This document shows positions 1 through 64,000 of a stretch of DNA of 64,000 bases, piece after piece. The notes beneath the pieces were generated by a model. It was not told where the DNA came from and did not search any database. It saw only the letters and a program-made list of their open reading frames with translations. Numbering within the stretch: the stretch's first letter is position 1; each line of letters starts with the position of its first letter. The stretch is from contig JAGFWP010000010.1 of NCBI GenBank assembly GCA_017639935.1, positions 11,213-75,212 on the forward strand, written 5' to 3'. The position numbers and the translations under genes are program-made. This DNA comes from Pelagibacteraceae bacterium. Lineage in GTDB: Bacteria; Pseudomonadota; Alphaproteobacteria; HIMB59; GCA-002718135.

Positions 1-1149
1 AAAAAAAATGAAAAAAAATACTCATCAGTAGAAAAAAAATATAAAAAAATTAAAAAAGAAATGATCGCATCTATGAAAGAAGTTCATTTCAATCCTTCAA
101 CAATTGAAGCCTTAATGGAATCACTTTATGAATTGAATAAAAAATTATTGGTTCGAGAAGGCAGAATGCTTAGAATGGCGATTAATTCAGGTGTTTCAAG
201 AGATTTATTTATAGAAAATTATTTAAATTTTAGTTTTGAAAAAAATTGGATACAAACTCTTCTTTTACAGAAAAATAAATATTGGGAAAAATTTATTAAC
301 AAGAATCATATTGAAATTAATAAGCTCATTAAAGAAATTAAAGAAATCCAAACAGCTACTGAATTGTCACTTAGTGAATTTAGACGCATAGTCAGCACTG
401 TTCAACAAGGAGAGAGATCGGCAAATAGAGCAAAAAAAGAGATGATTGAATCTAATCTGCGTCTTGTTATATCTATTGCAAAAAAATATACAAATAGGGG
501 CCTTCAGTTTTTAGATCTAATACAAGAGGGCAACATTGGACTAATGAAGGCTGTAGATAAATTTGAATATAGAAGAGGCTATAAGTTTTCAACGTATGCT
601 ACTTGGTGGATTAGACAAGCTATTACTCGCTCTATCGCTGATCAAGCACGCACGATTAGAATACCTGTCCATATGATTGAGACAATAAACAAAATTGTAA
701 GAACAACACGTCAAATTATGTCAGAAATAGGAAGAGAGCCAACTCCTCTAGAATTGGCTGAAAGATTGCATATGCCTTTGGATAAAGTAAAAAAGGTTTT
801 AAAAATTGCCAAGGAGCCAATTAGTTTGGCAACACCTGTTGGAGATGAAGAGGATAGTTCGCTTGGTGATTTTATAGAAGACAAGAATGCTTTAATTCCA
901 ATTGAAGCTGCCGTTAAAAGTTCCTTGCGAGATACAACAACAAGAATTCTATCTTCATTAACACCAAGAGAAGAAAGGGTTTTGCGTATGCGTTTTGGAA
1001 TTGGTATGAATAGCGATCACACTTTAGAGGAAGTCGGACAACAATTCAGTGTTACAAGAGAGCGAATTCGCCAAATAGAAGCAAAGGCTCTTAGAAAATT
1101 AAAACATCCAACCAGGGCAAGAAAATTAAAAACCTTTCTTGATGAATAA
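1..1149 (+). CDS. rpoD: RNA polymerase sigma-70 factor RpoD, C-terminal ~380 aa (5' end outside window)
   Basis: The frame is open from base 1, with no stop upstream of the listed Met at 61. Region 2 ([46 protein letters not shown]) and the region 4.2 HTH ([27 protein letters not shown]) are textbook sigma-70. Confidence 0.95.
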
Positions 1150-1976
1150 TGCAGTTAATCCTATTAGGCACTGGTTGTCCTAGCGTTGATCATAAAAGAT
1201 TTGGTCCTGCGAATTTAATCTCAACAAGAAAAACAACCATTTTAGTTGATTGTGGATCAGGTGTGACACAACGATTAAAAGAAGCAAAAGTATCTTCGGC
1301 TAATATTGACGCTTTGTTTTTAACGCATCTTCACTCAGATCATGTTGTTGATCTTTATCAGTTGATAATATCTAGTTGGCATTCCTATAGAACGAAATCT
1401 TGGAGAATTTTTGGCCCCATAGGTACAAAAAAATTTGTAAAAAAATTAATGGATGTATGGAAAGATGAAAGAATGCTGCGAATAAAATATGAGCAACGAT
1501 CTTCCATTCAAGCCTTTAATGTAAAAGTTACTGAGTTTGGCGAATACGGAAAAACAAGAATTAAAGATCTTGCTGTAGAATATTTCACCGTTGATCATAA
1601 ACCGGTAAAATATGCCTATGGTTTTAATTTCTTTCAACAAAAGAAAAAATTGACGATTAGCGGTGATACAAAACCATGTGAAAATTTAATGAAATACGGT
1701 CAATTAGCAGACGTACTCCTTCATGAAGTATTTATTGAAGATGAAATATATTCCTATTTTAGGATGAGAACGAAAAAGACGCTCCATAATGTTAAGGCAT
1801 ATCACACTCCTTCAACAATTGTAGGGAAGGTGGCTAAAATTACTCGCTGTAAAAAACTTGTGTTAACACATTTTGTTCCAACACAATTTAATGAAAAGAA
1901 ATTGATAGATGTTGTAACAAAAGATTTTGGGAAAAAACCTGTTATTGGAAAAGATCTTTTAAAAATAACAATTTAG
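1149..1976 (+). CDS. MBL-fold metallo-hydrolase (RNase Z / beta-lactamase-like)
   Basis: HxHxDH metal motif in LTHLHSDHVVDL. ATGA start/stop overlap with rpoD. Confidence 0.8.
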   Translation: MQLILLGTGCPSVDHKRFGPANLISTRKTTILVDCGSGVTQRLKEAKVSSANIDALFLTHLHSDHVVDLYQLIISSWHSYRTKSWRIFGPIGTKKFVKKLMDVWKDERMLRIKYEQRSSIQAFNVKVTEFGEYGKTRIKDLAVEYFTVDHKPVKYAYGFNFFQQKKKLTISGDTKPCENLMKYGQLADVLLHEVFIEDEIYSYFRMRTKKTLHNVKAYHTPSTIVGKVAKITRCKKLVLTHFVPTQFNEKKLIDVVTKDFGKKPVIGKDLLKITI

Positions 1977-1987
1977 TAGCGCAACTT

Positions 1988-2191
1988 ATGAAAGACTTAA
2001 TATTAACTGATGATAGCTCCAGAGAGTACATCGTTAAGGATCCAAAGCGTTTGTATGACCACTTAATAGAATATCATGCAACGAATGAAAAAGCTGATCA
2101 TAGCGTTCATGAAGAAAACGGTTTTTATTTTACAGTTACTGAGGATTTGTTTAAAAAAGTTGAGAATTTTGTCTTAAATAATAAAATCTAA
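1988..2191 (+). CDS. hypothetical 67-aa protein
   Basis: Intact ORF directly upstream of the tRNA locus. Its last ~30 codons recur as a diverged remnant at 11075-11165 inside attR (..FVLGNNT* versus ..FVLNNKI*), which argues for a real flank gene. Confidence 0.5.
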   Translation: MKDLILTDDSSREYIVKDPKRLYDHLIEYHATNEKADHSVHEENGFYFTVTEDLFKKVENFVLNNKI

Positions 2192-2298
2192 CTCAATCAA
2201 ATATGTAATTGAATCTTAGAATTAAGACGTATATTACGCCTGTTTAGGGCCCTTAGCTCAGTTGGTTAGAGCGCTCCGCTCATAACGGAGTGGTCCGG
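2097..2298 (+). repeat. attL: left 202-bp direct repeat of the island (3' end of the 67-aa gene + intergenic region + tRNA nt 1-52)
   Basis: Aligns without gaps to 11071-11272 at a constant offset of 8974. Hand alignment gives 9 mismatches, all upstream of the tRNA part. Identity ends at ggtccgg|agtg versus ggtccgg|ggtt. Confidence 0.9.
2247..2298 (+). pseudogene. truncated tRNA(CAT) fragment: acceptor 5' strand through the start of the T stem, lacking T loop and 3' end
   Basis: 52 nt identical to 11221-11272 of the intact tRNA, followed by unrelated sequence (agtgagtaacacac...). Confidence 0.9.
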
Positions 2299-2390
2299 AG
2301 TGAGTAACACACAACAATCCTTATTTTCTCCCAATAACCTCCATCGTTTTTCCTGCACACACTTTTAATTCATGCAAATATTATACTTCA

Positions 2391-2410
2391 TTGTGACTGA
2401 AGTGTGACAG
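2391..2410 (+). promoter_or_regulatory. candidate integrase/excisionase arm-type site, left copy (TTGTGACTGAAGTGTGACAG)
   Basis: A 20-mer with an internal GTGAC...GTGAC direct repeat. It recurs in the same orientation at 11045-11064 with 2 mismatches. Both copies lie just inside the island ends. Confidence 0.35.
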
Positions 2411-2413
2411 TAA

Positions 2414-2499
2414 TTTTTTAATTGGGTCCCATTTCTGAACAAGGGTTTTTTTTACCACCCCCGCCCCCCATAATTCCGGGATTGTTGTAACATCCATAA
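2414..2499 (+). repeat. ~86-bp repeat 'A', copy 1 (T-run, AATTGGGTCCCATTTCTGAACAAGGG, T8, C-rich block ACCACCCCCGCCCCCCA, ..AACATCCATAA)
   Basis: Matches 3509-3594 at offset 1095, with 6 mismatches over the 80 nt from AATTGGG to CCATAA. Confidence 0.85.
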
Positions 2500-2512
2500 A
2501 GGGGCGTGCCGT

Positions 2513-3043
2513 TTGATGATTAATTCTCAACATTCCTCGTGGTTGGTGGTAGGATACAATGAAGTGAAGCGATACAAAGAAAAATATAAATTTAGGGACA
2601 AACTCAATGACGAGAAAGACTTTCCCAAAATAAAAAAGATTCCAAAGAATCTTGAAAAGAAGTGGGGCAAAGGAAAGTTTGTTCTACCCTCACCCTTGGA
2701 GGTTAATGCGTTGATGAAAAAAGTGCCAAAGGGGAAACTGACTACCATTAACGAACTGCGAAAAAAGCTGGCCCAAAAACATAAAACCACCACCGCTTGC
2801 CCCATAGTGACGGGTATCTTTGCCTGGATAACAGCTTTTGCGGCGGAAGAGGATGCGAGGGATGGCAAGAAACGCATAACCCCTTATTGGCGCACCCTGA
2901 AGTCCGATGGCAGGATTAATGAAAAGTATCCAGGCGGTCTTCCTTTGCAAAAAAGAATATTAACAAATGAGGGTTATAGAATTTTTTCTAAAGGAAAAAA
3001 TTATTTTGTAGAAGACTTTACCACCAAGTTAACCAAACTATAA
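2513..3043 (+). CDS. MGMT/Atl-like DNA-binding domain protein (alkyltransferase-like; no catalytic PCHR cysteine motif seen)
   Basis: VPKGKLTTINELRKKLA...PYWRTLKSDGRIN...LPLQKRILTNEGY resembles the 6-O-methylguanine methyltransferase DNA-binding fold (..P.GkvtTY.eiA...PwhRVv.sdG..). The start is uncertain: ATG 2513 or in-frame GTG 2564, the latter if repeat B1 is the promoter. Confidence 0.55.
   Translation: MMINSQHSSWLVVGYNEVKRYKEKYKFRDKLNDEKDFPKIKKIPKNLEKKWGKGKFVLPSPLEVNALMKKVPKGKLTTINELRKKLAQKHKTTTACPIVTGIFAWITAFAAEEDARDGKKRITPYWRTLKSDGRINEKYPGGLPLQKRILTNEGYRIFSKGKNYFVEDFTTKLTKL
2526..2556 (+). promoter_or_regulatory. repeat 'B', copy 1: promoter-like unit (-35 TCAACA, 17-nt G-rich spacer, extended -10 TGgTAGGAT)
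   Basis: CTCAACATTCCTCGTGGTTGGTGGTAGGATA is identical to 3060-3090 and differs at 3 positions from 38338-38368. Confidence 0.45.
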
Positions 3044-3059
3044 AATCTATTCCTTTCCC

Positions 3060-3090
3060 CTCAACATTCCTCGTGGTTGGTGGTAGGATA
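3060..3090 (+). promoter_or_regulatory. repeat 'B', copy 2 (identical to copy 1), upstream of the cupin gene
   Basis: The same 31-mer lies 49 nt upstream of ATG 3139. Confidence 0.45.
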
Positions 3091-3138
3091 ATAATAATGT
3101 AATGAAAAAAATTGAAACTACTAATAAGGAGAGACGTT

Positions 3139-3501
3139 ATGTCAGAAACAAAGATATTCCGTAAAAAAGACCTCGACCTTGAGCCTGTGAACGGCATGAA
3201 AACCATCGGTTTGGTCAATGTATCGTTTTCCGATAAACTGGGAGCCGGGATTGGCGTTTTTGAAGATTGCTCTATACCTTGGCATATAACTTATGACGAG
3301 GTCATCTACATACTTGAGGGACAGTTCACGTTACAAGTCGGTGACAAAATATTCGAAGCCGGTCCTGGAGACGTGCTATGGGTGCCACGTAATACAGATA
3401 TTGTTTATATAGCCAAAGAGCGAGTAACATTTTTCTACTCTGTACTACCTGCCGGCAATGCACCATCAACATCCAAACGTATTGATTATACTTCTATGTG
3501 A
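3139..3501 (+). CDS. cupin-domain protein (EutQ-like small cupin)
   Basis: Cupin core DEVIYILEGQFTLQVGDKIFEAGPGDVLWVPRNTDIVY. ATG 3139 is preferred over the TTG at 3112 in the track because of the SD AAGGAGA at 3128-3134. Confidence 0.75.
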   Translation: MSETKIFRKKDLDLEPVNGMKTIGLVNVSFSDKLGAGIGVFEDCSIPWHITYDEVIYILEGQFTLQVGDKIFEAGPGDVLWVPRNTDIVYIAKERVTFFYSVLPAGNAPSTSKRIDYTSM

Positions 3502-3508
3502 GGGAGTT

Positions 3509-3594
3509 TTTTTTAATTGGGTCCCATTTCTGAACAAGGGTTTTTTTTACTACCCCCACCCCCCATAATTCTGGGAATGTCTTAACATCCATAA
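3509..3594 (+). repeat. ~86-bp repeat 'A', copy 2
   Basis: See copy 1. It begins a few nt after the cupin stop codon. Confidence 0.85.
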
Positions 3595-3655
3595 TTGTGC
3601 GTTGATAATCTTCTAATATTTTGTATACGCACCCTTAAATCATAGCGAGGTATCA

Positions 3656-4285
3656 TTGAGTCGTATTTACAGCTTACAGTACCAAGCAATGAAGAAGGAC
3701 ATCGATAAATACTTCGAGGAAAACAAGGAAGAGGTTAACAAAAGTTTTCTAAATCGTGGTTGTAGGATTACTGTCAAGGTCGATAGGCTGGAGTGTTACC
3801 ATAGTAATTCCATTCCCATGAACTGGGAGGACTTCAGTAACCGATACTATGAGTCGAAGGGTAAGTTGTCTAGCGAGACGGGCATTAGCGGCATACACGG
3901 AAGGGTTACTTGGGATAACCTAATTGTGAATGCCGACTACAGCACAACGAGGGACACCTATCTTGAGACAAAAGTGGAAATTTATCTTGATGTTTACAAG
4001 AAGGAGCAGCCGCGTCTTGGTGAAGTAGGAAGTTACAGTATTTTTAATAATCTGGGTGGAGCTAAGAGAATTATTTTCCATCTGGATATACCAAAAAGTA
4101 CTTATGAGTTCCTCGATAAAGCCAAGAGCTCTTGTGACGGGCTTGAGCTCAATGTAAAAGTTGAGCCGCCGAACTTTGAGGAGGATAAATTCGTTCTTCC
4201 CATCGGGCATCAAGATGATGCCAACGGCAAGGTCTACAGGGCATCCTTCGATACTCTTCATAGCTTTGGAAAAAAAACTAACTAA
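3656..4285 (+). CDS. hypothetical 209-aa protein (TTG start)
   Basis: Long ORF with SD GAGG 5 nt upstream of the TTG, followed by a strong intrinsic terminator. I recognise no family. Confidence 0.6.
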   Translation: MSRIYSLQYQAMKKDIDKYFEENKEEVNKSFLNRGCRITVKVDRLECYHSNSIPMNWEDFSNRYYESKGKLSSETGISGIHGRVTWDNLIVNADYSTTRDTYLETKVEIYLDVYKKEQPRLGEVGSYSIFNNLGGAKRIIFHLDIPKSTYEFLDKAKSSCDGLELNVKVEPPNFEEDKFVLPIGHQDDANGKVYRASFDTLHSFGKKTN

Positions 4286-4290
4286 TATTC

Positions 4291-4314
4291 AAGGGGTCTT
4301 CACCGACCCCTTTT
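4291..4314 (+). terminator. rho-independent terminator
   Basis: AAGGGGTC-ttcacc-GACCCCTT followed by a T-run, immediately after the 209-aa ORF. Confidence 0.8.
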
Positions 4315-4426
4315 ACTTCAGCTGGGGAATAGTGTTGATAGCAAAACACACTGCATTGACGACAGATTGATAGCAGATTTATTTACAACACAATCACTCC
4401 CCAGTACTAAAGCATATAATAATATT

Positions 4427-4456
4427 TATGGTTATGATTATGATTATGATTATGGT
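4427..4456. repeat. hexanucleotide tandem repeat (TATGRT)x5
   Basis: tatggt tatgat tatgat tatgat tatggt. It abuts the stop codon of the minus-strand DUF1376 gene. Confidence 0.9.
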
Positions 4457-4836
4457 TAGTATTGCCTTGGTAATGCGTCCGCAAGCCTCTTATCCTTAAA
4501 GACTCTTTTGTCATATCTTGCATTTGCAGCCTCTCTTGCCTTCTCGCTTCTCTCTAGAGCTTTCCTCCATGTTTGCTCCAGACGTTTCTGCTTGAATGTA
4601 CCATCACTTAAGTCAAAGAGGGGCGCAATCTCCTCCTTAATTTTTCGCCATTTCCTTGGGGTTACACGCAGCAGGCGTGGTAGTATCTTATCATCATCCT
4701 TGTAGGGGCGGCAGTTGTTATTCCAAGTGTGAAAGAGGATGAGGATGTAGCACCCTTGTGCCTCCAAGGACAGATGCAGCGTATCCGCAATGTGGTCGGA
4801 GGGAAAGAAGTGCAGACAGGGTACCTTGCTGCTCAT
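4456..4836 (-). CDS. DUF1376 (YdaU-like) phage-associated protein
   Basis: FFPSDHIADTLHLSLEAQGCYILILFHTWNN...DDDKILPRLLRVTPRKWRKIKEEIAPLF...KQKRLEQ matches the DUF1376 pattern found in prophage replication modules. Confidence 0.75.
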   Translation of the reverse strand: MSSKVPCLHFFPSDHIADTLHLSLEAQGCYILILFHTWNNNCRPYKDDDKILPRLLRVTPRKWRKIKEEIAPLFDLSDGTFKQKRLEQTWRKALERSEKAREAANARYDKRVFKDKRLADALPRQY

Positions 4837-4918
4837 ATTTTAACAAATTTTTTCATATTTTTTACTTTATTTGTATTAATTAATTTTAAAATAGAACAGT
4901 TTTAGAACCTTTGCCTAA

Positions 4919-4939
4919 ACACCCTCTTAATCTTTGGGG
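4919..4939 (+). promoter_or_regulatory. 'ACCCTCTTAA' box, copy 1 (CACCCTCTTAATCTTTGGGGG)
   Basis: Shares ACCCTCTTAAnCTTT(G) with 5177-5194 and 8327-8342. No clear downstream gene. Confidence 0.3.
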
Positions 4940-5176
4940 GAAATCGGCTTGGATATCATATCGTTGACCTCTTCACATTTTTTTATCTAATTATTTTTCT
5001 TCTTATTTAAAAAATGCAATATAAATCAATAAAGCGAGAATCAGCAATTTACCATAATCAAGGTCAAATGCCGTTCCCTCGCCAAATTTTTTTTCAAAAT
5101 ATTTTTTCATCATTATTCCCTTTGCTTTAACCATAGAACTATATCCTCTACGGTGCCATATGTTAACCCAAAAATA

Positions 5177-5210
5177 ACCCTCTTAACCTTTGGGAGAACG
5201 GTGGTATAAT
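5177..5210 (+). promoter_or_regulatory. 'ACCCTCTTAA' box + extended -10 (TGgTATAAT) promoter, 7 nt before ATG 5218
   Basis: ACCCTCTTAACCTTTGGGAGAACGGTGGTATAAT-taaaaat-ATG. The -10 to ATG distance implies a leaderless or near-leaderless mRNA. Confidence 0.5.
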
Positions 5211-5217
5211 TAAAAAT

Positions 5218-6063
5218 ATGAGCAAGAAAATTTTTCTCATTACAGGTGGTACTAATGGCATTGGTTTTCAAGCTGCTCAAGAAATTGCAAAGACAAAAAA
5301 AACAATAATCATAACTGGCAAGAATGCTTTAAAAGGAAAAAATAAATTAAATGAAATTAGAAGAAATACAGGCAATGAAGATGTTCATTTTATCAATGGT
5401 GATTTGTCATCACAAATAGAAATTAAAAGCATTGCGGAATTTGTAAAGAGAAAATTTTCTAATATCGATGTACTGATAAATAATGCTGGAGCCGCTTTTT
5501 TTAAGAGAGAAGAAAGTGTTGATGGCATAGAAAAAACTTTTGCCATTAATCATTTAGCATATTTTTTGTTAACGGGTTTGCTTCTTCCGGTGATTTTGGA
5601 TTCCCATAAACCAAGGATTGTAAACGTTGCTTCATCTGTTCATAAAGGTATGGATTTAAATTTTGATGATATTGAAATGAGAAAGACATATGATGGGTAT
5701 AGAGCCTATCGTCAATCAAAGTTGTGCAACATATTGTTCACTTATTTTTTATCAAATAAACTAAAGTCAAAAGGCGCAACGGTTAACTGCTTGCATCCTG
5801 GATTTGTTAATACAGGTCTGGGCCATAATAACAGCGGTTTAGTGAAGTTTTTCTTTATGCTGTCCCAGAAACTTTTTGGCAAAAGTCCTCAGGAAGGCGC
5901 AGAAACCAGTATTTATTTGGCAATGAAGAAAGATTTAGAGGAAGTTACTGGAAAATATTTTCACAAGCATGAACCATTAACCAGCTCTGGGCAAACATAC
6001 AACCAAAACACACAGAAAAGGCTTTGGAACTTAAGTGAAAAATATACAAATTTTTCATATTAA
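5218..6063 (+). CDS. short-chain dehydrogenase/reductase (retinol-dehydrogenase-like SDR)
   Basis: ITGGTNGIG cofactor motif, NNAG, and catalytic YRQSK. Confidence 0.9.
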   Translation: MSKKIFLITGGTNGIGFQAAQEIAKTKKTIIITGKNALKGKNKLNEIRRNTGNEDVHFINGDLSSQIEIKSIAEFVKRKFSNIDVLINNAGAAFFKREESVDGIEKTFAINHLAYFLLTGLLLPVILDSHKPRIVNVASSVHKGMDLNFDDIEMRKTYDGYRAYRQSKLCNILFTYFLSNKLKSKGATVNCLHPGFVNTGLGHNNSGLVKFFFMLSQKLFGKSPQEGAETSIYLAMKKDLEEVTGKYFHKHEPLTSSGQTYNQNTQKRLWNLSEKYTNFSY

Positions 6064-6106
6064 GAATGTAAGAGACCTTTTAACTGTATAATGGCGGGAT
6101 ATTAAA

Positions 6107-6472
6107 ATGTACTATGGTTTTGGTGCCAATTTAACACTTGCAATGCACTTTGCTTTTATAGTTTTTGTTATATTTGGAGCGTTGATTCTCTTTGCATCAA
6201 AAAAAATTGCTTTTATTCATATTCCTTCTGTTATTTATGGAGCATATATTGAATTATCTCATTCTATCTGTCCATTAACATATTTAGAAAATTGGTTTTT
6301 AAAGAAGGCGGGTTTGAAAAGTTATCCAAGCAGTTTTATTGAACAATATTTAATGCCCATTGTCTATCCTGACAATCTAACTGCTGAATTACAATTTTAT
6401 TTAGGGTTTTTACTTATTTTCACTAATATTGTTATTTACGTACTGGCTATAAAATCTTTCAAGAGAAGTTAG
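6107..6472 (+). CDS. small integral membrane protein (DUF2784-like, CPLT motif)
   Basis: Several hydrophobic segments and SHSICPLTYLENW. The family assignment is from memory. Confidence 0.6.
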   Translation: MYYGFGANLTLAMHFAFIVFVIFGALILFASKKIAFIHIPSVIYGAYIELSHSICPLTYLENWFLKKAGLKSYPSSFIEQYLMPIVYPDNLTAELQFYLGFLLIFTNIVIYVLAIKSFKRS

Positions 6473-6546
6473 TGCTGCGTATTCATCTATTCATTCTTGA
6501 AACAATGGTGCTATAAAACTAATTCAGTTTTCATAAATATTATGAA

Positions 6547-7359
6547 ATGACAAAAATGTTATTAATCCTAACTTATGCCATTGGTATTTATGCACTGCTT
6601 GTCTTGTTCCTTTTCTTTTTTCAAAGGTCTTACCTCTATTTCCCCTCAAAAGAGAAAATTGACGTTTCGTATTTTATTGATAGTGGATTAAAAGAGATTG
6701 AACTCACCACATCGGATGGATTAGTTCTAAAATCTTGGTTTAAAAAACCGAGAACGCAAGATGGATATACAATCCTCATCTTTCATGGCAACGCAGGACA
6801 TGTCGGACATAGGGTTGAGAAATTTAAACGTTTCATCACTGCTGGCTATGGTTTTTTATTTCTTGAATACAGAGGTTATGGCGGCAATCCAGGCAAGCCT
6901 ACGGAGGGGGGTCTATATTATGATGCTCTGTCGGCATTGGAGTTTTTATCAAAACAACAAATATCCTCTGATAAAACTATTCTTTACGGTGAATCCTTAG
7001 GATGCGGAGTAGCAGTAAAATTGTCCTCTGAGGCTGCCTTTGCTGCCACGGTTTTAGAGGCCCCCTTTACGTCCATCGCTGACGTTGCTCAGCGTCATTT
7101 TTGGTATCTACCTGCTAAATGGTTGGTGTTAGACCGTTATGACATTCTGAGGATAATAGGAAACACTAAATCACCGCTGCTGGTGATACACGGAGAAAAA
7201 GACAACATCATTAACATATCATTAGGAAAAAAGGTATTTGATGCTGCTCCTGAACCAAAAGAGGCTTTATTTGTTCCCAATGCCGGGCACAACAATCTCT
7301 TTGAATTTAATGTTGAAGAAAAGTTATTGATTTTTTTAGAAAAACAAAAAAACTATTAA
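6547..7359 (+). CDS. alpha/beta-fold hydrolase with N-terminal membrane anchor
   Basis: Nucleophile elbow GESLGCG, IFHGNAG, HGEKDNII and GHNN, giving a Ser-Asp-His layout. Confidence 0.85.
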   Translation: MTKMLLILTYAIGIYALLVLFLFFFQRSYLYFPSKEKIDVSYFIDSGLKEIELTTSDGLVLKSWFKKPRTQDGYTILIFHGNAGHVGHRVEKFKRFITAGYGFLFLEYRGYGGNPGKPTEGGLYYDALSALEFLSKQQISSDKTILYGESLGCGVAVKLSSEAAFAATVLEAPFTSIADVAQRHFWYLPAKWLVLDRYDILRIIGNTKSPLLVIHGEKDNIINISLGKKVFDAAPEPKEALFVPNAGHNNLFEFNVEEKLLIFLEKQKNY

Positions 7360-7593
7360 TTACACTTTAATCTAATTTTCCAACTAATTACTCCTCTTCA
7401 TAATTTTACCTTAATTACATTATGATTATGCTTGATTCAGTTTTTAAGAATCAATTGTTAATATGGCATTACTTGGGCGTATCTTACTTTTCATATTACT
7501 CCTCCTGTTGATAGTCACCGCTGGTACGTCCTTGGATGCCTAGAAAAACTTTTATTTATAGATTAAGTATATTCATAATGATAAAGAAAACTT

Positions 7594-7740
7594 ATGGCTG
7601 CTAAAAAGAAGAAAACCAAAAAAAAAGCTACTAGTAAGATTAATACTACCAAAAAAGAAGAAATAGTAGCTCAGTGCATCAATGATATCATTGATTGTAT
7701 GATAAAAATATTGGAGAAATTGAAGCCTTACAAAAAATAA
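7594..7740 (+). CDS. candidate 48-aa lysine-rich small protein (not in the ORF track)
   Basis: ATG..TAA ORF (MAAKKKKTKKKATSKINTTKKEEIVAQCINDIIDCMIKILEKLKPYKK) followed directly by a stem-loop terminator. The listed antisense ORF 7573-7758 is low-complexity. Confidence 0.4.
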   Translation: MAAKKKKTKKKATSKINTTKKEEIVAQCINDIIDCMIKILEKLKPYKK

Positions 7741-7745
7741 GAAAA

Positions 7746-7775
7746 ACCCCAATAACATATCGTGTTGATTGGGGT
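7746..7775 (+). terminator. stem-loop, probable intrinsic terminator
   Basis: ACCCCAAT-14 nt-ATTGGGGT followed by atattt. Confidence 0.5.
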
Positions 7776-8002
7776 ATATTTCGGCTCATCACCTAATGCT
7801 AGGACTGTGAAACAGTTCTGCTAAATTGTTTAAAATAATGTTGGTTGTGGCCACCACCCATCAGACAACTGGCGGTATCAATAATACCCTCCTATCTTCA
7901 CTAGTAAGCGTATGCTTTATATAATTAATCGCAAGCATTATTTTGAAAAAAATTTCCATGGAATCTGCGACAGTTAATGTTTTTTAAATAATTCCATCCA
8001 CA

Positions 8003-8218
8003 CTAAAAGAGTAGCATAACTATGACAAAGAGTAAAATGACTAGCAGAACTATTGTCGGATTGATGGTTTTATTGTCACGAATGTAAACTTTCTTGCAAA
8101 TCATACATTCAACCTTTTCAATCTTTCCTGAAGGTCCAAATCCAATTTTCACATCCACCAATCTGGTTCTGGGATGATAATCAAAATAGCAGCAAATTAT
8201 TAATAATTTTTCTAACAT
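8003..8218 (-). CDS. hypothetical 71-aa protein with C-terminal transmembrane tail
   Basis: ORF only, with a hydrophobic C-terminus (PTIVLLVILLFVIVMLLF). No recognisable family. Confidence 0.3.
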   Translation of the reverse strand: MLEKLLIICCYFDYHPRTRLVDVKIGFGPSGKIEKVECMICKKVYIRDNKTINPTIVLLVILLFVIVMLLF

Positions 8219-8326
8219 TCTCTTTTATCATTATATATTTCATGAAATATTAAAGAAGGAAAACTGGTTTAAGCAACATAATACAATAATATTAACAAGT
8301 TTGTGGATTGCTTATACCTAAAAAAA

Positions 8327-8360
8327 ACCCTCTTAAACTTTTGTTTAATGGTGGTATGAT
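8327..8360 (+). promoter_or_regulatory. 'ACCCTCTTAA' box + extended -10 (TGgTATGAT) promoter, 5 nt before ATG 8366
   Basis: ACCCTCTTAAACTTTTGTTTAATGGTGGTATGAT-aaatt-ATG has the same architecture as 5177-5210. Confidence 0.5.
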
Positions 8361-8365
8361 AAATT

Positions 8366-8890
8366 ATGCGATGTTTTATTGGCATTGATTTATCTATGGA
8401 TGCAATTAAGGAAATTCAAAAAATACAAGAAAAACTTAAGCCTAACTTCAATGGAAGGTTAACCTCTGGTGAAAATTTACATCTGACTTTAAAGTTCTTA
8501 GGTGAAATAGAAAGTGGGGTGATAAACGATGTTAAAAAAAGATTATCCTCCATCAAGCATCATCCGTTTGAATTGACACTAAAGGATGTTGGTGTTTTTT
8601 CTCAAAAGTTTATCAAAATAATTTGGGTGAAGGTCTCTAACGTACTCTTGCAGCCATTGGTTGATAATTGTTTGAATGATATTTTTGAATCAGAATACAG
8701 GTTTATGGGCCACGTTACTATCGCTCGTGTTAAAAGTCTTGCAGATAAAAATTCTTTTCTCCGGTTAATCAATGAAATGAGTGTAAATGAAATATCATTT
8801 ATGGTCAGGGATTTTTATTTGAAAGAATCCATTCTTACTAAAGACGGGCCGATTTATAAGGACATCGACAGATATAAGCTATCATCATAA
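8366..8890 (+). CDS. 2H phosphoesterase superfamily protein (LigT/ThpR-like 2'-5' RNA ligase / cyclic phosphodiesterase)
   Basis: Two H-x-T-x motifs at the expected spacing: HLTLKF and HVTIAR. Confidence 0.85.
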   Translation: MRCFIGIDLSMDAIKEIQKIQEKLKPNFNGRLTSGENLHLTLKFLGEIESGVINDVKKRLSSIKHHPFELTLKDVGVFSQKFIKIIWVKVSNVLLQPLVDNCLNDIFESEYRFMGHVTIARVKSLADKNSFLRLINEMSVNEISFMVRDFYLKESILTKDGPIYKDIDRYKLSS

Positions 8891-8910
8891 ACTAACTCAA
8901 TATTTTCATT

Positions 8911-9636
8911 TTAATTTTTTGTACTAATAAATTTCTTTTCACCTGTCTTAGTATTAATAATTAAGCAAGAGAGAATTCCTGTGTAGAATGCCCCAGTATC
9001 TAAATTTATTCGGTTAGCTAAATTTTCTATTTTTGGTTGAGGAGTATGACCATGTACAATGATTTTTTCAAACAGTTTTGTATTATCAAGAAACTTGCTT
9101 TTTCGTTGCCATATCAATGTATTTTTATCTTGCTTATTCAAAGGGACATCAGGGTCAATGCCTGCGTGAACAAAGAAATAATCACCCCATTTGTAAGATA
9201 AAGTGAGATTATGAAAAAATTTAAGATGGTTTTTTGGAATGTTGTTGACCAATTCACCACGTATCGTTTCTTTGCTTTTAGTTTCATTGTTAAAAAATAC
9301 CGTGTCTTTTATTCCGTAACTATTTAATGTTTCATCACCGCCGTTTAACATCCAAAGATACAAACTATCTGGGACGTTATTGATGAAATCGAGCATCATC
9401 TGCTCATGGTTTCCCAAAAGAAATATTTGTTGAAAATTATCAGGTTGAAAATCTAAAAGTGCTTGAATTGTTTCCTTAATCTTTGGCCCTCTATCAATAT
9501 AATCACCCAAATATACAAGTAGTTTGTTTCCGCTCGTATTATTGGACTTATCTAGAATTTTTTTGTGTATTTGAGCAAGCAAAATATGACAGCCATGTAT
9601 GTCTCCAACAACAAATATCTGGGAATAATTATTCAC
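8911..9636 (-). CDS. PPP-family metallophosphatase (lambda-phosphatase / PrpA / ApaH-like Ser/Thr phosphatase)
   Basis: GDIHGC, GDYIDRGP, GNHE and VHGHT motifs. Confidence 0.9.
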   Translation of the reverse strand: MNNYSQIFVVGDIHGCHILLAQIHKKILDKSNNTSGNKLLVYLGDYIDRGPKIKETIQALLDFQPDNFQQIFLLGNHEQMMLDFINNVPDSLYLWMLNGGDETLNSYGIKDTVFFNNETKSKETIRGELVNNIPKNHLKFFHNLTLSYKWGDYFFVHAGIDPDVPLNKQDKNTLIWQRKSKFLDNTKLFEKIIVHGHTPQPKIENLANRINLDTGAFYTGILSCLIINTKTGEKKFISTKN

Positions 9637-9688
9637 CTTTCAATATATTTATTGATGGATTGGTAAAAATAAATAAGGTCATCATTGG

Positions 9689-10087
9689 TCATTCCCATAC
9701 CAGTTCACCAATGTTATTATTATTAAATTCCGAGCAGGTTCTGCTTACAGAAAAAATTCTTCCCTCTCTGTCAAATTTAATCTCTTCAATGTTCTTTGAA
9801 TCATCTGAGATAACCCAATACCCCAGAAAATTATTTTTCACGTCATACCAGGAAAAAGTATGAATGGTTTTTTTAAACTTATTCTTTTTTGTCTCATAGT
9901 TTGATAATTTGTACCGGGAGGAATCATAATTGTTTCGAATGGCAATTTTATTGTCAAAGTCAAAGACAATGTAGGTTGCGGACAGTTCGCACTTTATCCT
10001 GCCTGAAAAACGAAAATCCTCTGCTGCATCAATTGAATATGACAAAAGAAAAGATGCTGCAATAACGACTAAAGCCAAGCTTCTCAT
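9689..10087 (-). CDS. secreted hypothetical protein (132 aa)
   Basis: Signal peptide MRSLALVVIAASFLLSYSIDAAED. A 4-nt start/stop overlap with the integrase gene suggests co-translation. Confidence 0.6.
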   Translation of the reverse strand: MRSLALVVIAASFLLSYSIDAAEDFRFSGRIKCELSATYIVFDFDNKIAIRNNYDSSRYKLSNYETKKNKFKKTIHTFSWYDVKNNFLGYWVISDDSKNIEEIKFDREGRIFSVSRTCSEFNNNNIGELVWE

Positions 10088-11031
10088 AGCTTTTTCACTA
10101 TATCCTCTGCCTTGAGATGTGTGTAGCGAAAAAGCATTCGCACATCCTTATGTCCAGATATTAAGGTTACCTCTGGAATACTTAAGCCTTTCTCAAAGAG
10201 CCGTGAGATAGCCTCGTGGCGTAAATCATGGAAGTGCAGGTCTTTGATATTTCCTTTTTTCTTCAACCTGTCCCAAGCAAGCCTCACTGCATTGGCAGAC
10301 ATGGGGAAGGGGAGTTGCGTGTTCTCTAGAATATACAAAGCTCTTTTAGTAAGAGGTATTGTGCGTGGATGACCGTTCTTGGTTTTTGGAATTAATAAAG
10401 TCTGTCCCTTGATGTGTTCCGGTTTGATGTTTAGAATTTCACCACGCCTCATCGCTGTTTCAATGGCCACTTCAATGATGTGTCTTAGTGTTTGTTGAGG
10501 GTAGTTTCCCTTAACCAGAAAGTTGTATTCGTATTCCGTTAATCTTCTTTCTCTTCTATTGTTAAGTTTAGGTTTTTGAATACTCTTAATGGGATTAGGA
10601 ATATTAAAGCCCCATTCCTTATTTGCTATAGAATACAAGTGTTGCACAACACAAAGCTCTCTTAATAACGTTGCCGGCTTAACTTTCTGCAATCTTTTAT
10701 CTCGATATTTTGCAAAATATTCAGATGTTATGTGCGATACTGGTTTGTTCACGAAACCTTCTCTCATAAAAGCTTTGAGAATTATTGTTTCATTAAACCC
10801 AGCTCGTTTCTTTGGGAGAATCTCATTTATGTAGCGATTGATGAGCTGTCTAAGGGAATATTTTTTACACTTGTTTTTGAGAACCAAGAAACCATCATCA
10901 ATTTTAGTTTCTTCTTCACGAGCCCATTTTGTAGCTGATTCTTTGGTGCGAAATGTTTGTGTTATTAAAGGGCAATCCCTTCGCCTAACTTGAGCCTGCC
11001 ATTTATTATTTCTTCTGCGGATTGATGCCAT
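10084..11031 (-). CDS. int: tyrosine recombinase / phage-type integrase
   Basis: C-terminal catalytic region AMRRGEIL...HDLRHEAISRL...ISGHKDVRMLFRYTHL (R..HxxR..Y). It lies adjacent to attR. Confidence 0.93.
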   Translation of the reverse strand: MASIRRRNNKWQAQVRRRDCPLITQTFRTKESATKWAREEETKIDDGFLVLKNKCKKYSLRQLINRYINEILPKKRAGFNETIILKAFMREGFVNKPVSHITSEYFAKYRDKRLQKVKPATLLRELCVVQHLYSIANKEWGFNIPNPIKSIQKPKLNNRRERRLTEYEYNFLVKGNYPQQTLRHIIEVAIETAMRRGEILNIKPEHIKGQTLLIPKTKNGHPRTIPLTKRALYILENTQLPFPMSANAVRLAWDRLKKKGNIKDLHFHDLRHEAISRLFEKGLSIPEVTLISGHKDVRMLFRYTHLKAEDIVKKL

Positions 11032-11044
11032 TCTACACTCCTTG

Positions 11045-11064
11045 TTGTGACAAAAGTGTGACAG
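11045..11064 (+). promoter_or_regulatory. candidate arm-type site, right copy (TTGTGACAAAAGTGTGACAG)
   Basis: Matches 2391-2410 at 18 of 20 positions. It lies between the integrase start and attR. Confidence 0.35.
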
Positions 11065-11070
11065 GGCGCA

Positions 11071-11272
11071 ATCACAGCGTTCATGAAGAAAACGGTTTTT
11101 ATTTTACAGTTACTGAGGATTTGTTTAAAAAAGTTGAGAATTTTGTCTTAGGTAATAACACTTAACTCAATCAAATATGTAATTGAAACTTAGAATTAAG
11201 ATGTATATTAAGCCTGTTTAGGGCCCTTAGCTCAGTTGGTTAGAGCGCTCCGCTCATAACGGAGTGGTCCGG
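11071..11272 (+). repeat. attR: right 202-bp direct repeat (island-borne copy fused to the native tRNA 3' end)
   Basis: See attL. It carries a diverged remnant of the 67-aa gene C-terminus. Confidence 0.9.
11183..11209 (+). promoter_or_regulatory. candidate tRNA promoter (TTGAAA ... TATATT) inside the duplicated segment
   Basis: The -35/-10-like hexamers end ~11 nt before tRNA position 1. The left copy has TTGAAT...TATATT. Confidence 0.4.
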
Positions 11273-11297
11273 GGTTCAAATCCCTGAGGGCCCACCA
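11221..11297 (+). tRNA. tRNA with CAT anticodon (elongator Met, or Ile2/lysidine type), CCA encoded
   Basis: A full cloverleaf can be drawn: GGGCCCT/AGGGCCC acceptor, GCTC/GAGC D stem, CTCCG-CTCATAA-CGGAG anticodon arm, CGGGG-TTCAAAT-CCCTG T arm. The acceptor stem (C4, C5) and overall sequence resemble E. coli ileX as I recall it, so Ile2 is plausible. Confidence 0.9.
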
Positions 11298-11365
11298 TTA
11301 TCAATTACCCTGCCGCCAACTGCGAGGAATATATATAAGTAATAAAAAACGAGGTGAGAGAAAAT

Positions 11366-12532
11366 ATGAATAATCGTAATTTATGGCTGTTAACCTTAAG
11401 TCAAGCATTTGGTTTTAGCCTCGCTACCGTTAATGTTTTCTTAAGTGGAATTATCGGTTCCCGACTTATTTCGATAAAAGCCCTTTCAACCTTACCGCCC
11501 GCATTATTCATCATTGGAACAGCTTCTTGCGCCATTTTTGCATCCTATATAATGAGCAAGTTTGGTCGGAAATTAGGTTTTGTAAGCGCTTCAATCGGCA
11601 GCTCCCTCTCCGCTCTTCTCGCGGCTTATTCAATCAGCATTGAAAGTTTTACACTTTTTTGTATTTCCTGTTTGCTGATGGGGATGGGTTTAGCCTTTGT
11701 TCATCAATATCGATTTGCCGCCAGTGAAAGTGTTGAAAAAGAAAAAATTCCAAAAGCAGTTTCAATGATTTTACTGGGTGGAATTTTATCCGCCCTGATA
11801 GGGCCTAATATCGCAAATTTAACCAAAGATTTATTTTTTGACAAACTTTATGTGGGCTCATATCTGTCATTAGCTTTCCTGGTCCTTCTGCCTGCTGTTT
11901 TATTGACTTTCTTGAAAAGTATGAATGAATCTGAAAGTGACAGATCTTTTCAGGGAAGAAGTTATATGGAATTAATTTTACAACCAAGATTCTTACAAGC
12001 AATTACCGCCACCGCTTTTGCCTATGCGATTATGGCCTTTCTGATGACCGCAACGCCCATAAGCATGCACGTTAATGAAAAGTTTAATTTAGATGAAACA
12101 AAATCTGTGATCCAATGGCATATCGTTGCCATGTTTCTACCCTCGCTTATCACTGGGAAGTTAATTCAAAGGCTGGGACACAGTATGATCATGTACTTTG
12201 GGATAACTTTTTTTGCAATCTGTATTTTTTTAAGTTATTTTTTCGATCAGACATTCATGAATTATGCGATTGCATTAGCATTCCTTGGTTTTGGTTGGAA
12301 TTTTCTGTTTGTTTCCGGAACGAGCTTACTGGTCATCAGCTATAGGTCGGAAGAGAAATATAAAGCCCAGGCATATAATGATTTTACCGTATTTAGCGCA
12401 CAAGGAATGGCCGCTCTCTCAGCGGGATTATTTCTTAACATGACAAGCTGGCAAGCTATAAATCTGATGTGCCTTCCTTTTTTAGCGATCATAGCGCTGA
12501 CTATTTGGAGAGCGGATAGAATGGAAACTTAA
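11366..12532 (+). CDS. MFS transporter (12 predicted TM segments)
   Basis: Hydrophobic repeat structure throughout. ATG 11366 is preferred over GTG 11354 because of the SD GAGGTGAGA upstream. Confidence 0.8.
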   Translation: MNNRNLWLLTLSQAFGFSLATVNVFLSGIIGSRLISIKALSTLPPALFIIGTASCAIFASYIMSKFGRKLGFVSASIGSSLSALLAAYSISIESFTLFCISCLLMGMGLAFVHQYRFAASESVEKEKIPKAVSMILLGGILSALIGPNIANLTKDLFFDKLYVGSYLSLAFLVLLPAVLLTFLKSMNESESDRSFQGRSYMELILQPRFLQAITATAFAYAIMAFLMTATPISMHVNEKFNLDETKSVIQWHIVAMFLPSLITGKLIQRLGHSMIMYFGITFFAICIFLSYFFDQTFMNYAIALAFLGFGWNFLFVSGTSLLVISYRSEEKYKAQAYNDFTVFSAQGMAALSAGLFLNMTSWQAINLMCLPFLAIIALTIWRADRMET

Positions 12533-12798
12533 CATCATTTTGAAAAATTGAATGAGAAAAACAATAATAGTTTTTGGAATAATGATTATATTATTATTAA
12601 TTCCTTATGTTTATGTAATGATTAATTATTAATTTTAAAAAACTCATCTATTTCTCTGTTTGAAACAATCCTTGAATAAATCACCTCTGTAGAAATATTA
12701 CTACTAGAATGAGGACTGTATGCGCAACAAATTGAACTATTCTTTTATTCATTTTGGATTTCCTCAACCAAAAACATCTAACCAAGTTAATATTATTA

Positions 12799-12821
12799 TT
12801 GACAAGTAAAACGTTTTATTA
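12799..12821 (+). promoter_or_regulatory. promoter (-35 TTGACA) with overlapping LacI-type palindromic operator TAAAACGTTTTA, copy 1 of 4 (ABC operon A)
   Basis: The 23-mer TTGACAAGTAAAACGTTTTATTA is identical at 19146, 29951 and 37359. The perfect 12-bp palindrome with central CG sits at 12807-12818. Confidence 0.75.
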
Positions 12822-12892
12822 ATTATATCAATATAATTAAATTAATTTAATGTTGGTTTCTAAATTAATTAATAAATTTTTTAGGAGGTACT

Positions 12893-14206
12893 ATGAAAAA
12901 GACTTTTCAAGCTTTAATAGCTTTAGTAACTCTAGTTTTCCTATCTTTTCCATCCTTTGCGGCTCCAATTGAGCTTCATTATTGGCATGGACACACTGGT
13001 AAACTGGAGTCTATCATAAATGAAATAGCTAATAGATGGAACGCAAAGCAAGATGAATCTAAATTAATTCCTACTAGTAAAGGAAGTTACGAGGATATCT
13101 TAGCGGCATTTATTGCAGCATACAGGGCTGGCGAACATCCTCATATGGTTCAAGTCTATGATGCAGGTGCAGCAATCATGGTTGCGCAGGTAAAAAATGG
13201 AGTTGTATATCCGTTTGAAGATATGGCAGCAGAGCATGGTGTAAATTTCAATAAAGATGATTACATTCCAGGGATCAGAAATTTCTATGCAGATTCAGAT
13301 GGAAAAATGATTGGCATTCCTTTCAACAGCTCAACTTGTTTAATGTACGCTAATATGGACATTTTAGAAGCAGCTGGTGTAACAGAAATTCCAAAAACTT
13401 ATGAAGAGTTTGAAGGCATTGCACAGCAAATTAAGGACGCTGGATATATTCCAATGTTACAAAGTCATAGCCCTTGGATTTGGACTGAAAACTTCTTTTC
13501 CAGACATAATCTTTTAATGACTGATGGCAATAATGGTTATGATGCTGTTCCAACAACAACACTTTTCGCTGACACTCCAGAATTTATTACTCACTGGGAA
13601 AAAGTTAAAGAGTGGAAAGATAAAGGATGGTATGATTACAAAGGACGTGCATGGGGTGACAACCAAGCTCCTTTCATTGCAGGCGAAGCAGCTTTTTGGC
13701 TTGGTTCTGCAGCATCATTTAGTGGCATGAAGGGTGTTGTTCCAAACTTTTCTGTTAATCACATTCCTTATTGGAGCTCAATGACTGGTGGAAAAGCATA
13801 TCCAACATTTATTGGGGGTGCAGCAAATTGGATCTTGTCTGGTAAATCAGATGAAGAATATTCCGCTCTCATGAAATTAGCAGAATATATGACCACTCCT
13901 GAAATCCAATTATTCTATCATAATATGTCAGGTTATGCTGCTGTAACTTATTCAGCAACAGAACTTGCAAATGCAATTGGATTCTACAATGCATCTCCAT
14001 ATCATCAAGCAGTTGGAGAACAGTTAAGTTTAACTGGCTCAACTATTCCTGGTGGATACAGAGCTGGCAACTGGCCTCAAATTCGTGAAGTGATTTACGA
14101 AAATGTTCATAAAATGTTATCTGGAGAAATTTCTGTAGAACAAGGTTGGAAAAATACTGATGCAGGCGCTGCTAAATTACTAGCGCAATTTGCAAAAACT
14201 TTATAA
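12893..14206 (+). CDS. ABC transporter substrate-binding protein, family 1 (UgpB/MalE-like)
   Basis: Signal peptide (..LSFPSFAAP), size, and position at the head of a permease-permease-ATPase operon. Strong SD TTAGGAGGT. Confidence 0.9.
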   Translation: MKKTFQALIALVTLVFLSFPSFAAPIELHYWHGHTGKLESIINEIANRWNAKQDESKLIPTSKGSYEDILAAFIAAYRAGEHPHMVQVYDAGAAIMVAQVKNGVVYPFEDMAAEHGVNFNKDDYIPGIRNFYADSDGKMIGIPFNSSTCLMYANMDILEAAGVTEIPKTYEEFEGIAQQIKDAGYIPMLQSHSPWIWTENFFSRHNLLMTDGNNGYDAVPTTTLFADTPEFITHWEKVKEWKDKGWYDYKGRAWGDNQAPFIAGEAAFWLGSAASFSGMKGVVPNFSVNHIPYWSSMTGGKAYPTFIGGAANWILSGKSDEEYSALMKLAEYMTTPEIQLFYHNMSGYAAVTYSATELANAIGFYNASPYHQAVGEQLSLTGSTIPGGYRAGNWPQIREVIYENVHKMLSGEISVEQGWKNTDAGAAKLLAQFAKTL

Positions 14207-14219
14207 ACTAAATAATTTT

Positions 14220-14241
14220 AAGGAGGACGTAAGTCCTCCTT
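14220..14241 (+). terminator. GC-rich intra-operon hairpin after the SBP gene (attenuator / mRNA stabiliser)
   Basis: AAGGAGGAC-gtaa-GTCCTCCTT. Confidence 0.6.
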
Positions 14242-14257
14242 AATCTCTTTAATTTCT

Positions 14258-15136
14258 ATGAAAAAAGTTCAATTTAGTTCATATTTTACGCAATATTTTT
14301 TTGTTGCACCACAACTTGCGATCATTTTAATTTTTTTATATTTGCCAATTGTTCAAACATTTACTGATGCCTTTACAACTCAGGATGCATTTGGTTTTGG
14401 AAGGTATTTTTCAGGTTTTGATAATTTTATTTTTTCTATGTCGGATGCTACGTATTTAAGAGCATTTAAATTTACTATTATTTTCATATGTGTGATTACT
14501 TTTTTTTCCTGTTCCATAGGATTGCTTTTAGCAGTTCAGGCAAATAATGTTATTCATGGCAAAAGTTATTACAAAACCTTGCTCATCTGGCCCTATGCTA
14601 TAGCGCCTGCAGTTGTAGGAGTAACAGCGAATTATTTTTTCAGTGAAAGATTAGGAATTTTGTATAGTTTTTTTCATAACATTTGGGGTTTTAATTGGTA
14701 TGACAATATATATGACGCTTACATTTATGTTTTTATTGCAGCAACTTGGAAACAAATAAGTGCAAATTTTATTTTCTTTTTAGCAGGACTTCAAACCATT
14801 CAAAAATCCATCATTGAAGCGTCAATGATTGATTGTAAAAGTAACTTTAGAAGATTTTGGACTATTACTTTTCCTTTATTAATGCCAACTACCTTTTTCT
14901 TAATAATTATTAATATTACTTACGCTTTTTTTGATACACTTGGGATTATAGATACGACAACTATTGGAGCGCCTAGTGGTGAAACCAAAACACTTGTTTT
15001 CAAGGCTTATATTGATGGCTTTAGAGGACTTGATATTGGAAGTGCTGGGGCCCAATCAATCATTATGATGTTGATTGTTTTAGTAATCACAGTTTTTCAA
15101 TTTAGATTCATTGAAGGAAGGATACATTATAATTAA
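14258..15136 (+). CDS. ABC sugar-type permease (UgpA/MalF-like)
   Basis: Six TM segments and EAA loop EASMIDCKSNFRRFWTITFP. Confidence 0.9.
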   Translation: MKKVQFSSYFTQYFFVAPQLAIILIFLYLPIVQTFTDAFTTQDAFGFGRYFSGFDNFIFSMSDATYLRAFKFTIIFICVITFFSCSIGLLLAVQANNVIHGKSYYKTLLIWPYAIAPAVVGVTANYFFSERLGILYSFFHNIWGFNWYDNIYDAYIYVFIAATWKQISANFIFFLAGLQTIQKSIIEASMIDCKSNFRRFWTITFPLLMPTTFFLIIINITYAFFDTLGIIDTTTIGAPSGETKTLVFKAYIDGFRGLDIGSAGAQSIIMMLIVLVITVFQFRFIEGRIHYN

Positions 15137-15960
15137 TGAGCAGAACAATTTCTCAATATTTGGTTCACATTATTTTGATTGTTGGAGTTCTTCTAATGGT
15201 TGTTCCAATCTGGATTATCTTTGCTAGTTCCACTCATGATAATGGTACAATATTATCACAGGGAATGCAGTGGGGCTTAGGTGATCAATTTATTGAAAAC
15301 TATGATAGAGTGTTAAACCAAAAAGGAGGGTTTTCTCAAGAGATTACAGCTTCTAGTATGCTCATAAATAGTTTTATTATGGCATTTGGCATTGCAACTC
15401 TTACGGTACTTACATCACTAATGTCTGCTTATACTATCGTATATTTTAGATTCAAACTTGCTGTGCCTATTTTTTGGATAATCTTTTTAACTTTGCTTGT
15501 ACCGCTTGAACTTAGAATAATGCCAAGCTATCAAGTAGTTTCTAATCTTGGTCTTGTGAACACTTACACTGGTTTGATATTGCCGTTATCAGCCTCAGCT
15601 ATTGCTACTTTTTTTTTCAGGCAGTTTTACAAATCCGTTCCTGACGAACTCTTGGAAGCCGCAAAGCTGGACGGTGCCAATAGTTGGAAATTTTTCATTG
15701 ATTTTTTAGTTCCTTTATCCAAAACCATGATTGCGGCGATGTTCATCTTCATGTTTGTCTATGGATATAATCAATACCTGTGGCCTTTGATCATGACGAC
15801 AGATGAGAAATATTGGACCGTCGTGATGGGAATGAAAACTATCTTTATGTCATGGGGAGTAGAAAGATTTTCCTACATCATATTATCAATGATACCCCCA
15901 GTATTAGTTGTGATTTTTTTACAGCGTTGGTTTATTCAAGGATTGTTTCAAACAAAATGA
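15136..15960 (+). CDS. ABC sugar-type permease (UgpE/MalG-like), tandem paralog 1
   Basis: EAA loop EAAKLDGANSWKFFIDFLVP. Confidence 0.9.
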   Translation: MSRTISQYLVHIILIVGVLLMVVPIWIIFASSTHDNGTILSQGMQWGLGDQFIENYDRVLNQKGGFSQEITASSMLINSFIMAFGIATLTVLTSLMSAYTIVYFRFKLAVPIFWIIFLTLLVPLELRIMPSYQVVSNLGLVNTYTGLILPLSASAIATFFFRQFYKSVPDELLEAAKLDGANSWKFFIDFLVPLSKTMIAAMFIFMFVYGYNQYLWPLIMTTDEKYWTVVMGMKTIFMSWGVERFSYIILSMIPPVLVVIFLQRWFIQGLFQTK

Positions 15961-16808
15961 ATAAAAGAATAGTTCAATTTTTATCGCATACAATCCTCAT
16001 TCTAGGAGTATTATTGATGGTTGTTCCAATTTGGATCGCTTTTGCTAGCTCAACACATGAAAATGTAACCATTTTAAAAGAAGGAATGCAATGGGGCCTT
16101 GGAGACCAATTAGTCAGAAATTATAATGAAGTATTAAATCAAAAAGGCGGCTTCTCGCAGGAGATCACTGCCACGAGAATGTTCATCAACAGTTTCATCA
16201 TGGCTTTTGGAATTGCGAGCATAAAAGTTATTATTTCATCTATGTCGGCGTATGCGATTGTGTATTTTAGATTTAAACTAGCCGTGCCTCTTTTTTGGTT
16301 AATATTTATAACACTGTTAGTGCCATTAGAAGTAAGAATTCTTCCAAGCTATCAAGTCGTATCTGACTTAAATTTAACAAATTCCTATACAGGCTTAATT
16401 CTCCCATTAGTTGCGTCCGCCACGGCCACTTTCTTCTTCAGGCAGTTTTACAAATCCGTTCCTGACGAACTCTTGGAAGCCGCAAAGCTGGACGGTGCCA
16501 ATAGTTGGAAATTTTTCATTGATTTTTTAGTTCCTTTATCCAAAACCATGATTGCGGCGATGTTCATCTTCATGTTTGTCTATGGTTACAGCCAATACCT
16601 GTGGCCTTTGATCATGACGACAGATGAGAAATATTGGACCGTCGTGATGGGAATGAAAATTATCTTTCAGGAATCTTATGAAGGTGGAAATTTACCAAGA
16701 GTTGCTGAGAGATTCGCATATATTATTTTATCAATGATACCTCCTATTCTAGTAGTAGTATTTTTACAGCGTTGGTTTATTAAGGGATTGATTCAAACAG
16801 AGAAATAA
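15957..16808 (+). CDS. ABC sugar-type permease (UgpE/MalG-like), tandem paralog 2
   Basis: Collinear with paralog 1. Start ATG 15957 (MNKRIVQFLSH..) gives an ATGA overlap. The track start at 15813 would overlap paralog 1 in another frame. Confidence 0.88.
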   Translation: MNKRIVQFLSHTILILGVLLMVVPIWIAFASSTHENVTILKEGMQWGLGDQLVRNYNEVLNQKGGFSQEITATRMFINSFIMAFGIASIKVIISSMSAYAIVYFRFKLAVPLFWLIFITLLVPLEVRILPSYQVVSDLNLTNSYTGLILPLVASATATFFFRQFYKSVPDELLEAAKLDGANSWKFFIDFLVPLSKTMIAAMFIFMFVYGYSQYLWPLIMTTDEKYWTVVMGMKIIFQESYEGGNLPRVAERFAYIILSMIPPILVVVFLQRWFIKGLIQTEK

Positions 16809-17861
16809 ATGAGTTTTTTAGAATTAAAAAATATAACAAAAGTATACCCTAACGGGACTAAAGCGATAAATGAAACTTCTTTAAATATTGAATATGGTGA
16901 GTTTATGGTTTTTGTAGGACCAAGTGGTTGTGGTAAATCAACATTGCTTAGAATGATCGCGGGTCTTGAAGATATAACTGAGGGCGAAATTGATCTTGAT
17001 GGAAAAACTATTAATAAAATTGATCCATCTGAAAGAGATGTTGCTATGGTTTTTCAAAACTACGCTTTATACCCGCACATGAATGTATATAAAAACTTAT
17101 CTTATGGTTTAAAAAATAGAGGTGAATCAAAAGAAAACATTGATAACAAAGTCAAAGAAGTTGCTGAACTGCTAGAAATAAAAGAATATCTTCAAAGAAA
17201 ACCAGCTCAACTTTCTGGAGGACAAAGACAAAGAGTAGCTATGGGAAGAGCAATAGTGAGAAACCCTAAGGTATTCTTATTTGATGAACCTCTTTCTAAT
17301 CTTGATGCAAAATTGAGAGGACAAGTTAGAATTGAAATTAAAAAATTACAACAAAGCATGAATGTTACAAGTGTTTTTGTAACGCACGATCAAGTGGAAG
17401 CAATGACACTAGGTGACAGATTGGCTGTAATTAATAATGGAGTAATTGAACAGCTTGGAACTCCAATAGAGGTTTATGAAAAACCCGCGAGTAAATTTGT
17501 TGGTGAATTTATAGGAAGCCCTCAAATGAACTTTGTGAATGGAGCAATTAACAACAATAATTTTGAGTCAAGCAGCTTTAAGTTAAATAAAGATTTAAAC
17601 ATTGATAATGCAAGTGTCGTCTTAGGTTTTCGAGCAGAAGATTTGAATTTAAAAGAAGAAGGTGAAATATCCTTAACCATAGACATAATTGAAAAACTTG
17701 GATCTGATAGCATTATTTATGGAAGAGACAAAGATGGCCAATCTATTTGTTACAAAGAAAGCGGCAACACTAAATTAGAAGTTGGTGAAATTATAAATAT
17801 CTCCCTGGACGTTGATGCAGTTCATATTTTTGATGAAAAAACAGGCAAAAGACTAAATTAA
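16809..17861 (+). CDS. ABC transporter ATP-binding protein (UgpC/MalK-like)
   Basis: Walker [10 protein letters not shown], signature LSGGQRQR, Walker B LFDEPLS, and a C-terminal regulatory (TOBE-like) domain. Confidence 0.95.
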   Translation: MSFLELKNITKVYPNGTKAINETSLNIEYGEFMVFVGPSGCGKSTLLRMIAGLEDITEGEIDLDGKTINKIDPSERDVAMVFQNYALYPHMNVYKNLSYGLKNRGESKENIDNKVKEVAELLEIKEYLQRKPAQLSGGQRQRVAMGRAIVRNPKVFLFDEPLSNLDAKLRGQVRIEIKKLQQSMNVTSVFVTHDQVEAMTLGDRLAVINNGVIEQLGTPIEVYEKPASKFVGEFIGSPQMNFVNGAINNNNFESSSFKLNKDLNIDNASVVLGFRAEDLNLKEEGEISLTIDIIEKLGSDSIIYGRDKDGQSICYKESGNTKLEVGEIINISLDVDAVHIFDEKTGKRLN

Positions 17862-17900
17862 TAATTTTTTACGGAAAAATAAAAATATATAAAATTGCTT

Positions 17901-18947
17901 ATGGCAAAAATTCTAATTTTAGGCGCTGGCGCAATGGGATCGGCTTTCTCAGTTCCGTTGCTTGAACGCCAACATGAAGTAATGATAGCGGGCACTCATC
18001 TTGAAGATGCATTCATTGATGAAATGAAAAATAATAATAATTTTCATCCCGGTTTGAAACTCCATCTTTCAGAGAAGACAAACATTATAAAATATATGAA
18101 CTTGTCTAAGGAATTAAGAAAGAATCCAGATTTGATTGTGCTCGGGATAAGTTCTAAAGGAATCAACTGGGTTGTTGATCAACTAGGTGCTTTTTTTAAC
18201 GATGGCACATTGCCCCCCATTCTGATGCTTACAAAAGGTCTAAGTATTCATGAAAATAAATATGAATTATTGGTTGATAAACTGGAGAGACTGCTAATTA
18301 GCAAGGGATTTAAAAATACAAATATTTCTGCGGTTGCCGGCCCCTGTCTCGCCAATGGGTTGGCCAGTAAAGTTCATACCAGTGTTATCTTTGCAAATAA
18401 GAATTTAAAAACTGTTGAGTGGCTAAAGAATATTTTGACCACTGATTATTACCATCCTTCAATTTCTGACGACATGACAGGGATTGAAGTTTGCGCGGCC
18501 ATTAAAAATATTTTTTCAATGGTTATCGGCTTCTCTAAAGGACTGTATGATGAAGTAGCGGAGGATGGATTAAAAGAAAACAACTACCTTAATACTTCCG
18601 CCTCCTTAATCAGTCAGTCTCTGTATGAAATGGGGTTGTTTGTGGATTTTTTAAAAGGAAATGAGAAAACCGTATACGGACTTGCGGGTCTGGGAGACTT
18701 ATTCGTTAGTTCTCAAGGGGGGAGAAACAGTAAGATGGGTGAATACATGAGCAAGGGTTGCGTTTACTCCGAAGTGAAAAAATCTAAAATGCCGGCAGTA
18801 ACTGTTGAAGGTGCGGAATTGGTGTTTGAAATTGGAGCAAACATAAAAAATGATTTTAGCATAAAAAAAATGCCCCTACTTATTGGGATGGTGGACGCTA
18901 TTTTGGATGATAAGAAATTTGAAATTAACTGGAGATATTTTCATTAA
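17901..18947 (+). CDS. NAD(P)-dependent glycerol-3-phosphate dehydrogenase family protein (GpsA-like, divergent)
   Basis: ILILGAGAMGSAF Rossmann motif, and a C-terminal domain with AGPCLANGLA and DMTGIEVCAAIKNIFSMVIGFSKGL (GpsA pattern D..GvE..galKNv.Aia.G). Confidence 0.75.
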   Translation: MAKILILGAGAMGSAFSVPLLERQHEVMIAGTHLEDAFIDEMKNNNNFHPGLKLHLSEKTNIIKYMNLSKELRKNPDLIVLGISSKGINWVVDQLGAFFNDGTLPPILMLTKGLSIHENKYELLVDKLERLLISKGFKNTNISAVAGPCLANGLASKVHTSVIFANKNLKTVEWLKNILTTDYYHPSISDDMTGIEVCAAIKNIFSMVIGFSKGLYDEVAEDGLKENNYLNTSASLISQSLYEMGLFVDFLKGNEKTVYGLAGLGDLFVSSQGGRNSKMGEYMSKGCVYSEVKKSKMPAVTVEGAELVFEIGANIKNDFSIKKMPLLIGMVDAILDDKKFEINWRYFH

Positions 18948-18966
18948 TTATCTAATTTGTCACTTT

Positions 18967-18980
18967 TTGACATAGATCAA
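18967..18980. promoter_or_regulatory. Crp/Fnr-type palindrome TTGACATAGATCAA (one mismatch to TTGAT-N4-ATCAA)
   Basis: Sequence match to the classical consensus. A perfect copy lies at 29781-29794. Confidence 0.3.
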
Positions 18981-19033
18981 AAAACACTCTCTCAAATCAA
19001 AAAAAAATTCCGCAGACTTCAATATTCCTGATG

Positions 19034-19057
19034 TTTGCATCATTTTGTTGATGCAAA
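19034..19057. other. perfect 9-bp inverted repeat TTTGCATCA-ttttgt-TGATGCAAA
   Basis: Seen directly. No T-run follows on either strand, so it is not a canonical terminator. Confidence 0.5.
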
Positions 19058-19145
19058 AAGCCAAATATGATCATTATAATTTCGTAATAATTTAATATTC
19101 TTTATAATTTATCCCAAAATATTAATGCCATTTTACAAAATGATG

Positions 19146-19168
19146 TTGACAAGTAAAACGTTTTATTA
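19146..19168 (+). promoter_or_regulatory. promoter/LacI-type operator, copy 2 of 4 (ABC operon B)
   Basis: Identical 23-mer. Palindrome at 19154-19165. Confidence 0.75.
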
Positions 19169-19245
19169 ATAAGTTATTTTTGCTGATTATTAATTATTAT
19201 ACAATTTAATATAATTCTTAATATGACTATTTGTTAGGAGAAAAA

Positions 19246-20541
19246 ATGAAAAAATTTATTTATTTAATGAGTAATTTTGTATCAATATTTAAAACTTTGG
19301 GTTTTATTTTTTTTACAACTTTAGTTGTTTTATCTTTTAATGTTAAAGCAGCAGAAATTAAATTTATATGTTATCAAGATAGCAACGAGTGTGACACCAT
19401 TGCTGAAATGGCAAAATCCTGGGAATCATCAACTGGTAATAAAGTTAACATTGAAACAGTCGGGTACGAGGTTATCAGAGAACAGCTAGAAAACCAATTA
19501 GAATCAGATGCGGCCCCAGATGTAGCAAGAGTAACAAATCTGGGAGGTCTAAATAAATTCTACCTAGATCTAAAACCTTATGTAGATTCATCATATTGGG
19601 AAACTAACTATGGTGCTACCTTGCCATGGTACCGCAAACCATCTGGAGATGACGGTATTTATGGTTGGCAAACTCAGCTTACTGTTACAGGTCCATACGT
19701 AAATGTGACTATGTTTGAAGACGCTGGTGTTGATATGCCAGAAGAAGGCGCTTCATGGGATGATTGGGCAGATGCTCTTAGAAAAGTTAAATCAGAACTA
19801 GATTTAACAGCTGGACTAGCATTGGATAGAACAGCGCATAGATGGGCTGGACCCGCGTTTTCTTATGGTGCTAAATTTCACAAAGATGGCGTTCCAATTT
19901 TAGTAGATGAAGGTTTCAGAAAATTTTCTGAAGTCTTTGTTGGATGGCATAAAGAAGGACTAATGCCTGTTGAAGGATGGCCTGCAGGTTCAGGAACAGC
20001 TTATAAAAATGCTGCGCCATTATTTTTGGATGGCACTGTAGCAATGCATATGTCAGGTTCATGGATGTTAGGAAATTATGATAAAAACATAACAGACTTT
20101 CAATGGAAAGTCGTTCCAATTCCGTGCGGCCCAGGTGGCTGTGGAGCAATGCCAGGTGGCTCAGGAGTAGTTGCTTTTAAATCAACTAAACATCCTGATG
20201 CAGCTGCATCTTTTATTAACTTTTTGTCTCAAACCGAAAATGCTGAAAATTTTGCTGCTAAAACCAGCAACATTACTGCACATCAAGGTTTGCAAAAGTC
20301 TGGTATTGACTACAAAGGCGTAAGCCCTGTTGTAGCCGAAGGCCTGGCTATTTTTGCCGCAAACGCGGGAAAAGCAGCTGATTCAACTCCACAAGCTTAT
20401 TGGTTCCAAGGTTATAATAAAAACTTTGCAATTTATGGAATTGTTCCAGACTATATAACAAAAGCTATCACAGGCGAAATGAGCCTTGATGATGCTTTAA
20501 ATGCAATAGATGCTGACGTTGCTGCAAAAATTGCTGAGTAA
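19246..20541 (+). CDS. ABC transporter substrate-binding protein, family 1
   Basis: Signal peptide ending ..NVKAAE. ATG 19246 lies after the SD GTTAGGAGAAA, and the TTG 19231 in the track overlaps that SD. Confidence 0.9.
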   Translation: MKKFIYLMSNFVSIFKTLGFIFFTTLVVLSFNVKAAEIKFICYQDSNECDTIAEMAKSWESSTGNKVNIETVGYEVIREQLENQLESDAAPDVARVTNLGGLNKFYLDLKPYVDSSYWETNYGATLPWYRKPSGDDGIYGWQTQLTVTGPYVNVTMFEDAGVDMPEEGASWDDWADALRKVKSELDLTAGLALDRTAHRWAGPAFSYGAKFHKDGVPILVDEGFRKFSEVFVGWHKEGLMPVEGWPAGSGTAYKNAAPLFLDGTVAMHMSGSWMLGNYDKNITDFQWKVVPIPCGPGGCGAMPGGSGVVAFKSTKHPDAAASFINFLSQTENAENFAAKTSNITAHQGLQKSGIDYKGVSPVVAEGLAIFAANAGKAADSTPQAYWFQGYNKNFAIYGIVPDYITKAITGEMSLDDALNAIDADVAAKIAE

Positions 20542-20561
20542 TTTAGTTTAAGAATATTTTT

Positions 20562-20585
20562 AAGGCCGCTATTCACAGCGGCCTT
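20562..20585 (+). terminator. GC-rich hairpin after the SBP gene
   Basis: AAGGCCGCT-attcac-AGCGGCCTT. Confidence 0.6.
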
Positions 20586-20606
20586 AAAAGAAATTAATAT
20601 ACCAAA

Positions 20607-21662
20607 ATGTTTGAAAGTTTTTTTAATATTAACTATTGGTATTTCATTCTCTTTGTTTATTTATTTATTGGATTTTTATTAACCAGAGAAGTTGCAGGGT
20701 TTATCCCACGTCTAATGTCCGTAATTGGTTGGCCAATTGAGCTATCCCAAAGAATTAGCGGAACAAAAAGCTTACCTTATTTATTTTTATTTCCAAATAT
20801 TTTAATTTTCGGCCTTTTCACTTTCCTGCCATTATTTATGAACTTCGGTTTTTCGGTCACTGATGGTGAAAGTATTAATTTTTCATCCAGAGATTATTCC
20901 GGATCAGACAACTTGGCTAGAATTGTTTTAGAAACTCAAATTGACACTGGTATAGAAAATATGGAAAATGATAAATTTAAAGCCGCAATAGCGGATACTT
21001 TTATATTTGTTATTTTTCAGGTTCCAATTATGATCGTGATAGCTCTCATAACAGCTGTTGTTTTGAACAGAGAAATAATTGGAAGAGCTTTTTGGAGAGC
21101 AGTATATTTTTATCCTGTTATGCTGAGTCCTGTTGTTGTTGCATTTTTATGGACACTAATATTAAAAAGACAAGGACTTTTATCTCAAAAACTTATTGAA
21201 TGGAATTGGATTGAAGAACCCATACAGTGGTTAACTGACCCCTCATGGACGATGTTCTGGTCTGTTTTTGTATATACCTGGGCACATTTAGGTTTTTATA
21301 TGTTAATTTTACTTGCCGGCCTTCAATCTATTCCCAAAGACTTATATGAGGCTGCTGAAATGGATGGAACTTCAAATCAAAGAGTTTTTTGGAAAATTAC
21401 CATACCTTTGTTAATGCCAATTCTTCTTGTTGTAACAGTCTTATCTTTAATAAAAGCTTTCCAAGCTTTTGAGGAATTATTTGCATTGCAAGTAGGTTGG
21501 GTATCACTAGTTTCATACATTTTTGAAACAGCAGGATTGAGAGGTCAAAAAACAACGTTTGGACTTGGAATTGCCGCTATGGCTTCATTATTGGTTGCGG
21601 TATTATTGATATTATTATCTTTATTGCAATTTTATCTTACAAGAAGACAAATTAAATTATGA
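20607..21662 (+). CDS. ABC sugar-type permease (MalF-like)
   Basis: EAA loop EAAEMDGTSNQRVFWKITIP. Confidence 0.9.
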   Translation: MFESFFNINYWYFILFVYLFIGFLLTREVAGFIPRLMSVIGWPIELSQRISGTKSLPYLFLFPNILIFGLFTFLPLFMNFGFSVTDGESINFSSRDYSGSDNLARIVLETQIDTGIENMENDKFKAAIADTFIFVIFQVPIMIVIALITAVVLNREIIGRAFWRAVYFYPVMLSPVVVAFLWTLILKRQGLLSQKLIEWNWIEEPIQWLTDPSWTMFWSVFVYTWAHLGFYMLILLAGLQSIPKDLYEAAEMDGTSNQRVFWKITIPLLMPILLVVTVLSLIKAFQAFEELFALQVGWVSLVSYIFETAGLRGQKTTFGLGIAAMASLLVAVLLILLSLLQFYLTRRQIKL

Positions 21663-23095
21663 GTGCAGTAATAAAATTTTTTACAAGGACACAAGGTCAT
21701 AATAAAATTAATTTTGTAGATTGGATTTCTTATGGATATTTGATTCTTGGTTTTTTTATCATTTTTTTGCCTGTTTTTTGGCTACTTTTAAATTCTGTTA
21801 AATCTCAGTTTTTGCTTCAAAAATTAGATACAAATATTTTGCCCATGGACTATGAAAGAGTGGCGCGTGCTACAGTTTTTGGACCAGAAGGAAAAGAAAT
21901 ATTTATTTTAAAAGATTTGCCTGACTGGGTACTTTATTGGAATGATTTAACGGAAGATGAAAAACTCCAACATGATCAAACTTCTTTTCTAAAAAAATAT
22001 AATGGTAAAGAATATTATGTATTAAGAACTCATTTTGGGCTTGTTTCTAATTATGCAAAAGAATTAATATTAAATAAAAAATTACCTGATTGGTTAATCA
22101 GATATCCCAGCATGTTTCCCGATGCAAAAAAAGAATATGAACCAACAATTTTTTTTAAAGATTTAAATTCTGAGGAAGTCAGATTATTATCAGAATTTTT
22201 GGGCATAAAACCGTATAAGCCAAATGGTTTTACATCTCAAATTTTAGTTTCTGCGATCAACGCTGATACAAATGAAGTCGAAGAGTACTCTGTTAACAGA
22301 CTAAATACAAACAAGGCAACAATTAACGCTCGCTTGATCAGTAATCCACAAGGCGGCATCGTCAAGATTCCTAGCGAACAGATTATGGTTAATAAAACGT
22401 TAAGACCTTCATGGATAAACTATACCGATCCCTTGACTAATAATGTGAGAGGTATGAGCTTTAATGCGATTAAATGTCTGAATAATTCAGTCTTTGTTAC
22501 TATAGTGGCGACAATCATAACCGTATTGATAAATTCTATGGCCGCTTTTGCTTTGTCAAAATACCGTTTTAATGGTCAAATCATTTTTTTTATTATTATT
22601 TTAGCAACCTTAATGGTTCCCGCTTCAGTTTTAATTGTCGGCATATTTAAAATGGTGGCGGTAACAGGTCTAGCAGGAACATTATGGGGTGTAATAATTC
22701 CAGGTGCTGCAACACCTACTGGCGTTTTCATGTTGAGGCAATATATGTTAACTATTCCAGATGAATTATTAGAAGCAGCCCGAATGGATGCTGCTAGTGA
22801 ATGGAGTATTTACTGGCGAATTGTCTTCCCCCTGGCTCTTCCAGCAATTGCCGTACTTGGCATTTTATCTATCATATGGAGATGGAACGATTTAATTTTA
22901 CCAATGATAGCAGTTTCAACGACTAAAGCAGCCTATACGATTCAGTTATGCTTACTCGATTTTCAAGGTGAATACGTAGCGCAAGAACATTATAGACTCG
23001 CTATGACAGTTGTGAGTTTAATTCCAACTACCTTAGTCTTTGTTTTTCTTCAACGCTACATCACAACAGGGATTGCAACAACGGGTATGAAATAA
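21659..23095 (+). CDS. ABC sugar-type permease (MalG-like) with ~220-aa extracytoplasmic insertion after TM1
   Basis: TM1 ([22 protein letters not shown]), then a long hydrophilic stretch up to ..[12 protein letters not shown], then a normal MalG-like core with [20 protein letters not shown]. Confidence 0.88.
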
Positions 23096-23100
23096 ATTTT

Positions 23101-24117
23101 ATGGCTAATTTAGAATTAATAGATCTTAGAAAATCATACGACAAACTTGAAGTTATTCACGGAATAAATTTACAAGTTACAGATGGTGAATTTTGTGTAC
23201 TAGTAGGTCCTTCAGGTTGCGGAAAATCAACTTTATTAAGGATGATAGCTGGTTTAGAGGCTATCAGTGAAGGCTCAATAATAATCGACGGAAAAAAAGT
23301 GAACAACATATCCGCTGCAAATAGAGGTTTGGCAATGGTTTTTCAATCATATGCTCTTTATCCACATATGAGTGTGCGTCAGAACCTAGCATTCGGGTTA
23401 GAAAATCTCAAAATGAAAAAGAATGAGATTGAGGAAAGAATTCAACAAGCAGCGAAACTTCTTAGAATGGAGGAATATTTAAAGAGAAGACCCGGTCAAT
23501 TATCAGGAGGGCAAAGACAAAGAGTTGCAATAGGCAGGGCCATAGTTCGAGAACCATCAATTTATTTATTTGATGAACCTTTATCAAATTTAGATGCTGA
23601 GTTAAGAGTAGCAACAAGAGTTGAATTAAAGGCACTACATGAGAGACTTGGCAACACAATGATTTATGTTACCCATGACCAGGTTGAAGCAATGACTATG
23701 GCAGATAAAATAGTTGTTTTAAACGAAGGTTTAATTGAACAGGTCGGGGCGCCATTGGAACTTTATAATAAACCTGCAAATGAGTTTGTTGCAGGATTTA
23801 TTGGATCTCCACGCATGAACTTTTTTGATATTGATATGCTTCCTGAATCAATTAAACAACTAGCACCCAATCATGCTTCTAGGCTCGGGGTAAGACCTGA
23901 ACACTTCGATCTTAAAGGAAAAATCATTCTTCCCTTAAAAGTTAACAATGTTGAACAACTAGGCTCGGACAGTTTTTTGTATGGAAAAACAAATAAAGGA
24001 CAAAAAATATCAATAAAACTAAATAATCAAACTCAAATTAAAGCGGAAGATGATATCATTGCTAGTTTTTCCCTGGAAAATTCCCATTGGTTTAATAATA
24101 GCGGAATTAGAATTTAA
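23101..24117 (+). CDS. ABC transporter ATP-binding protein (MalK/UgpC-like)
   Basis: [17 protein letters not shown] and LFDEPLS. Confidence 0.95.
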
Positions 24118-24158
24118 TATTAATTAGTAATTCATAATCCCTCAGGATTTTATTTTAT

Positions 24159-26573
24159 ATGAAATTATTTTCAAAAATTTATTCCCAAAAAATTGGCAAA
24201 GATGGCGCAATTTTAAGTTTAGATGATGATTGGATAATGAGAATCCGCATTCTTGAAAACTGGCTATTGCGAATTACTCTTGCGCCAAAAGAAGGATTAT
24301 CAATTAAAAATACGTGGATGGTTTGTCCAAAAAAAGCTCCTTTAAATTATGGAAGAGATAGAGAAAATTTAACTTGTTTTACTCTTCCAGATAATTTTCC
24401 TTGTAAGGAAAATGGCAATACGTATTTAAGAGGTGGAAACTTTAAGGTCTTGATTAAAAAAGATCCTTTAGTCATCAATATTAAAATTAAAGATAAACGT
24501 GGAAATTGGAATACCGCATTAAGCGATAGAGAGACAGGGTCTTGGTACTGGGATGCAAGAAGAAATAGCACATTCCATTATCAAGAAAGAAACATTAATG
24601 AAAAATTTTATGGCCTAGGAGAAAAAGCAGGAAAGTTAGACAGATCTTTTCGAAGATTTCAAATGTCTCAAAAAGATGCTTTGGGTTACAATGCTGAATT
24701 GAGTGATCCTCTATATAAGTCATTTCCATGGTTAATGATTAGATCAATTGACAATCAAAAAAATGATGTTGGTGTTTTATATGACACATTAGCACCTGCT
24801 GTTATTGATTGCGGCAGTGAGCATTCTAATTATCATGAAAAATATAGATATTTTGAAACTGAGACGAAAGGCATCGATTTATATGTTTTAACCAATAATA
24901 ATTGTTCTCTACCTGCAATGATTAACAAGCTTACCGGAATGCCTCCTTTACCACCTAAATGGAGCTTGGGTTTTCAATTCTCATCAATGGAGTTAGCAGA
25001 CCACCCTCTGGGAGAGAAATCTTTTTTTCATTTTTTTAATTTGTGCAATAAATACAAGATTCCCATAAGCGCTTTGCATTTTAGTTCAGGATATACTCTA
25101 AAAAAAGGTAAACGATATGTGTTTACTTGGGATAAGAGCAGATATCCTAATCCAAAAAAATTTTTGTTTAAATTAAAAGATTTGGGAATTCATTTAGTTG
25201 CAAATGTAAAACCAGCATTGTTAGATGATCATCCTTTGTATGAAGAAGCTAAATTAAAAAATATATTTATAAATGACAAACAAGACCAACCTTCAAAGAT
25301 TCAATTTTGGGGGGGGAAAGGCAGTCTAATTGATTTCACTAAATCGTCTGCTTTGAAATGGTGGAAAAAAAATGTTGAAGAACAATTATTAGCCACAGGA
25401 TTCGAGGGCATTTGGAATGATAATAACGAATATGATTTAAAGCAAGTTGAATCAGTTTCAAAAATTGAAAATCAGAATATTGACACCGAGAAAATTTCAT
25501 CAGCTCAAGCACTTATGATGGTAAAGAATTCTTATGAATCTGTAAAAAAATTTTATCCCAATAAAAGGATTTATTGTATATCCCGCTCAGGCTGTTTGGG
25601 CATTCAAAGATGGGCGGAGACTTGGACAGGAGATAATAAAACATCATGGCATACACTTAAATGGAATCTTGCTATGGGGTTAGGACTTTCATTGTCTGGA
25701 ATCGGACGATTTGGACATGATATCGGTGGTTTTACAGGAAAAAAAACAGATAAAGAGCTTCTGATCAGATGGGTACAAGCAATGTTGTTACATCCACGCT
25801 TTCATATGAATTCTTGGAAACCTTCTATACAAAATGATTTTGAAAACGATATTAATTTTGGAAGTCAAATAAACCTTCCCTGGATGCACAAAGAAATAAC
25901 TCCGCTTATAAGTAAACTATTAAATTTACGATATGAATTATTGCCTATTCTCTATTCCGCTCTTTGGGTATATCACCACAAGGGAGAACCTCCAATCCGT
26001 CCACTTTTTTTAGATTACCCTGAACAAAAAATTTATGATCAAGATGATGTTTATGCTCTTACCGATCGGATAATTGTAGCACCTGTTGTCGAGGAAGGTC
26101 ATCGCAAACGTAGCCTTTATTTGCCTTATTGCGACGAAGGTTGGTATGATTATTACAATATGAAATTTGTTGCACAACAAGGTTATGTTGAGCTCAAGGC
26201 TCCATTAGAAAAACTTCCGATTATAATAAAAGGAGGCACAATTATTCCTAGAGCCAAAACACCGTGGTTTCCATCACCACACTCAGCACCGATAAAAGAA
26301 ATAGTTATTTATCCTGCACTAAATAAAGGAAAAAATTTACAAAATAATTTACCAATAATATTCGATGATGGAGAGTCACTGGAATACCAAAAGGGAAATT
26401 TTAAAAGTCTTGTTCCCAATCTTCTTTGGGATAATAAAACAGCTCGGTTGAGTTTTAAATCTAGTGGTTCAGGGATTTTGCCCGAAAGAAGAATATCGAT
26501 AAATAAACCTCCTAAATGGAATGTAAAAATATTATCACTTAAAGGTTTTAATTTAATGAATGAAACTAAATAA
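24159..26573 (+). CDS. glycoside hydrolase family 31 (alpha-glucosidase-like)
   Basis: Nucleophile region GIWNDNNEYD (W-x-D-x-N-E), acid/base region WTGDNKTSW, plus VFTWDKSRYPNP and HDIGGF, all typical of GH31. Confidence 0.9.
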   Translation: MKLFSKIYSQKIGKDGAILSLDDDWIMRIRILENWLLRITLAPKEGLSIKNTWMVCPKKAPLNYGRDRENLTCFTLPDNFPCKENGNTYLRGGNFKVLIKKDPLVINIKIKDKRGNWNTALSDRETGSWYWDARRNSTFHYQERNINEKFYGLGEKAGKLDRSFRRFQMSQKDALGYNAELSDPLYKSFPWLMIRSIDNQKNDVGVLYDTLAPAVIDCGSEHSNYHEKYRYFETETKGIDLYVLTNNNCSLPAMINKLTGMPPLPPKWSLGFQFSSMELADHPLGEKSFFHFFNLCNKYKIPISALHFSSGYTLKKGKRYVFTWDKSRYPNPKKFLFKLKDLGIHLVANVKPALLDDHPLYEEAKLKNIFINDKQDQPSKIQFWGGKGSLIDFTKSSALKWWKKNVEEQLLATGFEGIWNDNNEYDLKQVESVSKIENQNIDTEKISSAQALMMVKNSYESVKKFYPNKRIYCISRSGCLGIQRWAETWTGDNKTSWHTLKWNLAMGLGLSLSGIGRFGHDIGGFTGKKTDKELLIRWVQAMLLHPRFHMNSWKPSIQNDFENDINFGSQINLPWMHKEITPLISKLLNLRYELLPILYSALWVYHHKGEPPIRPLFLDYPEQKIYDQDDVYALTDRIIVAPVVEEGHRKRSLYLPYCDEGWYDYYNMKFVAQQGYVELKAPLEKLPIIIKGGTIIPRAKTPWFPSPHSAPIKEIVIYPALNKGKNLQNNLPIIFDDGESLEYQKGNFKSLVPNLLWDNKTARLSFKSSGSGILPERRISINKPPKWNVKILSLKGFNLMNETK

Positions 26574-26618
26574 TATTACCTATTGTTCGTATGATAATTT
26601 CATTTAAAAAGATCTTTT

Positions 26619-27116
26619 ATGAGAATAAGTAAAACGATTATTTCTTATCTGAAGAAAGGTGGAGCAGATTTTTTTCTATCTGTCCCATGCAAACTTCTGG
26701 CCAATATGATAGCAATTTTAGAGAATGATAAAGATGTTTTTTATTCGGCAATCCCTAGAGAAGAAGAGGGTATGGGGATATGCGCAGGTGCGTATCTAGG
26801 AAACAAACTACCTTGTATCATGATGCAAAATTCTGGCATTGGTAATGCGGTTAACTCCATTGTTTCTCTTCTGCAATTGTATCAAATGCCTGTTGTTTTT
26901 TTAATCAGTTATCGCGGTACACCTGGTGAGTTAGTTGGCGCTCAAGCTGGTATGGCAAAAGTTACAAAAGAGATATTACAAACATTGCGCATACCAATGC
27001 TACATTGCAGTTCGGAGAAAGATTTAGATAAAATAAGTACTTTCACAGCATATGCAAAAGTTATTGAAAATCCAGTAGCCATTTTATGTGATTTTAATTT
27101 AATGAAAGAAGATTAA
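26619..27116 (+). CDS. TPP-dependent decarboxylase, alpha subunit (sulfopyruvate/phosphonopyruvate decarboxylase family, ComD-like)
   Basis: SVPCKLL...REEEGMGICAGAYLGNKLPCIMMQNSGIGNAVNSIVSL...PVVFLISYRG matches the ComD pattern. Confidence 0.8.
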   Translation: MRISKTIISYLKKGGADFFLSVPCKLLANMIAILENDKDVFYSAIPREEEGMGICAGAYLGNKLPCIMMQNSGIGNAVNSIVSLLQLYQMPVVFLISYRGTPGELVGAQAGMAKVTKEILQTLRIPMLHCSSEKDLDKISTFTAYAKVIENPVAILCDFNLMKED

Positions 27117-27688
27117 TGAACCGTTTTGAATTACTAAAGTCATTACAACCTATGTTACAAGATAATTTGATAGTATGTAACATCGGAATTCCCTCACAAG
27201 AGCTGTATCACATAAACGATCAACCAAATTATTTCTACATGCTTGGGAGTATGGGGTTAGCATCTTCTATTGGATTAGGTTTGTCCTTATCAGTTGATAA
27301 AAATGTTATAAGCATTGATGGGGATGGATCTGTCTTAATGAATATGAATACACTTGCAACTGTTGGAAATAGAGCGCCCAATAATTATACTTTGTTGATT
27401 ATTGACAATAGTTCGTATGGCTCCACGGGAGATCAAAAAACATTTACTGATGAAAAAACAAATTTAAAAGAAGTTGCAATCGGCGCCGGTTGTCGCAATG
27501 TAATTGAGTGCAACGGATCTGATACACCGTCAAATCTAGAAAAAGCACTAGGTGATAAAAATAATTCTTATGTTATTATTTCAAAAATCAATTCCGGCAA
27601 TGTTGCGGTAAAACCAATTCCAATAAATCCTATTACAATAAGAGATCGTTTTAGAAAGATTATTGGAAAAGTTGACTACCTCAAATAA
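27116..27688 (+). CDS. TPP-dependent decarboxylase, beta subunit (ComE-like)
   Basis: GSMGLASSIGLGLSL and the TPP-binding GDGSVLMNMNTLATVG...IDNSSYGSTGDQ. ATGA-type overlap with the alpha subunit. Confidence 0.8.
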   Translation: MNRFELLKSLQPMLQDNLIVCNIGIPSQELYHINDQPNYFYMLGSMGLASSIGLGLSLSVDKNVISIDGDGSVLMNMNTLATVGNRAPNNYTLLIIDNSSYGSTGDQKTFTDEKTNLKEVAIGAGCRNVIECNGSDTPSNLEKALGDKNNSYVIISKINSGNVAVKPIPINPITIRDRFRKIIGKVDYLK

Positions 27689-27705
27689 AGCCCTTCCATT
27701 TATCA

Positions 27706-28641
27706 ATGAAAAAAATTTTAATAACAGAGTTTATGGAACAAGACAGCATCAATTTGATCGCTAAAAAATTTGATGTCACTTATGATCCTAAGTTGTGTGA
27801 AAACGTTAAAGACTTAGTTTCTCAAATACATTTGTTTGATGCCATTATTGTTAGAAACAAAACCCAAGTTAATGATTCAGTTTTGCAAAAAGCGCGTAAT
27901 TTAAAGTTTGTAGGTAGATTAGGAGTTGGTTTAGATAATATTGATAATGATTTTTGTGAGAAAAATAATATTTTTGTTCAACCTGCAACAGGAATGAATG
28001 CCGACTCAGTTGCTGAATATGTTATCAACTGCTCCTTGTCCTTATTAAAAAATATACCCTTAATGCATCAAGGAACTATTACCGGGCGATGGCCGCGAAC
28101 CTCTATTGAATCAAGAGAACTGCGAGGAAAGACAATGAGTTTGCTTGGATTTGGCATCATTGGAAAAAAAGTCAGCAAGTTAGCACAGGCATTTGGTTCA
28201 AGAATTATTGCTTGTGATCCATTCGTTTTACCCTCTGCTGAAAGTAAATACAATATATCATTGGTAGAGCAGAAAGAACTTTTTGAAATAGCCGATATTA
28301 TATCAATTCATCTCCCGCTTAATAATGAAACTAAGGATTTATTAAATTTTAATTCTTTTTCATTGATGAAAAAAAAACCAATCATTATTAATTCATCAAG
28401 AGGTTCCATCGTGAATGAGAGAGATTTAATAAGGGCTTATCAGGATAATTTAATCAGTGGCTTTGCCTTGGATGTTTATGAATCTGAACCAGTCAAAGAG
28501 AATTTTTTTAAAAAAATTGACAATACCATGAATTGTATTCTAACCCCGCATATTGCTGGTGTGACTAATGAATCCAATGCTCGTGTCAGTCAATTTATTG
28601 CTGAAAAGTTAATTAGATTTTTTGAGAAAATTACAGACTAA
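27706..28641 (+). CDS. D-isomer-specific 2-hydroxyacid dehydrogenase (PGDH/GyaR-like)
   Basis: NAD motif GFGIIGKKV, and catalytic region SSRGSIVNE...D and TPHIAG. Confidence 0.88.
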   Translation: MKKILITEFMEQDSINLIAKKFDVTYDPKLCENVKDLVSQIHLFDAIIVRNKTQVNDSVLQKARNLKFVGRLGVGLDNIDNDFCEKNNIFVQPATGMNADSVAEYVINCSLSLLKNIPLMHQGTITGRWPRTSIESRELRGKTMSLLGFGIIGKKVSKLAQAFGSRIIACDPFVLPSAESKYNISLVEQKELFEIADIISIHLPLNNETKDLLNFNSFSLMKKKPIIINSSRGSIVNERDLIRAYQDNLISGFALDVYESEPVKENFFKKIDNTMNCILTPHIAGVTNESNARVSQFIAEKLIRFFEKITD

Positions 28642-29713
28642 ATTCACTCATCAAAACAACTCTGTTTTCTTTGATCGAAAGCTCAGCTGCCTCTCCAATT
28701 GCCACAGCCACTAATCCATCATTTAGAGAAACCTCCGGTAATAAGTTATTTAGAATAGCGTTTATAAAAGCTTTATGTTCATAAAATGTTGAGCCATGAT
28801 GATGGCCTGCCTCGAGGATAGTCTTATCTACTGTTATTTTTTCTTGCTTAACTTCATTATTTTTTCTAAAGCCAATTCTTATATGTGACGAAGAGATGCC
28901 TGATTGATGTGACGGTACGCCTGTTTCTATTTTACCTTTTGCGCCAACAGCACACAGTTCTTCTTGGTGTTTTGAATTTTCAGCAAACATGCATAAATCT
29001 AAAAGTGCTCTGACTCCGTTTTTAAAATCAATAATCACGTAGGCATTATCAATAATGTCAGGAGTTTTTCCGTCATATTTTTCATTCAAGTGATTTACAT
29101 CTTGGCTGCCGCTTGCATATACTTTTAAAGGCTCGCTTTGCACTATCAGTCTCATTAAATCAAAAAAATGACAGCATTTTTCAACTAAAGTTCCCCCTGT
29201 ATTAATTGCAAAGCGGTTCCAGTCATCAACTTTGTCTAAAAAGGGAAATCGATGCTCTCGAATGGATAGCATGTGTAATTTACCAATAGTTTTATTATGT
29301 ATTTCTTTAATCATTTTTTGGATGGGCGGCATGTATCTATACTCCATTGCCGTCCAAATTATTCCAGGATAATTTTTTGTCAAATTTGCAAATTCTTTGC
29401 AATCTTGCAGGGTTGTACATAACGGTTTTTCAATCAATAGGTGGGCATTAGACTTAATTATATCTTTTAAAACTTCAAAATGAGTATTATTGGGAGTTGC
29501 TACAATATAAGCATCAGCTAGATTCTCGTTAATTAGATCATGGTGATTATTAAAAGACGGAATATCCTTTTTAAACAAGGCTAAGCTTTCATTAAGAGAT
29601 TTGTTGTTAGTGTCAGATAGGGCGACAACTTCAGCTTCTTCAATAATTTCAATATTACGAATATGCTCCTGGCCCATAGTGCCAGTTCCAACAATGGCAT
29701 ATTTTATTGTCAT
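28631..29713 (-). CDS. Gfo/Idh/MocA-family oxidoreductase
   Basis: N-terminal Rossmann YAIVGTGTMGQEHIRNI and EKP motif (LLIEKPL). Confidence 0.88.
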   Translation of the reverse strand: MTIKYAIVGTGTMGQEHIRNIEIIEEAEVVALSDTNNKSLNESLALFKKDIPSFNNHHDLINENLADAYIVATPNNTHFEVLKDIIKSNAHLLIEKPLCTTLQDCKEFANLTKNYPGIIWTAMEYRYMPPIQKMIKEIHNKTIGKLHMLSIREHRFPFLDKVDDWNRFAINTGGTLVEKCCHFFDLMRLIVQSEPLKVYASGSQDVNHLNEKYDGKTPDIIDNAYVIIDFKNGVRALLDLCMFAENSKHQEELCAVGAKGKIETGVPSHQSGISSSHIRIGFRKNNEVKQEKITVDKTILEAGHHHGSTFYEHKAFINAILNNLLPEVSLNDGLVAVAIGEAAELSIKENRVVLMSEFSL

Positions 29714-29780
29714 AATTTGTTATTCATAAAAATCCTAAAATCACAAAAATAATATTTATATAATTTAATCATAAAAAAAA

Positions 29781-29794
29781 TTGATATAGATCAA
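29781..29794. promoter_or_regulatory. perfect Crp/Fnr-type palindrome TTGATATAGATCAA
   Basis: Exact TTGAT-N4-ATCAA, centred ~74 bp upstream of the minus-strand start codon at 29713. Confidence 0.35.
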
Positions 29795-29950
29795 ATTATT
29801 TAACAATTATTAAAATGACATTTTATGTTTTTTTATTACATAAGCTTCTTTTATTAAACATCCACTTATTAAAATATTTATCTTTTTATCAGAAGAACAT
29901 GGCATTTTTTTATTTATCCCAGAAATATGAATATTCTTTTCATAATAGTA

Positions 29951-29973
29951 TTGACAAGTAAAACGTTTTATTA
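29951..29973 (+). promoter_or_regulatory. promoter/LacI-type operator, copy 3 of 4 (ABC operon C), followed by an extra half-site
   Basis: Identical 23-mer with palindrome at 29959-29970. CGTTTTATTAAT is repeated at 29980-29991, just before a TATAAT at 29992-29997. Confidence 0.75.
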
Positions 29974-30048
29974 ATACATCGTTTTATTAATTATAATCGT
30001 AAAAAAATTATAATAATTTTTGATATAATTTTCTAGTTAGGAGAAACA

Positions 30049-31275
30049 ATGAGAATATTAAAATATTTAATTATTTTAAGTACAATATTTGCTTCATCAA
30101 TTTCTTCGGCAGGTACATTGGTTGTAAACTCTAACCAATCCGGTGAATCCTCGGAAGCGGCATTTAATGCTTACGTTGCGGCATTTGAAGCGGCACACCC
30201 AGATATTGATGTGCAAGTAAATTTAACTGAACATGAAGCCTATAAAACAGCTATCAGAAATTTCTTGGTTGCGGAAGCGCCAGATGTAGCTATCTGGTTT
30301 GCTGGCAATAGGATGAAATTCTTTGTTGATCAAGGCTTGTTCATGGACGTCAGTGATGTCTGGGCTGATGCAGATCTCAATAACATAATGTCATCATCAA
30401 AAGCTTCTTTGAGCGTTGAAGGCAAACAGTATGGTGTTCCATGGGGTTATTACCAATGGGGTGTTTATTACCGGAAAGACATCTTTGATAATCTGGGACT
30501 TAATGTTCCTAAGGATTGGGCTGAGTTTAAATGGGTGTGCGCAATGTTAAAGAAAAATGGGATAACACCAATTACTATTGGAACAAAATATCTTTGGACC
30601 GCTGCTGGGTGGTTTGATTATTTGAACTTAAGAATCAATGGATATGCATTCCATATGGGCCTAACAGCAGGTAAAATAAGTTATGAAGATAGTAGACTTG
30701 ACGCTGTGTTTGATGCTTGGAGAGAGTTAATTGAACCAGGGTATTTCCTAGAAGACCATGCGACTTACTCTTGGCAAGAAGCGCAAGCTCCACAAATTAA
30801 TGGAGAAGCTGCTATGTATTTGATTGGTAACTTTTATGTTCCGACTTTAGAAAGCGCAGGTGTTGTTGATAAAATGGATTTTTTCCAATTTCCACCTATC
30901 AAGCCAGGCGTAGGAATGTATGAAGATGCACCAACTGATACAATGCATATTCCAAGTGGCGCTAAGAATGTAGTGGATGCAAAAAAATTCCTAGCATTCA
31001 TGTCAGATCCTTCCGCAGCAACTAATTGGGCAAAAATGGGCGGCATGCTAAGCCCTAACTCTCTTGCAGATGCTCCAACTGATCGTTTTCAACAAATGGG
31101 GTTTGCGATGTTGAATGCAGCGGATGGTTTGGCCCAATTCTATGATCGCGACGCTAATCCTGATATGGCGAAAGCTGGCATGGAAGGTTTCCAGGAATTT
31201 ATGGTTAAGCCTGACCGTGAGGCTAAAGTTAGAGCAAGAATGGAAAAGGAACGTAGGCGTATCTACGGAGAATAA
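30049..31275 (+). CDS. ABC transporter substrate-binding protein, family 1
   Basis: Signal peptide (..SSISSAGT) and SD GTTAGGAGAAA, at the head of a permease pair. Confidence 0.9.
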   Translation: MRILKYLIILSTIFASSISSAGTLVVNSNQSGESSEAAFNAYVAAFEAAHPDIDVQVNLTEHEAYKTAIRNFLVAEAPDVAIWFAGNRMKFFVDQGLFMDVSDVWADADLNNIMSSSKASLSVEGKQYGVPWGYYQWGVYYRKDIFDNLGLNVPKDWAEFKWVCAMLKKNGITPITIGTKYLWTAAGWFDYLNLRINGYAFHMGLTAGKISYEDSRLDAVFDAWRELIEPGYFLEDHATYSWQEAQAPQINGEAAMYLIGNFYVPTLESAGVVDKMDFFQFPPIKPGVGMYEDAPTDTMHIPSGAKNVVDAKKFLAFMSDPSAATNWAKMGGMLSPNSLADAPTDRFQQMGFAMLNAADGLAQFYDRDANPDMAKAGMEGFQEFMVKPDREAKVRARMEKERRRIYGE

Positions 31276-31289
31276 GAATTGATATTTTT

Positions 31290-31319
31290 AAAGGCGGAGC
31301 TATGTTTCCGCCTTTTTTT
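31290..31319 (+). terminator. hairpin + T-run after the SBP gene
   Basis: AAAGGCGGA-gctatgtt-TCCGCCTTT followed by tttt. Confidence 0.7.
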
Positions 31320-31339
31320 GTTTATAGTAAATTTTCATA

Positions 31340-32254
31340 ATGACATTCTGGCAAAGAAATCAATTAAGAATCGCTCCATTTTATTTCCTGGCTCCAGGAT
31401 TAATGTTATTTTTAATTTATGTAATTTATCCAATAATAGATTCCATTTGGGTTAGTTTCCACGAATGGAATGGAATGTCAAAAGATCTTTTAAAAGCAGA
31501 CGGCACACCTAAAAATTGGAAATGGGTTGGATTTGGAAATTACATTGATTTATTTCAAGATGAAGATTTTTATGTAGCTTTTTTTAATAATGTTAGATGG
31601 CTAATACTTAGTCTTTTAGTTATTCCCTTAGGTTTAGCGTTAGCACTTTTTTTAAATCAAGATTTCAAAGGAATGAGATACATCAAGTCCCTTTTTTATT
31701 TTCCATTTGTGATCAACTTGGTCGTTGTTGGACTTATATTTGCCTGGTTTTATAATCCAAAATATGGTCTTCTTGGACAAGCCTTCAGCGGTCTTGGACT
31801 TAAACCTATTCCTATTCTGTCCGATGAGCTCTATGCAACATATGGCATTATATTCGCCTCTTTTTGGCCTTCCATAGCTTACACTATGATCATTTATATC
31901 ACGGGCTTGACGGGAATAAATCGTGAAATGATTGAAGCGGGAAGAATTGATGGTGCGTCAGGATTTAAAATGCTTTGGCACATAATACTACCACAACTGA
32001 AACCCGCAACTTTAATAGCAGTCGTAGTAACCATTGTCGGTGCGCTTAGAAGTTTTGATTTAATAGCTATTATGACGGCAGGAGGACCATGGGGCAGCAC
32101 CAAAGTTCTTGCTTATAAAATGTACGAGGAGGCATTGTTTAATTTTCGAATGGGATATGGCGCTGCAGTTGCAACAATATTGTTTTTACTGATGGATATC
32201 TACATTGCATATTTTTTATATAATTTATTCAAGAATGAAAGAGGCGCGAAATAA
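31340..32254 (+). CDS. ABC sugar-type permease (MalF/UgpA-like)
   Basis: EAA loop EAGRIDGASGFKMLWHIILP. Confidence 0.9.
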   Translation: MTFWQRNQLRIAPFYFLAPGLMLFLIYVIYPIIDSIWVSFHEWNGMSKDLLKADGTPKNWKWVGFGNYIDLFQDEDFYVAFFNNVRWLILSLLVIPLGLALALFLNQDFKGMRYIKSLFYFPFVINLVVVGLIFAWFYNPKYGLLGQAFSGLGLKPIPILSDELYATYGIIFASFWPSIAYTMIIYITGLTGINREMIEAGRIDGASGFKMLWHIILPQLKPATLIAVVVTIVGALRSFDLIAIMTAGGPWGSTKVLAYKMYEEALFNFRMGYGAAVATILFLLMDIYIAYFLYNLFKNERGAK

Positions 32255-33105
32255 TGTTTCCAACACCCATTCAAAAAGCGTCTCTTAAAATTAACATCAC
32301 GTATAAAGTTCTACTTATTATCACTCTTGTGCTTTGGTTACTGCCTTTGATTGCTGTGATGATGACTTCAGTTCGCACCAGCGGAGATATTTTGAAAGGC
32401 AATTATTGGACTGTTCCAACGGAGTTTGCTTTAATTGAAAATTATGGAACCGTTTTTAAACTGGGCAATTTAGCGCGCTACTTTTTTAACAGTCTAGTCA
32501 TTACCCTTCCAACAGTCCTGGGCACGATTGTTTTAAGCTCCATGACCGGATACACCTTAGCTGTACACCGGTTTAAATTAAATTTTTTGGTTTTCGCAAT
32601 GTTCATTGCAGGAAACTTCATACCGTTTCAGATTTTGATGATTCCAGTGAGACATCTCACAATCAATTTAGGAATGTATGACACATACTGGGGTTTGATT
32701 GTTTTTCATATTGCCTTTCAAACAGGTTTTTGCACCTTCTTTTTAAGGAACTTTATTAAAGAATTGCCATTTGAGTTAATAGAATCAGCAAGGGCAGACG
32801 GCGCGACTGAATGGACCATTTATCGGAAAATCATAATACCGTTAACTTTGCCCGCCATAGCAGCCTTAGCAGTGCTTGAGTTTACTTTTATTTGGAATGA
32901 TTATTTTTGGTGCCTGATATTATCACAGAGTGAAGGAACCAAGCCCATAACGCTGGGGTTGCAAACTTTACAAGGTCAATGGATGTCCTCGTGGAACATC
33001 GTTTCCGCGGGATCTGTCGTAGCAGCTCTTCCGCCCGTCATTATGTTCTTTACAATGCAAAAACATTTTATTCAAGGATTGACTTTTGGAGCGGTTAAAG
33101 GATAA
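32254..33105 (+). CDS. ABC sugar-type permease (MalG/UgpE-like)
   Basis: EAA loop ESARADGATEWTIYRKIIIP. Confidence 0.9.
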   Translation: MFPTPIQKASLKINITYKVLLIITLVLWLLPLIAVMMTSVRTSGDILKGNYWTVPTEFALIENYGTVFKLGNLARYFFNSLVITLPTVLGTIVLSSMTGYTLAVHRFKLNFLVFAMFIAGNFIPFQILMIPVRHLTINLGMYDTYWGLIVFHIAFQTGFCTFFLRNFIKELPFELIESARADGATEWTIYRKIIIPLTLPAIAALAVLEFTFIWNDYFWCLILSQSEGTKPITLGLQTLQGQWMSSWNIVSAGSVVAALPPVIMFFTMQKHFIQGLTFGAVKG

Positions 33106-33173
33106 TTTGTTTTAAGAATCACTTGTATTGAAATACAAAAGTATTAGAAGAAATTTATCTTAGAAGACGTTAA

Positions 33174-34193
33174 ATGACAGAATTAAATCAAACCGCATTA
33201 AAAATAGTTTCAAATGGCAAAGGCATTTTAGCGGCTGACGAAAGCACAGGGACGATGACAAAGCGGCTTGATTCAATCAACGTTGCATCCAGTCCTGAAA
33301 ACAGGTTAATCTTTAGGGAAGCGTTATTTTCATCAAATGGAATGGAGAATTTTATCGGTGGAGTGATTTTGTTTGATGAGACAATAAAACAAAGTACAAA
33401 ATCAGGTAACAGCATACCTGAGTTGATTAATCAGAGTGGAGCTGTTATCGGAATAAAGGTCGATGCTGGAGCAAAAATTCTTGCCGGCTCCCCAGAAGAA
33501 AAAGTTACTGAAGGATTGGACGGGCTCAGAGAAAGATTGACTGAATATTATAAATTGGGAGCAAGATTTACAAAATGGAGGGCCGTATATAACATTACTG
33601 AAAAACATCCCTCAGAGTTAGCAATTAAATCAAACGCCCATGCCTTGGCTAGATATGCAGCCTTGGTTCAAGAAGCAAACATGGTTCCTATTGTTGAACC
33701 AGAAGTCTTAATGGATGGCGATCATGACATTAATAAGTGTTATGAAGTAACAGCAAAGGTTTTAAATGAATGCTACAAAGAACTAAAATTGCATAATGTG
33801 GATTTAAAAGGAACAATATTGAAACCCAATATGATTTTGCCTGGAAATGGATCAAAAAATGAAAGTAGAACTGGAGAAATTGCTAAAATGACGCTTAAGT
33901 GCTTAAAAGAAAATGTGCCAGGCGAGGTTCCTGGAATAGCTTTTTTATCAGGCGGCCAAACAGAAATTGAAGCAACACAAAACTTGAATGAAATTAATAA
34001 AATTAATGATACAAATTTTGCACTGACCTTTTCTTACGGCAGAGCCCTTCAGCAAAGTGCGTTACAATATTGGGGAAAGAATCAAGAAGATCTTGTCAAT
34101 GTACAAGAAATATTCAGTCATAGGGCTAAAATGAATAGCTTATCTACATTAGCCAGATGGACAGAAAATCTGGATAAAATTAATATTCAATAA
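33174..34193 (+). CDS. class I fructose-bisphosphate aldolase family protein
   Basis: ILAADESTGTMTKRL and the Schiff-base lysine context GTILKPNMILPG, with full-length collinearity to the glycolytic class I aldolase family. Confidence 0.9.
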   Translation: MTELNQTALKIVSNGKGILAADESTGTMTKRLDSINVASSPENRLIFREALFSSNGMENFIGGVILFDETIKQSTKSGNSIPELINQSGAVIGIKVDAGAKILAGSPEEKVTEGLDGLRERLTEYYKLGARFTKWRAVYNITEKHPSELAIKSNAHALARYAALVQEANMVPIVEPEVLMDGDHDINKCYEVTAKVLNECYKELKLHNVDLKGTILKPNMILPGNGSKNESRTGEIAKMTLKCLKENVPGEVPGIAFLSGGQTEIEATQNLNEINKINDTNFALTFSYGRALQQSALQYWGKNQEDLVNVQEIFSHRAKMNSLSTLARWTENLDKINIQ

Positions 34194-34199
34194 TTTTTC

Positions 34200-35246
34200 A
34201 TGACATCAATTCGTTGGGGCATTATTGGTCCAGGAAATATCGCGCATAGGTTCGCTGATGGATTAGAAGAAGCAAGATCAGGTGAATTGGTTGCTATTGC
34301 CAGCACCAATGAAGGGAGAAGAAAATCATTTGGCGATAAATACAATATTGATTCAACACTTCGTTTCTCCTCTTATGATGAATTAGTTGAATCATCGGAC
34401 ATTGACGCTATTTATATCTCCACCCCCCACACACTTCATGCGGAATGGACGATAAAGGCTGCGGGCAGAGGAAAACACGTATTATGTGAAAAGCCAGGAG
34501 CGGTTAATCTTGAAGAAGGTAAGCAAGTCATACAAGCTGTACAGGAAGCAGGTGTTTTTTATATGGAGGGCTTTATGTATCGGTGCCACCCGCAAATAAA
34601 AACATTGCTTAAACTTATTAAAGAAAAAAAGATTGGAGAGATCAAATCAATAAAATCCTCTTTTGGATTTGATACGGGTAAAACAATTCCCAAGTCTCGT
34701 TTATTTAATAAAGAACTAGCAGGCGGGGCAATACTCGATGTAGGAGTTTATCCCATATCCTTTTCCCGCTTGGTAGCGGGCGCCGCTAGTGGAAAAAAAT
34801 TCCTTAATCCAGTCAAGTTATCGGGATCTGCCACAATTGGAGAGACGGGCGTGGATGAAGTTGCACACGCTAAATTTGAATTTGAAAATGGTATTGTAGC
34901 TGAAGCATCAACGGCCATACGAGAAGAGATGACTGATGATGCAATAATTACAGGATCAAAAGGAACCATTGAAATGAGTGAACCTTGGACGCCTGGAAAA
35001 GATGGGGAAGGATATCATTCAACAATAAAGATTAATATAAACGATAACACCGAGATTGTTGATATGAAAGGCCAAGAACATTTATTTTATTTTGAGGCTG
35101 AGTTGGCGAGTCTATCGATAAAAGATAATAAATTAGAAGTCCCACATCCGGGTATGACTTGGGAGGACACACTTGGCAATCTCAAAACCCTTGATGATTG
35201 GAGGGAACAGATTGGTTATTCAATTCAACGTGATTCAACTTCATAA
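34200..35246 (+). CDS. Gfo/Idh/MocA-family oxidoreductase
   Basis: IRWGIIGPGNIAHRF Rossmann and CEKP motif. Confidence 0.88.
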   Translation: MTSIRWGIIGPGNIAHRFADGLEEARSGELVAIASTNEGRRKSFGDKYNIDSTLRFSSYDELVESSDIDAIYISTPHTLHAEWTIKAAGRGKHVLCEKPGAVNLEEGKQVIQAVQEAGVFYMEGFMYRCHPQIKTLLKLIKEKKIGEIKSIKSSFGFDTGKTIPKSRLFNKELAGGAILDVGVYPISFSRLVAGAASGKKFLNPVKLSGSATIGETGVDEVAHAKFEFENGIVAEASTAIREEMTDDAIITGSKGTIEMSEPWTPGKDGEGYHSTIKININDNTEIVDMKGQEHLFYFEAELASLSIKDNKLEVPHPGMTWEDTLGNLKTLDDWREQIGYSIQRDSTS

Positions 35247-35252
35247 ACTTTT

Positions 35253-36215
35253 ATGCAATACGATACAATTCCAGGATTAGAAAAAAAAATATCTAAGTTG
35301 ATTATGGGCAATGATAATCAGACAGATTACGATAGCGCCGCTGAATTATGGGATCACTGGATTAGCGTTGGAGGAAATGCTTTTGATAATGCATTTATGT
35401 ATGGTGAGGGTTCAATGGAGAAGCTTCTTGGGCGATGGCATACGGCAAGAAATAACAGAGATGACTTAATAATAATAGCCAAGGGCGCACACACACCAAA
35501 CTGTGATCCAAACAGTTTGTCTGAACAACTAACGATTTCATTGGATCGGTTGCAGATTGATCAGGCTGACATTTACATAATGCATAGGGACAATATCGAA
35601 GTTCCCGTTAGTGAATTTATGGATGTTTTGAATAAAGAAAAAGAAAAAGGACGTATAAAAATTTTTGGAGGATCCAACTGGAGTTTGCAAAGATTCATTG
35701 AAGCGAATGATTGGGCAAAAAAAAATGAAAAAGAAGAGATGGCTGTATTAAATAATAATTTAGCCCTTTCAAAGATGATCAATCCTTTATGGCAAGGATG
35801 CGTTTCCTCTAATGATGCTGCAATTCTTGAACATCTACGCACCTCCCAAAAAGCTCATCTTTCCTGGTCCAGTCAAGGAAGGGGATATTTTTTACCCGAA
35901 AAAATTCGACAATCAATTGAAGATAAAATTACTAAAGATGAATCCTCTTGGAGACAACCAGGGGAAAAAAGCAGCGGTCCGATCAGTTGTTTTAACAGCC
36001 CTGATAACAGAATAAGACGTCAAAGAGCGGAGGATTTAGCAAAAGATCTTAATTTTACAACACAAAATATAGCCACTGCTTGGACGCTAAACCAGCCTTT
36101 TCCATCTTTTTCTTTAATTGGGCCTAGAAAAATAAACGAAATAGATTCAACACTTCCATGTCTAAATGTTTCTTTGACTAGTGATAAGATGCAATATTTA
36201 AATCTTTTGGATTAA
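35253..36215 (+). CDS. aldo/keto reductase family protein
   Basis: NAFDNAFMYGEGSMEKLLGRW, with the layout and length typical of AKRs. Confidence 0.8.
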   Translation: MQYDTIPGLEKKISKLIMGNDNQTDYDSAAELWDHWISVGGNAFDNAFMYGEGSMEKLLGRWHTARNNRDDLIIIAKGAHTPNCDPNSLSEQLTISLDRLQIDQADIYIMHRDNIEVPVSEFMDVLNKEKEKGRIKIFGGSNWSLQRFIEANDWAKKNEKEEMAVLNNNLALSKMINPLWQGCVSSNDAAILEHLRTSQKAHLSWSSQGRGYFLPEKIRQSIEDKITKDESSWRQPGEKSSGPISCFNSPDNRIRRQRAEDLAKDLNFTTQNIATAWTLNQPFPSFSLIGPRKINEIDSTLPCLNVSLTSDKMQYLNLLD

Positions 36216-36222
36216 AAGATAA

Positions 36223-36237
36223 CGTGGTTGGTGGTAG
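36223..36237 (+). repeat. partial copy of repeat 'B' (CGTGGTTGGTGGTAGA)
   Basis: Shares the G-rich core with 2538-2553. It lies in the convergent gap between the AKR gene and the LacI gene. If active as a promoter it would read antisense into the regulator gene. Confidence 0.3.
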
Positions 36238-36276
36238 ATTATATATATTTGTTTGTTAAAATATTATAGGTTTGAG

Positions 36277-37311
36277 TTATTTCACTAAAGGTCCATCGCT
36301 TTTACCTTCATGAAGTATAGGTTCAATTAATTTACAAACTTCATCAGGATGGTAACCATTTTCAATTTTCTTTAAAATATTAACTGAATCTATTCCCATT
36401 TGAGAAAGCGGATGACTGATGTAGGTAAGATTTTGTGAACTTAAATAATTATCGTAGTCATTATATCCAACAAGGGAAATATCTTTGCCTATATTTAATT
36501 TTTGATTCTTACATTCTAACAGACAGCCGATTAAGAGTTTATCAAGTGAACAAATAATTGCGGTGGGAGGATCCTTGAGATTCAAAAGAACTTTTGTGAG
36601 TTTAACGCCATTATCAGTTAAACTTAATAATGAATCTTGATAATAATCTTTATTTAATGGAATATTGTTTTCTTTTAAGATACGTTCGTAAGTTATCTTA
36701 CGTTGATATCCGTAATTAAAACTTTGATGAACATTGATAAGTGCGATTTTTCTATGACCAAATTTAATTAATCTATCAGCTATTATTTCAATACTTTTTT
36801 CATTATCCATATCAATCCAAGCATATCCTTTTTCATTTTTTTCTCTCCCCCAAGAAATAAAATTGATGTTATTTTTTTTTAACATAGCTATTCTTGGATC
36901 ATTCTTCTTTGTTCTGTAAAAAATAAATTTATCTGCCTGATTTGATCTTATTAATTTTTCATAGTAATCAATTTCATCTTTTTCACGTAAGGTAAACTTT
37001 ACAATTAGTTCAGTATTACTATCTTTAATTCCCTTTGATATACCCGCGAGAAATTCTAACAATACAAAGTCAGGAGCTTTTGGTTCGATAGTTGCTATAA
37101 AAGCTATTGTATCCGATCTTTTTGAAGCTAGTCGTCTAGCAAAGGGATCAGGGGTATAATTAAATTTCCTTGCAGCTTTGAAAATTCTTTCTGTTGTTTT
37201 TTTTGAAATATTTTTGTGACCATTTAGCGCTCTGGAAACAGAGCTTACAGATAGGTTAAGTTTTTTGGCCAGATCAGTAATACTTATCTTTTTTCTTGTT
37301 GAATATGGCAT
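36277..37311 (-). CDS. LacI-family transcriptional repressor
   Basis: N-terminal HTH ITDLAKKLNLSVSSVSRALNG plus a periplasmic-binding-protein-like effector domain. Confidence 0.92.
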   Translation of the reverse strand: MPYSTRKKISITDLAKKLNLSVSSVSRALNGHKNISKKTTERIFKAARKFNYTPDPFARRLASKRSDTIAFIATIEPKAPDFVLLEFLAGISKGIKDSNTELIVKFTLREKDEIDYYEKLIRSNQADKFIFYRTKKNDPRIAMLKKNNINFISWGREKNEKGYAWIDMDNEKSIEIIADRLIKFGHRKIALINVHQSFNYGYQRKITYERILKENNIPLNKDYYQDSLLSLTDNGVKLTKVLLNLKDPPTAIICSLDKLLIGCLLECKNQKLNIGKDISLVGYNDYDNYLSSQNLTYISHPLSQMGIDSVNILKKIENGYHPDEVCKLIEPILHEGKSDGPLVK

Positions 37312-37358
37312 TTTTATAAATTATCCCAATTATATAAGTATTATTTTATACAATATTA

Positions 37359-37381
37359 TTGACAAGTAAAACGTTTTATTA
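37359..37381 (+). promoter_or_regulatory. promoter/LacI-type operator, copy 4 of 4 (divergent region between the regulator and the methyltransferase operon)
   Basis: Identical 23-mer with palindrome at 37367-37378. It starts 48 bp upstream of the regulator start codon, so autoregulation is likely. Confidence 0.75.
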
Positions 37382-37547
37382 GTTAATCGTATTACTAATA
37401 ATTAATCTTTATAATATTAAGTATAATTTATATTGTAATTTTTTTGGGAGGAAATTAGCCTCGGTTTGTTTATCTTAATGATAGCAATTATTTTATTACA
37501 AATTTATCAAGGAATAAAAAAACAACAAGCAAAATAATTTCTAAGAT

Positions 37548-38330
37548 ATGAGTATAACAGATGAAGGGCATTACGGACCAAAACAGCTAAATTTACTAAA
37601 GACTGTATGGGGTGAAGGATTTCTTTCACCAGGCGGAACAGATGAAATAGATGAAGTTATGAAAGGGATTGATGCTTCGGGTAAAACTGTTCTTGATATC
37701 GGTTGCGGATGTGGCGGAGCAGCCATACATCTTATCAAAAATCATGGTGCAAAATCAGTATTGGGAATTGATACTGAATCATTGGTTATTCAACGCGCTG
37801 AAGAACTTACGGAAAAGTATGATCTTTCCAGTCTTGCGCATTTCCGCTGTGTCAAACCCGGACCTCTTGATGTTCCAGATGAGTCAGTTGATCTTGTGTT
37901 TAGCAAGGAGGTATTTCTTCATATTTCAGATAAAGATGATCTATTAAAAGACATTTATCGAGTACTCAAGCCCGGTGGCTTGGTTGCTGCAAGTGATTGG
38001 ATGCGAATCGATGATAATCCTCCTTCGATGCAAATGCAGGAATATATCGCAGCCGAGGGGCTTGATATGTACATGTGTTCACTTAAACGTTATGAGCAAG
38101 TATTAAAGAAAGCTGGTTTTATTGATATTGTTATTAAAGACCGTAACGCATGGTATCTTGGTAAAGCAAAAAAAGAACTTGCGGATATTGAAGGTCCTCT
38201 CAATAAACAAGTCATCGACGCTATCGGCCCAGAAGAAACGGTTGGAGCCATCGATATTTGGAAAAAATTAATTGGAGTCCTTGAAATTGGAGAACATCGT
38301 CCAGGACTTTTTAAAGCTGTTAAAAAATAA
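37548..38330 (+). CDS. class I SAM-dependent methyltransferase, phosphoethanolamine N-methyltransferase-like
   Basis: VWGEGFLSPGG...VLDIGCGCGG...GIDTE...DLVFSKEVFLHISDKDDLLKDIYRVLKPGG...AGF..V...DRN follows the PEAMT-type pattern. The subfamily call is from memory. Confidence 0.8.
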   Translation: MSITDEGHYGPKQLNLLKTVWGEGFLSPGGTDEIDEVMKGIDASGKTVLDIGCGCGGAAIHLIKNHGAKSVLGIDTESLVIQRAEELTEKYDLSSLAHFRCVKPGPLDVPDESVDLVFSKEVFLHISDKDDLLKDIYRVLKPGGLVAASDWMRIDDNPPSMQMQEYIAAEGLDMYMCSLKRYEQVLKKAGFIDIVIKDRNAWYLGKAKKELADIEGPLNKQVIDAIGPEETVGAIDIWKKLIGVLEIGEHRPGLFKAVKK

Positions 38331-38337
38331 AATGATC

Positions 38338-38368
38338 CTCAATATTCATCGTGGTTGTTGGTAGGATA
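38338..38368 (+). promoter_or_regulatory. repeat 'B', copy 3 (CTCAATATTCATCGTGGTTGTTGGTAGGATA), 3 nt before ATGATG of the GFA gene
   Basis: 28 of 31 positions match the island copies. The TAGGAT -10 lies 4 nt upstream of ATG 38372, implying a leaderless transcript. Confidence 0.45.
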
Positions 38369-38371
38369 GTA

Positions 38372-38782
38372 ATGATGCGAAAAAAAATATCTTCTAAAAT
38401 TGCTAAATGCCTATGCGGTGGAATTAAAATAAAGGTAAAGGAAAAACTCCGCCATGTTGTTAATTGTCATTGCTCGCAGTGTATGAAAACACATGGAAAT
38501 TATGCCGCCTATACGGCGTGTCTTGAAGACGATGTCATCTTCATTAATAAAAAAACTCTGAAATGGTTTAAGTCATCTAATATTGCAAAAAGAGGTTTTT
38601 GCTCTGTTTGCGGCGCAAGCATGTTTTATAAACGGCTGAAGAGTAGAAATATTAGTATTGCAGCTGGGATGTTTTCTAATCCCACCAAACTGAAGACTCA
38701 TTCCAATATCTTTATAAAAGGTAAATTGGATTATTATAGATTGGATTCAAGAATGCCTAAATTTGACAAGAGAAGCAAATGA
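38372..38782 (+). CDS. GFA/CENP-V family zinc protein (glutathione-dependent formaldehyde-activating enzyme-like)
   Basis: Cys pattern CLCGG...CHCSQC...CSVCG. ATG 38372 is preferred over GTG 38351, which lies inside the repeat. Confidence 0.8.
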   Translation: MMRKKISSKIAKCLCGGIKIKVKEKLRHVVNCHCSQCMKTHGNYAAYTACLEDDVIFINKKTLKWFKSSNIAKRGFCSVCGASMFYKRLKSRNISIAAGMFSNPTKLKTHSNIFIKGKLDYYRLDSRMPKFDKRSK

Positions 38783-38836
38783 ACAATTTGAGTTATATTT
38801 TGATCGTTTTCAGGAGGAGGAGAAAGTCAAAATGGT

Positions 38837-39454
38837 TTAATTAGTTATTATTGAATAACTAGATTCATTTTGTGATCTTAAAACAACATTTAATTCATTT
38901 AATTTTTGATCAACTTTTTTTAGCATCGAATTGAATTCAGAGCGCTTTGTTACAACCAAGGAAATATCAGCCACTATCAGATCAATGACAAAATAACGAT
39001 CTTTAGATTTCTTCACGCGCCACGTAACAAGCAGATTTCCCGTGTCATTATGTATTTCCATATCAATCATACTTACTTTGTTTTTTTCATCATATTTGGA
39101 ATTAATCAGTACATATTCCTGATAAGAATATCCTTGCATTATGGAGGCTATATTGAGAGCAAGATGTCTTTTAAAGAGTTTTACATACTCTTTTTTGGTC
39201 TCTTTTGAGGCGGAAAACCACGATTTCCCTGCCACGAATTTTGATATTCCAGCGCCTGCAAAATTATTATTGATTGAATCTTCAATAAGATTGAATCGAT
39301 CCACTTTAGAAACTGATGTATCTTTGTAGGCATCAAGAATATTATCAATCTCCTTCTTTAACCAATCAGACGCCTCATCAGCTAGCAATGGCGTGGCATT
39401 CAACAAAAAAATAAAAAAAATTTTGTATAGAAAGTTCATGCTATTCAAATTCAA
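38837..39454 (-). CDS. mlaC: MlaC/Ttg2D-like periplasmic phospholipid-binding protein
   Basis: Signal peptide, ~200 aa, and pairing with mlaA by a 14-nt overlap. Confidence 0.7.
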   Translation of the reverse strand: MNLNSMNFLYKIFFIFLLNATPLLADEASDWLKKEIDNILDAYKDTSVSKVDRFNLIEDSINNNFAGAGISKFVAGKSWFSASKETKKEYVKLFKRHLALNIASIMQGYSYQEYVLINSKYDEKNKVSMIDMEIHNDTGNLLVTWRVKKSKDRYFVIDLIVADISLVVTKRSEFNSMLKKVDQKLNELNVVLRSQNESSYSIITN

Positions 39455-40226
39455 CGCTTATTAGCGGAAGCGGGGTTAACTCACTATCATCTATGTTTTG
39501 AATCGCAGCTTTTCTGTTTTGGTAATAGGAGCTTCTAACAGCTGCGTAATAATCAACTGAATTATTGCGCAAGGCGTTCACTTCAGCAATAATTTTTGAT
39601 CTTTTATCAACTGCGTTGGTGGCCGTCCTCAGAGGCACAACCCAACCTTCTCCTTCTCTAACGGCATACGCGTTAAAAGGATCTGTTGAGTATGTAAGAA
39701 ACAACCCCGCGGAGTCGCGTAAATTTGAAGGTCCAAAAATTGGAAGTACAACGTAAAAACCATCTCCAACACCCCATATAGCGAGAGTTTGACCATAATC
39801 CTCCTCTTTTTCTTCCAAGCCAATTTTATCTGCAACATCCACCAAACCCAAAACACCAGCTGTCGTGTTAACAACAAAACGACCCGTTGTTTCAGCAGCG
39901 TTTTTTCCTTGTCCTTGCAGCAACTGATTCACAACCACCAAGGGTGCTCGCAAGTTGCTTAGAAAATTATTAATTCCCGATTGAATTGGTGATGGCAGTT
40001 TTCTATATCCTTTTGCTACCGGCTCTAATATTATTTTATCAGCCACATTATTAAAGCCGAAGATGACGCGATTTATTGGCTCTATGGGATCGAAGATTTC
40101 ATCTTCATTATACGTAGTTTCAAAATCACTTGAAGTGGTTGTAACTTTATCCGCCTCATCACTTAATACTGAAAAATTAATAAAAACAGTGAAAAGTATT
40201 ATTAATAAAGATTTTATATTTATCAT
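39441..40226 (-). CDS. mlaA: MlaA/VacJ outer-membrane lipoprotein
   Basis: DPIEPINRVIFGFNNVADKIILEPVAKGYRKLPSPIQSGINNFLSNLRAPLVVVNQLLQG is the VacJ signature. Confidence 0.88.
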   Translation of the reverse strand: MINIKSLLIILFTVFINFSVLSDEADKVTTTSSDFETTYNEDEIFDPIEPINRVIFGFNNVADKIILEPVAKGYRKLPSPIQSGINNFLSNLRAPLVVVNQLLQGQGKNAAETTGRFVVNTTAGVLGLVDVADKIGLEEKEEDYGQTLAIWGVGDGFYVVLPIFGPSNLRDSAGLFLTYSTDPFNAYAVREGEGWVVPLRTATNAVDKRSKIIAEVNALRNNSVDYYAAVRSSYYQNRKAAIQNIDDSELTPLPLISVEFE

Positions 40227-40288
40227 AAAAAATAATGATTTAATGTAAGACTATATATTACAATATTGTGATAAATACATAACAAAAA

Positions 40289-45357
<5,069 letters not shown>

Positions 45358-45393
45358 ATAAAAGTTGTATATATTGATTATGTTATAATTTGA

Positions 45394-46149
45394 ATGAAAT
45401 TTATTGAGAAATATAAATCACTTAGTTTTGGCATAAGAAAGAAAGATTCTTCTTTAAATTATATAATAATTCATTACTCAGCGATAAAAAGCTACAAAGA
45501 AGCTTTAAGCTATTTGTCTGAAAGAAAGAACAAAGTTAGCTCACATTTTTTTATTAATAAATCTGGCGAAATCTTTTATTTAGTTGATCTCAAAAACAGA
45601 GCCTGGCATGCTGGCAGATCTTATTGGAAAGGAATAATTGATATAAATTCGGAATCTATTGGCATAGAGATGGATAATTCTGGTCATCATTATGATTTTG
45701 AAAATTATAATCCAAAACAGATAAAATCATTAATTCGATTATTAAAGTATATTTCAAAAAGATTTAATATTAATAAACAAAATGTTTTAGGTCATTCTGA
45801 TATTTCTCCTTATAGAAAAATTGATCCGGGAGAGAGATTTCCATGGAAAAAACTTAATAAAAATAATCTATCCTTTCTTCCAAATAAGTTGCTTAGAAAT
45901 AAAAAAAATAAAATTGAAAGATATTTGGAAAAAAAAATAGATAATCGAAACAAAAAATACAGATTATTATATATGCTCAATAAAATTGGGTATGATATTA
46001 GGGCTGCGAAAAAAGATAAAAAAAAATATTATATGCTAATTAAAGCCTACCAGATGCATTACAGACAAAGTCTGGTATCTGGAAAATTAGACTTAGAGAC
46101 TTACAATTTAATACTTTCGCACTACAATGAAGTATTGACCAAAGGTTAA
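45394..46149 (+). CDS. N-acetylmuramoyl-L-alanine amidase (Amidase_2/AmpD-like) with C-terminal PG-binding-like region
   Basis: IIHYSA...SSHFFINKSGEIFYLVDLKNRAWHAG...NSESIGIEMDN...LGHSDISP. Confidence 0.85.
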   Translation: MKFIEKYKSLSFGIRKKDSSLNYIIIHYSAIKSYKEALSYLSERKNKVSSHFFINKSGEIFYLVDLKNRAWHAGRSYWKGIIDINSESIGIEMDNSGHHYDFENYNPKQIKSLIRLLKYISKRFNINKQNVLGHSDISPYRKIDPGERFPWKKLNKNNLSFLPNKLLRNKKNKIERYLEKKIDNRNKKYRLLYMLNKIGYDIRAAKKDKKKYYMLIKAYQMHYRQSLVSGKLDLETYNLILSHYNEVLTKG

Positions 46150-46171
46150 TTTTCTAATAATTGCCAATATC

Positions 46172-46511
46172 AGATGGTGCGATGATCGCTTGAGCAATCA
46201 AGAGGAAAGTCCGGGCTCCTCTGGAAAATAAAACCAGGTAACTCCTGGCAGACGTAAGTCTAGGGAAAGTGCAACAGAAAATACACCGCCCGATAGGGTA
46301 AGGGTGAAATGGTAAGGTAAAAGCTTACCGCATGACTGGTAACAGTTGTGGCAAGGCAAACCCTTTTAGGAGTAAGGCCAAATAGGAATAACAATTAATT
46401 TCCAGTTAAGTTATTCGGGTAGGCTGCTTGAAACAAATGGAGACATTTGTTCTAGATTAATGATCATCAAATTTAGCAATAAATTTACAGAACCCGGCTT
46501 ATGCACCATCT
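46172..46511 (+). ncRNA. rnpB: RNase P RNA, bacterial type A
   Basis: P1 pairing AGATGGTGC...GCACCATCT, universally conserved GAGGAAAGTCCGGGCTCC, and ACAGAACCCGGCTTAT near the 3' end. Confidence 0.93.
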
Positions 46512-46555
46512 GTTGCAGGAACATAATAAGAACATTAAATAAAATGGATTCATTA

Positions 46556-46590
46556 CCCATTGACGCCCATATTATCCCATGTTAACCCAT
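46556..46590. promoter_or_regulatory. array of four CCCAT (= ATGGG) repeats at exact 10-bp spacing upstream of mraZ: candidate MraZ operator
   Basis: CCCAT at 46556, 46566, 46576 and 46586, ending ~20 bp upstream of the mraZ start. Confidence 0.55.
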
Positions 46591-46611
46591 TAATGAAAAT
46601 AGCGCAATTAA

Positions 46612-47085
46612 ATGAACTTGTTTGTATCTCAATTTTTTAACAAAATAGATAAAAAGGGAAGAGTGTCACTTCCTTCGCAATTTAGAAATACTTTACCAAA
46701 AAAGAGCAACAATGAGATAATATTATTTAAGTCATTGAAATTCAAATCTATCGAAGGATGTAGCAGTGAAAGAATTGATAAAATAGCAGATAAAATAGAA
46801 GAACTTGATATTTTTTCAGATGATCAGGATGATTTTGCAACATCTATTTTTTCTGAAATTATACCAACAAAATTAGATAAAGAAGGTCGTTTTCTAATTC
46901 CTGAAAATTTAAAATTGTATTCAAATATATCCAATGAAGTTACATTTATTGGTCAAGGTCATTATTTTCAAATATGGGAACCCCAGGCTGCAACCGAAAG
47001 ACAAAAAAAATCAAGAGAGAGATTGGTCAGAGAAAAAAGGACCCTTGGTTCAATCTTAACATCATCAAGGAATAAAAATGGTTAA
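46612..47085 (+). CDS. mraZ: transcriptional regulator MraZ
   Basis: Two DxxGR repeats (DKKGRVSLP, DKEGRFLIP). First gene of the dcw cluster. Confidence 0.93.
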   Translation: MNLFVSQFFNKIDKKGRVSLPSQFRNTLPKKSNNEIILFKSLKFKSIEGCSSERIDKIADKIEELDIFSDDQDDFATSIFSEIIPTKLDKEGRFLIPENLKLYSNISNEVTFIGQGHYFQIWEPQAATERQKKSRERLVREKRTLGSILTSSRNKNG

Positions 47086-48028
47086 TATCAATATTCACGA
47101 ACCAGTAATGTTAGAAGAGGTAAAAAAATTTATTCCTGTTACAAAAAAAATTAATATTATTGATGCTACGTTTGGCGGAGGAGGATATTCAAAAGCTCTA
47201 CTAGAAGAATATAATGTCAATCAATTAATTGCTATCGATAGAGATCCAATAACTGAAGTTATTGCGAGAGATTTAAGTAAAAGATACAAAAATTTTAAAA
47301 TTATAAATGGCTGTTTTAGTAAAATAGATGAACTGATATATTCTAATTGTACAAACAAAACAAAAAAATTTGATATTATAATTTTTGATTTAGGACTTTC
47401 TTCTAATCAGATAAATGATCCAAAAAGAGGTTTTTCTTTTATGAAAGAGGGGCCTCTTGATATGGATATGGGCGGTTCAAAGGTTAGAGCTTCTGAAATA
47501 ATCAATAATTTTTCAGAAAGAAAATTAGCTGATATTTTTTTTGAATTAGGAGAAGAGAAATATGCAAAACGAATTGCGAGGAATATCGTTAAACAGAGAA
47601 AGATTAAATTAATTAACAACACAAAAAAATTATCAGAATTAATCAAAGAGTCGATACCAAAAACTAATTCAAAAAAAACAAAAATCAACCCTGCAACAAA
47701 AACATTTCAAGCTTTAAGAATATATGTCAATGATGAATTAAATGAGCTAAAAAAAGCTCTTGGTAAGTCAAGTCAGTTACTTAACAAAGAAGGTAAATTA
47801 ATTGTAGTTTCCTTCCAAAGTCTAGAAGATAGAATTGTGAAGGATTTTTTTAACCACAACAGTGGTAAACGATGGCGTTCCTCCCGCCACTATCCGGAGT
47901 TAGCTGATATGGGTCCAATCACCTTTAAATTAATCACCAAAAAACCAATTAGACCTCAAGAGTGGGAAATTCAAAAAAATCCCCGCTCACGTTCAGCTAA
48001 GCTCCGGGTAGTACAAAAGATAAACTAA
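47078..48028 (+). CDS. rsmH: 16S rRNA (cytosine1402-N4)-methyltransferase RsmH (MraW)
   Basis: HEPVMLEEV, DATFGGGGYS, DLGLSS and FQSLEDRIVK. Confidence 0.95.
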   Translation: MVNINIHEPVMLEEVKKFIPVTKKINIIDATFGGGGYSKALLEEYNVNQLIAIDRDPITEVIARDLSKRYKNFKIINGCFSKIDELIYSNCTNKTKKFDIIIFDLGLSSNQINDPKRGFSFMKEGPLDMDMGGSKVRASEIINNFSERKLADIFFELGEEKYAKRIARNIVKQRKIKLINNTKKLSELIKESIPKTNSKKTKINPATKTFQALRIYVNDELNELKKALGKSSQLLNKEGKLIVVSFQSLEDRIVKDFFNHNSGKRWRSSRHYPELADMGPITFKLITKKPIRPQEWEIQKNPRSRSAKLRVVQKIN

Positions 48029-48029
48029 A

Positions 48030-48347
48030 ATGAAATATTTTACCGCAATAGCAACTTTATTAGGTCTTAATTTAATTTCAGTTATTACTCTTATATATTT
48101 TAGCGGCATTTCAAAGGAAATTGAGAAAGAAAATAAAATATTAGAAATGCAAATTTCAAAATTTAGTAAACAATTAAAGATTAATAAAGTTGAGTTTACC
48201 CTTCATAGTCGGCCCTCTTATCTCAAAAAATTACAAAAAATTTATTTTGATACTGATAATGTGGATTCATTTGAAAACACTCGAATAAAATTAATAGATT
48301 TTGAAAAAAAAGATTTAAGAAATATATATATGGTTAGTTCAAATTAG
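48030..48347 (+). CDS. ftsL: cell division protein FtsL-like (single TM)
   Basis: Position between rsmH and ftsI, with one N-terminal TM segment plus a coiled-coil-like region. Confidence 0.65.
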   Translation: MKYFTAIATLLGLNLISVITLIYFSGISKEIEKENKILEMQISKFSKQLKINKVEFTLHSRPSYLKKLQKIYFDTDNVDSFENTRIKLIDFEKKDLRNIYMVSSN

Positions 48348-48368
48348 ACAAAAATTAAATATTAAATA

Positions 48369-50039
48369 ATGTCTAAAAAATATTATATATTTGATAGTGA
48401 TGCTCTTATAAATTTTCATAAGCGAATTTTTTTTTCTGTTATAATTTTTTTATTTGTTTTTCTTGTTGCCTTTTACAGAATTGCAGACGTAATGCTTTTA
48501 GAAAAATCTATCAATATAAGCAATGATACTAAGCAAATAACAGAAAGAGGAAACATATATGATAGAAATGGAAATTTATTATCAACCACAATAAATTCTT
48601 ATTCTCTTTCGGTTAATCCGAAAAGTTTAAAAAATAAAAATCTTATATCTGAGAAACTATCTTTAATCATATCTAGACCTAATGAAGAAATATTTAACCT
48701 CCTGAATGAAAAAAAGACATTTGTTTGGTTAAAAAGAAATATTTCTCCAAAAGAACATCAAGCAATAATTGATTTAGGCGAAGTTTCTTTAAAAACTGAA
48801 CATACAAAAGAAGAAGAAATAAAAAGAATCTATCCTCACGGCAATATTTCATCACATGTAGTTGGATATGTAGATATAGATGGAAATGGACTTGCCGGAA
48901 TTGAGAGGGGGTTGAATGAAACTTTAAGTAAAGGCAAGGATGTTTATCTAAGCATTGATATAAGGTTACAAAGTGCTTTTCGCGAAGAATTAAAAAAAAC
49001 CATTGACAAATTTTCAGCAGATTCCGGCTCAATTGTTGCTATTGACATAACAACTGGTGAAATCATAGCATTAAGCAGTTTTCCAGATTTTGATCCCAAT
49101 AACAGAAAAACATTTACTGAAAATAATAAACTTAATCGAATAATTGGAGGAAATTATGAAATGGGTTCAACGTTTAAACCCATCACGGTTGCTATGGGAA
49201 TTGATATGAATATCATAAATTCAGAGACATCTTTTGATGTTTCAAAGCCAATTAAAAGGGGCAAAATAACAATTAATGATTTTAATCCCCACAATGGATT
49301 CTTTACCAGTAAAGAGATAGTCGTTAATTCTTCGAATATTGGAGCAGCAAAAATTGCTAACAAGATTGGAAAAAAAAATCAAATAAATTTTTTTAAGAAA
49401 ATAGGTTTTTATGAAAAAATCGAACTTGAGATCATAGAATCAGTAAAACCATACACGAATCCAAACCATTGGGGCGAAATAGAAACTATGACTATAGGGT
49501 ATGGACATGGATTTATGGTTACTCCATTGCATTTAATCTCAGCATACGCCTCATTAATCAATGATGGAAAAAGATTAAATCCTACATTTTTGAAAGATAA
49601 TATTGAAATAAATAAAACACAAATAATAAAACACGAAACCTCTGATTATTTCATAAAATTATTAAGAGCAGTTGTTTTAGAAACTGAATATACAGGACCA
49701 AGAGTTAAAATTGAGGGTTATGAGATAGGAGGTAAAACAGGAACAGCAGAATTAATAAATGAGTCTGGACTTTATCAAAAAGATATGAATTTAACCTCTT
49801 TTATCGGGGTATTTCCCACTTCAAAGCCTAAATACATAGTTCTAGCAATGGTTGAAAATCCAAAAAAAATTAAAGAAGAAAATAATAATATTACTGGCGC
49901 AAGTGTTGCAGCACCATTGGTAAAAAGTATTATTTCAAGAATGATTGAAATATTAAGCATACCCAGATCTAATTCTATAGAAATTCTTAAAGCTGACATA
50001 AGTCCCGAATATATAAAGAATCATAATGTTACTTTCTAA
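48369..50039 (+). CDS. ftsI: peptidoglycan D,D-transpeptidase FtsI (PBP3)
   Basis: STFK, SSN and KTG active-site motifs, with an N-terminal TM segment. Confidence 0.93.
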   Translation: MSKKYYIFDSDALINFHKRIFFSVIIFLFVFLVAFYRIADVMLLEKSINISNDTKQITERGNIYDRNGNLLSTTINSYSLSVNPKSLKNKNLISEKLSLIISRPNEEIFNLLNEKKTFVWLKRNISPKEHQAIIDLGEVSLKTEHTKEEEIKRIYPHGNISSHVVGYVDIDGNGLAGIERGLNETLSKGKDVYLSIDIRLQSAFREELKKTIDKFSADSGSIVAIDITTGEIIALSSFPDFDPNNRKTFTENNKLNRIIGGNYEMGSTFKPITVAMGIDMNIINSETSFDVSKPIKRGKITINDFNPHNGFFTSKEIVVNSSNIGAAKIANKIGKKNQINFFKKIGFYEKIELEIIESVKPYTNPNHWGEIETMTIGYGHGFMVTPLHLISAYASLINDGKRLNPTFLKDNIEINKTQIIKHETSDYFIKLLRAVVLETEYTGPRVKIEGYEIGGKTGTAELINESGLYQKDMNLTSFIGVFPTSKPKYIVLAMVENPKKIKEENNNITGASVAAPLVKSIISRMIEILSIPRSNSIEILKADISPEYIKNHNVTF

Positions 50040-51467
50040 AATATCCACATTAATAGATTGTAAAAAAATTTATAATATCAAAAAAAAAACACTTCATTTA
50101 ATTTTCTTTCAACTAATTCAAAATATATTAAAAAAAATTCAGTTTTAGTAATAAATAAAAAAAATAATTTTAAAAAAAAATATGTTGATGAATCCATACG
50201 AAGAGGGGCTATTGCCTTAATTACAAATTATTATTTCAAGAATATAAAAATTCCTCAGTTTATTGTTAAAGATGTTAATAAAAGTCTTAAAAAATTACTT
50301 TGGACATTAAAGAAGATTCCACCTAATAATATTATAGGCGTTACCGGTACTAACGGAAAAACTTCAGTTGTATGGAATATTAGCAATATTTTATTCTTAT
50401 CTAAAAAAAATGTTAAGTCTTACGGAACATTGGGTTTTTATAATAACCAAAAAAAAATTGAAAATTCAATTTTAACCACTCCAGAATATGAGATTTTACA
50501 TCAAAAAGCATTTACTCATACAAAAAAAAATATAGATGAGTTTGTTTTTGAAGTTTCAAGCCACTCAATATCAAAACAAAGAATAAATCATTTTCCAATT
50601 AATATAGCTGCCATAACAAATATAAGTAAAGATCATTTAGACTTTCATAAAACAATATTAAATTATCGAAATACAAAATTTAAATTATTCACACAGCATT
50701 TAAAAGACGATGGAGTTGCAATATTAAATGACAATATTAACGGAATTGCCATTCTGAAAAAAAAACTAAAACAAAAAAAAATTAAAATTATAACTTATGG
50801 AGCAAGAAAGAGTAATGTTCATTGTTTCAAAAAAAATAATAAATTTTATATAAAAATATTTAATAAAAATTTTTTTTTAAAATTATTTGATTACAATAAA
50901 TTTGAATTGGATAATTTATCCTGTGCTGTGGGCTGCTGTATTAGTATTGGAATAAAAAATAAAGAAATTATTAATTCAATTGCAAAGATAAATAAGCCTA
51001 GAGGTAGATTGCAAGAGATTGGAAAACTTAAAGATGGTTCAAAAGTTATAATCGATTATGCCCATACGCCAGATGCTTTAAAAAATATTTTATTTGCTAC
51101 TAAAATAAACAATATCAAGCCTAATTTATTGTTTGGATGCGGAGGCAATAGAGACAAATCAAAAAGGAAAACAATGGGCCTAATAGCAAATAAATTTGCT
51201 GCAAAAGTTTATGTTACCGATGATAATCCAAGAAATGAGAATCCTTTTAAAATAAGGCAATCCATTCTTTCAAAATGCTCAAAAGCAGTTGAGATTCCAG
51301 ATAGATCTATTGCAATTCAAAAAGCCATAAATGAATTAAATAATGGAGAAATCTTAATTATTGCTGGGAAAGGTCACGAAGAAAAACAAATTATAAAAAA
51401 TAAAATTGTTAATTTTAATGATGCTAAAATAGCAAGGTTTTATTTAAATCGACGTAACAAATTATGA
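50026..51467 (+). CDS. murE: UDP-N-acetylmuramoyl-tripeptide synthetase MurE, interrupted by a frameshift in an A10 run (50080-50089)
   Basis: ATG 50026 opens frame 1 (MLLSKISTLIDCKKIYNIKKK) and stops at 50146. A second frame, open from 50076, reads ..TSFNFLSTNSKYIKKNSVLVI...GVTGTNGKTS and runs into the listed ORF 50430-51467. That frame has no ATG/GTG/TTG before 50430. Confidence 0.85.
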
Positions 51468-52852
51468 AAATAAATAATTTAGATAAAATAATTGAAGATT
51501 ATTTATTTAGAAATGAGAATAAACTTAAAATCAACAGCAATGACATTACTAGTGGAGATGTATTTATTGCTTTACAGGGAAGAAATATTCATGGAAATAA
51601 ATATATCAATGATGCTTTGGATAATGGCGCAAAATATGTGATTACTGACAAAAACGCCGGTTTGCTTGTTAATAAAAATAACATTCTTTTAGTAACTGAC
51701 GCTCTACTTTTTTTGTTAACAATAGCTAACAAAAAAAGAAATAGTTTTAAAGGTAAAGTCATCGGAATTACAGGCAGCGTGGGAAAAACAAGCGTTAAAG
51801 AAAATCTTAAGTTTTTTCTTTCTTTTGAGTCAAAAGTATCAGCTTCAATTAAAAGTTACAATAATTATTTGGGAGTTCTAATTTCATTAATTAATATGGA
51901 TAATTTTAGTGATTTTGCATTATTTGAAATTGGGACAAATAATTTTTATGAAATTGGAAAATTAACTTCAATTATAATGCCGCAACAAGTCATTGTTACA
52001 AATATATTCCCAACACATCTTGAAAGTTTCAAAAGTACAAGAAATATAGCTATAGAAAAATCAGATGTATTTAATCTAAAATTTAATCCTGAGATAGAAT
52101 TACTAATACTTCCGAATTCAAACAGTGATGAATTATTTCTTTACGATCAAGCAAAAAAAATGAAAATTTCTAAAATACTTACTGTGGGTAGAAAAACTAA
52201 TTCAAACTATTGTATTCAAGAAATTAATAAAACTAATAAGAAAAATATGATTATTAAAGTTAAAAAAAATAAAGAATCATATAAAATTGATTTTGATACA
52301 GATTATTATCATCAAATTTATAATGCAGTAATTTGTTTGGCAATATTTGAGCATAATAATTTACCTCTTAAAACATTTTATAAAAAAGTTAAAAGTATTC
52401 CTAGGATTGAGGGCAGAGGATTGATGAATGAGGTTTTTGTAGATGATAAAAAAATATTCTTTATTGATGAAAGCTATAATGCAAGTCCTGTTACAATGAA
52501 AATTTGTATAGATTATTTCTATGAATTAGAATTACAGAACACTCAAAAAAAATATATAATTCTTGGGGAAATGAATGAATTAGGTAAATTATCTAAAATG
52601 TATCACCAAGATATAATCAAGCAAATTTTATATTATAAATTTGAGAATGCAATATTATGCGGAGACTTATTTAGGTCACTTCTAAATAAAATGAAAACTG
52701 AAACTGATCACATTAATTGTTTATTGGATGAAAATGAAATTATGCAATTTTTAAAAAAAAATATACATAATGATGACATAATATTAATTAAAGGATCTAA
52801 CTCAACAAAAGTGAATAAGTTGGCTAATATGTTAAACGCGAATAAGGAGTAA
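51464..52852 (+). CDS. murF: UDP-N-acetylmuramoyl-tripeptide--D-alanyl-D-alanine ligase
   Basis: GITGSVGKTS and the Mur ligase layout. ATGA overlap with murE. Confidence 0.93.
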   Translation: MKINNLDKIIEDYLFRNENKLKINSNDITSGDVFIALQGRNIHGNKYINDALDNGAKYVITDKNAGLLVNKNNILLVTDALLFLLTIANKKRNSFKGKVIGITGSVGKTSVKENLKFFLSFESKVSASIKSYNNYLGVLISLINMDNFSDFALFEIGTNNFYEIGKLTSIIMPQQVIVTNIFPTHLESFKSTRNIAIEKSDVFNLKFNPEIELLILPNSNSDELFLYDQAKKMKISKILTVGRKTNSNYCIQEINKTNKKNMIIKVKKNKESYKIDFDTDYYHQIYNAVICLAIFEHNNLPLKTFYKKVKSIPRIEGRGLMNEVFVDDKKIFFIDESYNASPVTMKICIDYFYELELQNTQKKYIILGEMNELGKLSKMYHQDIIKQILYYKFENAILCGDLFRSLLNKMKTETDHINCLLDENEIMQFLKKNIHNDDIILIKGSNSTKVNKLANMLNANKE

Positions 52853-52858
52853 TATCAA

Positions 52859-53947
52859 TTGTTTGTCTATCTTGCTGAAACGTACACTCAATATTTTACA
52901 TTTTTTAATTTATTTAATTATATTAGTTTTAGAGCAGGTGCTGCAGTTTTAACATCTCTTTTTTTCTCACTCATATTTGGTGAAATGATAATAACATTTT
53001 TATCGAGTATTCAGCCAACAGGACAACCTATTAGGTCAGATGGTCCAGAAAGACATTTATTTGAAAAAGCAGGCACCCCAACTATGGGCGGTATTTTAAT
53101 CTTGGCCAGTATTATTACATCATTTTTTTTGTGGGCAAGATTTACAAATTTTTATGTTTGGATTTCTTTATTTGCATGTATAGCTTTTGGTTTAGTTGGT
53201 TTTTTAGATGATTATAAGAAAATATATTCTAAAAGCAGTTATGGACTTAAAGCTTCTACTCGGATTATTTTACAAATTGTTCTAGCCTTTATTATTATTT
53301 TTTTAATCTACAGAACAATGCCTGAAAATTTAAATAGCACGATTAATTTTCCATTTTTTAAGAATTTAATAATTGATTTAGGAATGTTTTTTTTCATATT
53401 TGGTATCTTTATTATTGTTGGTTCAGCAAATGCTGTAAATCTTACTGATGGCTTGGATGGATTAGCAATTGTGCCTGTGATGATTGTGGCAACAACTTTT
53501 GCTTTTATCGCTTATGTTTCAGGAAATATAAATTTTTCAGAATATTTGCAAATAAATTACATTGAAGGAAGTGGTGAGTTATCAGTTTTTTGTGGATCAA
53601 TAATTGGATCAGCACTTGGTTTTTTATGGTTTAATGCACCACCTGCAAAAGTATTTATGGGGGACACAGGTTCTTTATCGCTCGGAGGGGGGATTGGTAC
53701 TCTTTCTATTATGACAAAACATGAAATTGTATTAGCTATTGTTGGAGGTCTTTTTGTCTTAGAAACTTTATCAGTTATAGTTCAGGTCATTAGTTTCAAA
53801 TTTACAGGAAAAAGAATTTTTCAAATGGCACCATTACACCATCATTTTGAAAAAAAAGGTTGGGCAGAATCAACTATTGTTATTAGATTTTGGATTATAA
53901 CAATCGTTTTGGCCTTGATTGGTTTAGCTACACTAAAAATAAGGTAA
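52859..53947 (+). CDS. mraY: phospho-N-acetylmuramoyl-pentapeptide transferase
   Basis: NLFNYISFRAGAAVLTSL, NAVNLTDGLDGLA and GDTGSLSLGG. TTG start after the SD AAGGAG. Confidence 0.95.
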   Translation: MFVYLAETYTQYFTFFNLFNYISFRAGAAVLTSLFFSLIFGEMIITFLSSIQPTGQPIRSDGPERHLFEKAGTPTMGGILILASIITSFFLWARFTNFYVWISLFACIAFGLVGFLDDYKKIYSKSSYGLKASTRIILQIVLAFIIIFLIYRTMPENLNSTINFPFFKNLIIDLGMFFFIFGIFIIVGSANAVNLTDGLDGLAIVPVMIVATTFAFIAYVSGNINFSEYLQINYIEGSGELSVFCGSIIGSALGFLWFNAPPAKVFMGDTGSLSLGGGIGTLSIMTKHEIVLAIVGGLFVLETLSVIVQVISFKFTGKRIFQMAPLHHHFEKKGWAESTIVIRFWIITIVLALIGLATLKIR

Positions 53948-53961
53948 ATGATTTATCATTA

Positions 53962-55299
53962 ATGAAGTATATTTATGGTTTAAATAAAAGTGGCCTATCT
54001 TTAATAAATCATCTTTCCAAGACTAGTGAGTCATTTATTGCTTGGGATGATAATGAAAAAAAAAGACAGAAAATTTCTTTAACTTTTAAAGATATAGTTT
54101 TTAAACATCCTGAAGATTTAAGTTTATTAAAAGTAAAAGAAGCTTTTATAACGCCAGGAATTTCTTTAAATGATAAAAAAATATCAAGATTACGCGATAA
54201 AAAAATTAATCTTTATCGGGATCTAGAGTTTTATTCAAAATTATTATCAAATCAAAAGGTTATAGCCATTACAGGAACAAATGGAAAATCAACAACTACA
54301 AAATTAATTGGCGATGTGATTAAATCAAACAAACTCAATTGTTTTGTTGGTGGAAATATTGGCAGACCTCTTGTAGATTTTAAGAATATAAATGATGATT
54401 CTAATTATCATGTGATTGAATTAAGCTCATTTCAATTAGAATCTGCCCCAAGTTTTTGCTCTCACATATCAATCTTATTAAATATATCTTATGATCATTT
54501 AGACAGATATAGCACTATTGAAAATTATATACGCGCAAAGAAGAATATATTAAACAACAACAAAGAAAACTATAACATTATTTCTACTGATGATGATTAT
54601 TGTAGAGATATTTTTTGCTCCTCAAAAAATCTAAATAATATTCCTATATCAACATCAAAACCAATTAAAAAAGGTGTTTTTTTCATTGATAACAAAATCT
54701 ATGATCAATATTTTTTTGATAAAAAGATAACAATCATTAACAAAATATCACAATCACTTACTGGAAAGTTTAATTCACAAAATATACTTGCAGCTTATAC
54801 AGTTTCTCAAATTCTTGGGCTGGATGTAAAGATTTTTTTAGAAATAATTGGTAGTTTTATAGGTTTGCCTCATCGTTTGGAGAGGATAATTAATAATAAT
54901 AATCTTGAAGTGATTAATAACAGCAAAGCTACTAATCTCGATTCAACTATAAAATCAATTTCCAAATACAAAAATATATATTTGATACTAGGAGGACGGG
55001 CAAAAGAAAAAAATTTTTCATCTTTAATTAATTTTAAAAAAAATATTACAAAATGCTATATAATTGGAGAATCTTCGGATTTTATTTATAAACAACTAAA
55101 TAGTTCAATTGATTCAAAAAGATCATTTAATTTGGCAGATGCATTAAAAGAAATTTTTATTGAAGTACGTAGCTCTAAAATTAAATCCACAATTATTTTT
55201 TCTCCAGGTTGTTCATCTTTTGATCAATTTAATAATTTTGAAGATAGAGGAAATAAATTTAAAGAATTCGTAATGAAAGAAATGAATAAATATACATAG
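53962..55299 (+). CDS. murD: UDP-N-acetylmuramoylalanine--D-glutamate ligase
   Basis: ITGTNGKSTT. ATG 53962 is chosen because the track start at 53890 would overlap mraY by 58 nt. Confidence 0.9.
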   Translation: MKYIYGLNKSGLSLINHLSKTSESFIAWDDNEKKRQKISLTFKDIVFKHPEDLSLLKVKEAFITPGISLNDKKISRLRDKKINLYRDLEFYSKLLSNQKVIAITGTNGKSTTTKLIGDVIKSNKLNCFVGGNIGRPLVDFKNINDDSNYHVIELSSFQLESAPSFCSHISILLNISYDHLDRYSTIENYIRAKKNILNNNKENYNIISTDDDYCRDIFCSSKNLNNIPISTSKPIKKGVFFIDNKIYDQYFFDKKITIINKISQSLTGKFNSQNILAAYTVSQILGLDVKIFLEIIGSFIGLPHRLERIINNNNLEVINNSKATNLDSTIKSISKYKNIYLILGGRAKEKNFSSLINFKKNITKCYIIGESSDFIYKQLNSSIDSKRSFNLADALKEIFIEVRSSKIKSTIIFSPGCSSFDQFNNFEDRGNKFKEFVMKEMNKYT

Positions 55300-56352
55300 A
55301 TGGTTAAATTTCTTTCAAAATGGTGGAATGAAATTAATAAATTCAATTTTATTATAATATTATCAATTATCACTATAGGTCTAATTTTGTCGTATTCAAT
55401 TAATAAGGATTTTACTTTTTTTAACAAACATCTTTTATATTCGGCATCAGCAATCATATTGATGATCATAATTTCTTCTATGGATATTAAATCTTTAAGG
55501 AGATTGTCTTTAGTTGGATTGATAATCTTTACAATTTTACTTATTAGTATTTTATTGCTGGATTATGAGATTAAAGGATCTAAACGATGGATTAAAATAA
55601 TCAATATAAGTATTCAGCCTTCAGAGTTTATTAAACCTTTTTTCTTAATGTTAAGCGCTTGGTTTTTGTGCAAAGGCATTGAGGGTAAAAAAATATACTT
55701 AAATATATTATTTTTTTCTTTTTTTGTTTTAGTTGGATTAATTATTTTGCAACCTGATTTCGGGATGACTTTTTTGTTATCCGCATCATTTTTTTGTCAA
55801 TTGTTTATTGCAGGCTTATCTATATTATTAGTTACAGTTTTTTTTGTAATGCTTTTGGCATTATCAGTGACATCTTATTACGTTTTTGATCATGTCAATA
55901 AGAGAATAAATGATTTTTTTGATCCTTCTGCTGATAGATATCAAATTGACTTAAGTTTAAAAGCATTCAAATCAGGTAGTTTTTTTGGCAAAGGTCCTGG
56001 CCAAGGAGTATTAAAAGAAAAAATTCCAGATGCCAATACAGATTTTATATTTGCAGTAGCAGGAGAAGAACTTGGATTTATATTCTGCTCACTTATAATT
56101 TTATTAATACTTATTCTTATTATTAGATTTTTATTGCAATTACTGAAATATAAAGAACCTTATGTGATTATTGCTATTGTAGGTTTGATTTGTTCATATG
56201 GATTGCAGTCCTTAATTAACATTTTTAGTACTTTAGGCATAATACCTACAAAAGGAATGACTTTGCCATTTATCAGTTACGGAGGATCTTCTATGATTTC
56301 AAGCTCAATATTATTTGGTTTTTTATTATCATTAACTAAACAAAAGAAATGA
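55300..56352 (+). CDS. ftsW: SEDS-family peptidoglycan polymerase / cell division protein FtsW
   Basis: PSEFIKP, DFIFAVAGEELG and PTKGMTLPFISYGGSS. Confidence 0.93.
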   Translation: MVKFLSKWWNEINKFNFIIILSIITIGLILSYSINKDFTFFNKHLLYSASAIILMIIISSMDIKSLRRLSLVGLIIFTILLISILLLDYEIKGSKRWIKIINISIQPSEFIKPFFLMLSAWFLCKGIEGKKIYLNILFFSFFVLVGLIILQPDFGMTFLLSASFFCQLFIAGLSILLVTVFFVMLLALSVTSYYVFDHVNKRINDFFDPSADRYQIDLSLKAFKSGSFFGKGPGQGVLKEKIPDANTDFIFAVAGEELGFIFCSLIILLILILIIRFLLQLLKYKEPYVIIAIVGLICSYGLQSLINIFSTLGIIPTKGMTLPFISYGGSSMISSSILFGFLLSLTKQKK

Positions 56353-57434
56353 AAATTGATTATTTAGTATTATTTGCAGGCGGTACGGGAGGCCATGTAA
56401 TTCCAGCAGTAAATTATGGTAATTATCTAATTGATTGTAATTACAACTGCACGCTATTTTTAGATAAAAGAGGATTGAAGTATGCAGGTCAGTTTAAAGG
56501 AAGAGTTTTATGTATAAGCTCTGCTCATTTTTCCGGGAATACACTATATAAACTAAAGTCAATTTTTCTTTTATTATATGGTTTAATACAATCATTTTAT
56601 TATCTTTTTAAAATTAGGCCATCTCATTGCTTTGGTTTTGGAAGTTACGCATCATTTACGCCTTTAACCGTAGCACTGTTTTTAAAAGCACTGAGAATGA
56701 CAAAAATATATTTGCATGAACAAAATTCAATTATTGGAAAAGTTAATTTATTTTTTGCACCTTTTTCAAATAATATTTTTATTAATTTTGATAATATAAT
56801 AAATCTAAAATCACGCTATACAAAAAAAATATATCATGTAGGCTTGCCAAATGACAATAAAATAATTTTTAAAAAAAGAAGCATTAATATTGTTAAAGAT
56901 AAAAAATTAAAAATTTTAATATTTGGAGGAAGTCAAGGATCATTAAATCTAAACGATGGCTTTTTAAAGATAATTAAAAAATTACCAAATAATTATTATA
57001 GAAAATTATCAATCTTAATGCAATGCTCAAATAAACAAGCCAACAAAATAAAAAATGAATTAAATGATTTAGGCGTTGAATATGAGTTAAAAAATTTCTT
57101 TTTTAATATTTGTAAAATATTAGATTCAAGTGATTTTGTAGTTGCCAGATCTGGTGCTGGTACAATAAATGATATTATTCAATCACAAATACCATCAATC
57201 TTAATTCCATTACCTCATTCTATTTATAATCATCAATATATTAATGCAAAATATTTGACGAATAAGCATGCCGCACAATTGGTTGAAGAAAAAGATTTAG
57301 ATTCGGATAAAGCATATTTCGCATTTAAAAGATTATTTGATAATGCTGATCAAAGAATATCAATTATAAAAAATTTACAACAGATAAAAATTTTAGATGC
57401 TAATAAATTAATGTTAAATAAAGTTTTTAAATGA
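56349..57434 (+). CDS. murG: undecaprenyldiphospho-muramoylpentapeptide beta-N-acetylglucosaminyltransferase
   Basis: GGTGGHVIPA, ARSGAGTINDI, and dcw context. Confidence 0.92.
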   Translation: MKIDYLVLFAGGTGGHVIPAVNYGNYLIDCNYNCTLFLDKRGLKYAGQFKGRVLCISSAHFSGNTLYKLKSIFLLLYGLIQSFYYLFKIRPSHCFGFGSYASFTPLTVALFLKALRMTKIYLHEQNSIIGKVNLFFAPFSNNIFINFDNIINLKSRYTKKIYHVGLPNDNKIIFKKRSINIVKDKKLKILIFGGSQGSLNLNDGFLKIIKKLPNNYYRKLSILMQCSNKQANKIKNELNDLGVEYELKNFFFNICKILDSSDFVVARSGAGTINDIIQSQIPSILIPLPHSIYNHQYINAKYLTNKHAAQLVEEKDLDSDKAYFAFKRLFDNADQRISIIKNLQQIKILDANKLMLNKVFK

Positions 57435-58867
57435 ATTTAAACAAAAAAAATTCAAATTTCATTATTCATTTCATCGGTATCGGGGGAATAGGAATGTCAG
57501 GAATTGCTGAACTTATGTTGGACCAGGGATATATTATTCAAGGCAGTGATCTTGTTTTTAATTCCACAATAAAAAGATTAAAAGATAGGGGAGTAAAGAT
57601 ATATCAAGGTCATAAAAAATCAAATATAAATAATATATCAGCCGCTGTGTTTTCTTCTGCGATAGGACAATCAAATCCAGAGATACAAAAATGCAAAGAA
57701 TTATCAATTCCTCTTGTGAGTAGAGCAGAAATGTTAGCTGAATTGATGAGAAATAAAAACGCAATTGCCGTAGCAGGATCACACGGGAAAACTACAACAA
57801 CAAGTCTAGTCGGAACCATATTGGAAAATGCAAAATTGGATCCCACAATAATAAATGGAGGAATTATTAATGCATATTCAAAGAACAATAGAATGGGGCT
57901 TGGCAAATGGATAGTGGTTGAAGCTGATGAAAGCGACGGATCTTTTTTGAGATTACCACATAAAATTAATATTATAACCAATATCGATATTGAACATTTA
58001 GATTATTATAAAACAAAAAGCAGCCTAGTTAATTCTTTTCAAAAATTCATTACAAACCTACCATTTGATGGATATTCAATAATTTGTATTGATAATAACA
58101 ATTTAAAAAAATTGTCAAAGAAAATTAATACGAGAAAAATCATTACATACGCCCTCAAAGATAAAGAAGCAAATGTTCAAATATTGGATATTAAATATGG
58201 TGATATGAAATCAAAATTTTCTATCTATATAGAAAAAAATACTATTCCGCATTATTTCGGAATTTATAAATTTTACATAAATCTTTTAGGAGTGCATAAT
58301 GTTTTAAACGCAACTTCTGCAATTATTGCAGCAATGCTATTACGTATTTCAATTAAAAATATACAAAAGTCTCTTGGGACTTTTAAAGGAGTGGAAAGAA
58401 GATTTACTTTTCTTGGAAAAATAAAGAAATCTTTTATTTATGATGATTATGCTCATCATCCTACTGAAATTAAAGCTAGTTATGAAATTGCAAAACATAT
58501 TGCAGAAAAAAAAATAATTGTACTTTTTCAACCTCATAGATTTTCGCGCACAAGAGATCTGTATAGTGATTTTATTAAAGTATTAAACAAAATTGATATA
58601 CTCTATTTATTGGATATTTATGCAGCAGGTGAAAATTCAATAAAAAAAATAAACTCAAAGAATATTGTAAAGGATCTTAGGAAAAAAAACCAACAAGTTT
58701 TCTATATTAAAGAAAATGACGATATAAATAAAATCTTATCTTCATTTTATGATGATAATAACTTAATAGTTTTTATGGGAGCTGGATCCATTACACATAA
58801 AGCTCATAAATTGATTAAGGAAAATAATGTACGAAAAAATTCTAGAGATTTCAAAAAAATTAAATAG
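57431..58867 (+). CDS. murC: UDP-N-acetylmuramate--L-alanine ligase
   Basis: FIGIGGIGMSGIA and VAGSHGKTTTTS. Confidence 0.95.
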   Translation: MNLNKKNSNFIIHFIGIGGIGMSGIAELMLDQGYIIQGSDLVFNSTIKRLKDRGVKIYQGHKKSNINNISAAVFSSAIGQSNPEIQKCKELSIPLVSRAEMLAELMRNKNAIAVAGSHGKTTTTSLVGTILENAKLDPTIINGGIINAYSKNNRMGLGKWIVVEADESDGSFLRLPHKINIITNIDIEHLDYYKTKSSLVNSFQKFITNLPFDGYSIICIDNNNLKKLSKKINTRKIITYALKDKEANVQILDIKYGDMKSKFSIYIEKNTIPHYFGIYKFYINLLGVHNVLNATSAIIAAMLLRISIKNIQKSLGTFKGVERRFTFLGKIKKSFIYDDYAHHPTEIKASYEIAKHIAEKKIIVLFQPHRFSRTRDLYSDFIKVLNKIDILYLLDIYAAGENSIKKINSKNIVKDLRKKNQQVFYIKENDDINKILSSFYDDNNLIVFMGAGSITHKAHKLIKENNVRKNSRDFKKIK

Positions 58868-59726
58868 TAAATTTTTGTTTGATTACGATATTTCTAGATT
58901 AACTTGGTTTAGGGCTGGTGGGAAAACTGACATTTATTGTGTAATTAGTGATGAAAACGAACTTGAGATAATATTAAATAATATTGGTAATACGCCTTTT
59001 TTGGTTGTTGGCAATGGATCAAATCTTTTAATAAGAGATGGGGGATTCAAGGGATTGATTATTAAATTAGGAAAATCATTTAACAATTTATTTATTGAAA
59101 ATGATAAAATTATAACAGGAGCAAGTATTCTTGATGTTAACTTAGCTAAATTTGCTTACGTAAATTCTATAAGAAATTTAGAGTTTTTTTCAGGCATACC
59201 AGGAAGTCTTGGAGGTGCTATCAAAATGAATGCGGGATGCTTTGGATCAGAGACCAGAGATGTTCTTTTCAGTGCAACAGTAATGAAAAATAATGGAAAA
59301 AAAATAATTATTGAGAATGATGAATTAGAATTGTCGTATAGAAAATCAAATATATCAGATAACGATATAGTAATCAGTGCTGCATTCAATGTTGAGTTTG
59401 GGGATAAGAAAGAGATTGAGGAAGAATTAAAGATTATTAAAAATAATCGAGAATATTCCCAACCAATTAAAACAAAAACTAGCGGAAGTTCTTTCAAGAA
59501 TCCTACTGGAAGTTACGCAGCAGAGTTGATTGATTTGGCAGGATGCAAAGGTTTAAAAGTAGGGAATGCTGTTGTAAGCAGTAAACATGCTAACTTTTTG
59601 ATTAATACTGATAATGCAACAGCAGGTCAAATTGAAGATTTGGGAAAACTAATTATTGAAAAAGTTTACAACAAATTTCAAATTATGCTTGATTGGGAAA
59701 TAAAGATAGTTGGAGATGCTCATTAA
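58827..59726 (+). CDS. murB: UDP-N-acetylenolpyruvoylglucosamine reductase
   Basis: FAD-binding RAGG..., GNGSNLL, and the C-terminal GSSFKNP motif. Confidence 0.92.
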   Translation: MYEKILEISKKLNSKFLFDYDISRLTWFRAGGKTDIYCVISDENELEIILNNIGNTPFLVVGNGSNLLIRDGGFKGLIIKLGKSFNNLFIENDKIITGASILDVNLAKFAYVNSIRNLEFFSGIPGSLGGAIKMNAGCFGSETRDVLFSATVMKNNGKKIIIENDELELSYRKSNISDNDIVISAAFNVEFGDKKEIEEELKIIKNNREYSQPIKTKTSGSSFKNPTGSYAAELIDLAGCKGLKVGNAVVSSKHANFLINTDNATAGQIEDLGKLIIEKVYNKFQIMLDWEIKIVGDAH

Positions 59727-60664
59727 TGAAAAAGATTTTAGTTTTGGAAGGAGGTTTTAATGAAGAGCATGAAATATCTTTAAGAACTTCTAAAGAAGTT
59801 CAAAAATCTTTGAAAAGAATGAAAATAAAATTTGAAGTTCTTAAGGTAAATCCAAAAAATTTTTCTGAAAAAATCAAACTATATGACAAAAATTTTTTAT
59901 GTTTTAATGCTCTTCATGGAACTTATGGCGAAGATGGCACAATACAAAAAATTCTTGAAAAATACAAAATTTCTTATACGCATTCAGATTCTAAAGCCTC
60001 AAAAATAGGATTTGATAAAAATTTAACTAAATTAAAAATTAAAAATAGTGAAGTTGTCACCATTGAATCAATAATTCTTGAAAGAAATCAGATTAAAATT
60101 AATCTATTATATAAAATATATAATAAGTTAAATTCGTTTGTATTAAAGCCGGTATCAAGTGGCTCTAGTTTTGGAGTTAAGATATTCAATTCAAAGAGTG
60201 ATATTAGTAAGTTTTTTTTGAATTATGATAATGAAATAAATAGATATAAAAATCATAACAAACTAATGATTGAAAAATATATTCGTGGTAGAGAGTTAAC
60301 TGTTAGCGTATATGAAAATAAAAAAACTACGCAAGCAGTAGAAGTAACTGAAATTTTTTCTTCACGTAAATTTTTTGATTATAAAGCAAAATATATCAAA
60401 GGATTATCCAAACATATCTTACCAGCAAAATTACCAAAAAAAATGTATAAACAATGTTTATTTTTTGCAAAGATTGTTCATGATGAGTTGGGATGTAAGG
60501 GAATTAGCAGATCTGATTTTCTCTTTGATGAAAAAAATATTTATTTTCTTGAAATCAATACTCAACCAGGATTGACACCTATCTCTTTAGTTCCTGAGCA
60601 ACTGAGTCATAATAATATTGACTTTGATACACTTATAAAAAAAATTATAGAATCTTCCTTGTGA
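59726..60664 (+). CDS. ddl: D-alanine--D-alanine ligase
   Basis: ATP-grasp layout (GGFNEEHEISL, HGTYGEDGTIQ, EINTQPGLT). Start MKKILVLEGG at the TAATG overlap with murB. Confidence 0.92.
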   Translation: MKKILVLEGGFNEEHEISLRTSKEVQKSLKRMKIKFEVLKVNPKNFSEKIKLYDKNFLCFNALHGTYGEDGTIQKILEKYKISYTHSDSKASKIGFDKNLTKLKIKNSEVVTIESIILERNQIKINLLYKIYNKLNSFVLKPVSSGSSFGVKIFNSKSDISKFFLNYDNEINRYKNHNKLMIEKYIRGRELTVSVYENKKTTQAVEVTEIFSSRKFFDYKAKYIKGLSKHILPAKLPKKMYKQCLFFAKIVHDELGCKGISRSDFLFDEKNIYFLEINTQPGLTPISLVPEQLSHNNIDFDTLIKKIIESSL

Positions 60665-61437
60665 CTAAAAATAGAATAAATAAAAAAAAAACTAATGCAT
60701 ATTCCATCATCAGATTTACTGCATTTATCGTGTTTATTGTTGTATTGATTTTTATTTATTATGATGCTGACAAATTTAATACTATAAATAAGGTATTTGC
60801 TAAAAATATTGAAAAATTTTCTAAAAACTATGGCTACTCTTTTACTAAAGTTAACATAAATAAATTAATTAATATTAAACCTAATGAAATTGAAAAAAAT
60901 TTTACTAAATATTATGGTAATTCAATATTTTTGATTCCAATTAAAAAAATTTCTAAAAACTTACATCAAAATAAGTGGATAAAAGATTTTACAATAAAAA
61001 GTGACTATAAAAATACTATTAATGTAAATATTGTTGAGTCAATTCCAGTTGGGATTTATTTTAATGGTGAAGATAACTTGTTGTTTGATGAGAATGGAAA
61101 AATAATCGATTCTGTAAATTCAAATTATAACTTATATCTTCATCTAATAATATTTGAGGGTAGTAATTCTTTATTTAATGCAAATATTTTTTTTAATTCA
61201 TTACCATTATTGTTTCGGAACGAAATTATAAAAGCTTTTTTTGTAAACAATAGAAGGTGGGATGTTGAGCTTAGAAATGGTATTAATATAAAATTACCTG
61301 AAAACAATATTTTAGATTCATTTAATAATTATGATAAATTTTATAAAAACGTTTCTAATCAAGAGTTGGCAGAAATTGAAATGATTGACTTAAGGATTCC
61401 CAAACAAATAGTTATAAAATTTAAAACAATAAAATGA
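60661..61437 (+). CDS. ftsQ: cell division protein FtsQ
   Basis: Single TM segment plus a POTRA-like domain. Position between ddl and ftsA. GTG start. Confidence 0.8.
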   Translation: MTKNRINKKKTNAYSIIRFTAFIVFIVVLIFIYYDADKFNTINKVFAKNIEKFSKNYGYSFTKVNINKLINIKPNEIEKNFTKYYGNSIFLIPIKKISKNLHQNKWIKDFTIKSDYKNTINVNIVESIPVGIYFNGEDNLLFDENGKIIDSVNSNYNLYLHLIIFEGSNSLFNANIFFNSLPLLFRNEIIKAFFVNNRRWDVELRNGINIKLPENNILDSFNNYDKFYKNVSNQELAEIEMIDLRIPKQIVIKFKTIK

Positions 61438-62651
61438 TCAAAGTTGGAATTGATATAGGTAATTCAAAAATTTCATCAATCGTATGTGACATTAAAACTG
61501 ATGGATCAAAAAAAATTTTATCTTTTATAAGTAATTCTAATACATATGTTAATAAAAGTATGGTGACTAATTTAGTTTCATTAAAGGATGAGATACACAA
61601 AACAATAAGTGAAGCAGCTAAAGAATCTCAAACAGATATAAAATCCGTAAATCTTAACCTTCCCGCTATTGAATCTTCTTCTATATTTAGTGAATCTGTA
61701 ATCAATGTTTCAGGCAAAATGATTAGTGATTTGCATTTAAAAAAAGCGGTAAATCAATCTGATATTCTTGACGTTATTGAAAATTACGATGTTATTCAAA
61801 AATTTATTTCAAGTTATGAAATTGACAACAAATTTTTTTCGAATAGCCCTATAGGAACATTCGGTGATAATTTAAAATTAAATTTTTACAAATTTGCAGT
61901 TAAAAAAAATTATACGAATACACTTTCAACTCTGTTTAAAAATTTAAACATTCATATTGAAAATTACGTACCAACACCTCTTTCTTCATCATTAGCTACA
62001 CTGACTCCTGATGATAAACTCTTAGGAGCAATATGCATTGATTTAGGAGCATCCTCAACATCCATAGCGCTTTTTGAAAATGAAAAACTTATTTTTATGG
62101 ATGCTATTAATGTAGGGGGAAAAAATATTACTAATGATATTGCAAGAGGAGTTTCAACAAATGTAGAAAGCGCAGAACGACTTAAGACTCTTTATGGTTC
62201 TGTTATATCTTCACCTAGTGATGAATATGAACTTATAGAAATCCCTATGAGTAATGAACCGTCAAAATTTAAGCAAATTAACAGAAGTACTATAAATTCA
62301 ATTATAAAACCAAGAGCTGAAGAAACCTTGGAGTTGATTTGGCAAAAATTAAAAGAATATAATTTTCACAAGAAACATATAAGAAATTTAATTTTAACAG
62401 GTGGGGGCGCCATACTAGAAGGTATAGATGAATATGCTAGAGACATTTTTGATAGCAATGTTAGAATTGGTATGCCATTATCAATCAAAGGATTGGATAA
62501 TAAATTCATAAATCCTCAATTTTCTCAAACCATTGGAACAATTCTTTTCAATAAATCAGATTTTGAAATTGAATTCCTAAGAAATGAAGAAAAATACAAA
62601 AAAAACACTGTTTTAAGTCGTTTTTCTTCTTGGCTTGATCAATATATATAG
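61434..62651 (+). CDS. ftsA: cell division protein FtsA
   Basis: Actin-fold motifs GIDIGNSKIS, DLGASSTS and LTGGGA. Confidence 0.93.
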   Translation: MIKVGIDIGNSKISSIVCDIKTDGSKKILSFISNSNTYVNKSMVTNLVSLKDEIHKTISEAAKESQTDIKSVNLNLPAIESSSIFSESVINVSGKMISDLHLKKAVNQSDILDVIENYDVIQKFISSYEIDNKFFSNSPIGTFGDNLKLNFYKFAVKKNYTNTLSTLFKNLNIHIENYVPTPLSSSLATLTPDDKLLGAICIDLGASSTSIALFENEKLIFMDAINVGGKNITNDIARGVSTNVESAERLKTLYGSVISSPSDEYELIEIPMSNEPSKFKQINRSTINSIIKPRAEETLELIWQKLKEYNFHKKHIRNLILTGGGAILEGIDEYARDIFDSNVRIGMPLSIKGLDNKFINPQFSQTIGTILFNKSDFEIEFLRNEEKYKKNTVLSRFSSWLDQYI

Positions 62652-62737
62652 ATAAAACATACAATATATAATTTAATTCATTGACGATTTCGACAACAAA
62701 ACGTTAATTAAATAATAAAAACGGCGGAGAAGATTAC

Positions 62738-64000
62738 ATGACAATAAATATTTCTATACCAGATGTAGGCCCAAATCTACGTCCTCAGATAACTGTTTTG
62801 GGTATTGGAGGATCAGGAGGAAATGCAGTTAATAATATGATGAACTCAAATCTTGAAGGGGTTGAATTTTTAATTGCTAACACGGATGCTCAAGCACTAC
62901 AAATTTCAAATTGTAAGAAAAAAATTCAACTAGGCATAAAAAATACCAGAGGTCTTGGGGCAGGTATGCGTCCAGATGTAGGGAAAAAAGCTGCAGAAGA
63001 AGCAATAGATGGAATAAGCGAAATGCTTGAAGGTAGCCATATGTTGTTTATTGCAGCTGGAATGGGTGGTGGTACGGGAACTGGGGCCTCACCTATTATT
63101 GCAAAATTAGCTAGAGAAAAAGGAATTCTTACTGTAGGCGTAGTTACAAAACCCTTTCATTTTGAAGGAACTCAAAGAATGAAATTGGCTGAAAAAGGCC
63201 TGGAAGAACTTCAACAATATGTTGACACTCTTCTGGTTATACCAAATCAAAATTTATTCAGAATAGCTAATGAGAAAACTACTTTTGCAGATGCATTTAA
63301 AATGGCTGATGATGTTTTATATGCGGGTGTAAGAGGAGTGACGGATCTAATGGTTCAGCCAGGTTTAATTAATCTAGACTTCTCTGATGTAAAGACAGTT
63401 ATGAGTGAAATGGGAAAAGCAATGATGGGAACCGGAGAAGCATCTGGTGAAGGAAGATCTGTTGCAGCTGCAGAAGCCGCAATCGCCAATCCTTTGATTG
63501 ACGACGTATCTCTTAAAGGAGCAAAAGGTTTAATTATAAATATTACTGGCGGCAATGATATAACTTTATATGAAGTAGATGAAGCTGCCAATAGAATTAA
63601 GCAAGAAGTTGATGAAAGTGCAAATATTATATATGGCACAACATGCGATGATCGTTTAGAAGGAGTTGTTAGAGTAAGCATTGTTGCAACTGGCATAGAT
63701 CTAAACAACGCAGTATCACCAAAATCTTTAGATTCATCATCAAGTTTGTTGATTAATAATTCTGTGTACCAGCAAACATCGAGCGAAGAAAAAAGAGATA
63801 ACTTTACGAATAGTGATGCAGATTTAAATTCTAATTTTAATTCCTTATCTGAAGAAAATGAAATCACTGAAGAAATCGAAGAAATCAATGAAAATCATAT
63901 TGAGGAAAGCTCATTAGGAGAAGAAGATTCTTCGGATACTGAAGATACTAATATTGATTATACTAATGAAGAAATTGCTGCAAACATTGAAGAAGATGTA
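62738..64000 (+). CDS. ftsZ: cell division GTPase FtsZ (3' end outside window; absent from the supplied ORF track)
   Basis: ATG 62738 after SD GGAGA. The translation reads ..[15 protein letters not shown]...[17 protein letters not shown]...[11 protein letters not shown].. and the frame stays open for 421 codons to base 64000. Confidence 0.95.

What the first reader, a model, noticed from the sequence alone, without database searches (positions are those of the whole stretch)
24159..36215. GH31 glycosidase operon ending in a split ComDE-type TPP decarboxylase plus 2-hydroxyacid dehydrogenase, suggesting catabolism of a glycoside with a C3-acid or C3-sulfonate aglycone
Downstream of transporter B come a GH31 enzyme, then ComD- and ComE-like subunits (the sulfopyruvate/phosphonopyruvate decarboxylase family) and a D-2-hydroxyacid dehydrogenase. 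The neighbouring operon adds a class I aldolase, a Gfo/Idh/MocA oxidoreductase and an AKR, and a second Gfo/Idh/MocA gene is divergent. In known biology ComDE acts on sulfopyruvate, both in coenzyme M synthesis and in bacterial sulfolactate degradation via a sulfolactate dehydrogenase. GH31 includes sulfoquinovosidases, class I aldolases cleave sulfofructose-1-phosphate, and an AKR acts in the sulfoquinovose monooxygenase route. However, the recognised sulfoquinovose isomerase, kinase, dehydratase and monooxygenase genes, and Xsc, are absent here. As I recall the sulfoquinovosidase signature (R-x-x-W plus Tyr in DIGGY), this GH31 does not carry it: it has GKRYVFTW and DIGGF, like ordinary alpha-glucosidases. 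An alternative reading is an alpha-glucoside of a C3 hydroxy-acid, such as cyanobacterial glucosylglycerate. That would be hydrolysed, the glycerate oxidised by the 2-hydroxyacid dehydrogenase, and the 2-oxo acid decarboxylated by the TPP enzyme. Either reading would be an undescribed gene combination.
Basis: partly seen in the sequence, partly recalled or inferred. Interest (0 to 1): 0.72.

Follow-up and report, generated by a model that had tools for sequence, protein, structure and literature searches.

The report
Sulfoquinovose–sulfolactate gene module in HIMB59
Four adjacent genes in this abundant open-ocean bacterium (HIMB59/AEGEAN-169 clade) look like a sulfoquinovosidase plus the enzymes that turn sulfolactate into sulfoacetaldehyde, so the clade probably eats the plant and algal sulfosugar sulfoquinovose by a gene combination I found in no searchable paper; the neighbouring GH31 glycosidase looks like an ordinary alpha-glucosidase placed next to them by rearrangement.

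Summary
The key gene was misread. The "divergent Gfo/Idh/MocA" gene (28631-29713, minus strand) belongs to family GH188, the NAD+-dependent sulfoquinovosidases (SqgA). It is 48-49% identical to crystallised SqgA enzymes and keeps every catalytic and sulfonate-binding residue.

The "2-hydroxyacid dehydrogenase" is SlcC-like, i.e. an (S)-sulfolactate dehydrogenase. ComDE falls on the sulfopyruvate side of its family, and no PEP mutase is present.

In 60 of 80 related species genomes these four genes sit with an SftI-like sulfoquinovose isomerase, a YihV-like sulfofructose kinase, a mutarotase and an EamA exporter. This is a sulfoglycolysis cluster extended to sulfoacetaldehyde, a combination I found in no searchable paper.

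The window's lineage lacks the isomerase, kinase and mutarotase. Its three tested genes are still under purifying selection.

The GH31 fails the sulfoquinovosidase motif and carries a glucosidase-II-like motif. It belongs to a mobile ABC-transporter/alpha-glucosidase cassette. The aldolase/Gfo/AKR operon is a separate cassette.

The sulfonate reading is supported. The "aglycone" and glucosylglycerate readings are not.

The parts
   Evidence: PDB 8qc2/8qc8 (FlSqgA) E 2.6e-112, 8qc3/5/6 (ArSqgA) E 2.7e-109, 8zn9 E 4.4e-94, all full length. 48-49% identity to ArSqgA/FlSqgA and 43% to the 8zn9 chain, which I take to be RdSqgA. K96, Y125, R155, L159, K161, E178, H182, H305 match ArSqgA K107, Y136, R166, L170, K172, E189, H193, H321. 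Homologues at 45-51% identity lie in sulfo-SMO clusters on plasmids.
27706..28641 (+). slcC-like D-2-hydroxyacid dehydrogenase, probable (S)-sulfolactate dehydrogenase
   Evidence: Pfam 2-Hacid_dh and 2-Hacid_dh_C. PGDH-like but below the SerA cutoff, 244 against 454 bits. Best hits in annotated plasmid records are 43.8% (S. mexicanum) and 39.5% (Paracoccus aestuarii), both genes inside suyAB-slcC-comC-suyZ clusters. SlcC belongs to the SERA clade of D-2HADH enzymes (PMC6303947).
27116..27688 (+). comE: sulfopyruvate decarboxylase beta subunit
   Evidence: TIGR03846 221.5 bits at a cutoff of 221.5. 56-57% identity to Roseobacter comE in hpsKLM-hpsNOP-comDE-slcD-like clusters, against 44% to a Priestia split decarboxylase next to a PEP mutase that scores only 172 bits.
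26619..27116 (+). comD: sulfopyruvate decarboxylase alpha subunit
   Evidence: TIGR03845 156 bits against a cutoff of 147.95. Its stop overlaps the comE start.
24159..26573 (+). GH31 alpha-glycosidase, alpha-glucosidase-like and not an SQase type. Last gene of the transporter B cassette, 45 nt upstream of comD
   Evidence: Pfam GH31 domains. Best matches are MalA, FjDex31A and glucosidase II. Positions equivalent to YihQ Q288/R301/W304/Y508 are S/R319/F322/F, while the catalytic Asps D421 and D492 are kept. The GKRY(V)FTWD motif is shared with glucosidase II.
19231..24117 (+). CUT1-type ABC transporter B (SBP, two permeases, UgpC/MalK-like ATPase). Forms a cassette with the GH31
   Evidence: Pfam and NCBIfam. 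The orthologous cassette (85-90% identity) followed by a GH31 lies downstream of the SftI-like gene in 9 related species and in L088. A homologous cassette occurs in Jiella and Aquibium.
29714..30048 (.). Divergent intergenic region between sqgA and transporter C
   Evidence: ORF coordinates. Promoter-like hits here are no more frequent than in shuffled sequence.
30049..36215 (+). Adjacent, separate cassette: ABC transporter C (30049-33105), class I FBP aldolase (33174-34193), Gfo/Idh/MocA (34200-35246), AKR (35253-36215). Not shown to belong to the sulfonate module
   Evidence: Pfam and NCBIfam. Transporter C, Gfo2, AKR and LacI occur together without ComDE or SqgA in many marine contigs. The aldolase is present in only a few. 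The Gfo2-AKR pair is conserved even at 40% identity in non-marine metagenomes.
36277..37311 (-). LacI-family regulator, travels with cassette C
   Evidence: Pfam; co-occurrence.

Best explanation
The block comD-comE-slcC-like-(convergent) sqgA at 26619-29713 is the conserved core of a sulfoquinovose (SQ) catabolic cluster of the HIMB59/AEGEAN-169 clade.

Proposed mechanism:
- SqgA uses bound NAD+ to cleave SQ glycosides such as sulfoquinovosyl glycerol and release SQ.
- In most relatives a mutarotase, an SftI-like isomerase and a YihV-like kinase convert SQ to sulfofructose-1-phosphate.
- An aldolase not encoded in the cluster gives DHAP and (S)-sulfolactaldehyde, which is oxidised to (S)-sulfolactate by an unidentified enzyme.
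- The SlcC-like dehydrogenase oxidises (S)-sulfolactate to sulfopyruvate.
- ComDE decarboxylates sulfopyruvate to sulfoacetaldehyde.
- The fate of sulfoacetaldehyde is not encoded in the window. It could go to Xsc elsewhere in the genome, or be reduced and exported.

Shown by sequence: the family membership of SqgA, ComDE and the SlcC-like enzyme, and their conserved linkage with the isomerase and kinase in relatives.

Inferred: the substrates, the aldolase step, the sulfolactaldehyde oxidation step, and the end product.

In this window's lineage the isomerase, kinase, mutarotase and exporter genes are missing from the locus. An alpha-glucoside-type cassette (ABC transporter B plus GH31) has been joined upstream of comD. 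The transporter C/aldolase/Gfo/AKR/LacI cassette downstream is an independent sugar module of a flexible island.
For: Organism: HIMB59 / MarineAlpha5 / 'Pelagibacteraceae' SAGs and MAGs.

SqgA: E 1e-112 to crystallised SQases, with all catalytic and sulfonate-binding residues conserved. HIMB59-clade proteins are already in the GH188 homologue list of the JACS paper. Homologues at 45-51% identity sit in sulfo-SMO clusters.

ComDE: passes the sulfopyruvate equivalog cutoffs, whereas a split decarboxylase in a PEP-mutase context fails them. It is 56-57% identical to Roseobacter comE inside DHPS/sulfolactate clusters, where the next gene is also a 2-hydroxy-acid oxidising enzyme. No PEP mutase was found in the window, in 86 genome loci or in 80 metagenome loci.

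SlcC-like: its best hits in annotated plasmid records are the dehydrogenase genes next to comC inside suyAB clusters. SlcC is a SERA-clade D-2HADH. By my own CIP reasoning, the D-configured analogue of D-3-phosphoglycerate is (S)-sulfolactate, the enantiomer that sulfoglycolysis produces.

Linkage: 60 of 80 species representatives carry ComDE, a PfkB kinase, the SlcC-like gene and SqgA together, and 57 of these also carry the SftI-like gene. The isomerase's only NCBIfam hit is SftI (285.6 bits). The kinase is 35% identical to E. coli YihV over its full length.

Selection within the window-type architecture: dN/dS is 0.08 for ComE, 0.14 for the SlcC-like gene and 0.14 for SqgA.
Against: - The window has no isomerase, kinase, mutarotase or exporter, so a complete route cannot be read from this locus.
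- No sulfolactaldehyde dehydrogenase, YihT/SqiA-type aldolase or Xsc was found in the window or in the relatives' flanks.
- ComE is exactly at the equivalog cutoff, not above it.
- The SftI-like gene scores far below its equivalog cutoff (285.6 against 700).
- 11 of 80 relatives keep Opp-ABC, EamA, epimerase and ComDE without SlcC or SqgA. ComDE may therefore have a role that does not depend on SQ.
- No enzyme was assayed.
Confidence: 0.68

Rival explanations
1. In this lineage the module works on free C3 sulfonates taken from seawater (sulfolactate, or DHPS/cysteate after conversion elsewhere) rather than on SQ. SqgA and the sugar cassettes are neighbours in a mosaic island and are not steps of one pathway.
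For: The upper sulfoglycolysis genes are absent from the window. Roseobacter comDE serves DHPS/sulfolactate catabolism. 11 of 80 relatives have ComDE without SqgA or SlcC. The island is visibly built of cassettes.
Against: SqgA, SlcC-like and ComDE stay together in 60 of 80 species and in the window lineage, and the three genes tested are under purifying selection. No TRAP or TTT sulfonate transporter of the known kinds is present. SqgA has no use without SQ glycosides.
Confidence: 0.17
2. One reading: one operon degrades a glycoside taken up by transporter B. The GH31 releases a C3 sulfonate or C3 acid aglycone, which the dehydrogenase and ComDE then process.
For: Tight spacing between GH31 and comD and no terminator-like site. 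The GH31 cassette lies next to the SQ cluster in two different arrangements. In Jiella a GH31 of this type shares an operon with a canonical SQase.
Against: GH31-ComD adjacency is absent from all 80 related species. The GH31 has ordinary alpha-glucosidase motifs. The same cassette sits next to uronate genes in Aquibium and in L088. No glycoside with a sulfolactate aglycone is known to me (own knowledge).
Confidence: 0.08
3. Glucosylglycerate route: GH31 hydrolysis, glycerate oxidised to hydroxypyruvate by the dehydrogenase, then TPP-dependent decarboxylation to glycolaldehyde.
For: D-2HADH enzymes include glycerate dehydrogenases and hydroxypyruvate reductases (weaker hits).
Against: ComDE and the dehydrogenase match sulfonate enzymes best. 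A dedicated sulfoquinovosidase is the conserved partner. No glycolaldehyde-handling enzyme is nearby.
Confidence: 0.03
4. The decarboxylase is a phosphonopyruvate decarboxylase serving phosphonate biosynthesis or catabolism.
For: Same protein family. TIGR03297 gives secondary hits of 102 and 125 bits. The closest solved structure is a 'putative phosphonopyruvate decarboxylase beta subunit', 9iz3.
Against: Both scores are far below the Ppd cutoff of 312.5. A split homologue next to a PEP mutase is only 44% identical and fails the sulfopyruvate models. No PEP mutase was found in the window or in 166 related loci. The flanking genes are sulfonate enzymes.
Confidence: 0.03

Closest known systems
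GH188 NAD+-dependent sulfoquinovosidases (SqgA; Kaur et al., JACS 2023, PMC10755693)
   Same: Full-length homology. Identical catalytic residues (Lys, Tyr, Glu, His, His) and sulfonate-binding residues (Arg, Leu backbone, Lys). Located in an SQ catabolic neighbourhood in 60 of 80 relatives.
   Different: 41.6-49% identical to characterised enzymes. That is below the 54% cutoff used to count sqgA in Tara data (PMC12780224), so this clade would be missed there. Here it is coupled to ComDE/SlcC, whereas the described clusters are sulfo-EMP, ED, SFT, SMO or SDO. In the window it sits near a GH31, although the paper describes GH188 clusters as lacking GH31 SQases.
Sulfolactate/DHPS degradation via sulfopyruvate decarboxylase in Roseobacters (hpsKLM-hpsNOP-comDE-slcD type; activity known to me from Denger et al. 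2009, not read here)
   Same: ComDE at 56-57% identity, immediately followed by an enzyme that oxidises a 2-hydroxy acid. The product should be sulfoacetaldehyde.
   Different: The dehydrogenase is an NAD-dependent SlcC-like D-2HADH, not the FMN-dependent SlcD-like enzyme. There are no hps genes and no TRAP transporter. The source of sulfolactate would be sulfoglycolysis rather than DHPS.
Sulfo-EMP / sulfo-EMP2 sulfoglycolysis (E. coli yih cluster; Arthrobacter)
   Same: In relatives: an SQase, a mutarotase, an isomerase and a YihV-like kinase (35% identity).
   Different: The isomerase is SftI-like, the type used in the transaldolase pathway, not YihS-like. No YihT/SqiA aldolase and no YihU reductase or SLA dehydrogenase is in the cluster. 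The pathway continues past sulfolactate. The window itself lacks the isomerase and the kinase.
Tandem sulfoglycolysis plus biomineralisation in one organism (sulfofucose ED pathway plus SlcC/ComC-SuyAB in Paracoccus wurundjeri, PMC12421959)
   Same: A sulfosugar cleavage pathway coupled to further processing of sulfolactate by an SlcC-type dehydrogenase. That paper calls such coexistence unusual.
   Different: Sulfopyruvate is decarboxylated by ComDE rather than reduced to (R)-sulfolactate and cleaved by SuyAB. The genes lie in one contiguous cluster. The host is a streamlined oligotrophic marine clade.
GH31 alpha-glucosidases (glucosidase II, MalA, FjDex31A) versus GH31_13 sulfoquinovosidases (YihQ)
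   Same: The GH31 fold, both catalytic Asps, and the GKRY-FTWD and DIGGF motifs of alpha-glucosidases.
   Different: Lacks the Q/E-RWY sulfonate motif of YihQ. Only 23% identical to YihQ. Its specificity is unknown.

Membership tests
GH188 sulfoquinovosidase (SqgA): gene 28631-29713(-) | Full-length sequence homology to experimentally characterised SqgA enzymes | tested here: met
   E 2.6e-112 and 2.7e-109 to FlSqgA and ArSqgA; E 4.4e-94 to 8zn9. 48-49% and 43% identity.
GH188 sulfoquinovosidase (SqgA): gene 28631-29713(-) | Catalytic residues Lys107, Tyr136, Glu189, His193, His321 (ArSqgA numbering) | tested here: met
   K96, Y125, E178, H182, H305 align to them. The motifs are conserved in 57-63 of 63 clade orthologues.
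GH188 sulfoquinovosidase (SqgA): gene 28631-29713(-) | Sulfonate-binding triad Arg166 / Leu170 backbone / Lys172 | tested here: met
   R155, L159 and K161 lie in the motif EHRFPFLDKV.
GH188 sulfoquinovosidase (SqgA): gene 28631-29713(-) | NAD+-dependent hydrolysis of SQ glycosides | not testable with these tools
   Needs an enzyme assay.
Sulfopyruvate decarboxylase ComDE | Two adjacent subunits carrying the TPP_enzyme_N and TPP_enzyme_C domains | tested here: met
   The comD stop overlaps the comE start.
Sulfopyruvate decarboxylase ComDE | Scores at or above the curated equivalog cutoffs (TIGR03845/TIGR03846) and below the phosphonopyruvate decarboxylase model | tested here: met
   Alpha subunit 156 against 147.95. 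Beta subunit 221.5 against 221.5, which is borderline. Ppd model 102 and 125 against 312.5. A control from a PEP-mutase context scores 128 and 172 and fails.
Sulfopyruvate decarboxylase ComDE | Sulfonate genomic context and no PEP mutase | tested here: met
   Flanked by the SlcC-like gene and SqgA. No PEP mutase in the window or in 166 related loci.
Sulfopyruvate decarboxylase ComDE | A downstream enzyme for sulfoacetaldehyde (Xsc, a reductase or a dehydrogenase) | tested here: inconclusive
   None was identified in the window. An unrelated AKR follows comE in 4 relatives. The rest of the genome could not be searched.
SlcC-type (S)-sulfolactate dehydrogenase | D-2HADH of or near the SERA clade that is not a true SerA | tested here: met
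   Pfam domains present. PGDH model 244 bits against a cutoff of 454. Short, type-III-like.
SlcC-type (S)-sulfolactate dehydrogenase | Orthology to slcC genes of suyAB-slcC-comC clusters | tested here: inconclusive
   These are the best hits in annotated plasmid records, but identity is only 39.5-43.8%.
GH31_13 sulfoquinovosidase (YihQ type): the GH31 gene | Q/E-R-W-Y sulfonate recognition motif (YihQ Q288, R301, W304, Y508) | tested here: not met
   The equivalent residues are S, R319, F322 and F of DIGGF. The Arg also occurs in glucosidase II.
GH31 retaining alpha-glycosidase: the GH31 gene | Three GH31 domains plus the catalytic nucleophile and acid/base Asp | tested here: met
   Pfam. D421 and D492 are invariant in the alignment with YihQ.
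Sulfo-EMP-type sulfoglycolysis (whole pathway) | SQ isomerase and sulfofructose kinase in the locus | tested here: not met
   Absent from the 64-kb window. Present in 57-60 of 60 SqgA-positive relatives.
Sulfo-EMP-type sulfoglycolysis (whole pathway) | Dedicated SFP aldolase (YihT or SqiA type) | tested here: not met
   None found. The only aldolase is a PF00274 class I FBP aldolase inside a separate cassette.
Sulfo-SMO pathway (AKR = SmoB) | SmoC monooxygenase plus a SmoB-like AKR | tested here: not met
   No LLM monooxygenase is present. The window AKR is 24% identical to Ruegeria SmoB over 131 residues.

The most novel reading that the evidence does not exclude
The HIMB59/AEGEAN-169 clade, one of the abundant streamlined bacteria of oligotrophic surface oceans, runs a route I found in no searchable paper: SQ glycoside to SQ to sulfofructose-1-phosphate to (S)-sulfolactate to sulfopyruvate to sulfoacetaldehyde. 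In this route housekeeping glycolytic enzymes (aldolase, possibly GAPDH/PGK) handle the sulfonate analogues of their phosphorylated substrates, and only paralogues of PGDH (SlcC-like) and ComDE are dedicated. The window's lineage, which keeps sqgA-slcC-comDE under purifying selection without the isomerase and kinase, would use a different upper route that has not been recognised.
Probability: 0.2. Interest if true: 0.85.

Novelty: new variant of a known kind. Interest (0 to 1): 0.66.

Why it matters

A 2025 study concluded that Alteromonadaceae and Roseobacteraceae are the principal marine consumers. It counted sqgA with a 54% identity cutoff to the Roseobacter enzyme (PMC12780224). The HIMB59-clade SqgA proteins are 41.6-49% identical to that enzyme and would have been excluded.

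The comE of this cluster is very common in ocean metagenomes. The exact protein is listed in 196 blocks of the collection, and thousands of close relatives come from Tara and JGI marine data.

If the cluster works as read, three things follow:
- An abundant oligotrophic clade is added to the marine SQ sink.
- There is a new way of joining sulfoglycolysis to C3-sulfonate breakdown, through ComDE instead of SuyAB.
- There is a concrete substrate to try for hard-to-grow AEGEAN-169 isolates, whose usable carbon sources are poorly known (PMC10308909).

Tried and rejected
1. The GH31 as a cryptic SQase or alpha-glucuronidase that binds an anionic C6 group through R319. Rejected as evidence, because glucosidase II has the same GKRY-FTWD motif. 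The association with UxuA/UxuB in Aquibium and L088 and with a canonical SQase in Jiella remains unexplained.
2. The AKR as SmoB, the 6-oxo-glucose reductase. Rejected: 24-25% identity over a partial alignment.
3. SBP_B as a SmoF-like SQGro-binding protein. Only weak hits to generic sugar-binding proteins.
4. A solved structure for the SftI-like isomerase. None found.
5. Phosphonate reading. No PEP mutase anywhere. The HIMB59 phosphate-island paper mentions no such genes.
6. Promoter and terminator scan. Counts are no different from shuffled sequence, so it is uninformative for operon structure.
7. The island as an integrase-mobilised element. The tRNA-Met repeats bound a different 9-kb element on the other side of the tRNA.
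8. Literature links between HIMB59/AEGEAN-169/SAR11 and sulfoquinovose or comDE. None found in the searchable library.
9. Aldolase/Gfo2/AKR as an alternative upper pathway, for example polyol-type isomerisation of SQ followed by aldol cleavage. Considered, but there is no kinase, and the cassette occurs independently of the sulfonate genes. It is kept only as part of the low-probability novel case.

Full report
OBSERVATION. The window has 24-40% G+C and carries many ABC sugar transporters.
- GH31: 24159-26573.
- ComD: 26619-27116.
- ComE: 27116-27688.
- A D-2-hydroxyacid dehydrogenase: 27706-28641.
- A Gfo/Idh/MocA gene on the minus strand: 28631-29713.
- ABC transporter C: 30049-33105.
- A class I FBP aldolase: 33174-34193.
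- A second Gfo/Idh/MocA gene: 34200-35246.
- An AKR: 35253-36215.
- LacI: 36277-37311 (minus strand).

Upstream lie ABC transporter A, a GpsA-like dehydrogenase and ABC transporter B (19231-24117). The same island is found at 98-100% protein identity on six independent metagenome contigs. Gaps between ATPase_B, GH31, comD, comE and the dehydrogenase are 41, 45, -1 and 17 nt, and no terminator-like hairpin lies between them. The promoter/terminator scan is no better than shuffled sequence, however, so co-transcription is plausible and not shown.

ORGANISM AND SETTING. A scan of one genome per species with ComE returned 80 loci at 75-80% identity. All come from uncultured marine alphaproteobacterial SAGs and MAGs, including records named HIMB59, MarineAlpha5 and 'Pelagibacteraceae'. 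The window therefore comes from the HIMB59/AEGEAN-169 clade. The right part of the window (42-64 kb) holds ligA and the dcw cell-wall cluster at 24-30% G+C. The carbohydrate island at 11.3-37.3 kb has 32-38% G+C.

THE KEY CORRECTION. The 'divergent Gfo/Idh/MocA' gene matches the crystal structures 8QC2/8QC8 and 8QC3/5/6 over its full length, with E 2.6e-112 and 2.7e-109. These are FlSqgA and ArSqgA, the founding members of family GH188, the NAD+-dependent sulfoquinovosidases (PMC10755693). Identity is 48-49% to these two and 43% to 8zn9, which I take to be RdSqgA.

Counting along the alignment, ArSqgA Lys107, Tyr136, Glu189, His193 and His321 (catalytic residues and hydroxyl ligands) correspond to window K96, Y125, E178, H182 and H305. 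The sulfonate triad Arg166 / Leu170 / Lys172 corresponds to R155, L159 and K161. The motifs are kept in 57-63 of 63 orthologues in the clade.

Plasmid-borne homologues at 45-51% identity sit in textbook sulfo-SMO clusters in Ruegeria and Sphingobium. The supplementary list of the JACS paper already contains a MarineAlpha5_Bin5 protein, from the genome of my locus L020, and a 360-residue 'Pelagibacterales' protein. Family membership of this clade's proteins is thus on record, but its gene cluster is not discussed there.

THE DECARBOXYLASE. ComD and ComE reach the curated equivalog cutoffs for sulfopyruvate decarboxylase: 156 against 147.95, and 221.5 against 221.5, the latter only just. As calibration I scored two comparators:
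- Roseobacter ComE from a DHPS cluster scores 241.5.
- A Priestia split homologue that lies beside a PEP-mutase-family gene scores 172.1, and its alpha subunit 128. Both fail.

The window ComE is 56-57% identical to the Roseobacter proteins and 44% to the Priestia one. In Sulfitobacter and Leisingera, comDE lies in LacI / TRAP / hisD-like (hpsN) / SDR / ADH / comD / comE / alpha-hydroxy-acid-oxidase clusters. In other words, the gene right after comE oxidises a 2-hydroxy acid there too. No PEP-mutase homologue exists in the window, the 86 genome loci or the 80 metagenome loci.

THE DEHYDROGENASE. It is PGDH-like but well below the SerA cutoff, 244 against 454 bits. The closest structures are short type-III PGDHs. 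Its two best hits among annotated plasmid records are 43.8% (Sinorhizobium mexicanum) and 39.5% (Paracoccus aestuarii). Both are the dehydrogenase gene inside suyA-suyB-(TTT transporter)-slcC-comC-suyZ sulfolactate clusters.

[quoted passage not shown] By CIP priority rules (my own reasoning), the spatial analogue of D-3-phosphoglycerate is (S)-sulfolactate. That is the enantiomer expected from D-configured sulfoquinovose.

COMPARATIVE CONTEXT. Among the 80 species representatives:
- 60 carry ComD-ComE-PfkB kinase-SlcC-like-(convergent) SqgA. In 57 of these a 455-457-residue isomerase follows SqgA.
- 11 lack SqgA although at least 3.5 kb downstream of ComE was read.
- 9 are cut by contig ends.

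The isomerase's only NCBIfam hit is the sulfoquinovose isomerase SftI, at 285.6 bits and E 6e-85. That is far below the equivalog cutoff of 700. The kinase is 35% identical to E. coli sulfofructose kinase YihV over its full length, E 7e-57.

Upstream of comD, nearly all relatives have an Opp-type ABC transporter, sometimes two more Gfo/Idh/MocA genes, an EamA-family transporter and an aldose 1-epimerase.

The clade's standard cluster therefore reads as a sulfoglycolysis cluster (SQase, mutarotase, isomerase, kinase) physically fused to a sulfolactate-to-sulfoacetaldehyde module. I found no paper describing SQ clusters with comDE:
- The two recent marine SQ papers, one of them a review, do not mention sulfopyruvate.
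- The few papers holding both words concern other routes.
- A 2025 paper calls coexistence of sulfoglycolysis and biomineralisation in one bacterium unusual.

WHAT IS DIFFERENT IN THIS WINDOW. The window has no homologue of the isomerase, kinase, epimerase or EamA gene. Only comD-comE-slcC-like-sqgA remain, and comD is preceded by transporter B and the GH31. Comparison with a second contig of the same architecture (L097) gives dN/dS of 0.08 for ComE, 0.14 for the SlcC-like gene and 0.14 for SqgA. These three genes are maintained by selection and are not decaying. Whether the missing upper steps are encoded elsewhere in this genome could not be tested.

THE GH31. Aligned with E. coli YihQ and a canonical SQase from Jiella, the window enzyme keeps both catalytic aspartates (D421, D492). 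At YihQ Q288/R301/W304/Y508 it has S/R319/F322/F. The conserved Arg is not evidence for an anionic substrate, because glucosidase II has the same 'GKRY-FTWD' motif and 'D(V/I)GGF'. The best matches are MalA, FjDex31A and glucosidase II.

Orthologues of transporter B (85-90% identity) followed by a GH31 (47% identity in L088) occur in nine relatives, downstream of and divergent from the SftI-like gene. Other relatives carry other CUT1 transporters at that position. Homologous transporter-plus-GH31 cassettes occur in two Rhizobiales:
- In Aquibium, and also in L088, the cassette is next to uxuA and a mannitol-dehydrogenase-family gene.
- In Jiella it is next to an epimerase, an SDR and a canonical SQase.

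I read the GH31 as an alpha-glucosidase-type cassette in a variable sugar island. It is joined to comD only in this lineage, and its exact substrate is unknown.

THE NEIGHBOURING OPERON. A metagenome scan with the second Gfo/Idh/MocA protein shows that transporter C, Gfo2, AKR and LacI form a unit in many marine contigs without ComDE or SqgA. The aldolase is present in only a few of them. One contig (L100) joins transporter A directly to transporter C. The Gfo2-AKR pair persists at about 40% identity in non-marine metagenomes. The AKR is not SmoB-like.

MECHANISM AND CONFIDENCE. Shown by sequence:
- GH188 membership with an intact active site.
- A sulfopyruvate-type ComDE.
- An SlcC-like dehydrogenase.
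- Conserved linkage of these with an SftI-like isomerase and a YihV-like kinase in 57-60 species.

Inferred:
- The substrates.
- Aldol cleavage by an enzyme outside the cluster.
- Oxidation of sulfolactaldehyde to sulfolactate. No candidate is in the cluster. Glycolytic GAPDH/PGK acting on the analogue is my speculation.
- The fate of sulfoacetaldehyde. Possibilities are Xsc elsewhere, or reduction and export. An unrelated AKR follows comE in four relatives.

Unexplained: 11 species keep Opp-ABC, EamA, epimerase and ComDE without SlcC or SqgA.

I put 0.68 on the module being a sulfoquinovose/sulfolactate module as described. I put about 0.17 on it serving free C3 sulfonates only in this lineage. 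The 'aglycone', glucosylglycerate and phosphonate readings each get less than 0.1.

NOVELTY AND INTEREST. The parts are members of known families. The combination (GH188, sulfoglycolysis genes, SlcC-like, ComDE) and its host clade appear to be undescribed. HIMB59-clade SqgA proteins are 41.6-49.0% identical to RdSqgA, below the 54% cutoff used to quantify sqgA in Tara Oceans. That study named Roseobacteraceae and Alteromonadaceae as the main consumers. The AEGEAN-169 genome paper does not mention sulfonates at all. I rate this a new variant of a known kind, with interest 0.66.

Noticed in passing
window 2215-2298 and 11189-11297; integrase 10084-11031(-): A 61-nt direct repeat. Positions 2238-2298 equal 11212-11272, which is 9 nt upstream plus the first 52 nt of the only tRNA (tRNA-Met, 11221-11297). 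A tyrosine integrase lies just inside, next to the intact tRNA. This looks like a ~9-kb integrated element (2299-11220) carrying an SDR, an alpha/beta hydrolase and a metallophosphoesterase. The sugar island lies on the other side of the tRNA, outside these repeats.
   Followed up: partly
window 34200-36215; loci L104-L150, L158-L170: The Gfo/Idh/MocA-AKR gene pair is conserved as neighbours from marine HIMB59-like contigs (60-92% identity) down to non-marine metagenomes (about 40% identity). In the marine contigs it travels with transporter C and LacI. Its function is unknown, and the class I aldolase is only an occasional insertion.
   Followed up: partly
L089 (Jiella sp. MQZ9-1) 5331-16049: One operon holds a CUT1 ABC transporter, a GH31 of the window's type (785 aa, 40% identity), a 301-aa aldose epimerase, an SDR and a canonical GH31_13 sulfoquinovosidase with FGKRLFW and DIGGY. 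The window-type GH31 thus also accompanies a bona fide SQase in a Rhizobiales genome.
   Followed up: partly
L094 (Aquibium oceanicum) 1261-11358; L088 3054-14841: The same transporter-plus-GH31 cassette lies next to uxuA (mannonate dehydratase) and a mannitol-dehydrogenase-family gene in two unrelated genomes. This hints at a link to uronate catabolism that I could not interpret.
   Followed up: no
L012, L017, L018, L025, L060, L081-L086; L177, L178: Eleven of 80 related species keep the Opp-type ABC transporter, EamA, aldose epimerase, ComD and ComE but have no SlcC-like, SqgA, kinase or isomerase gene nearby. In four of them an AKR (336 aa, unrelated to the window's AKR) follows comE. In the others an arginase-family gene follows. 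What feeds ComDE there is unexplained.
   Followed up: partly
window 12893-17861 and 21659-23095: Transporter A appears to have three membrane-component genes (14258-15136, 15136-15960, about 15960-16808). Permease B2 is 478 aa with a ~290-residue N-terminal extension before its BPD_transp_1 domain.
   Followed up: no
window 17895-18947: A divergent GpsA-like NAD-dependent glycerol-3-phosphate dehydrogenase family gene (139 bits against a cutoff of 257) ends the transporter A operon. In contig L104 it directly precedes transporter C. Its substrate is unknown; DHPS is a sulfonate analogue of glycerol-3-phosphate.
   Followed up: no
window 11300-37300 versus 42500-64000: The carbohydrate island has 32-38% G+C, against 24-30% for the adjacent core genes (ligA and the dcw cluster mraW-ftsI-murE-murF-mraY-murD-ftsW-murG-murC). 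This is consistent with a flexible, exchanged island.
   Followed up: partly
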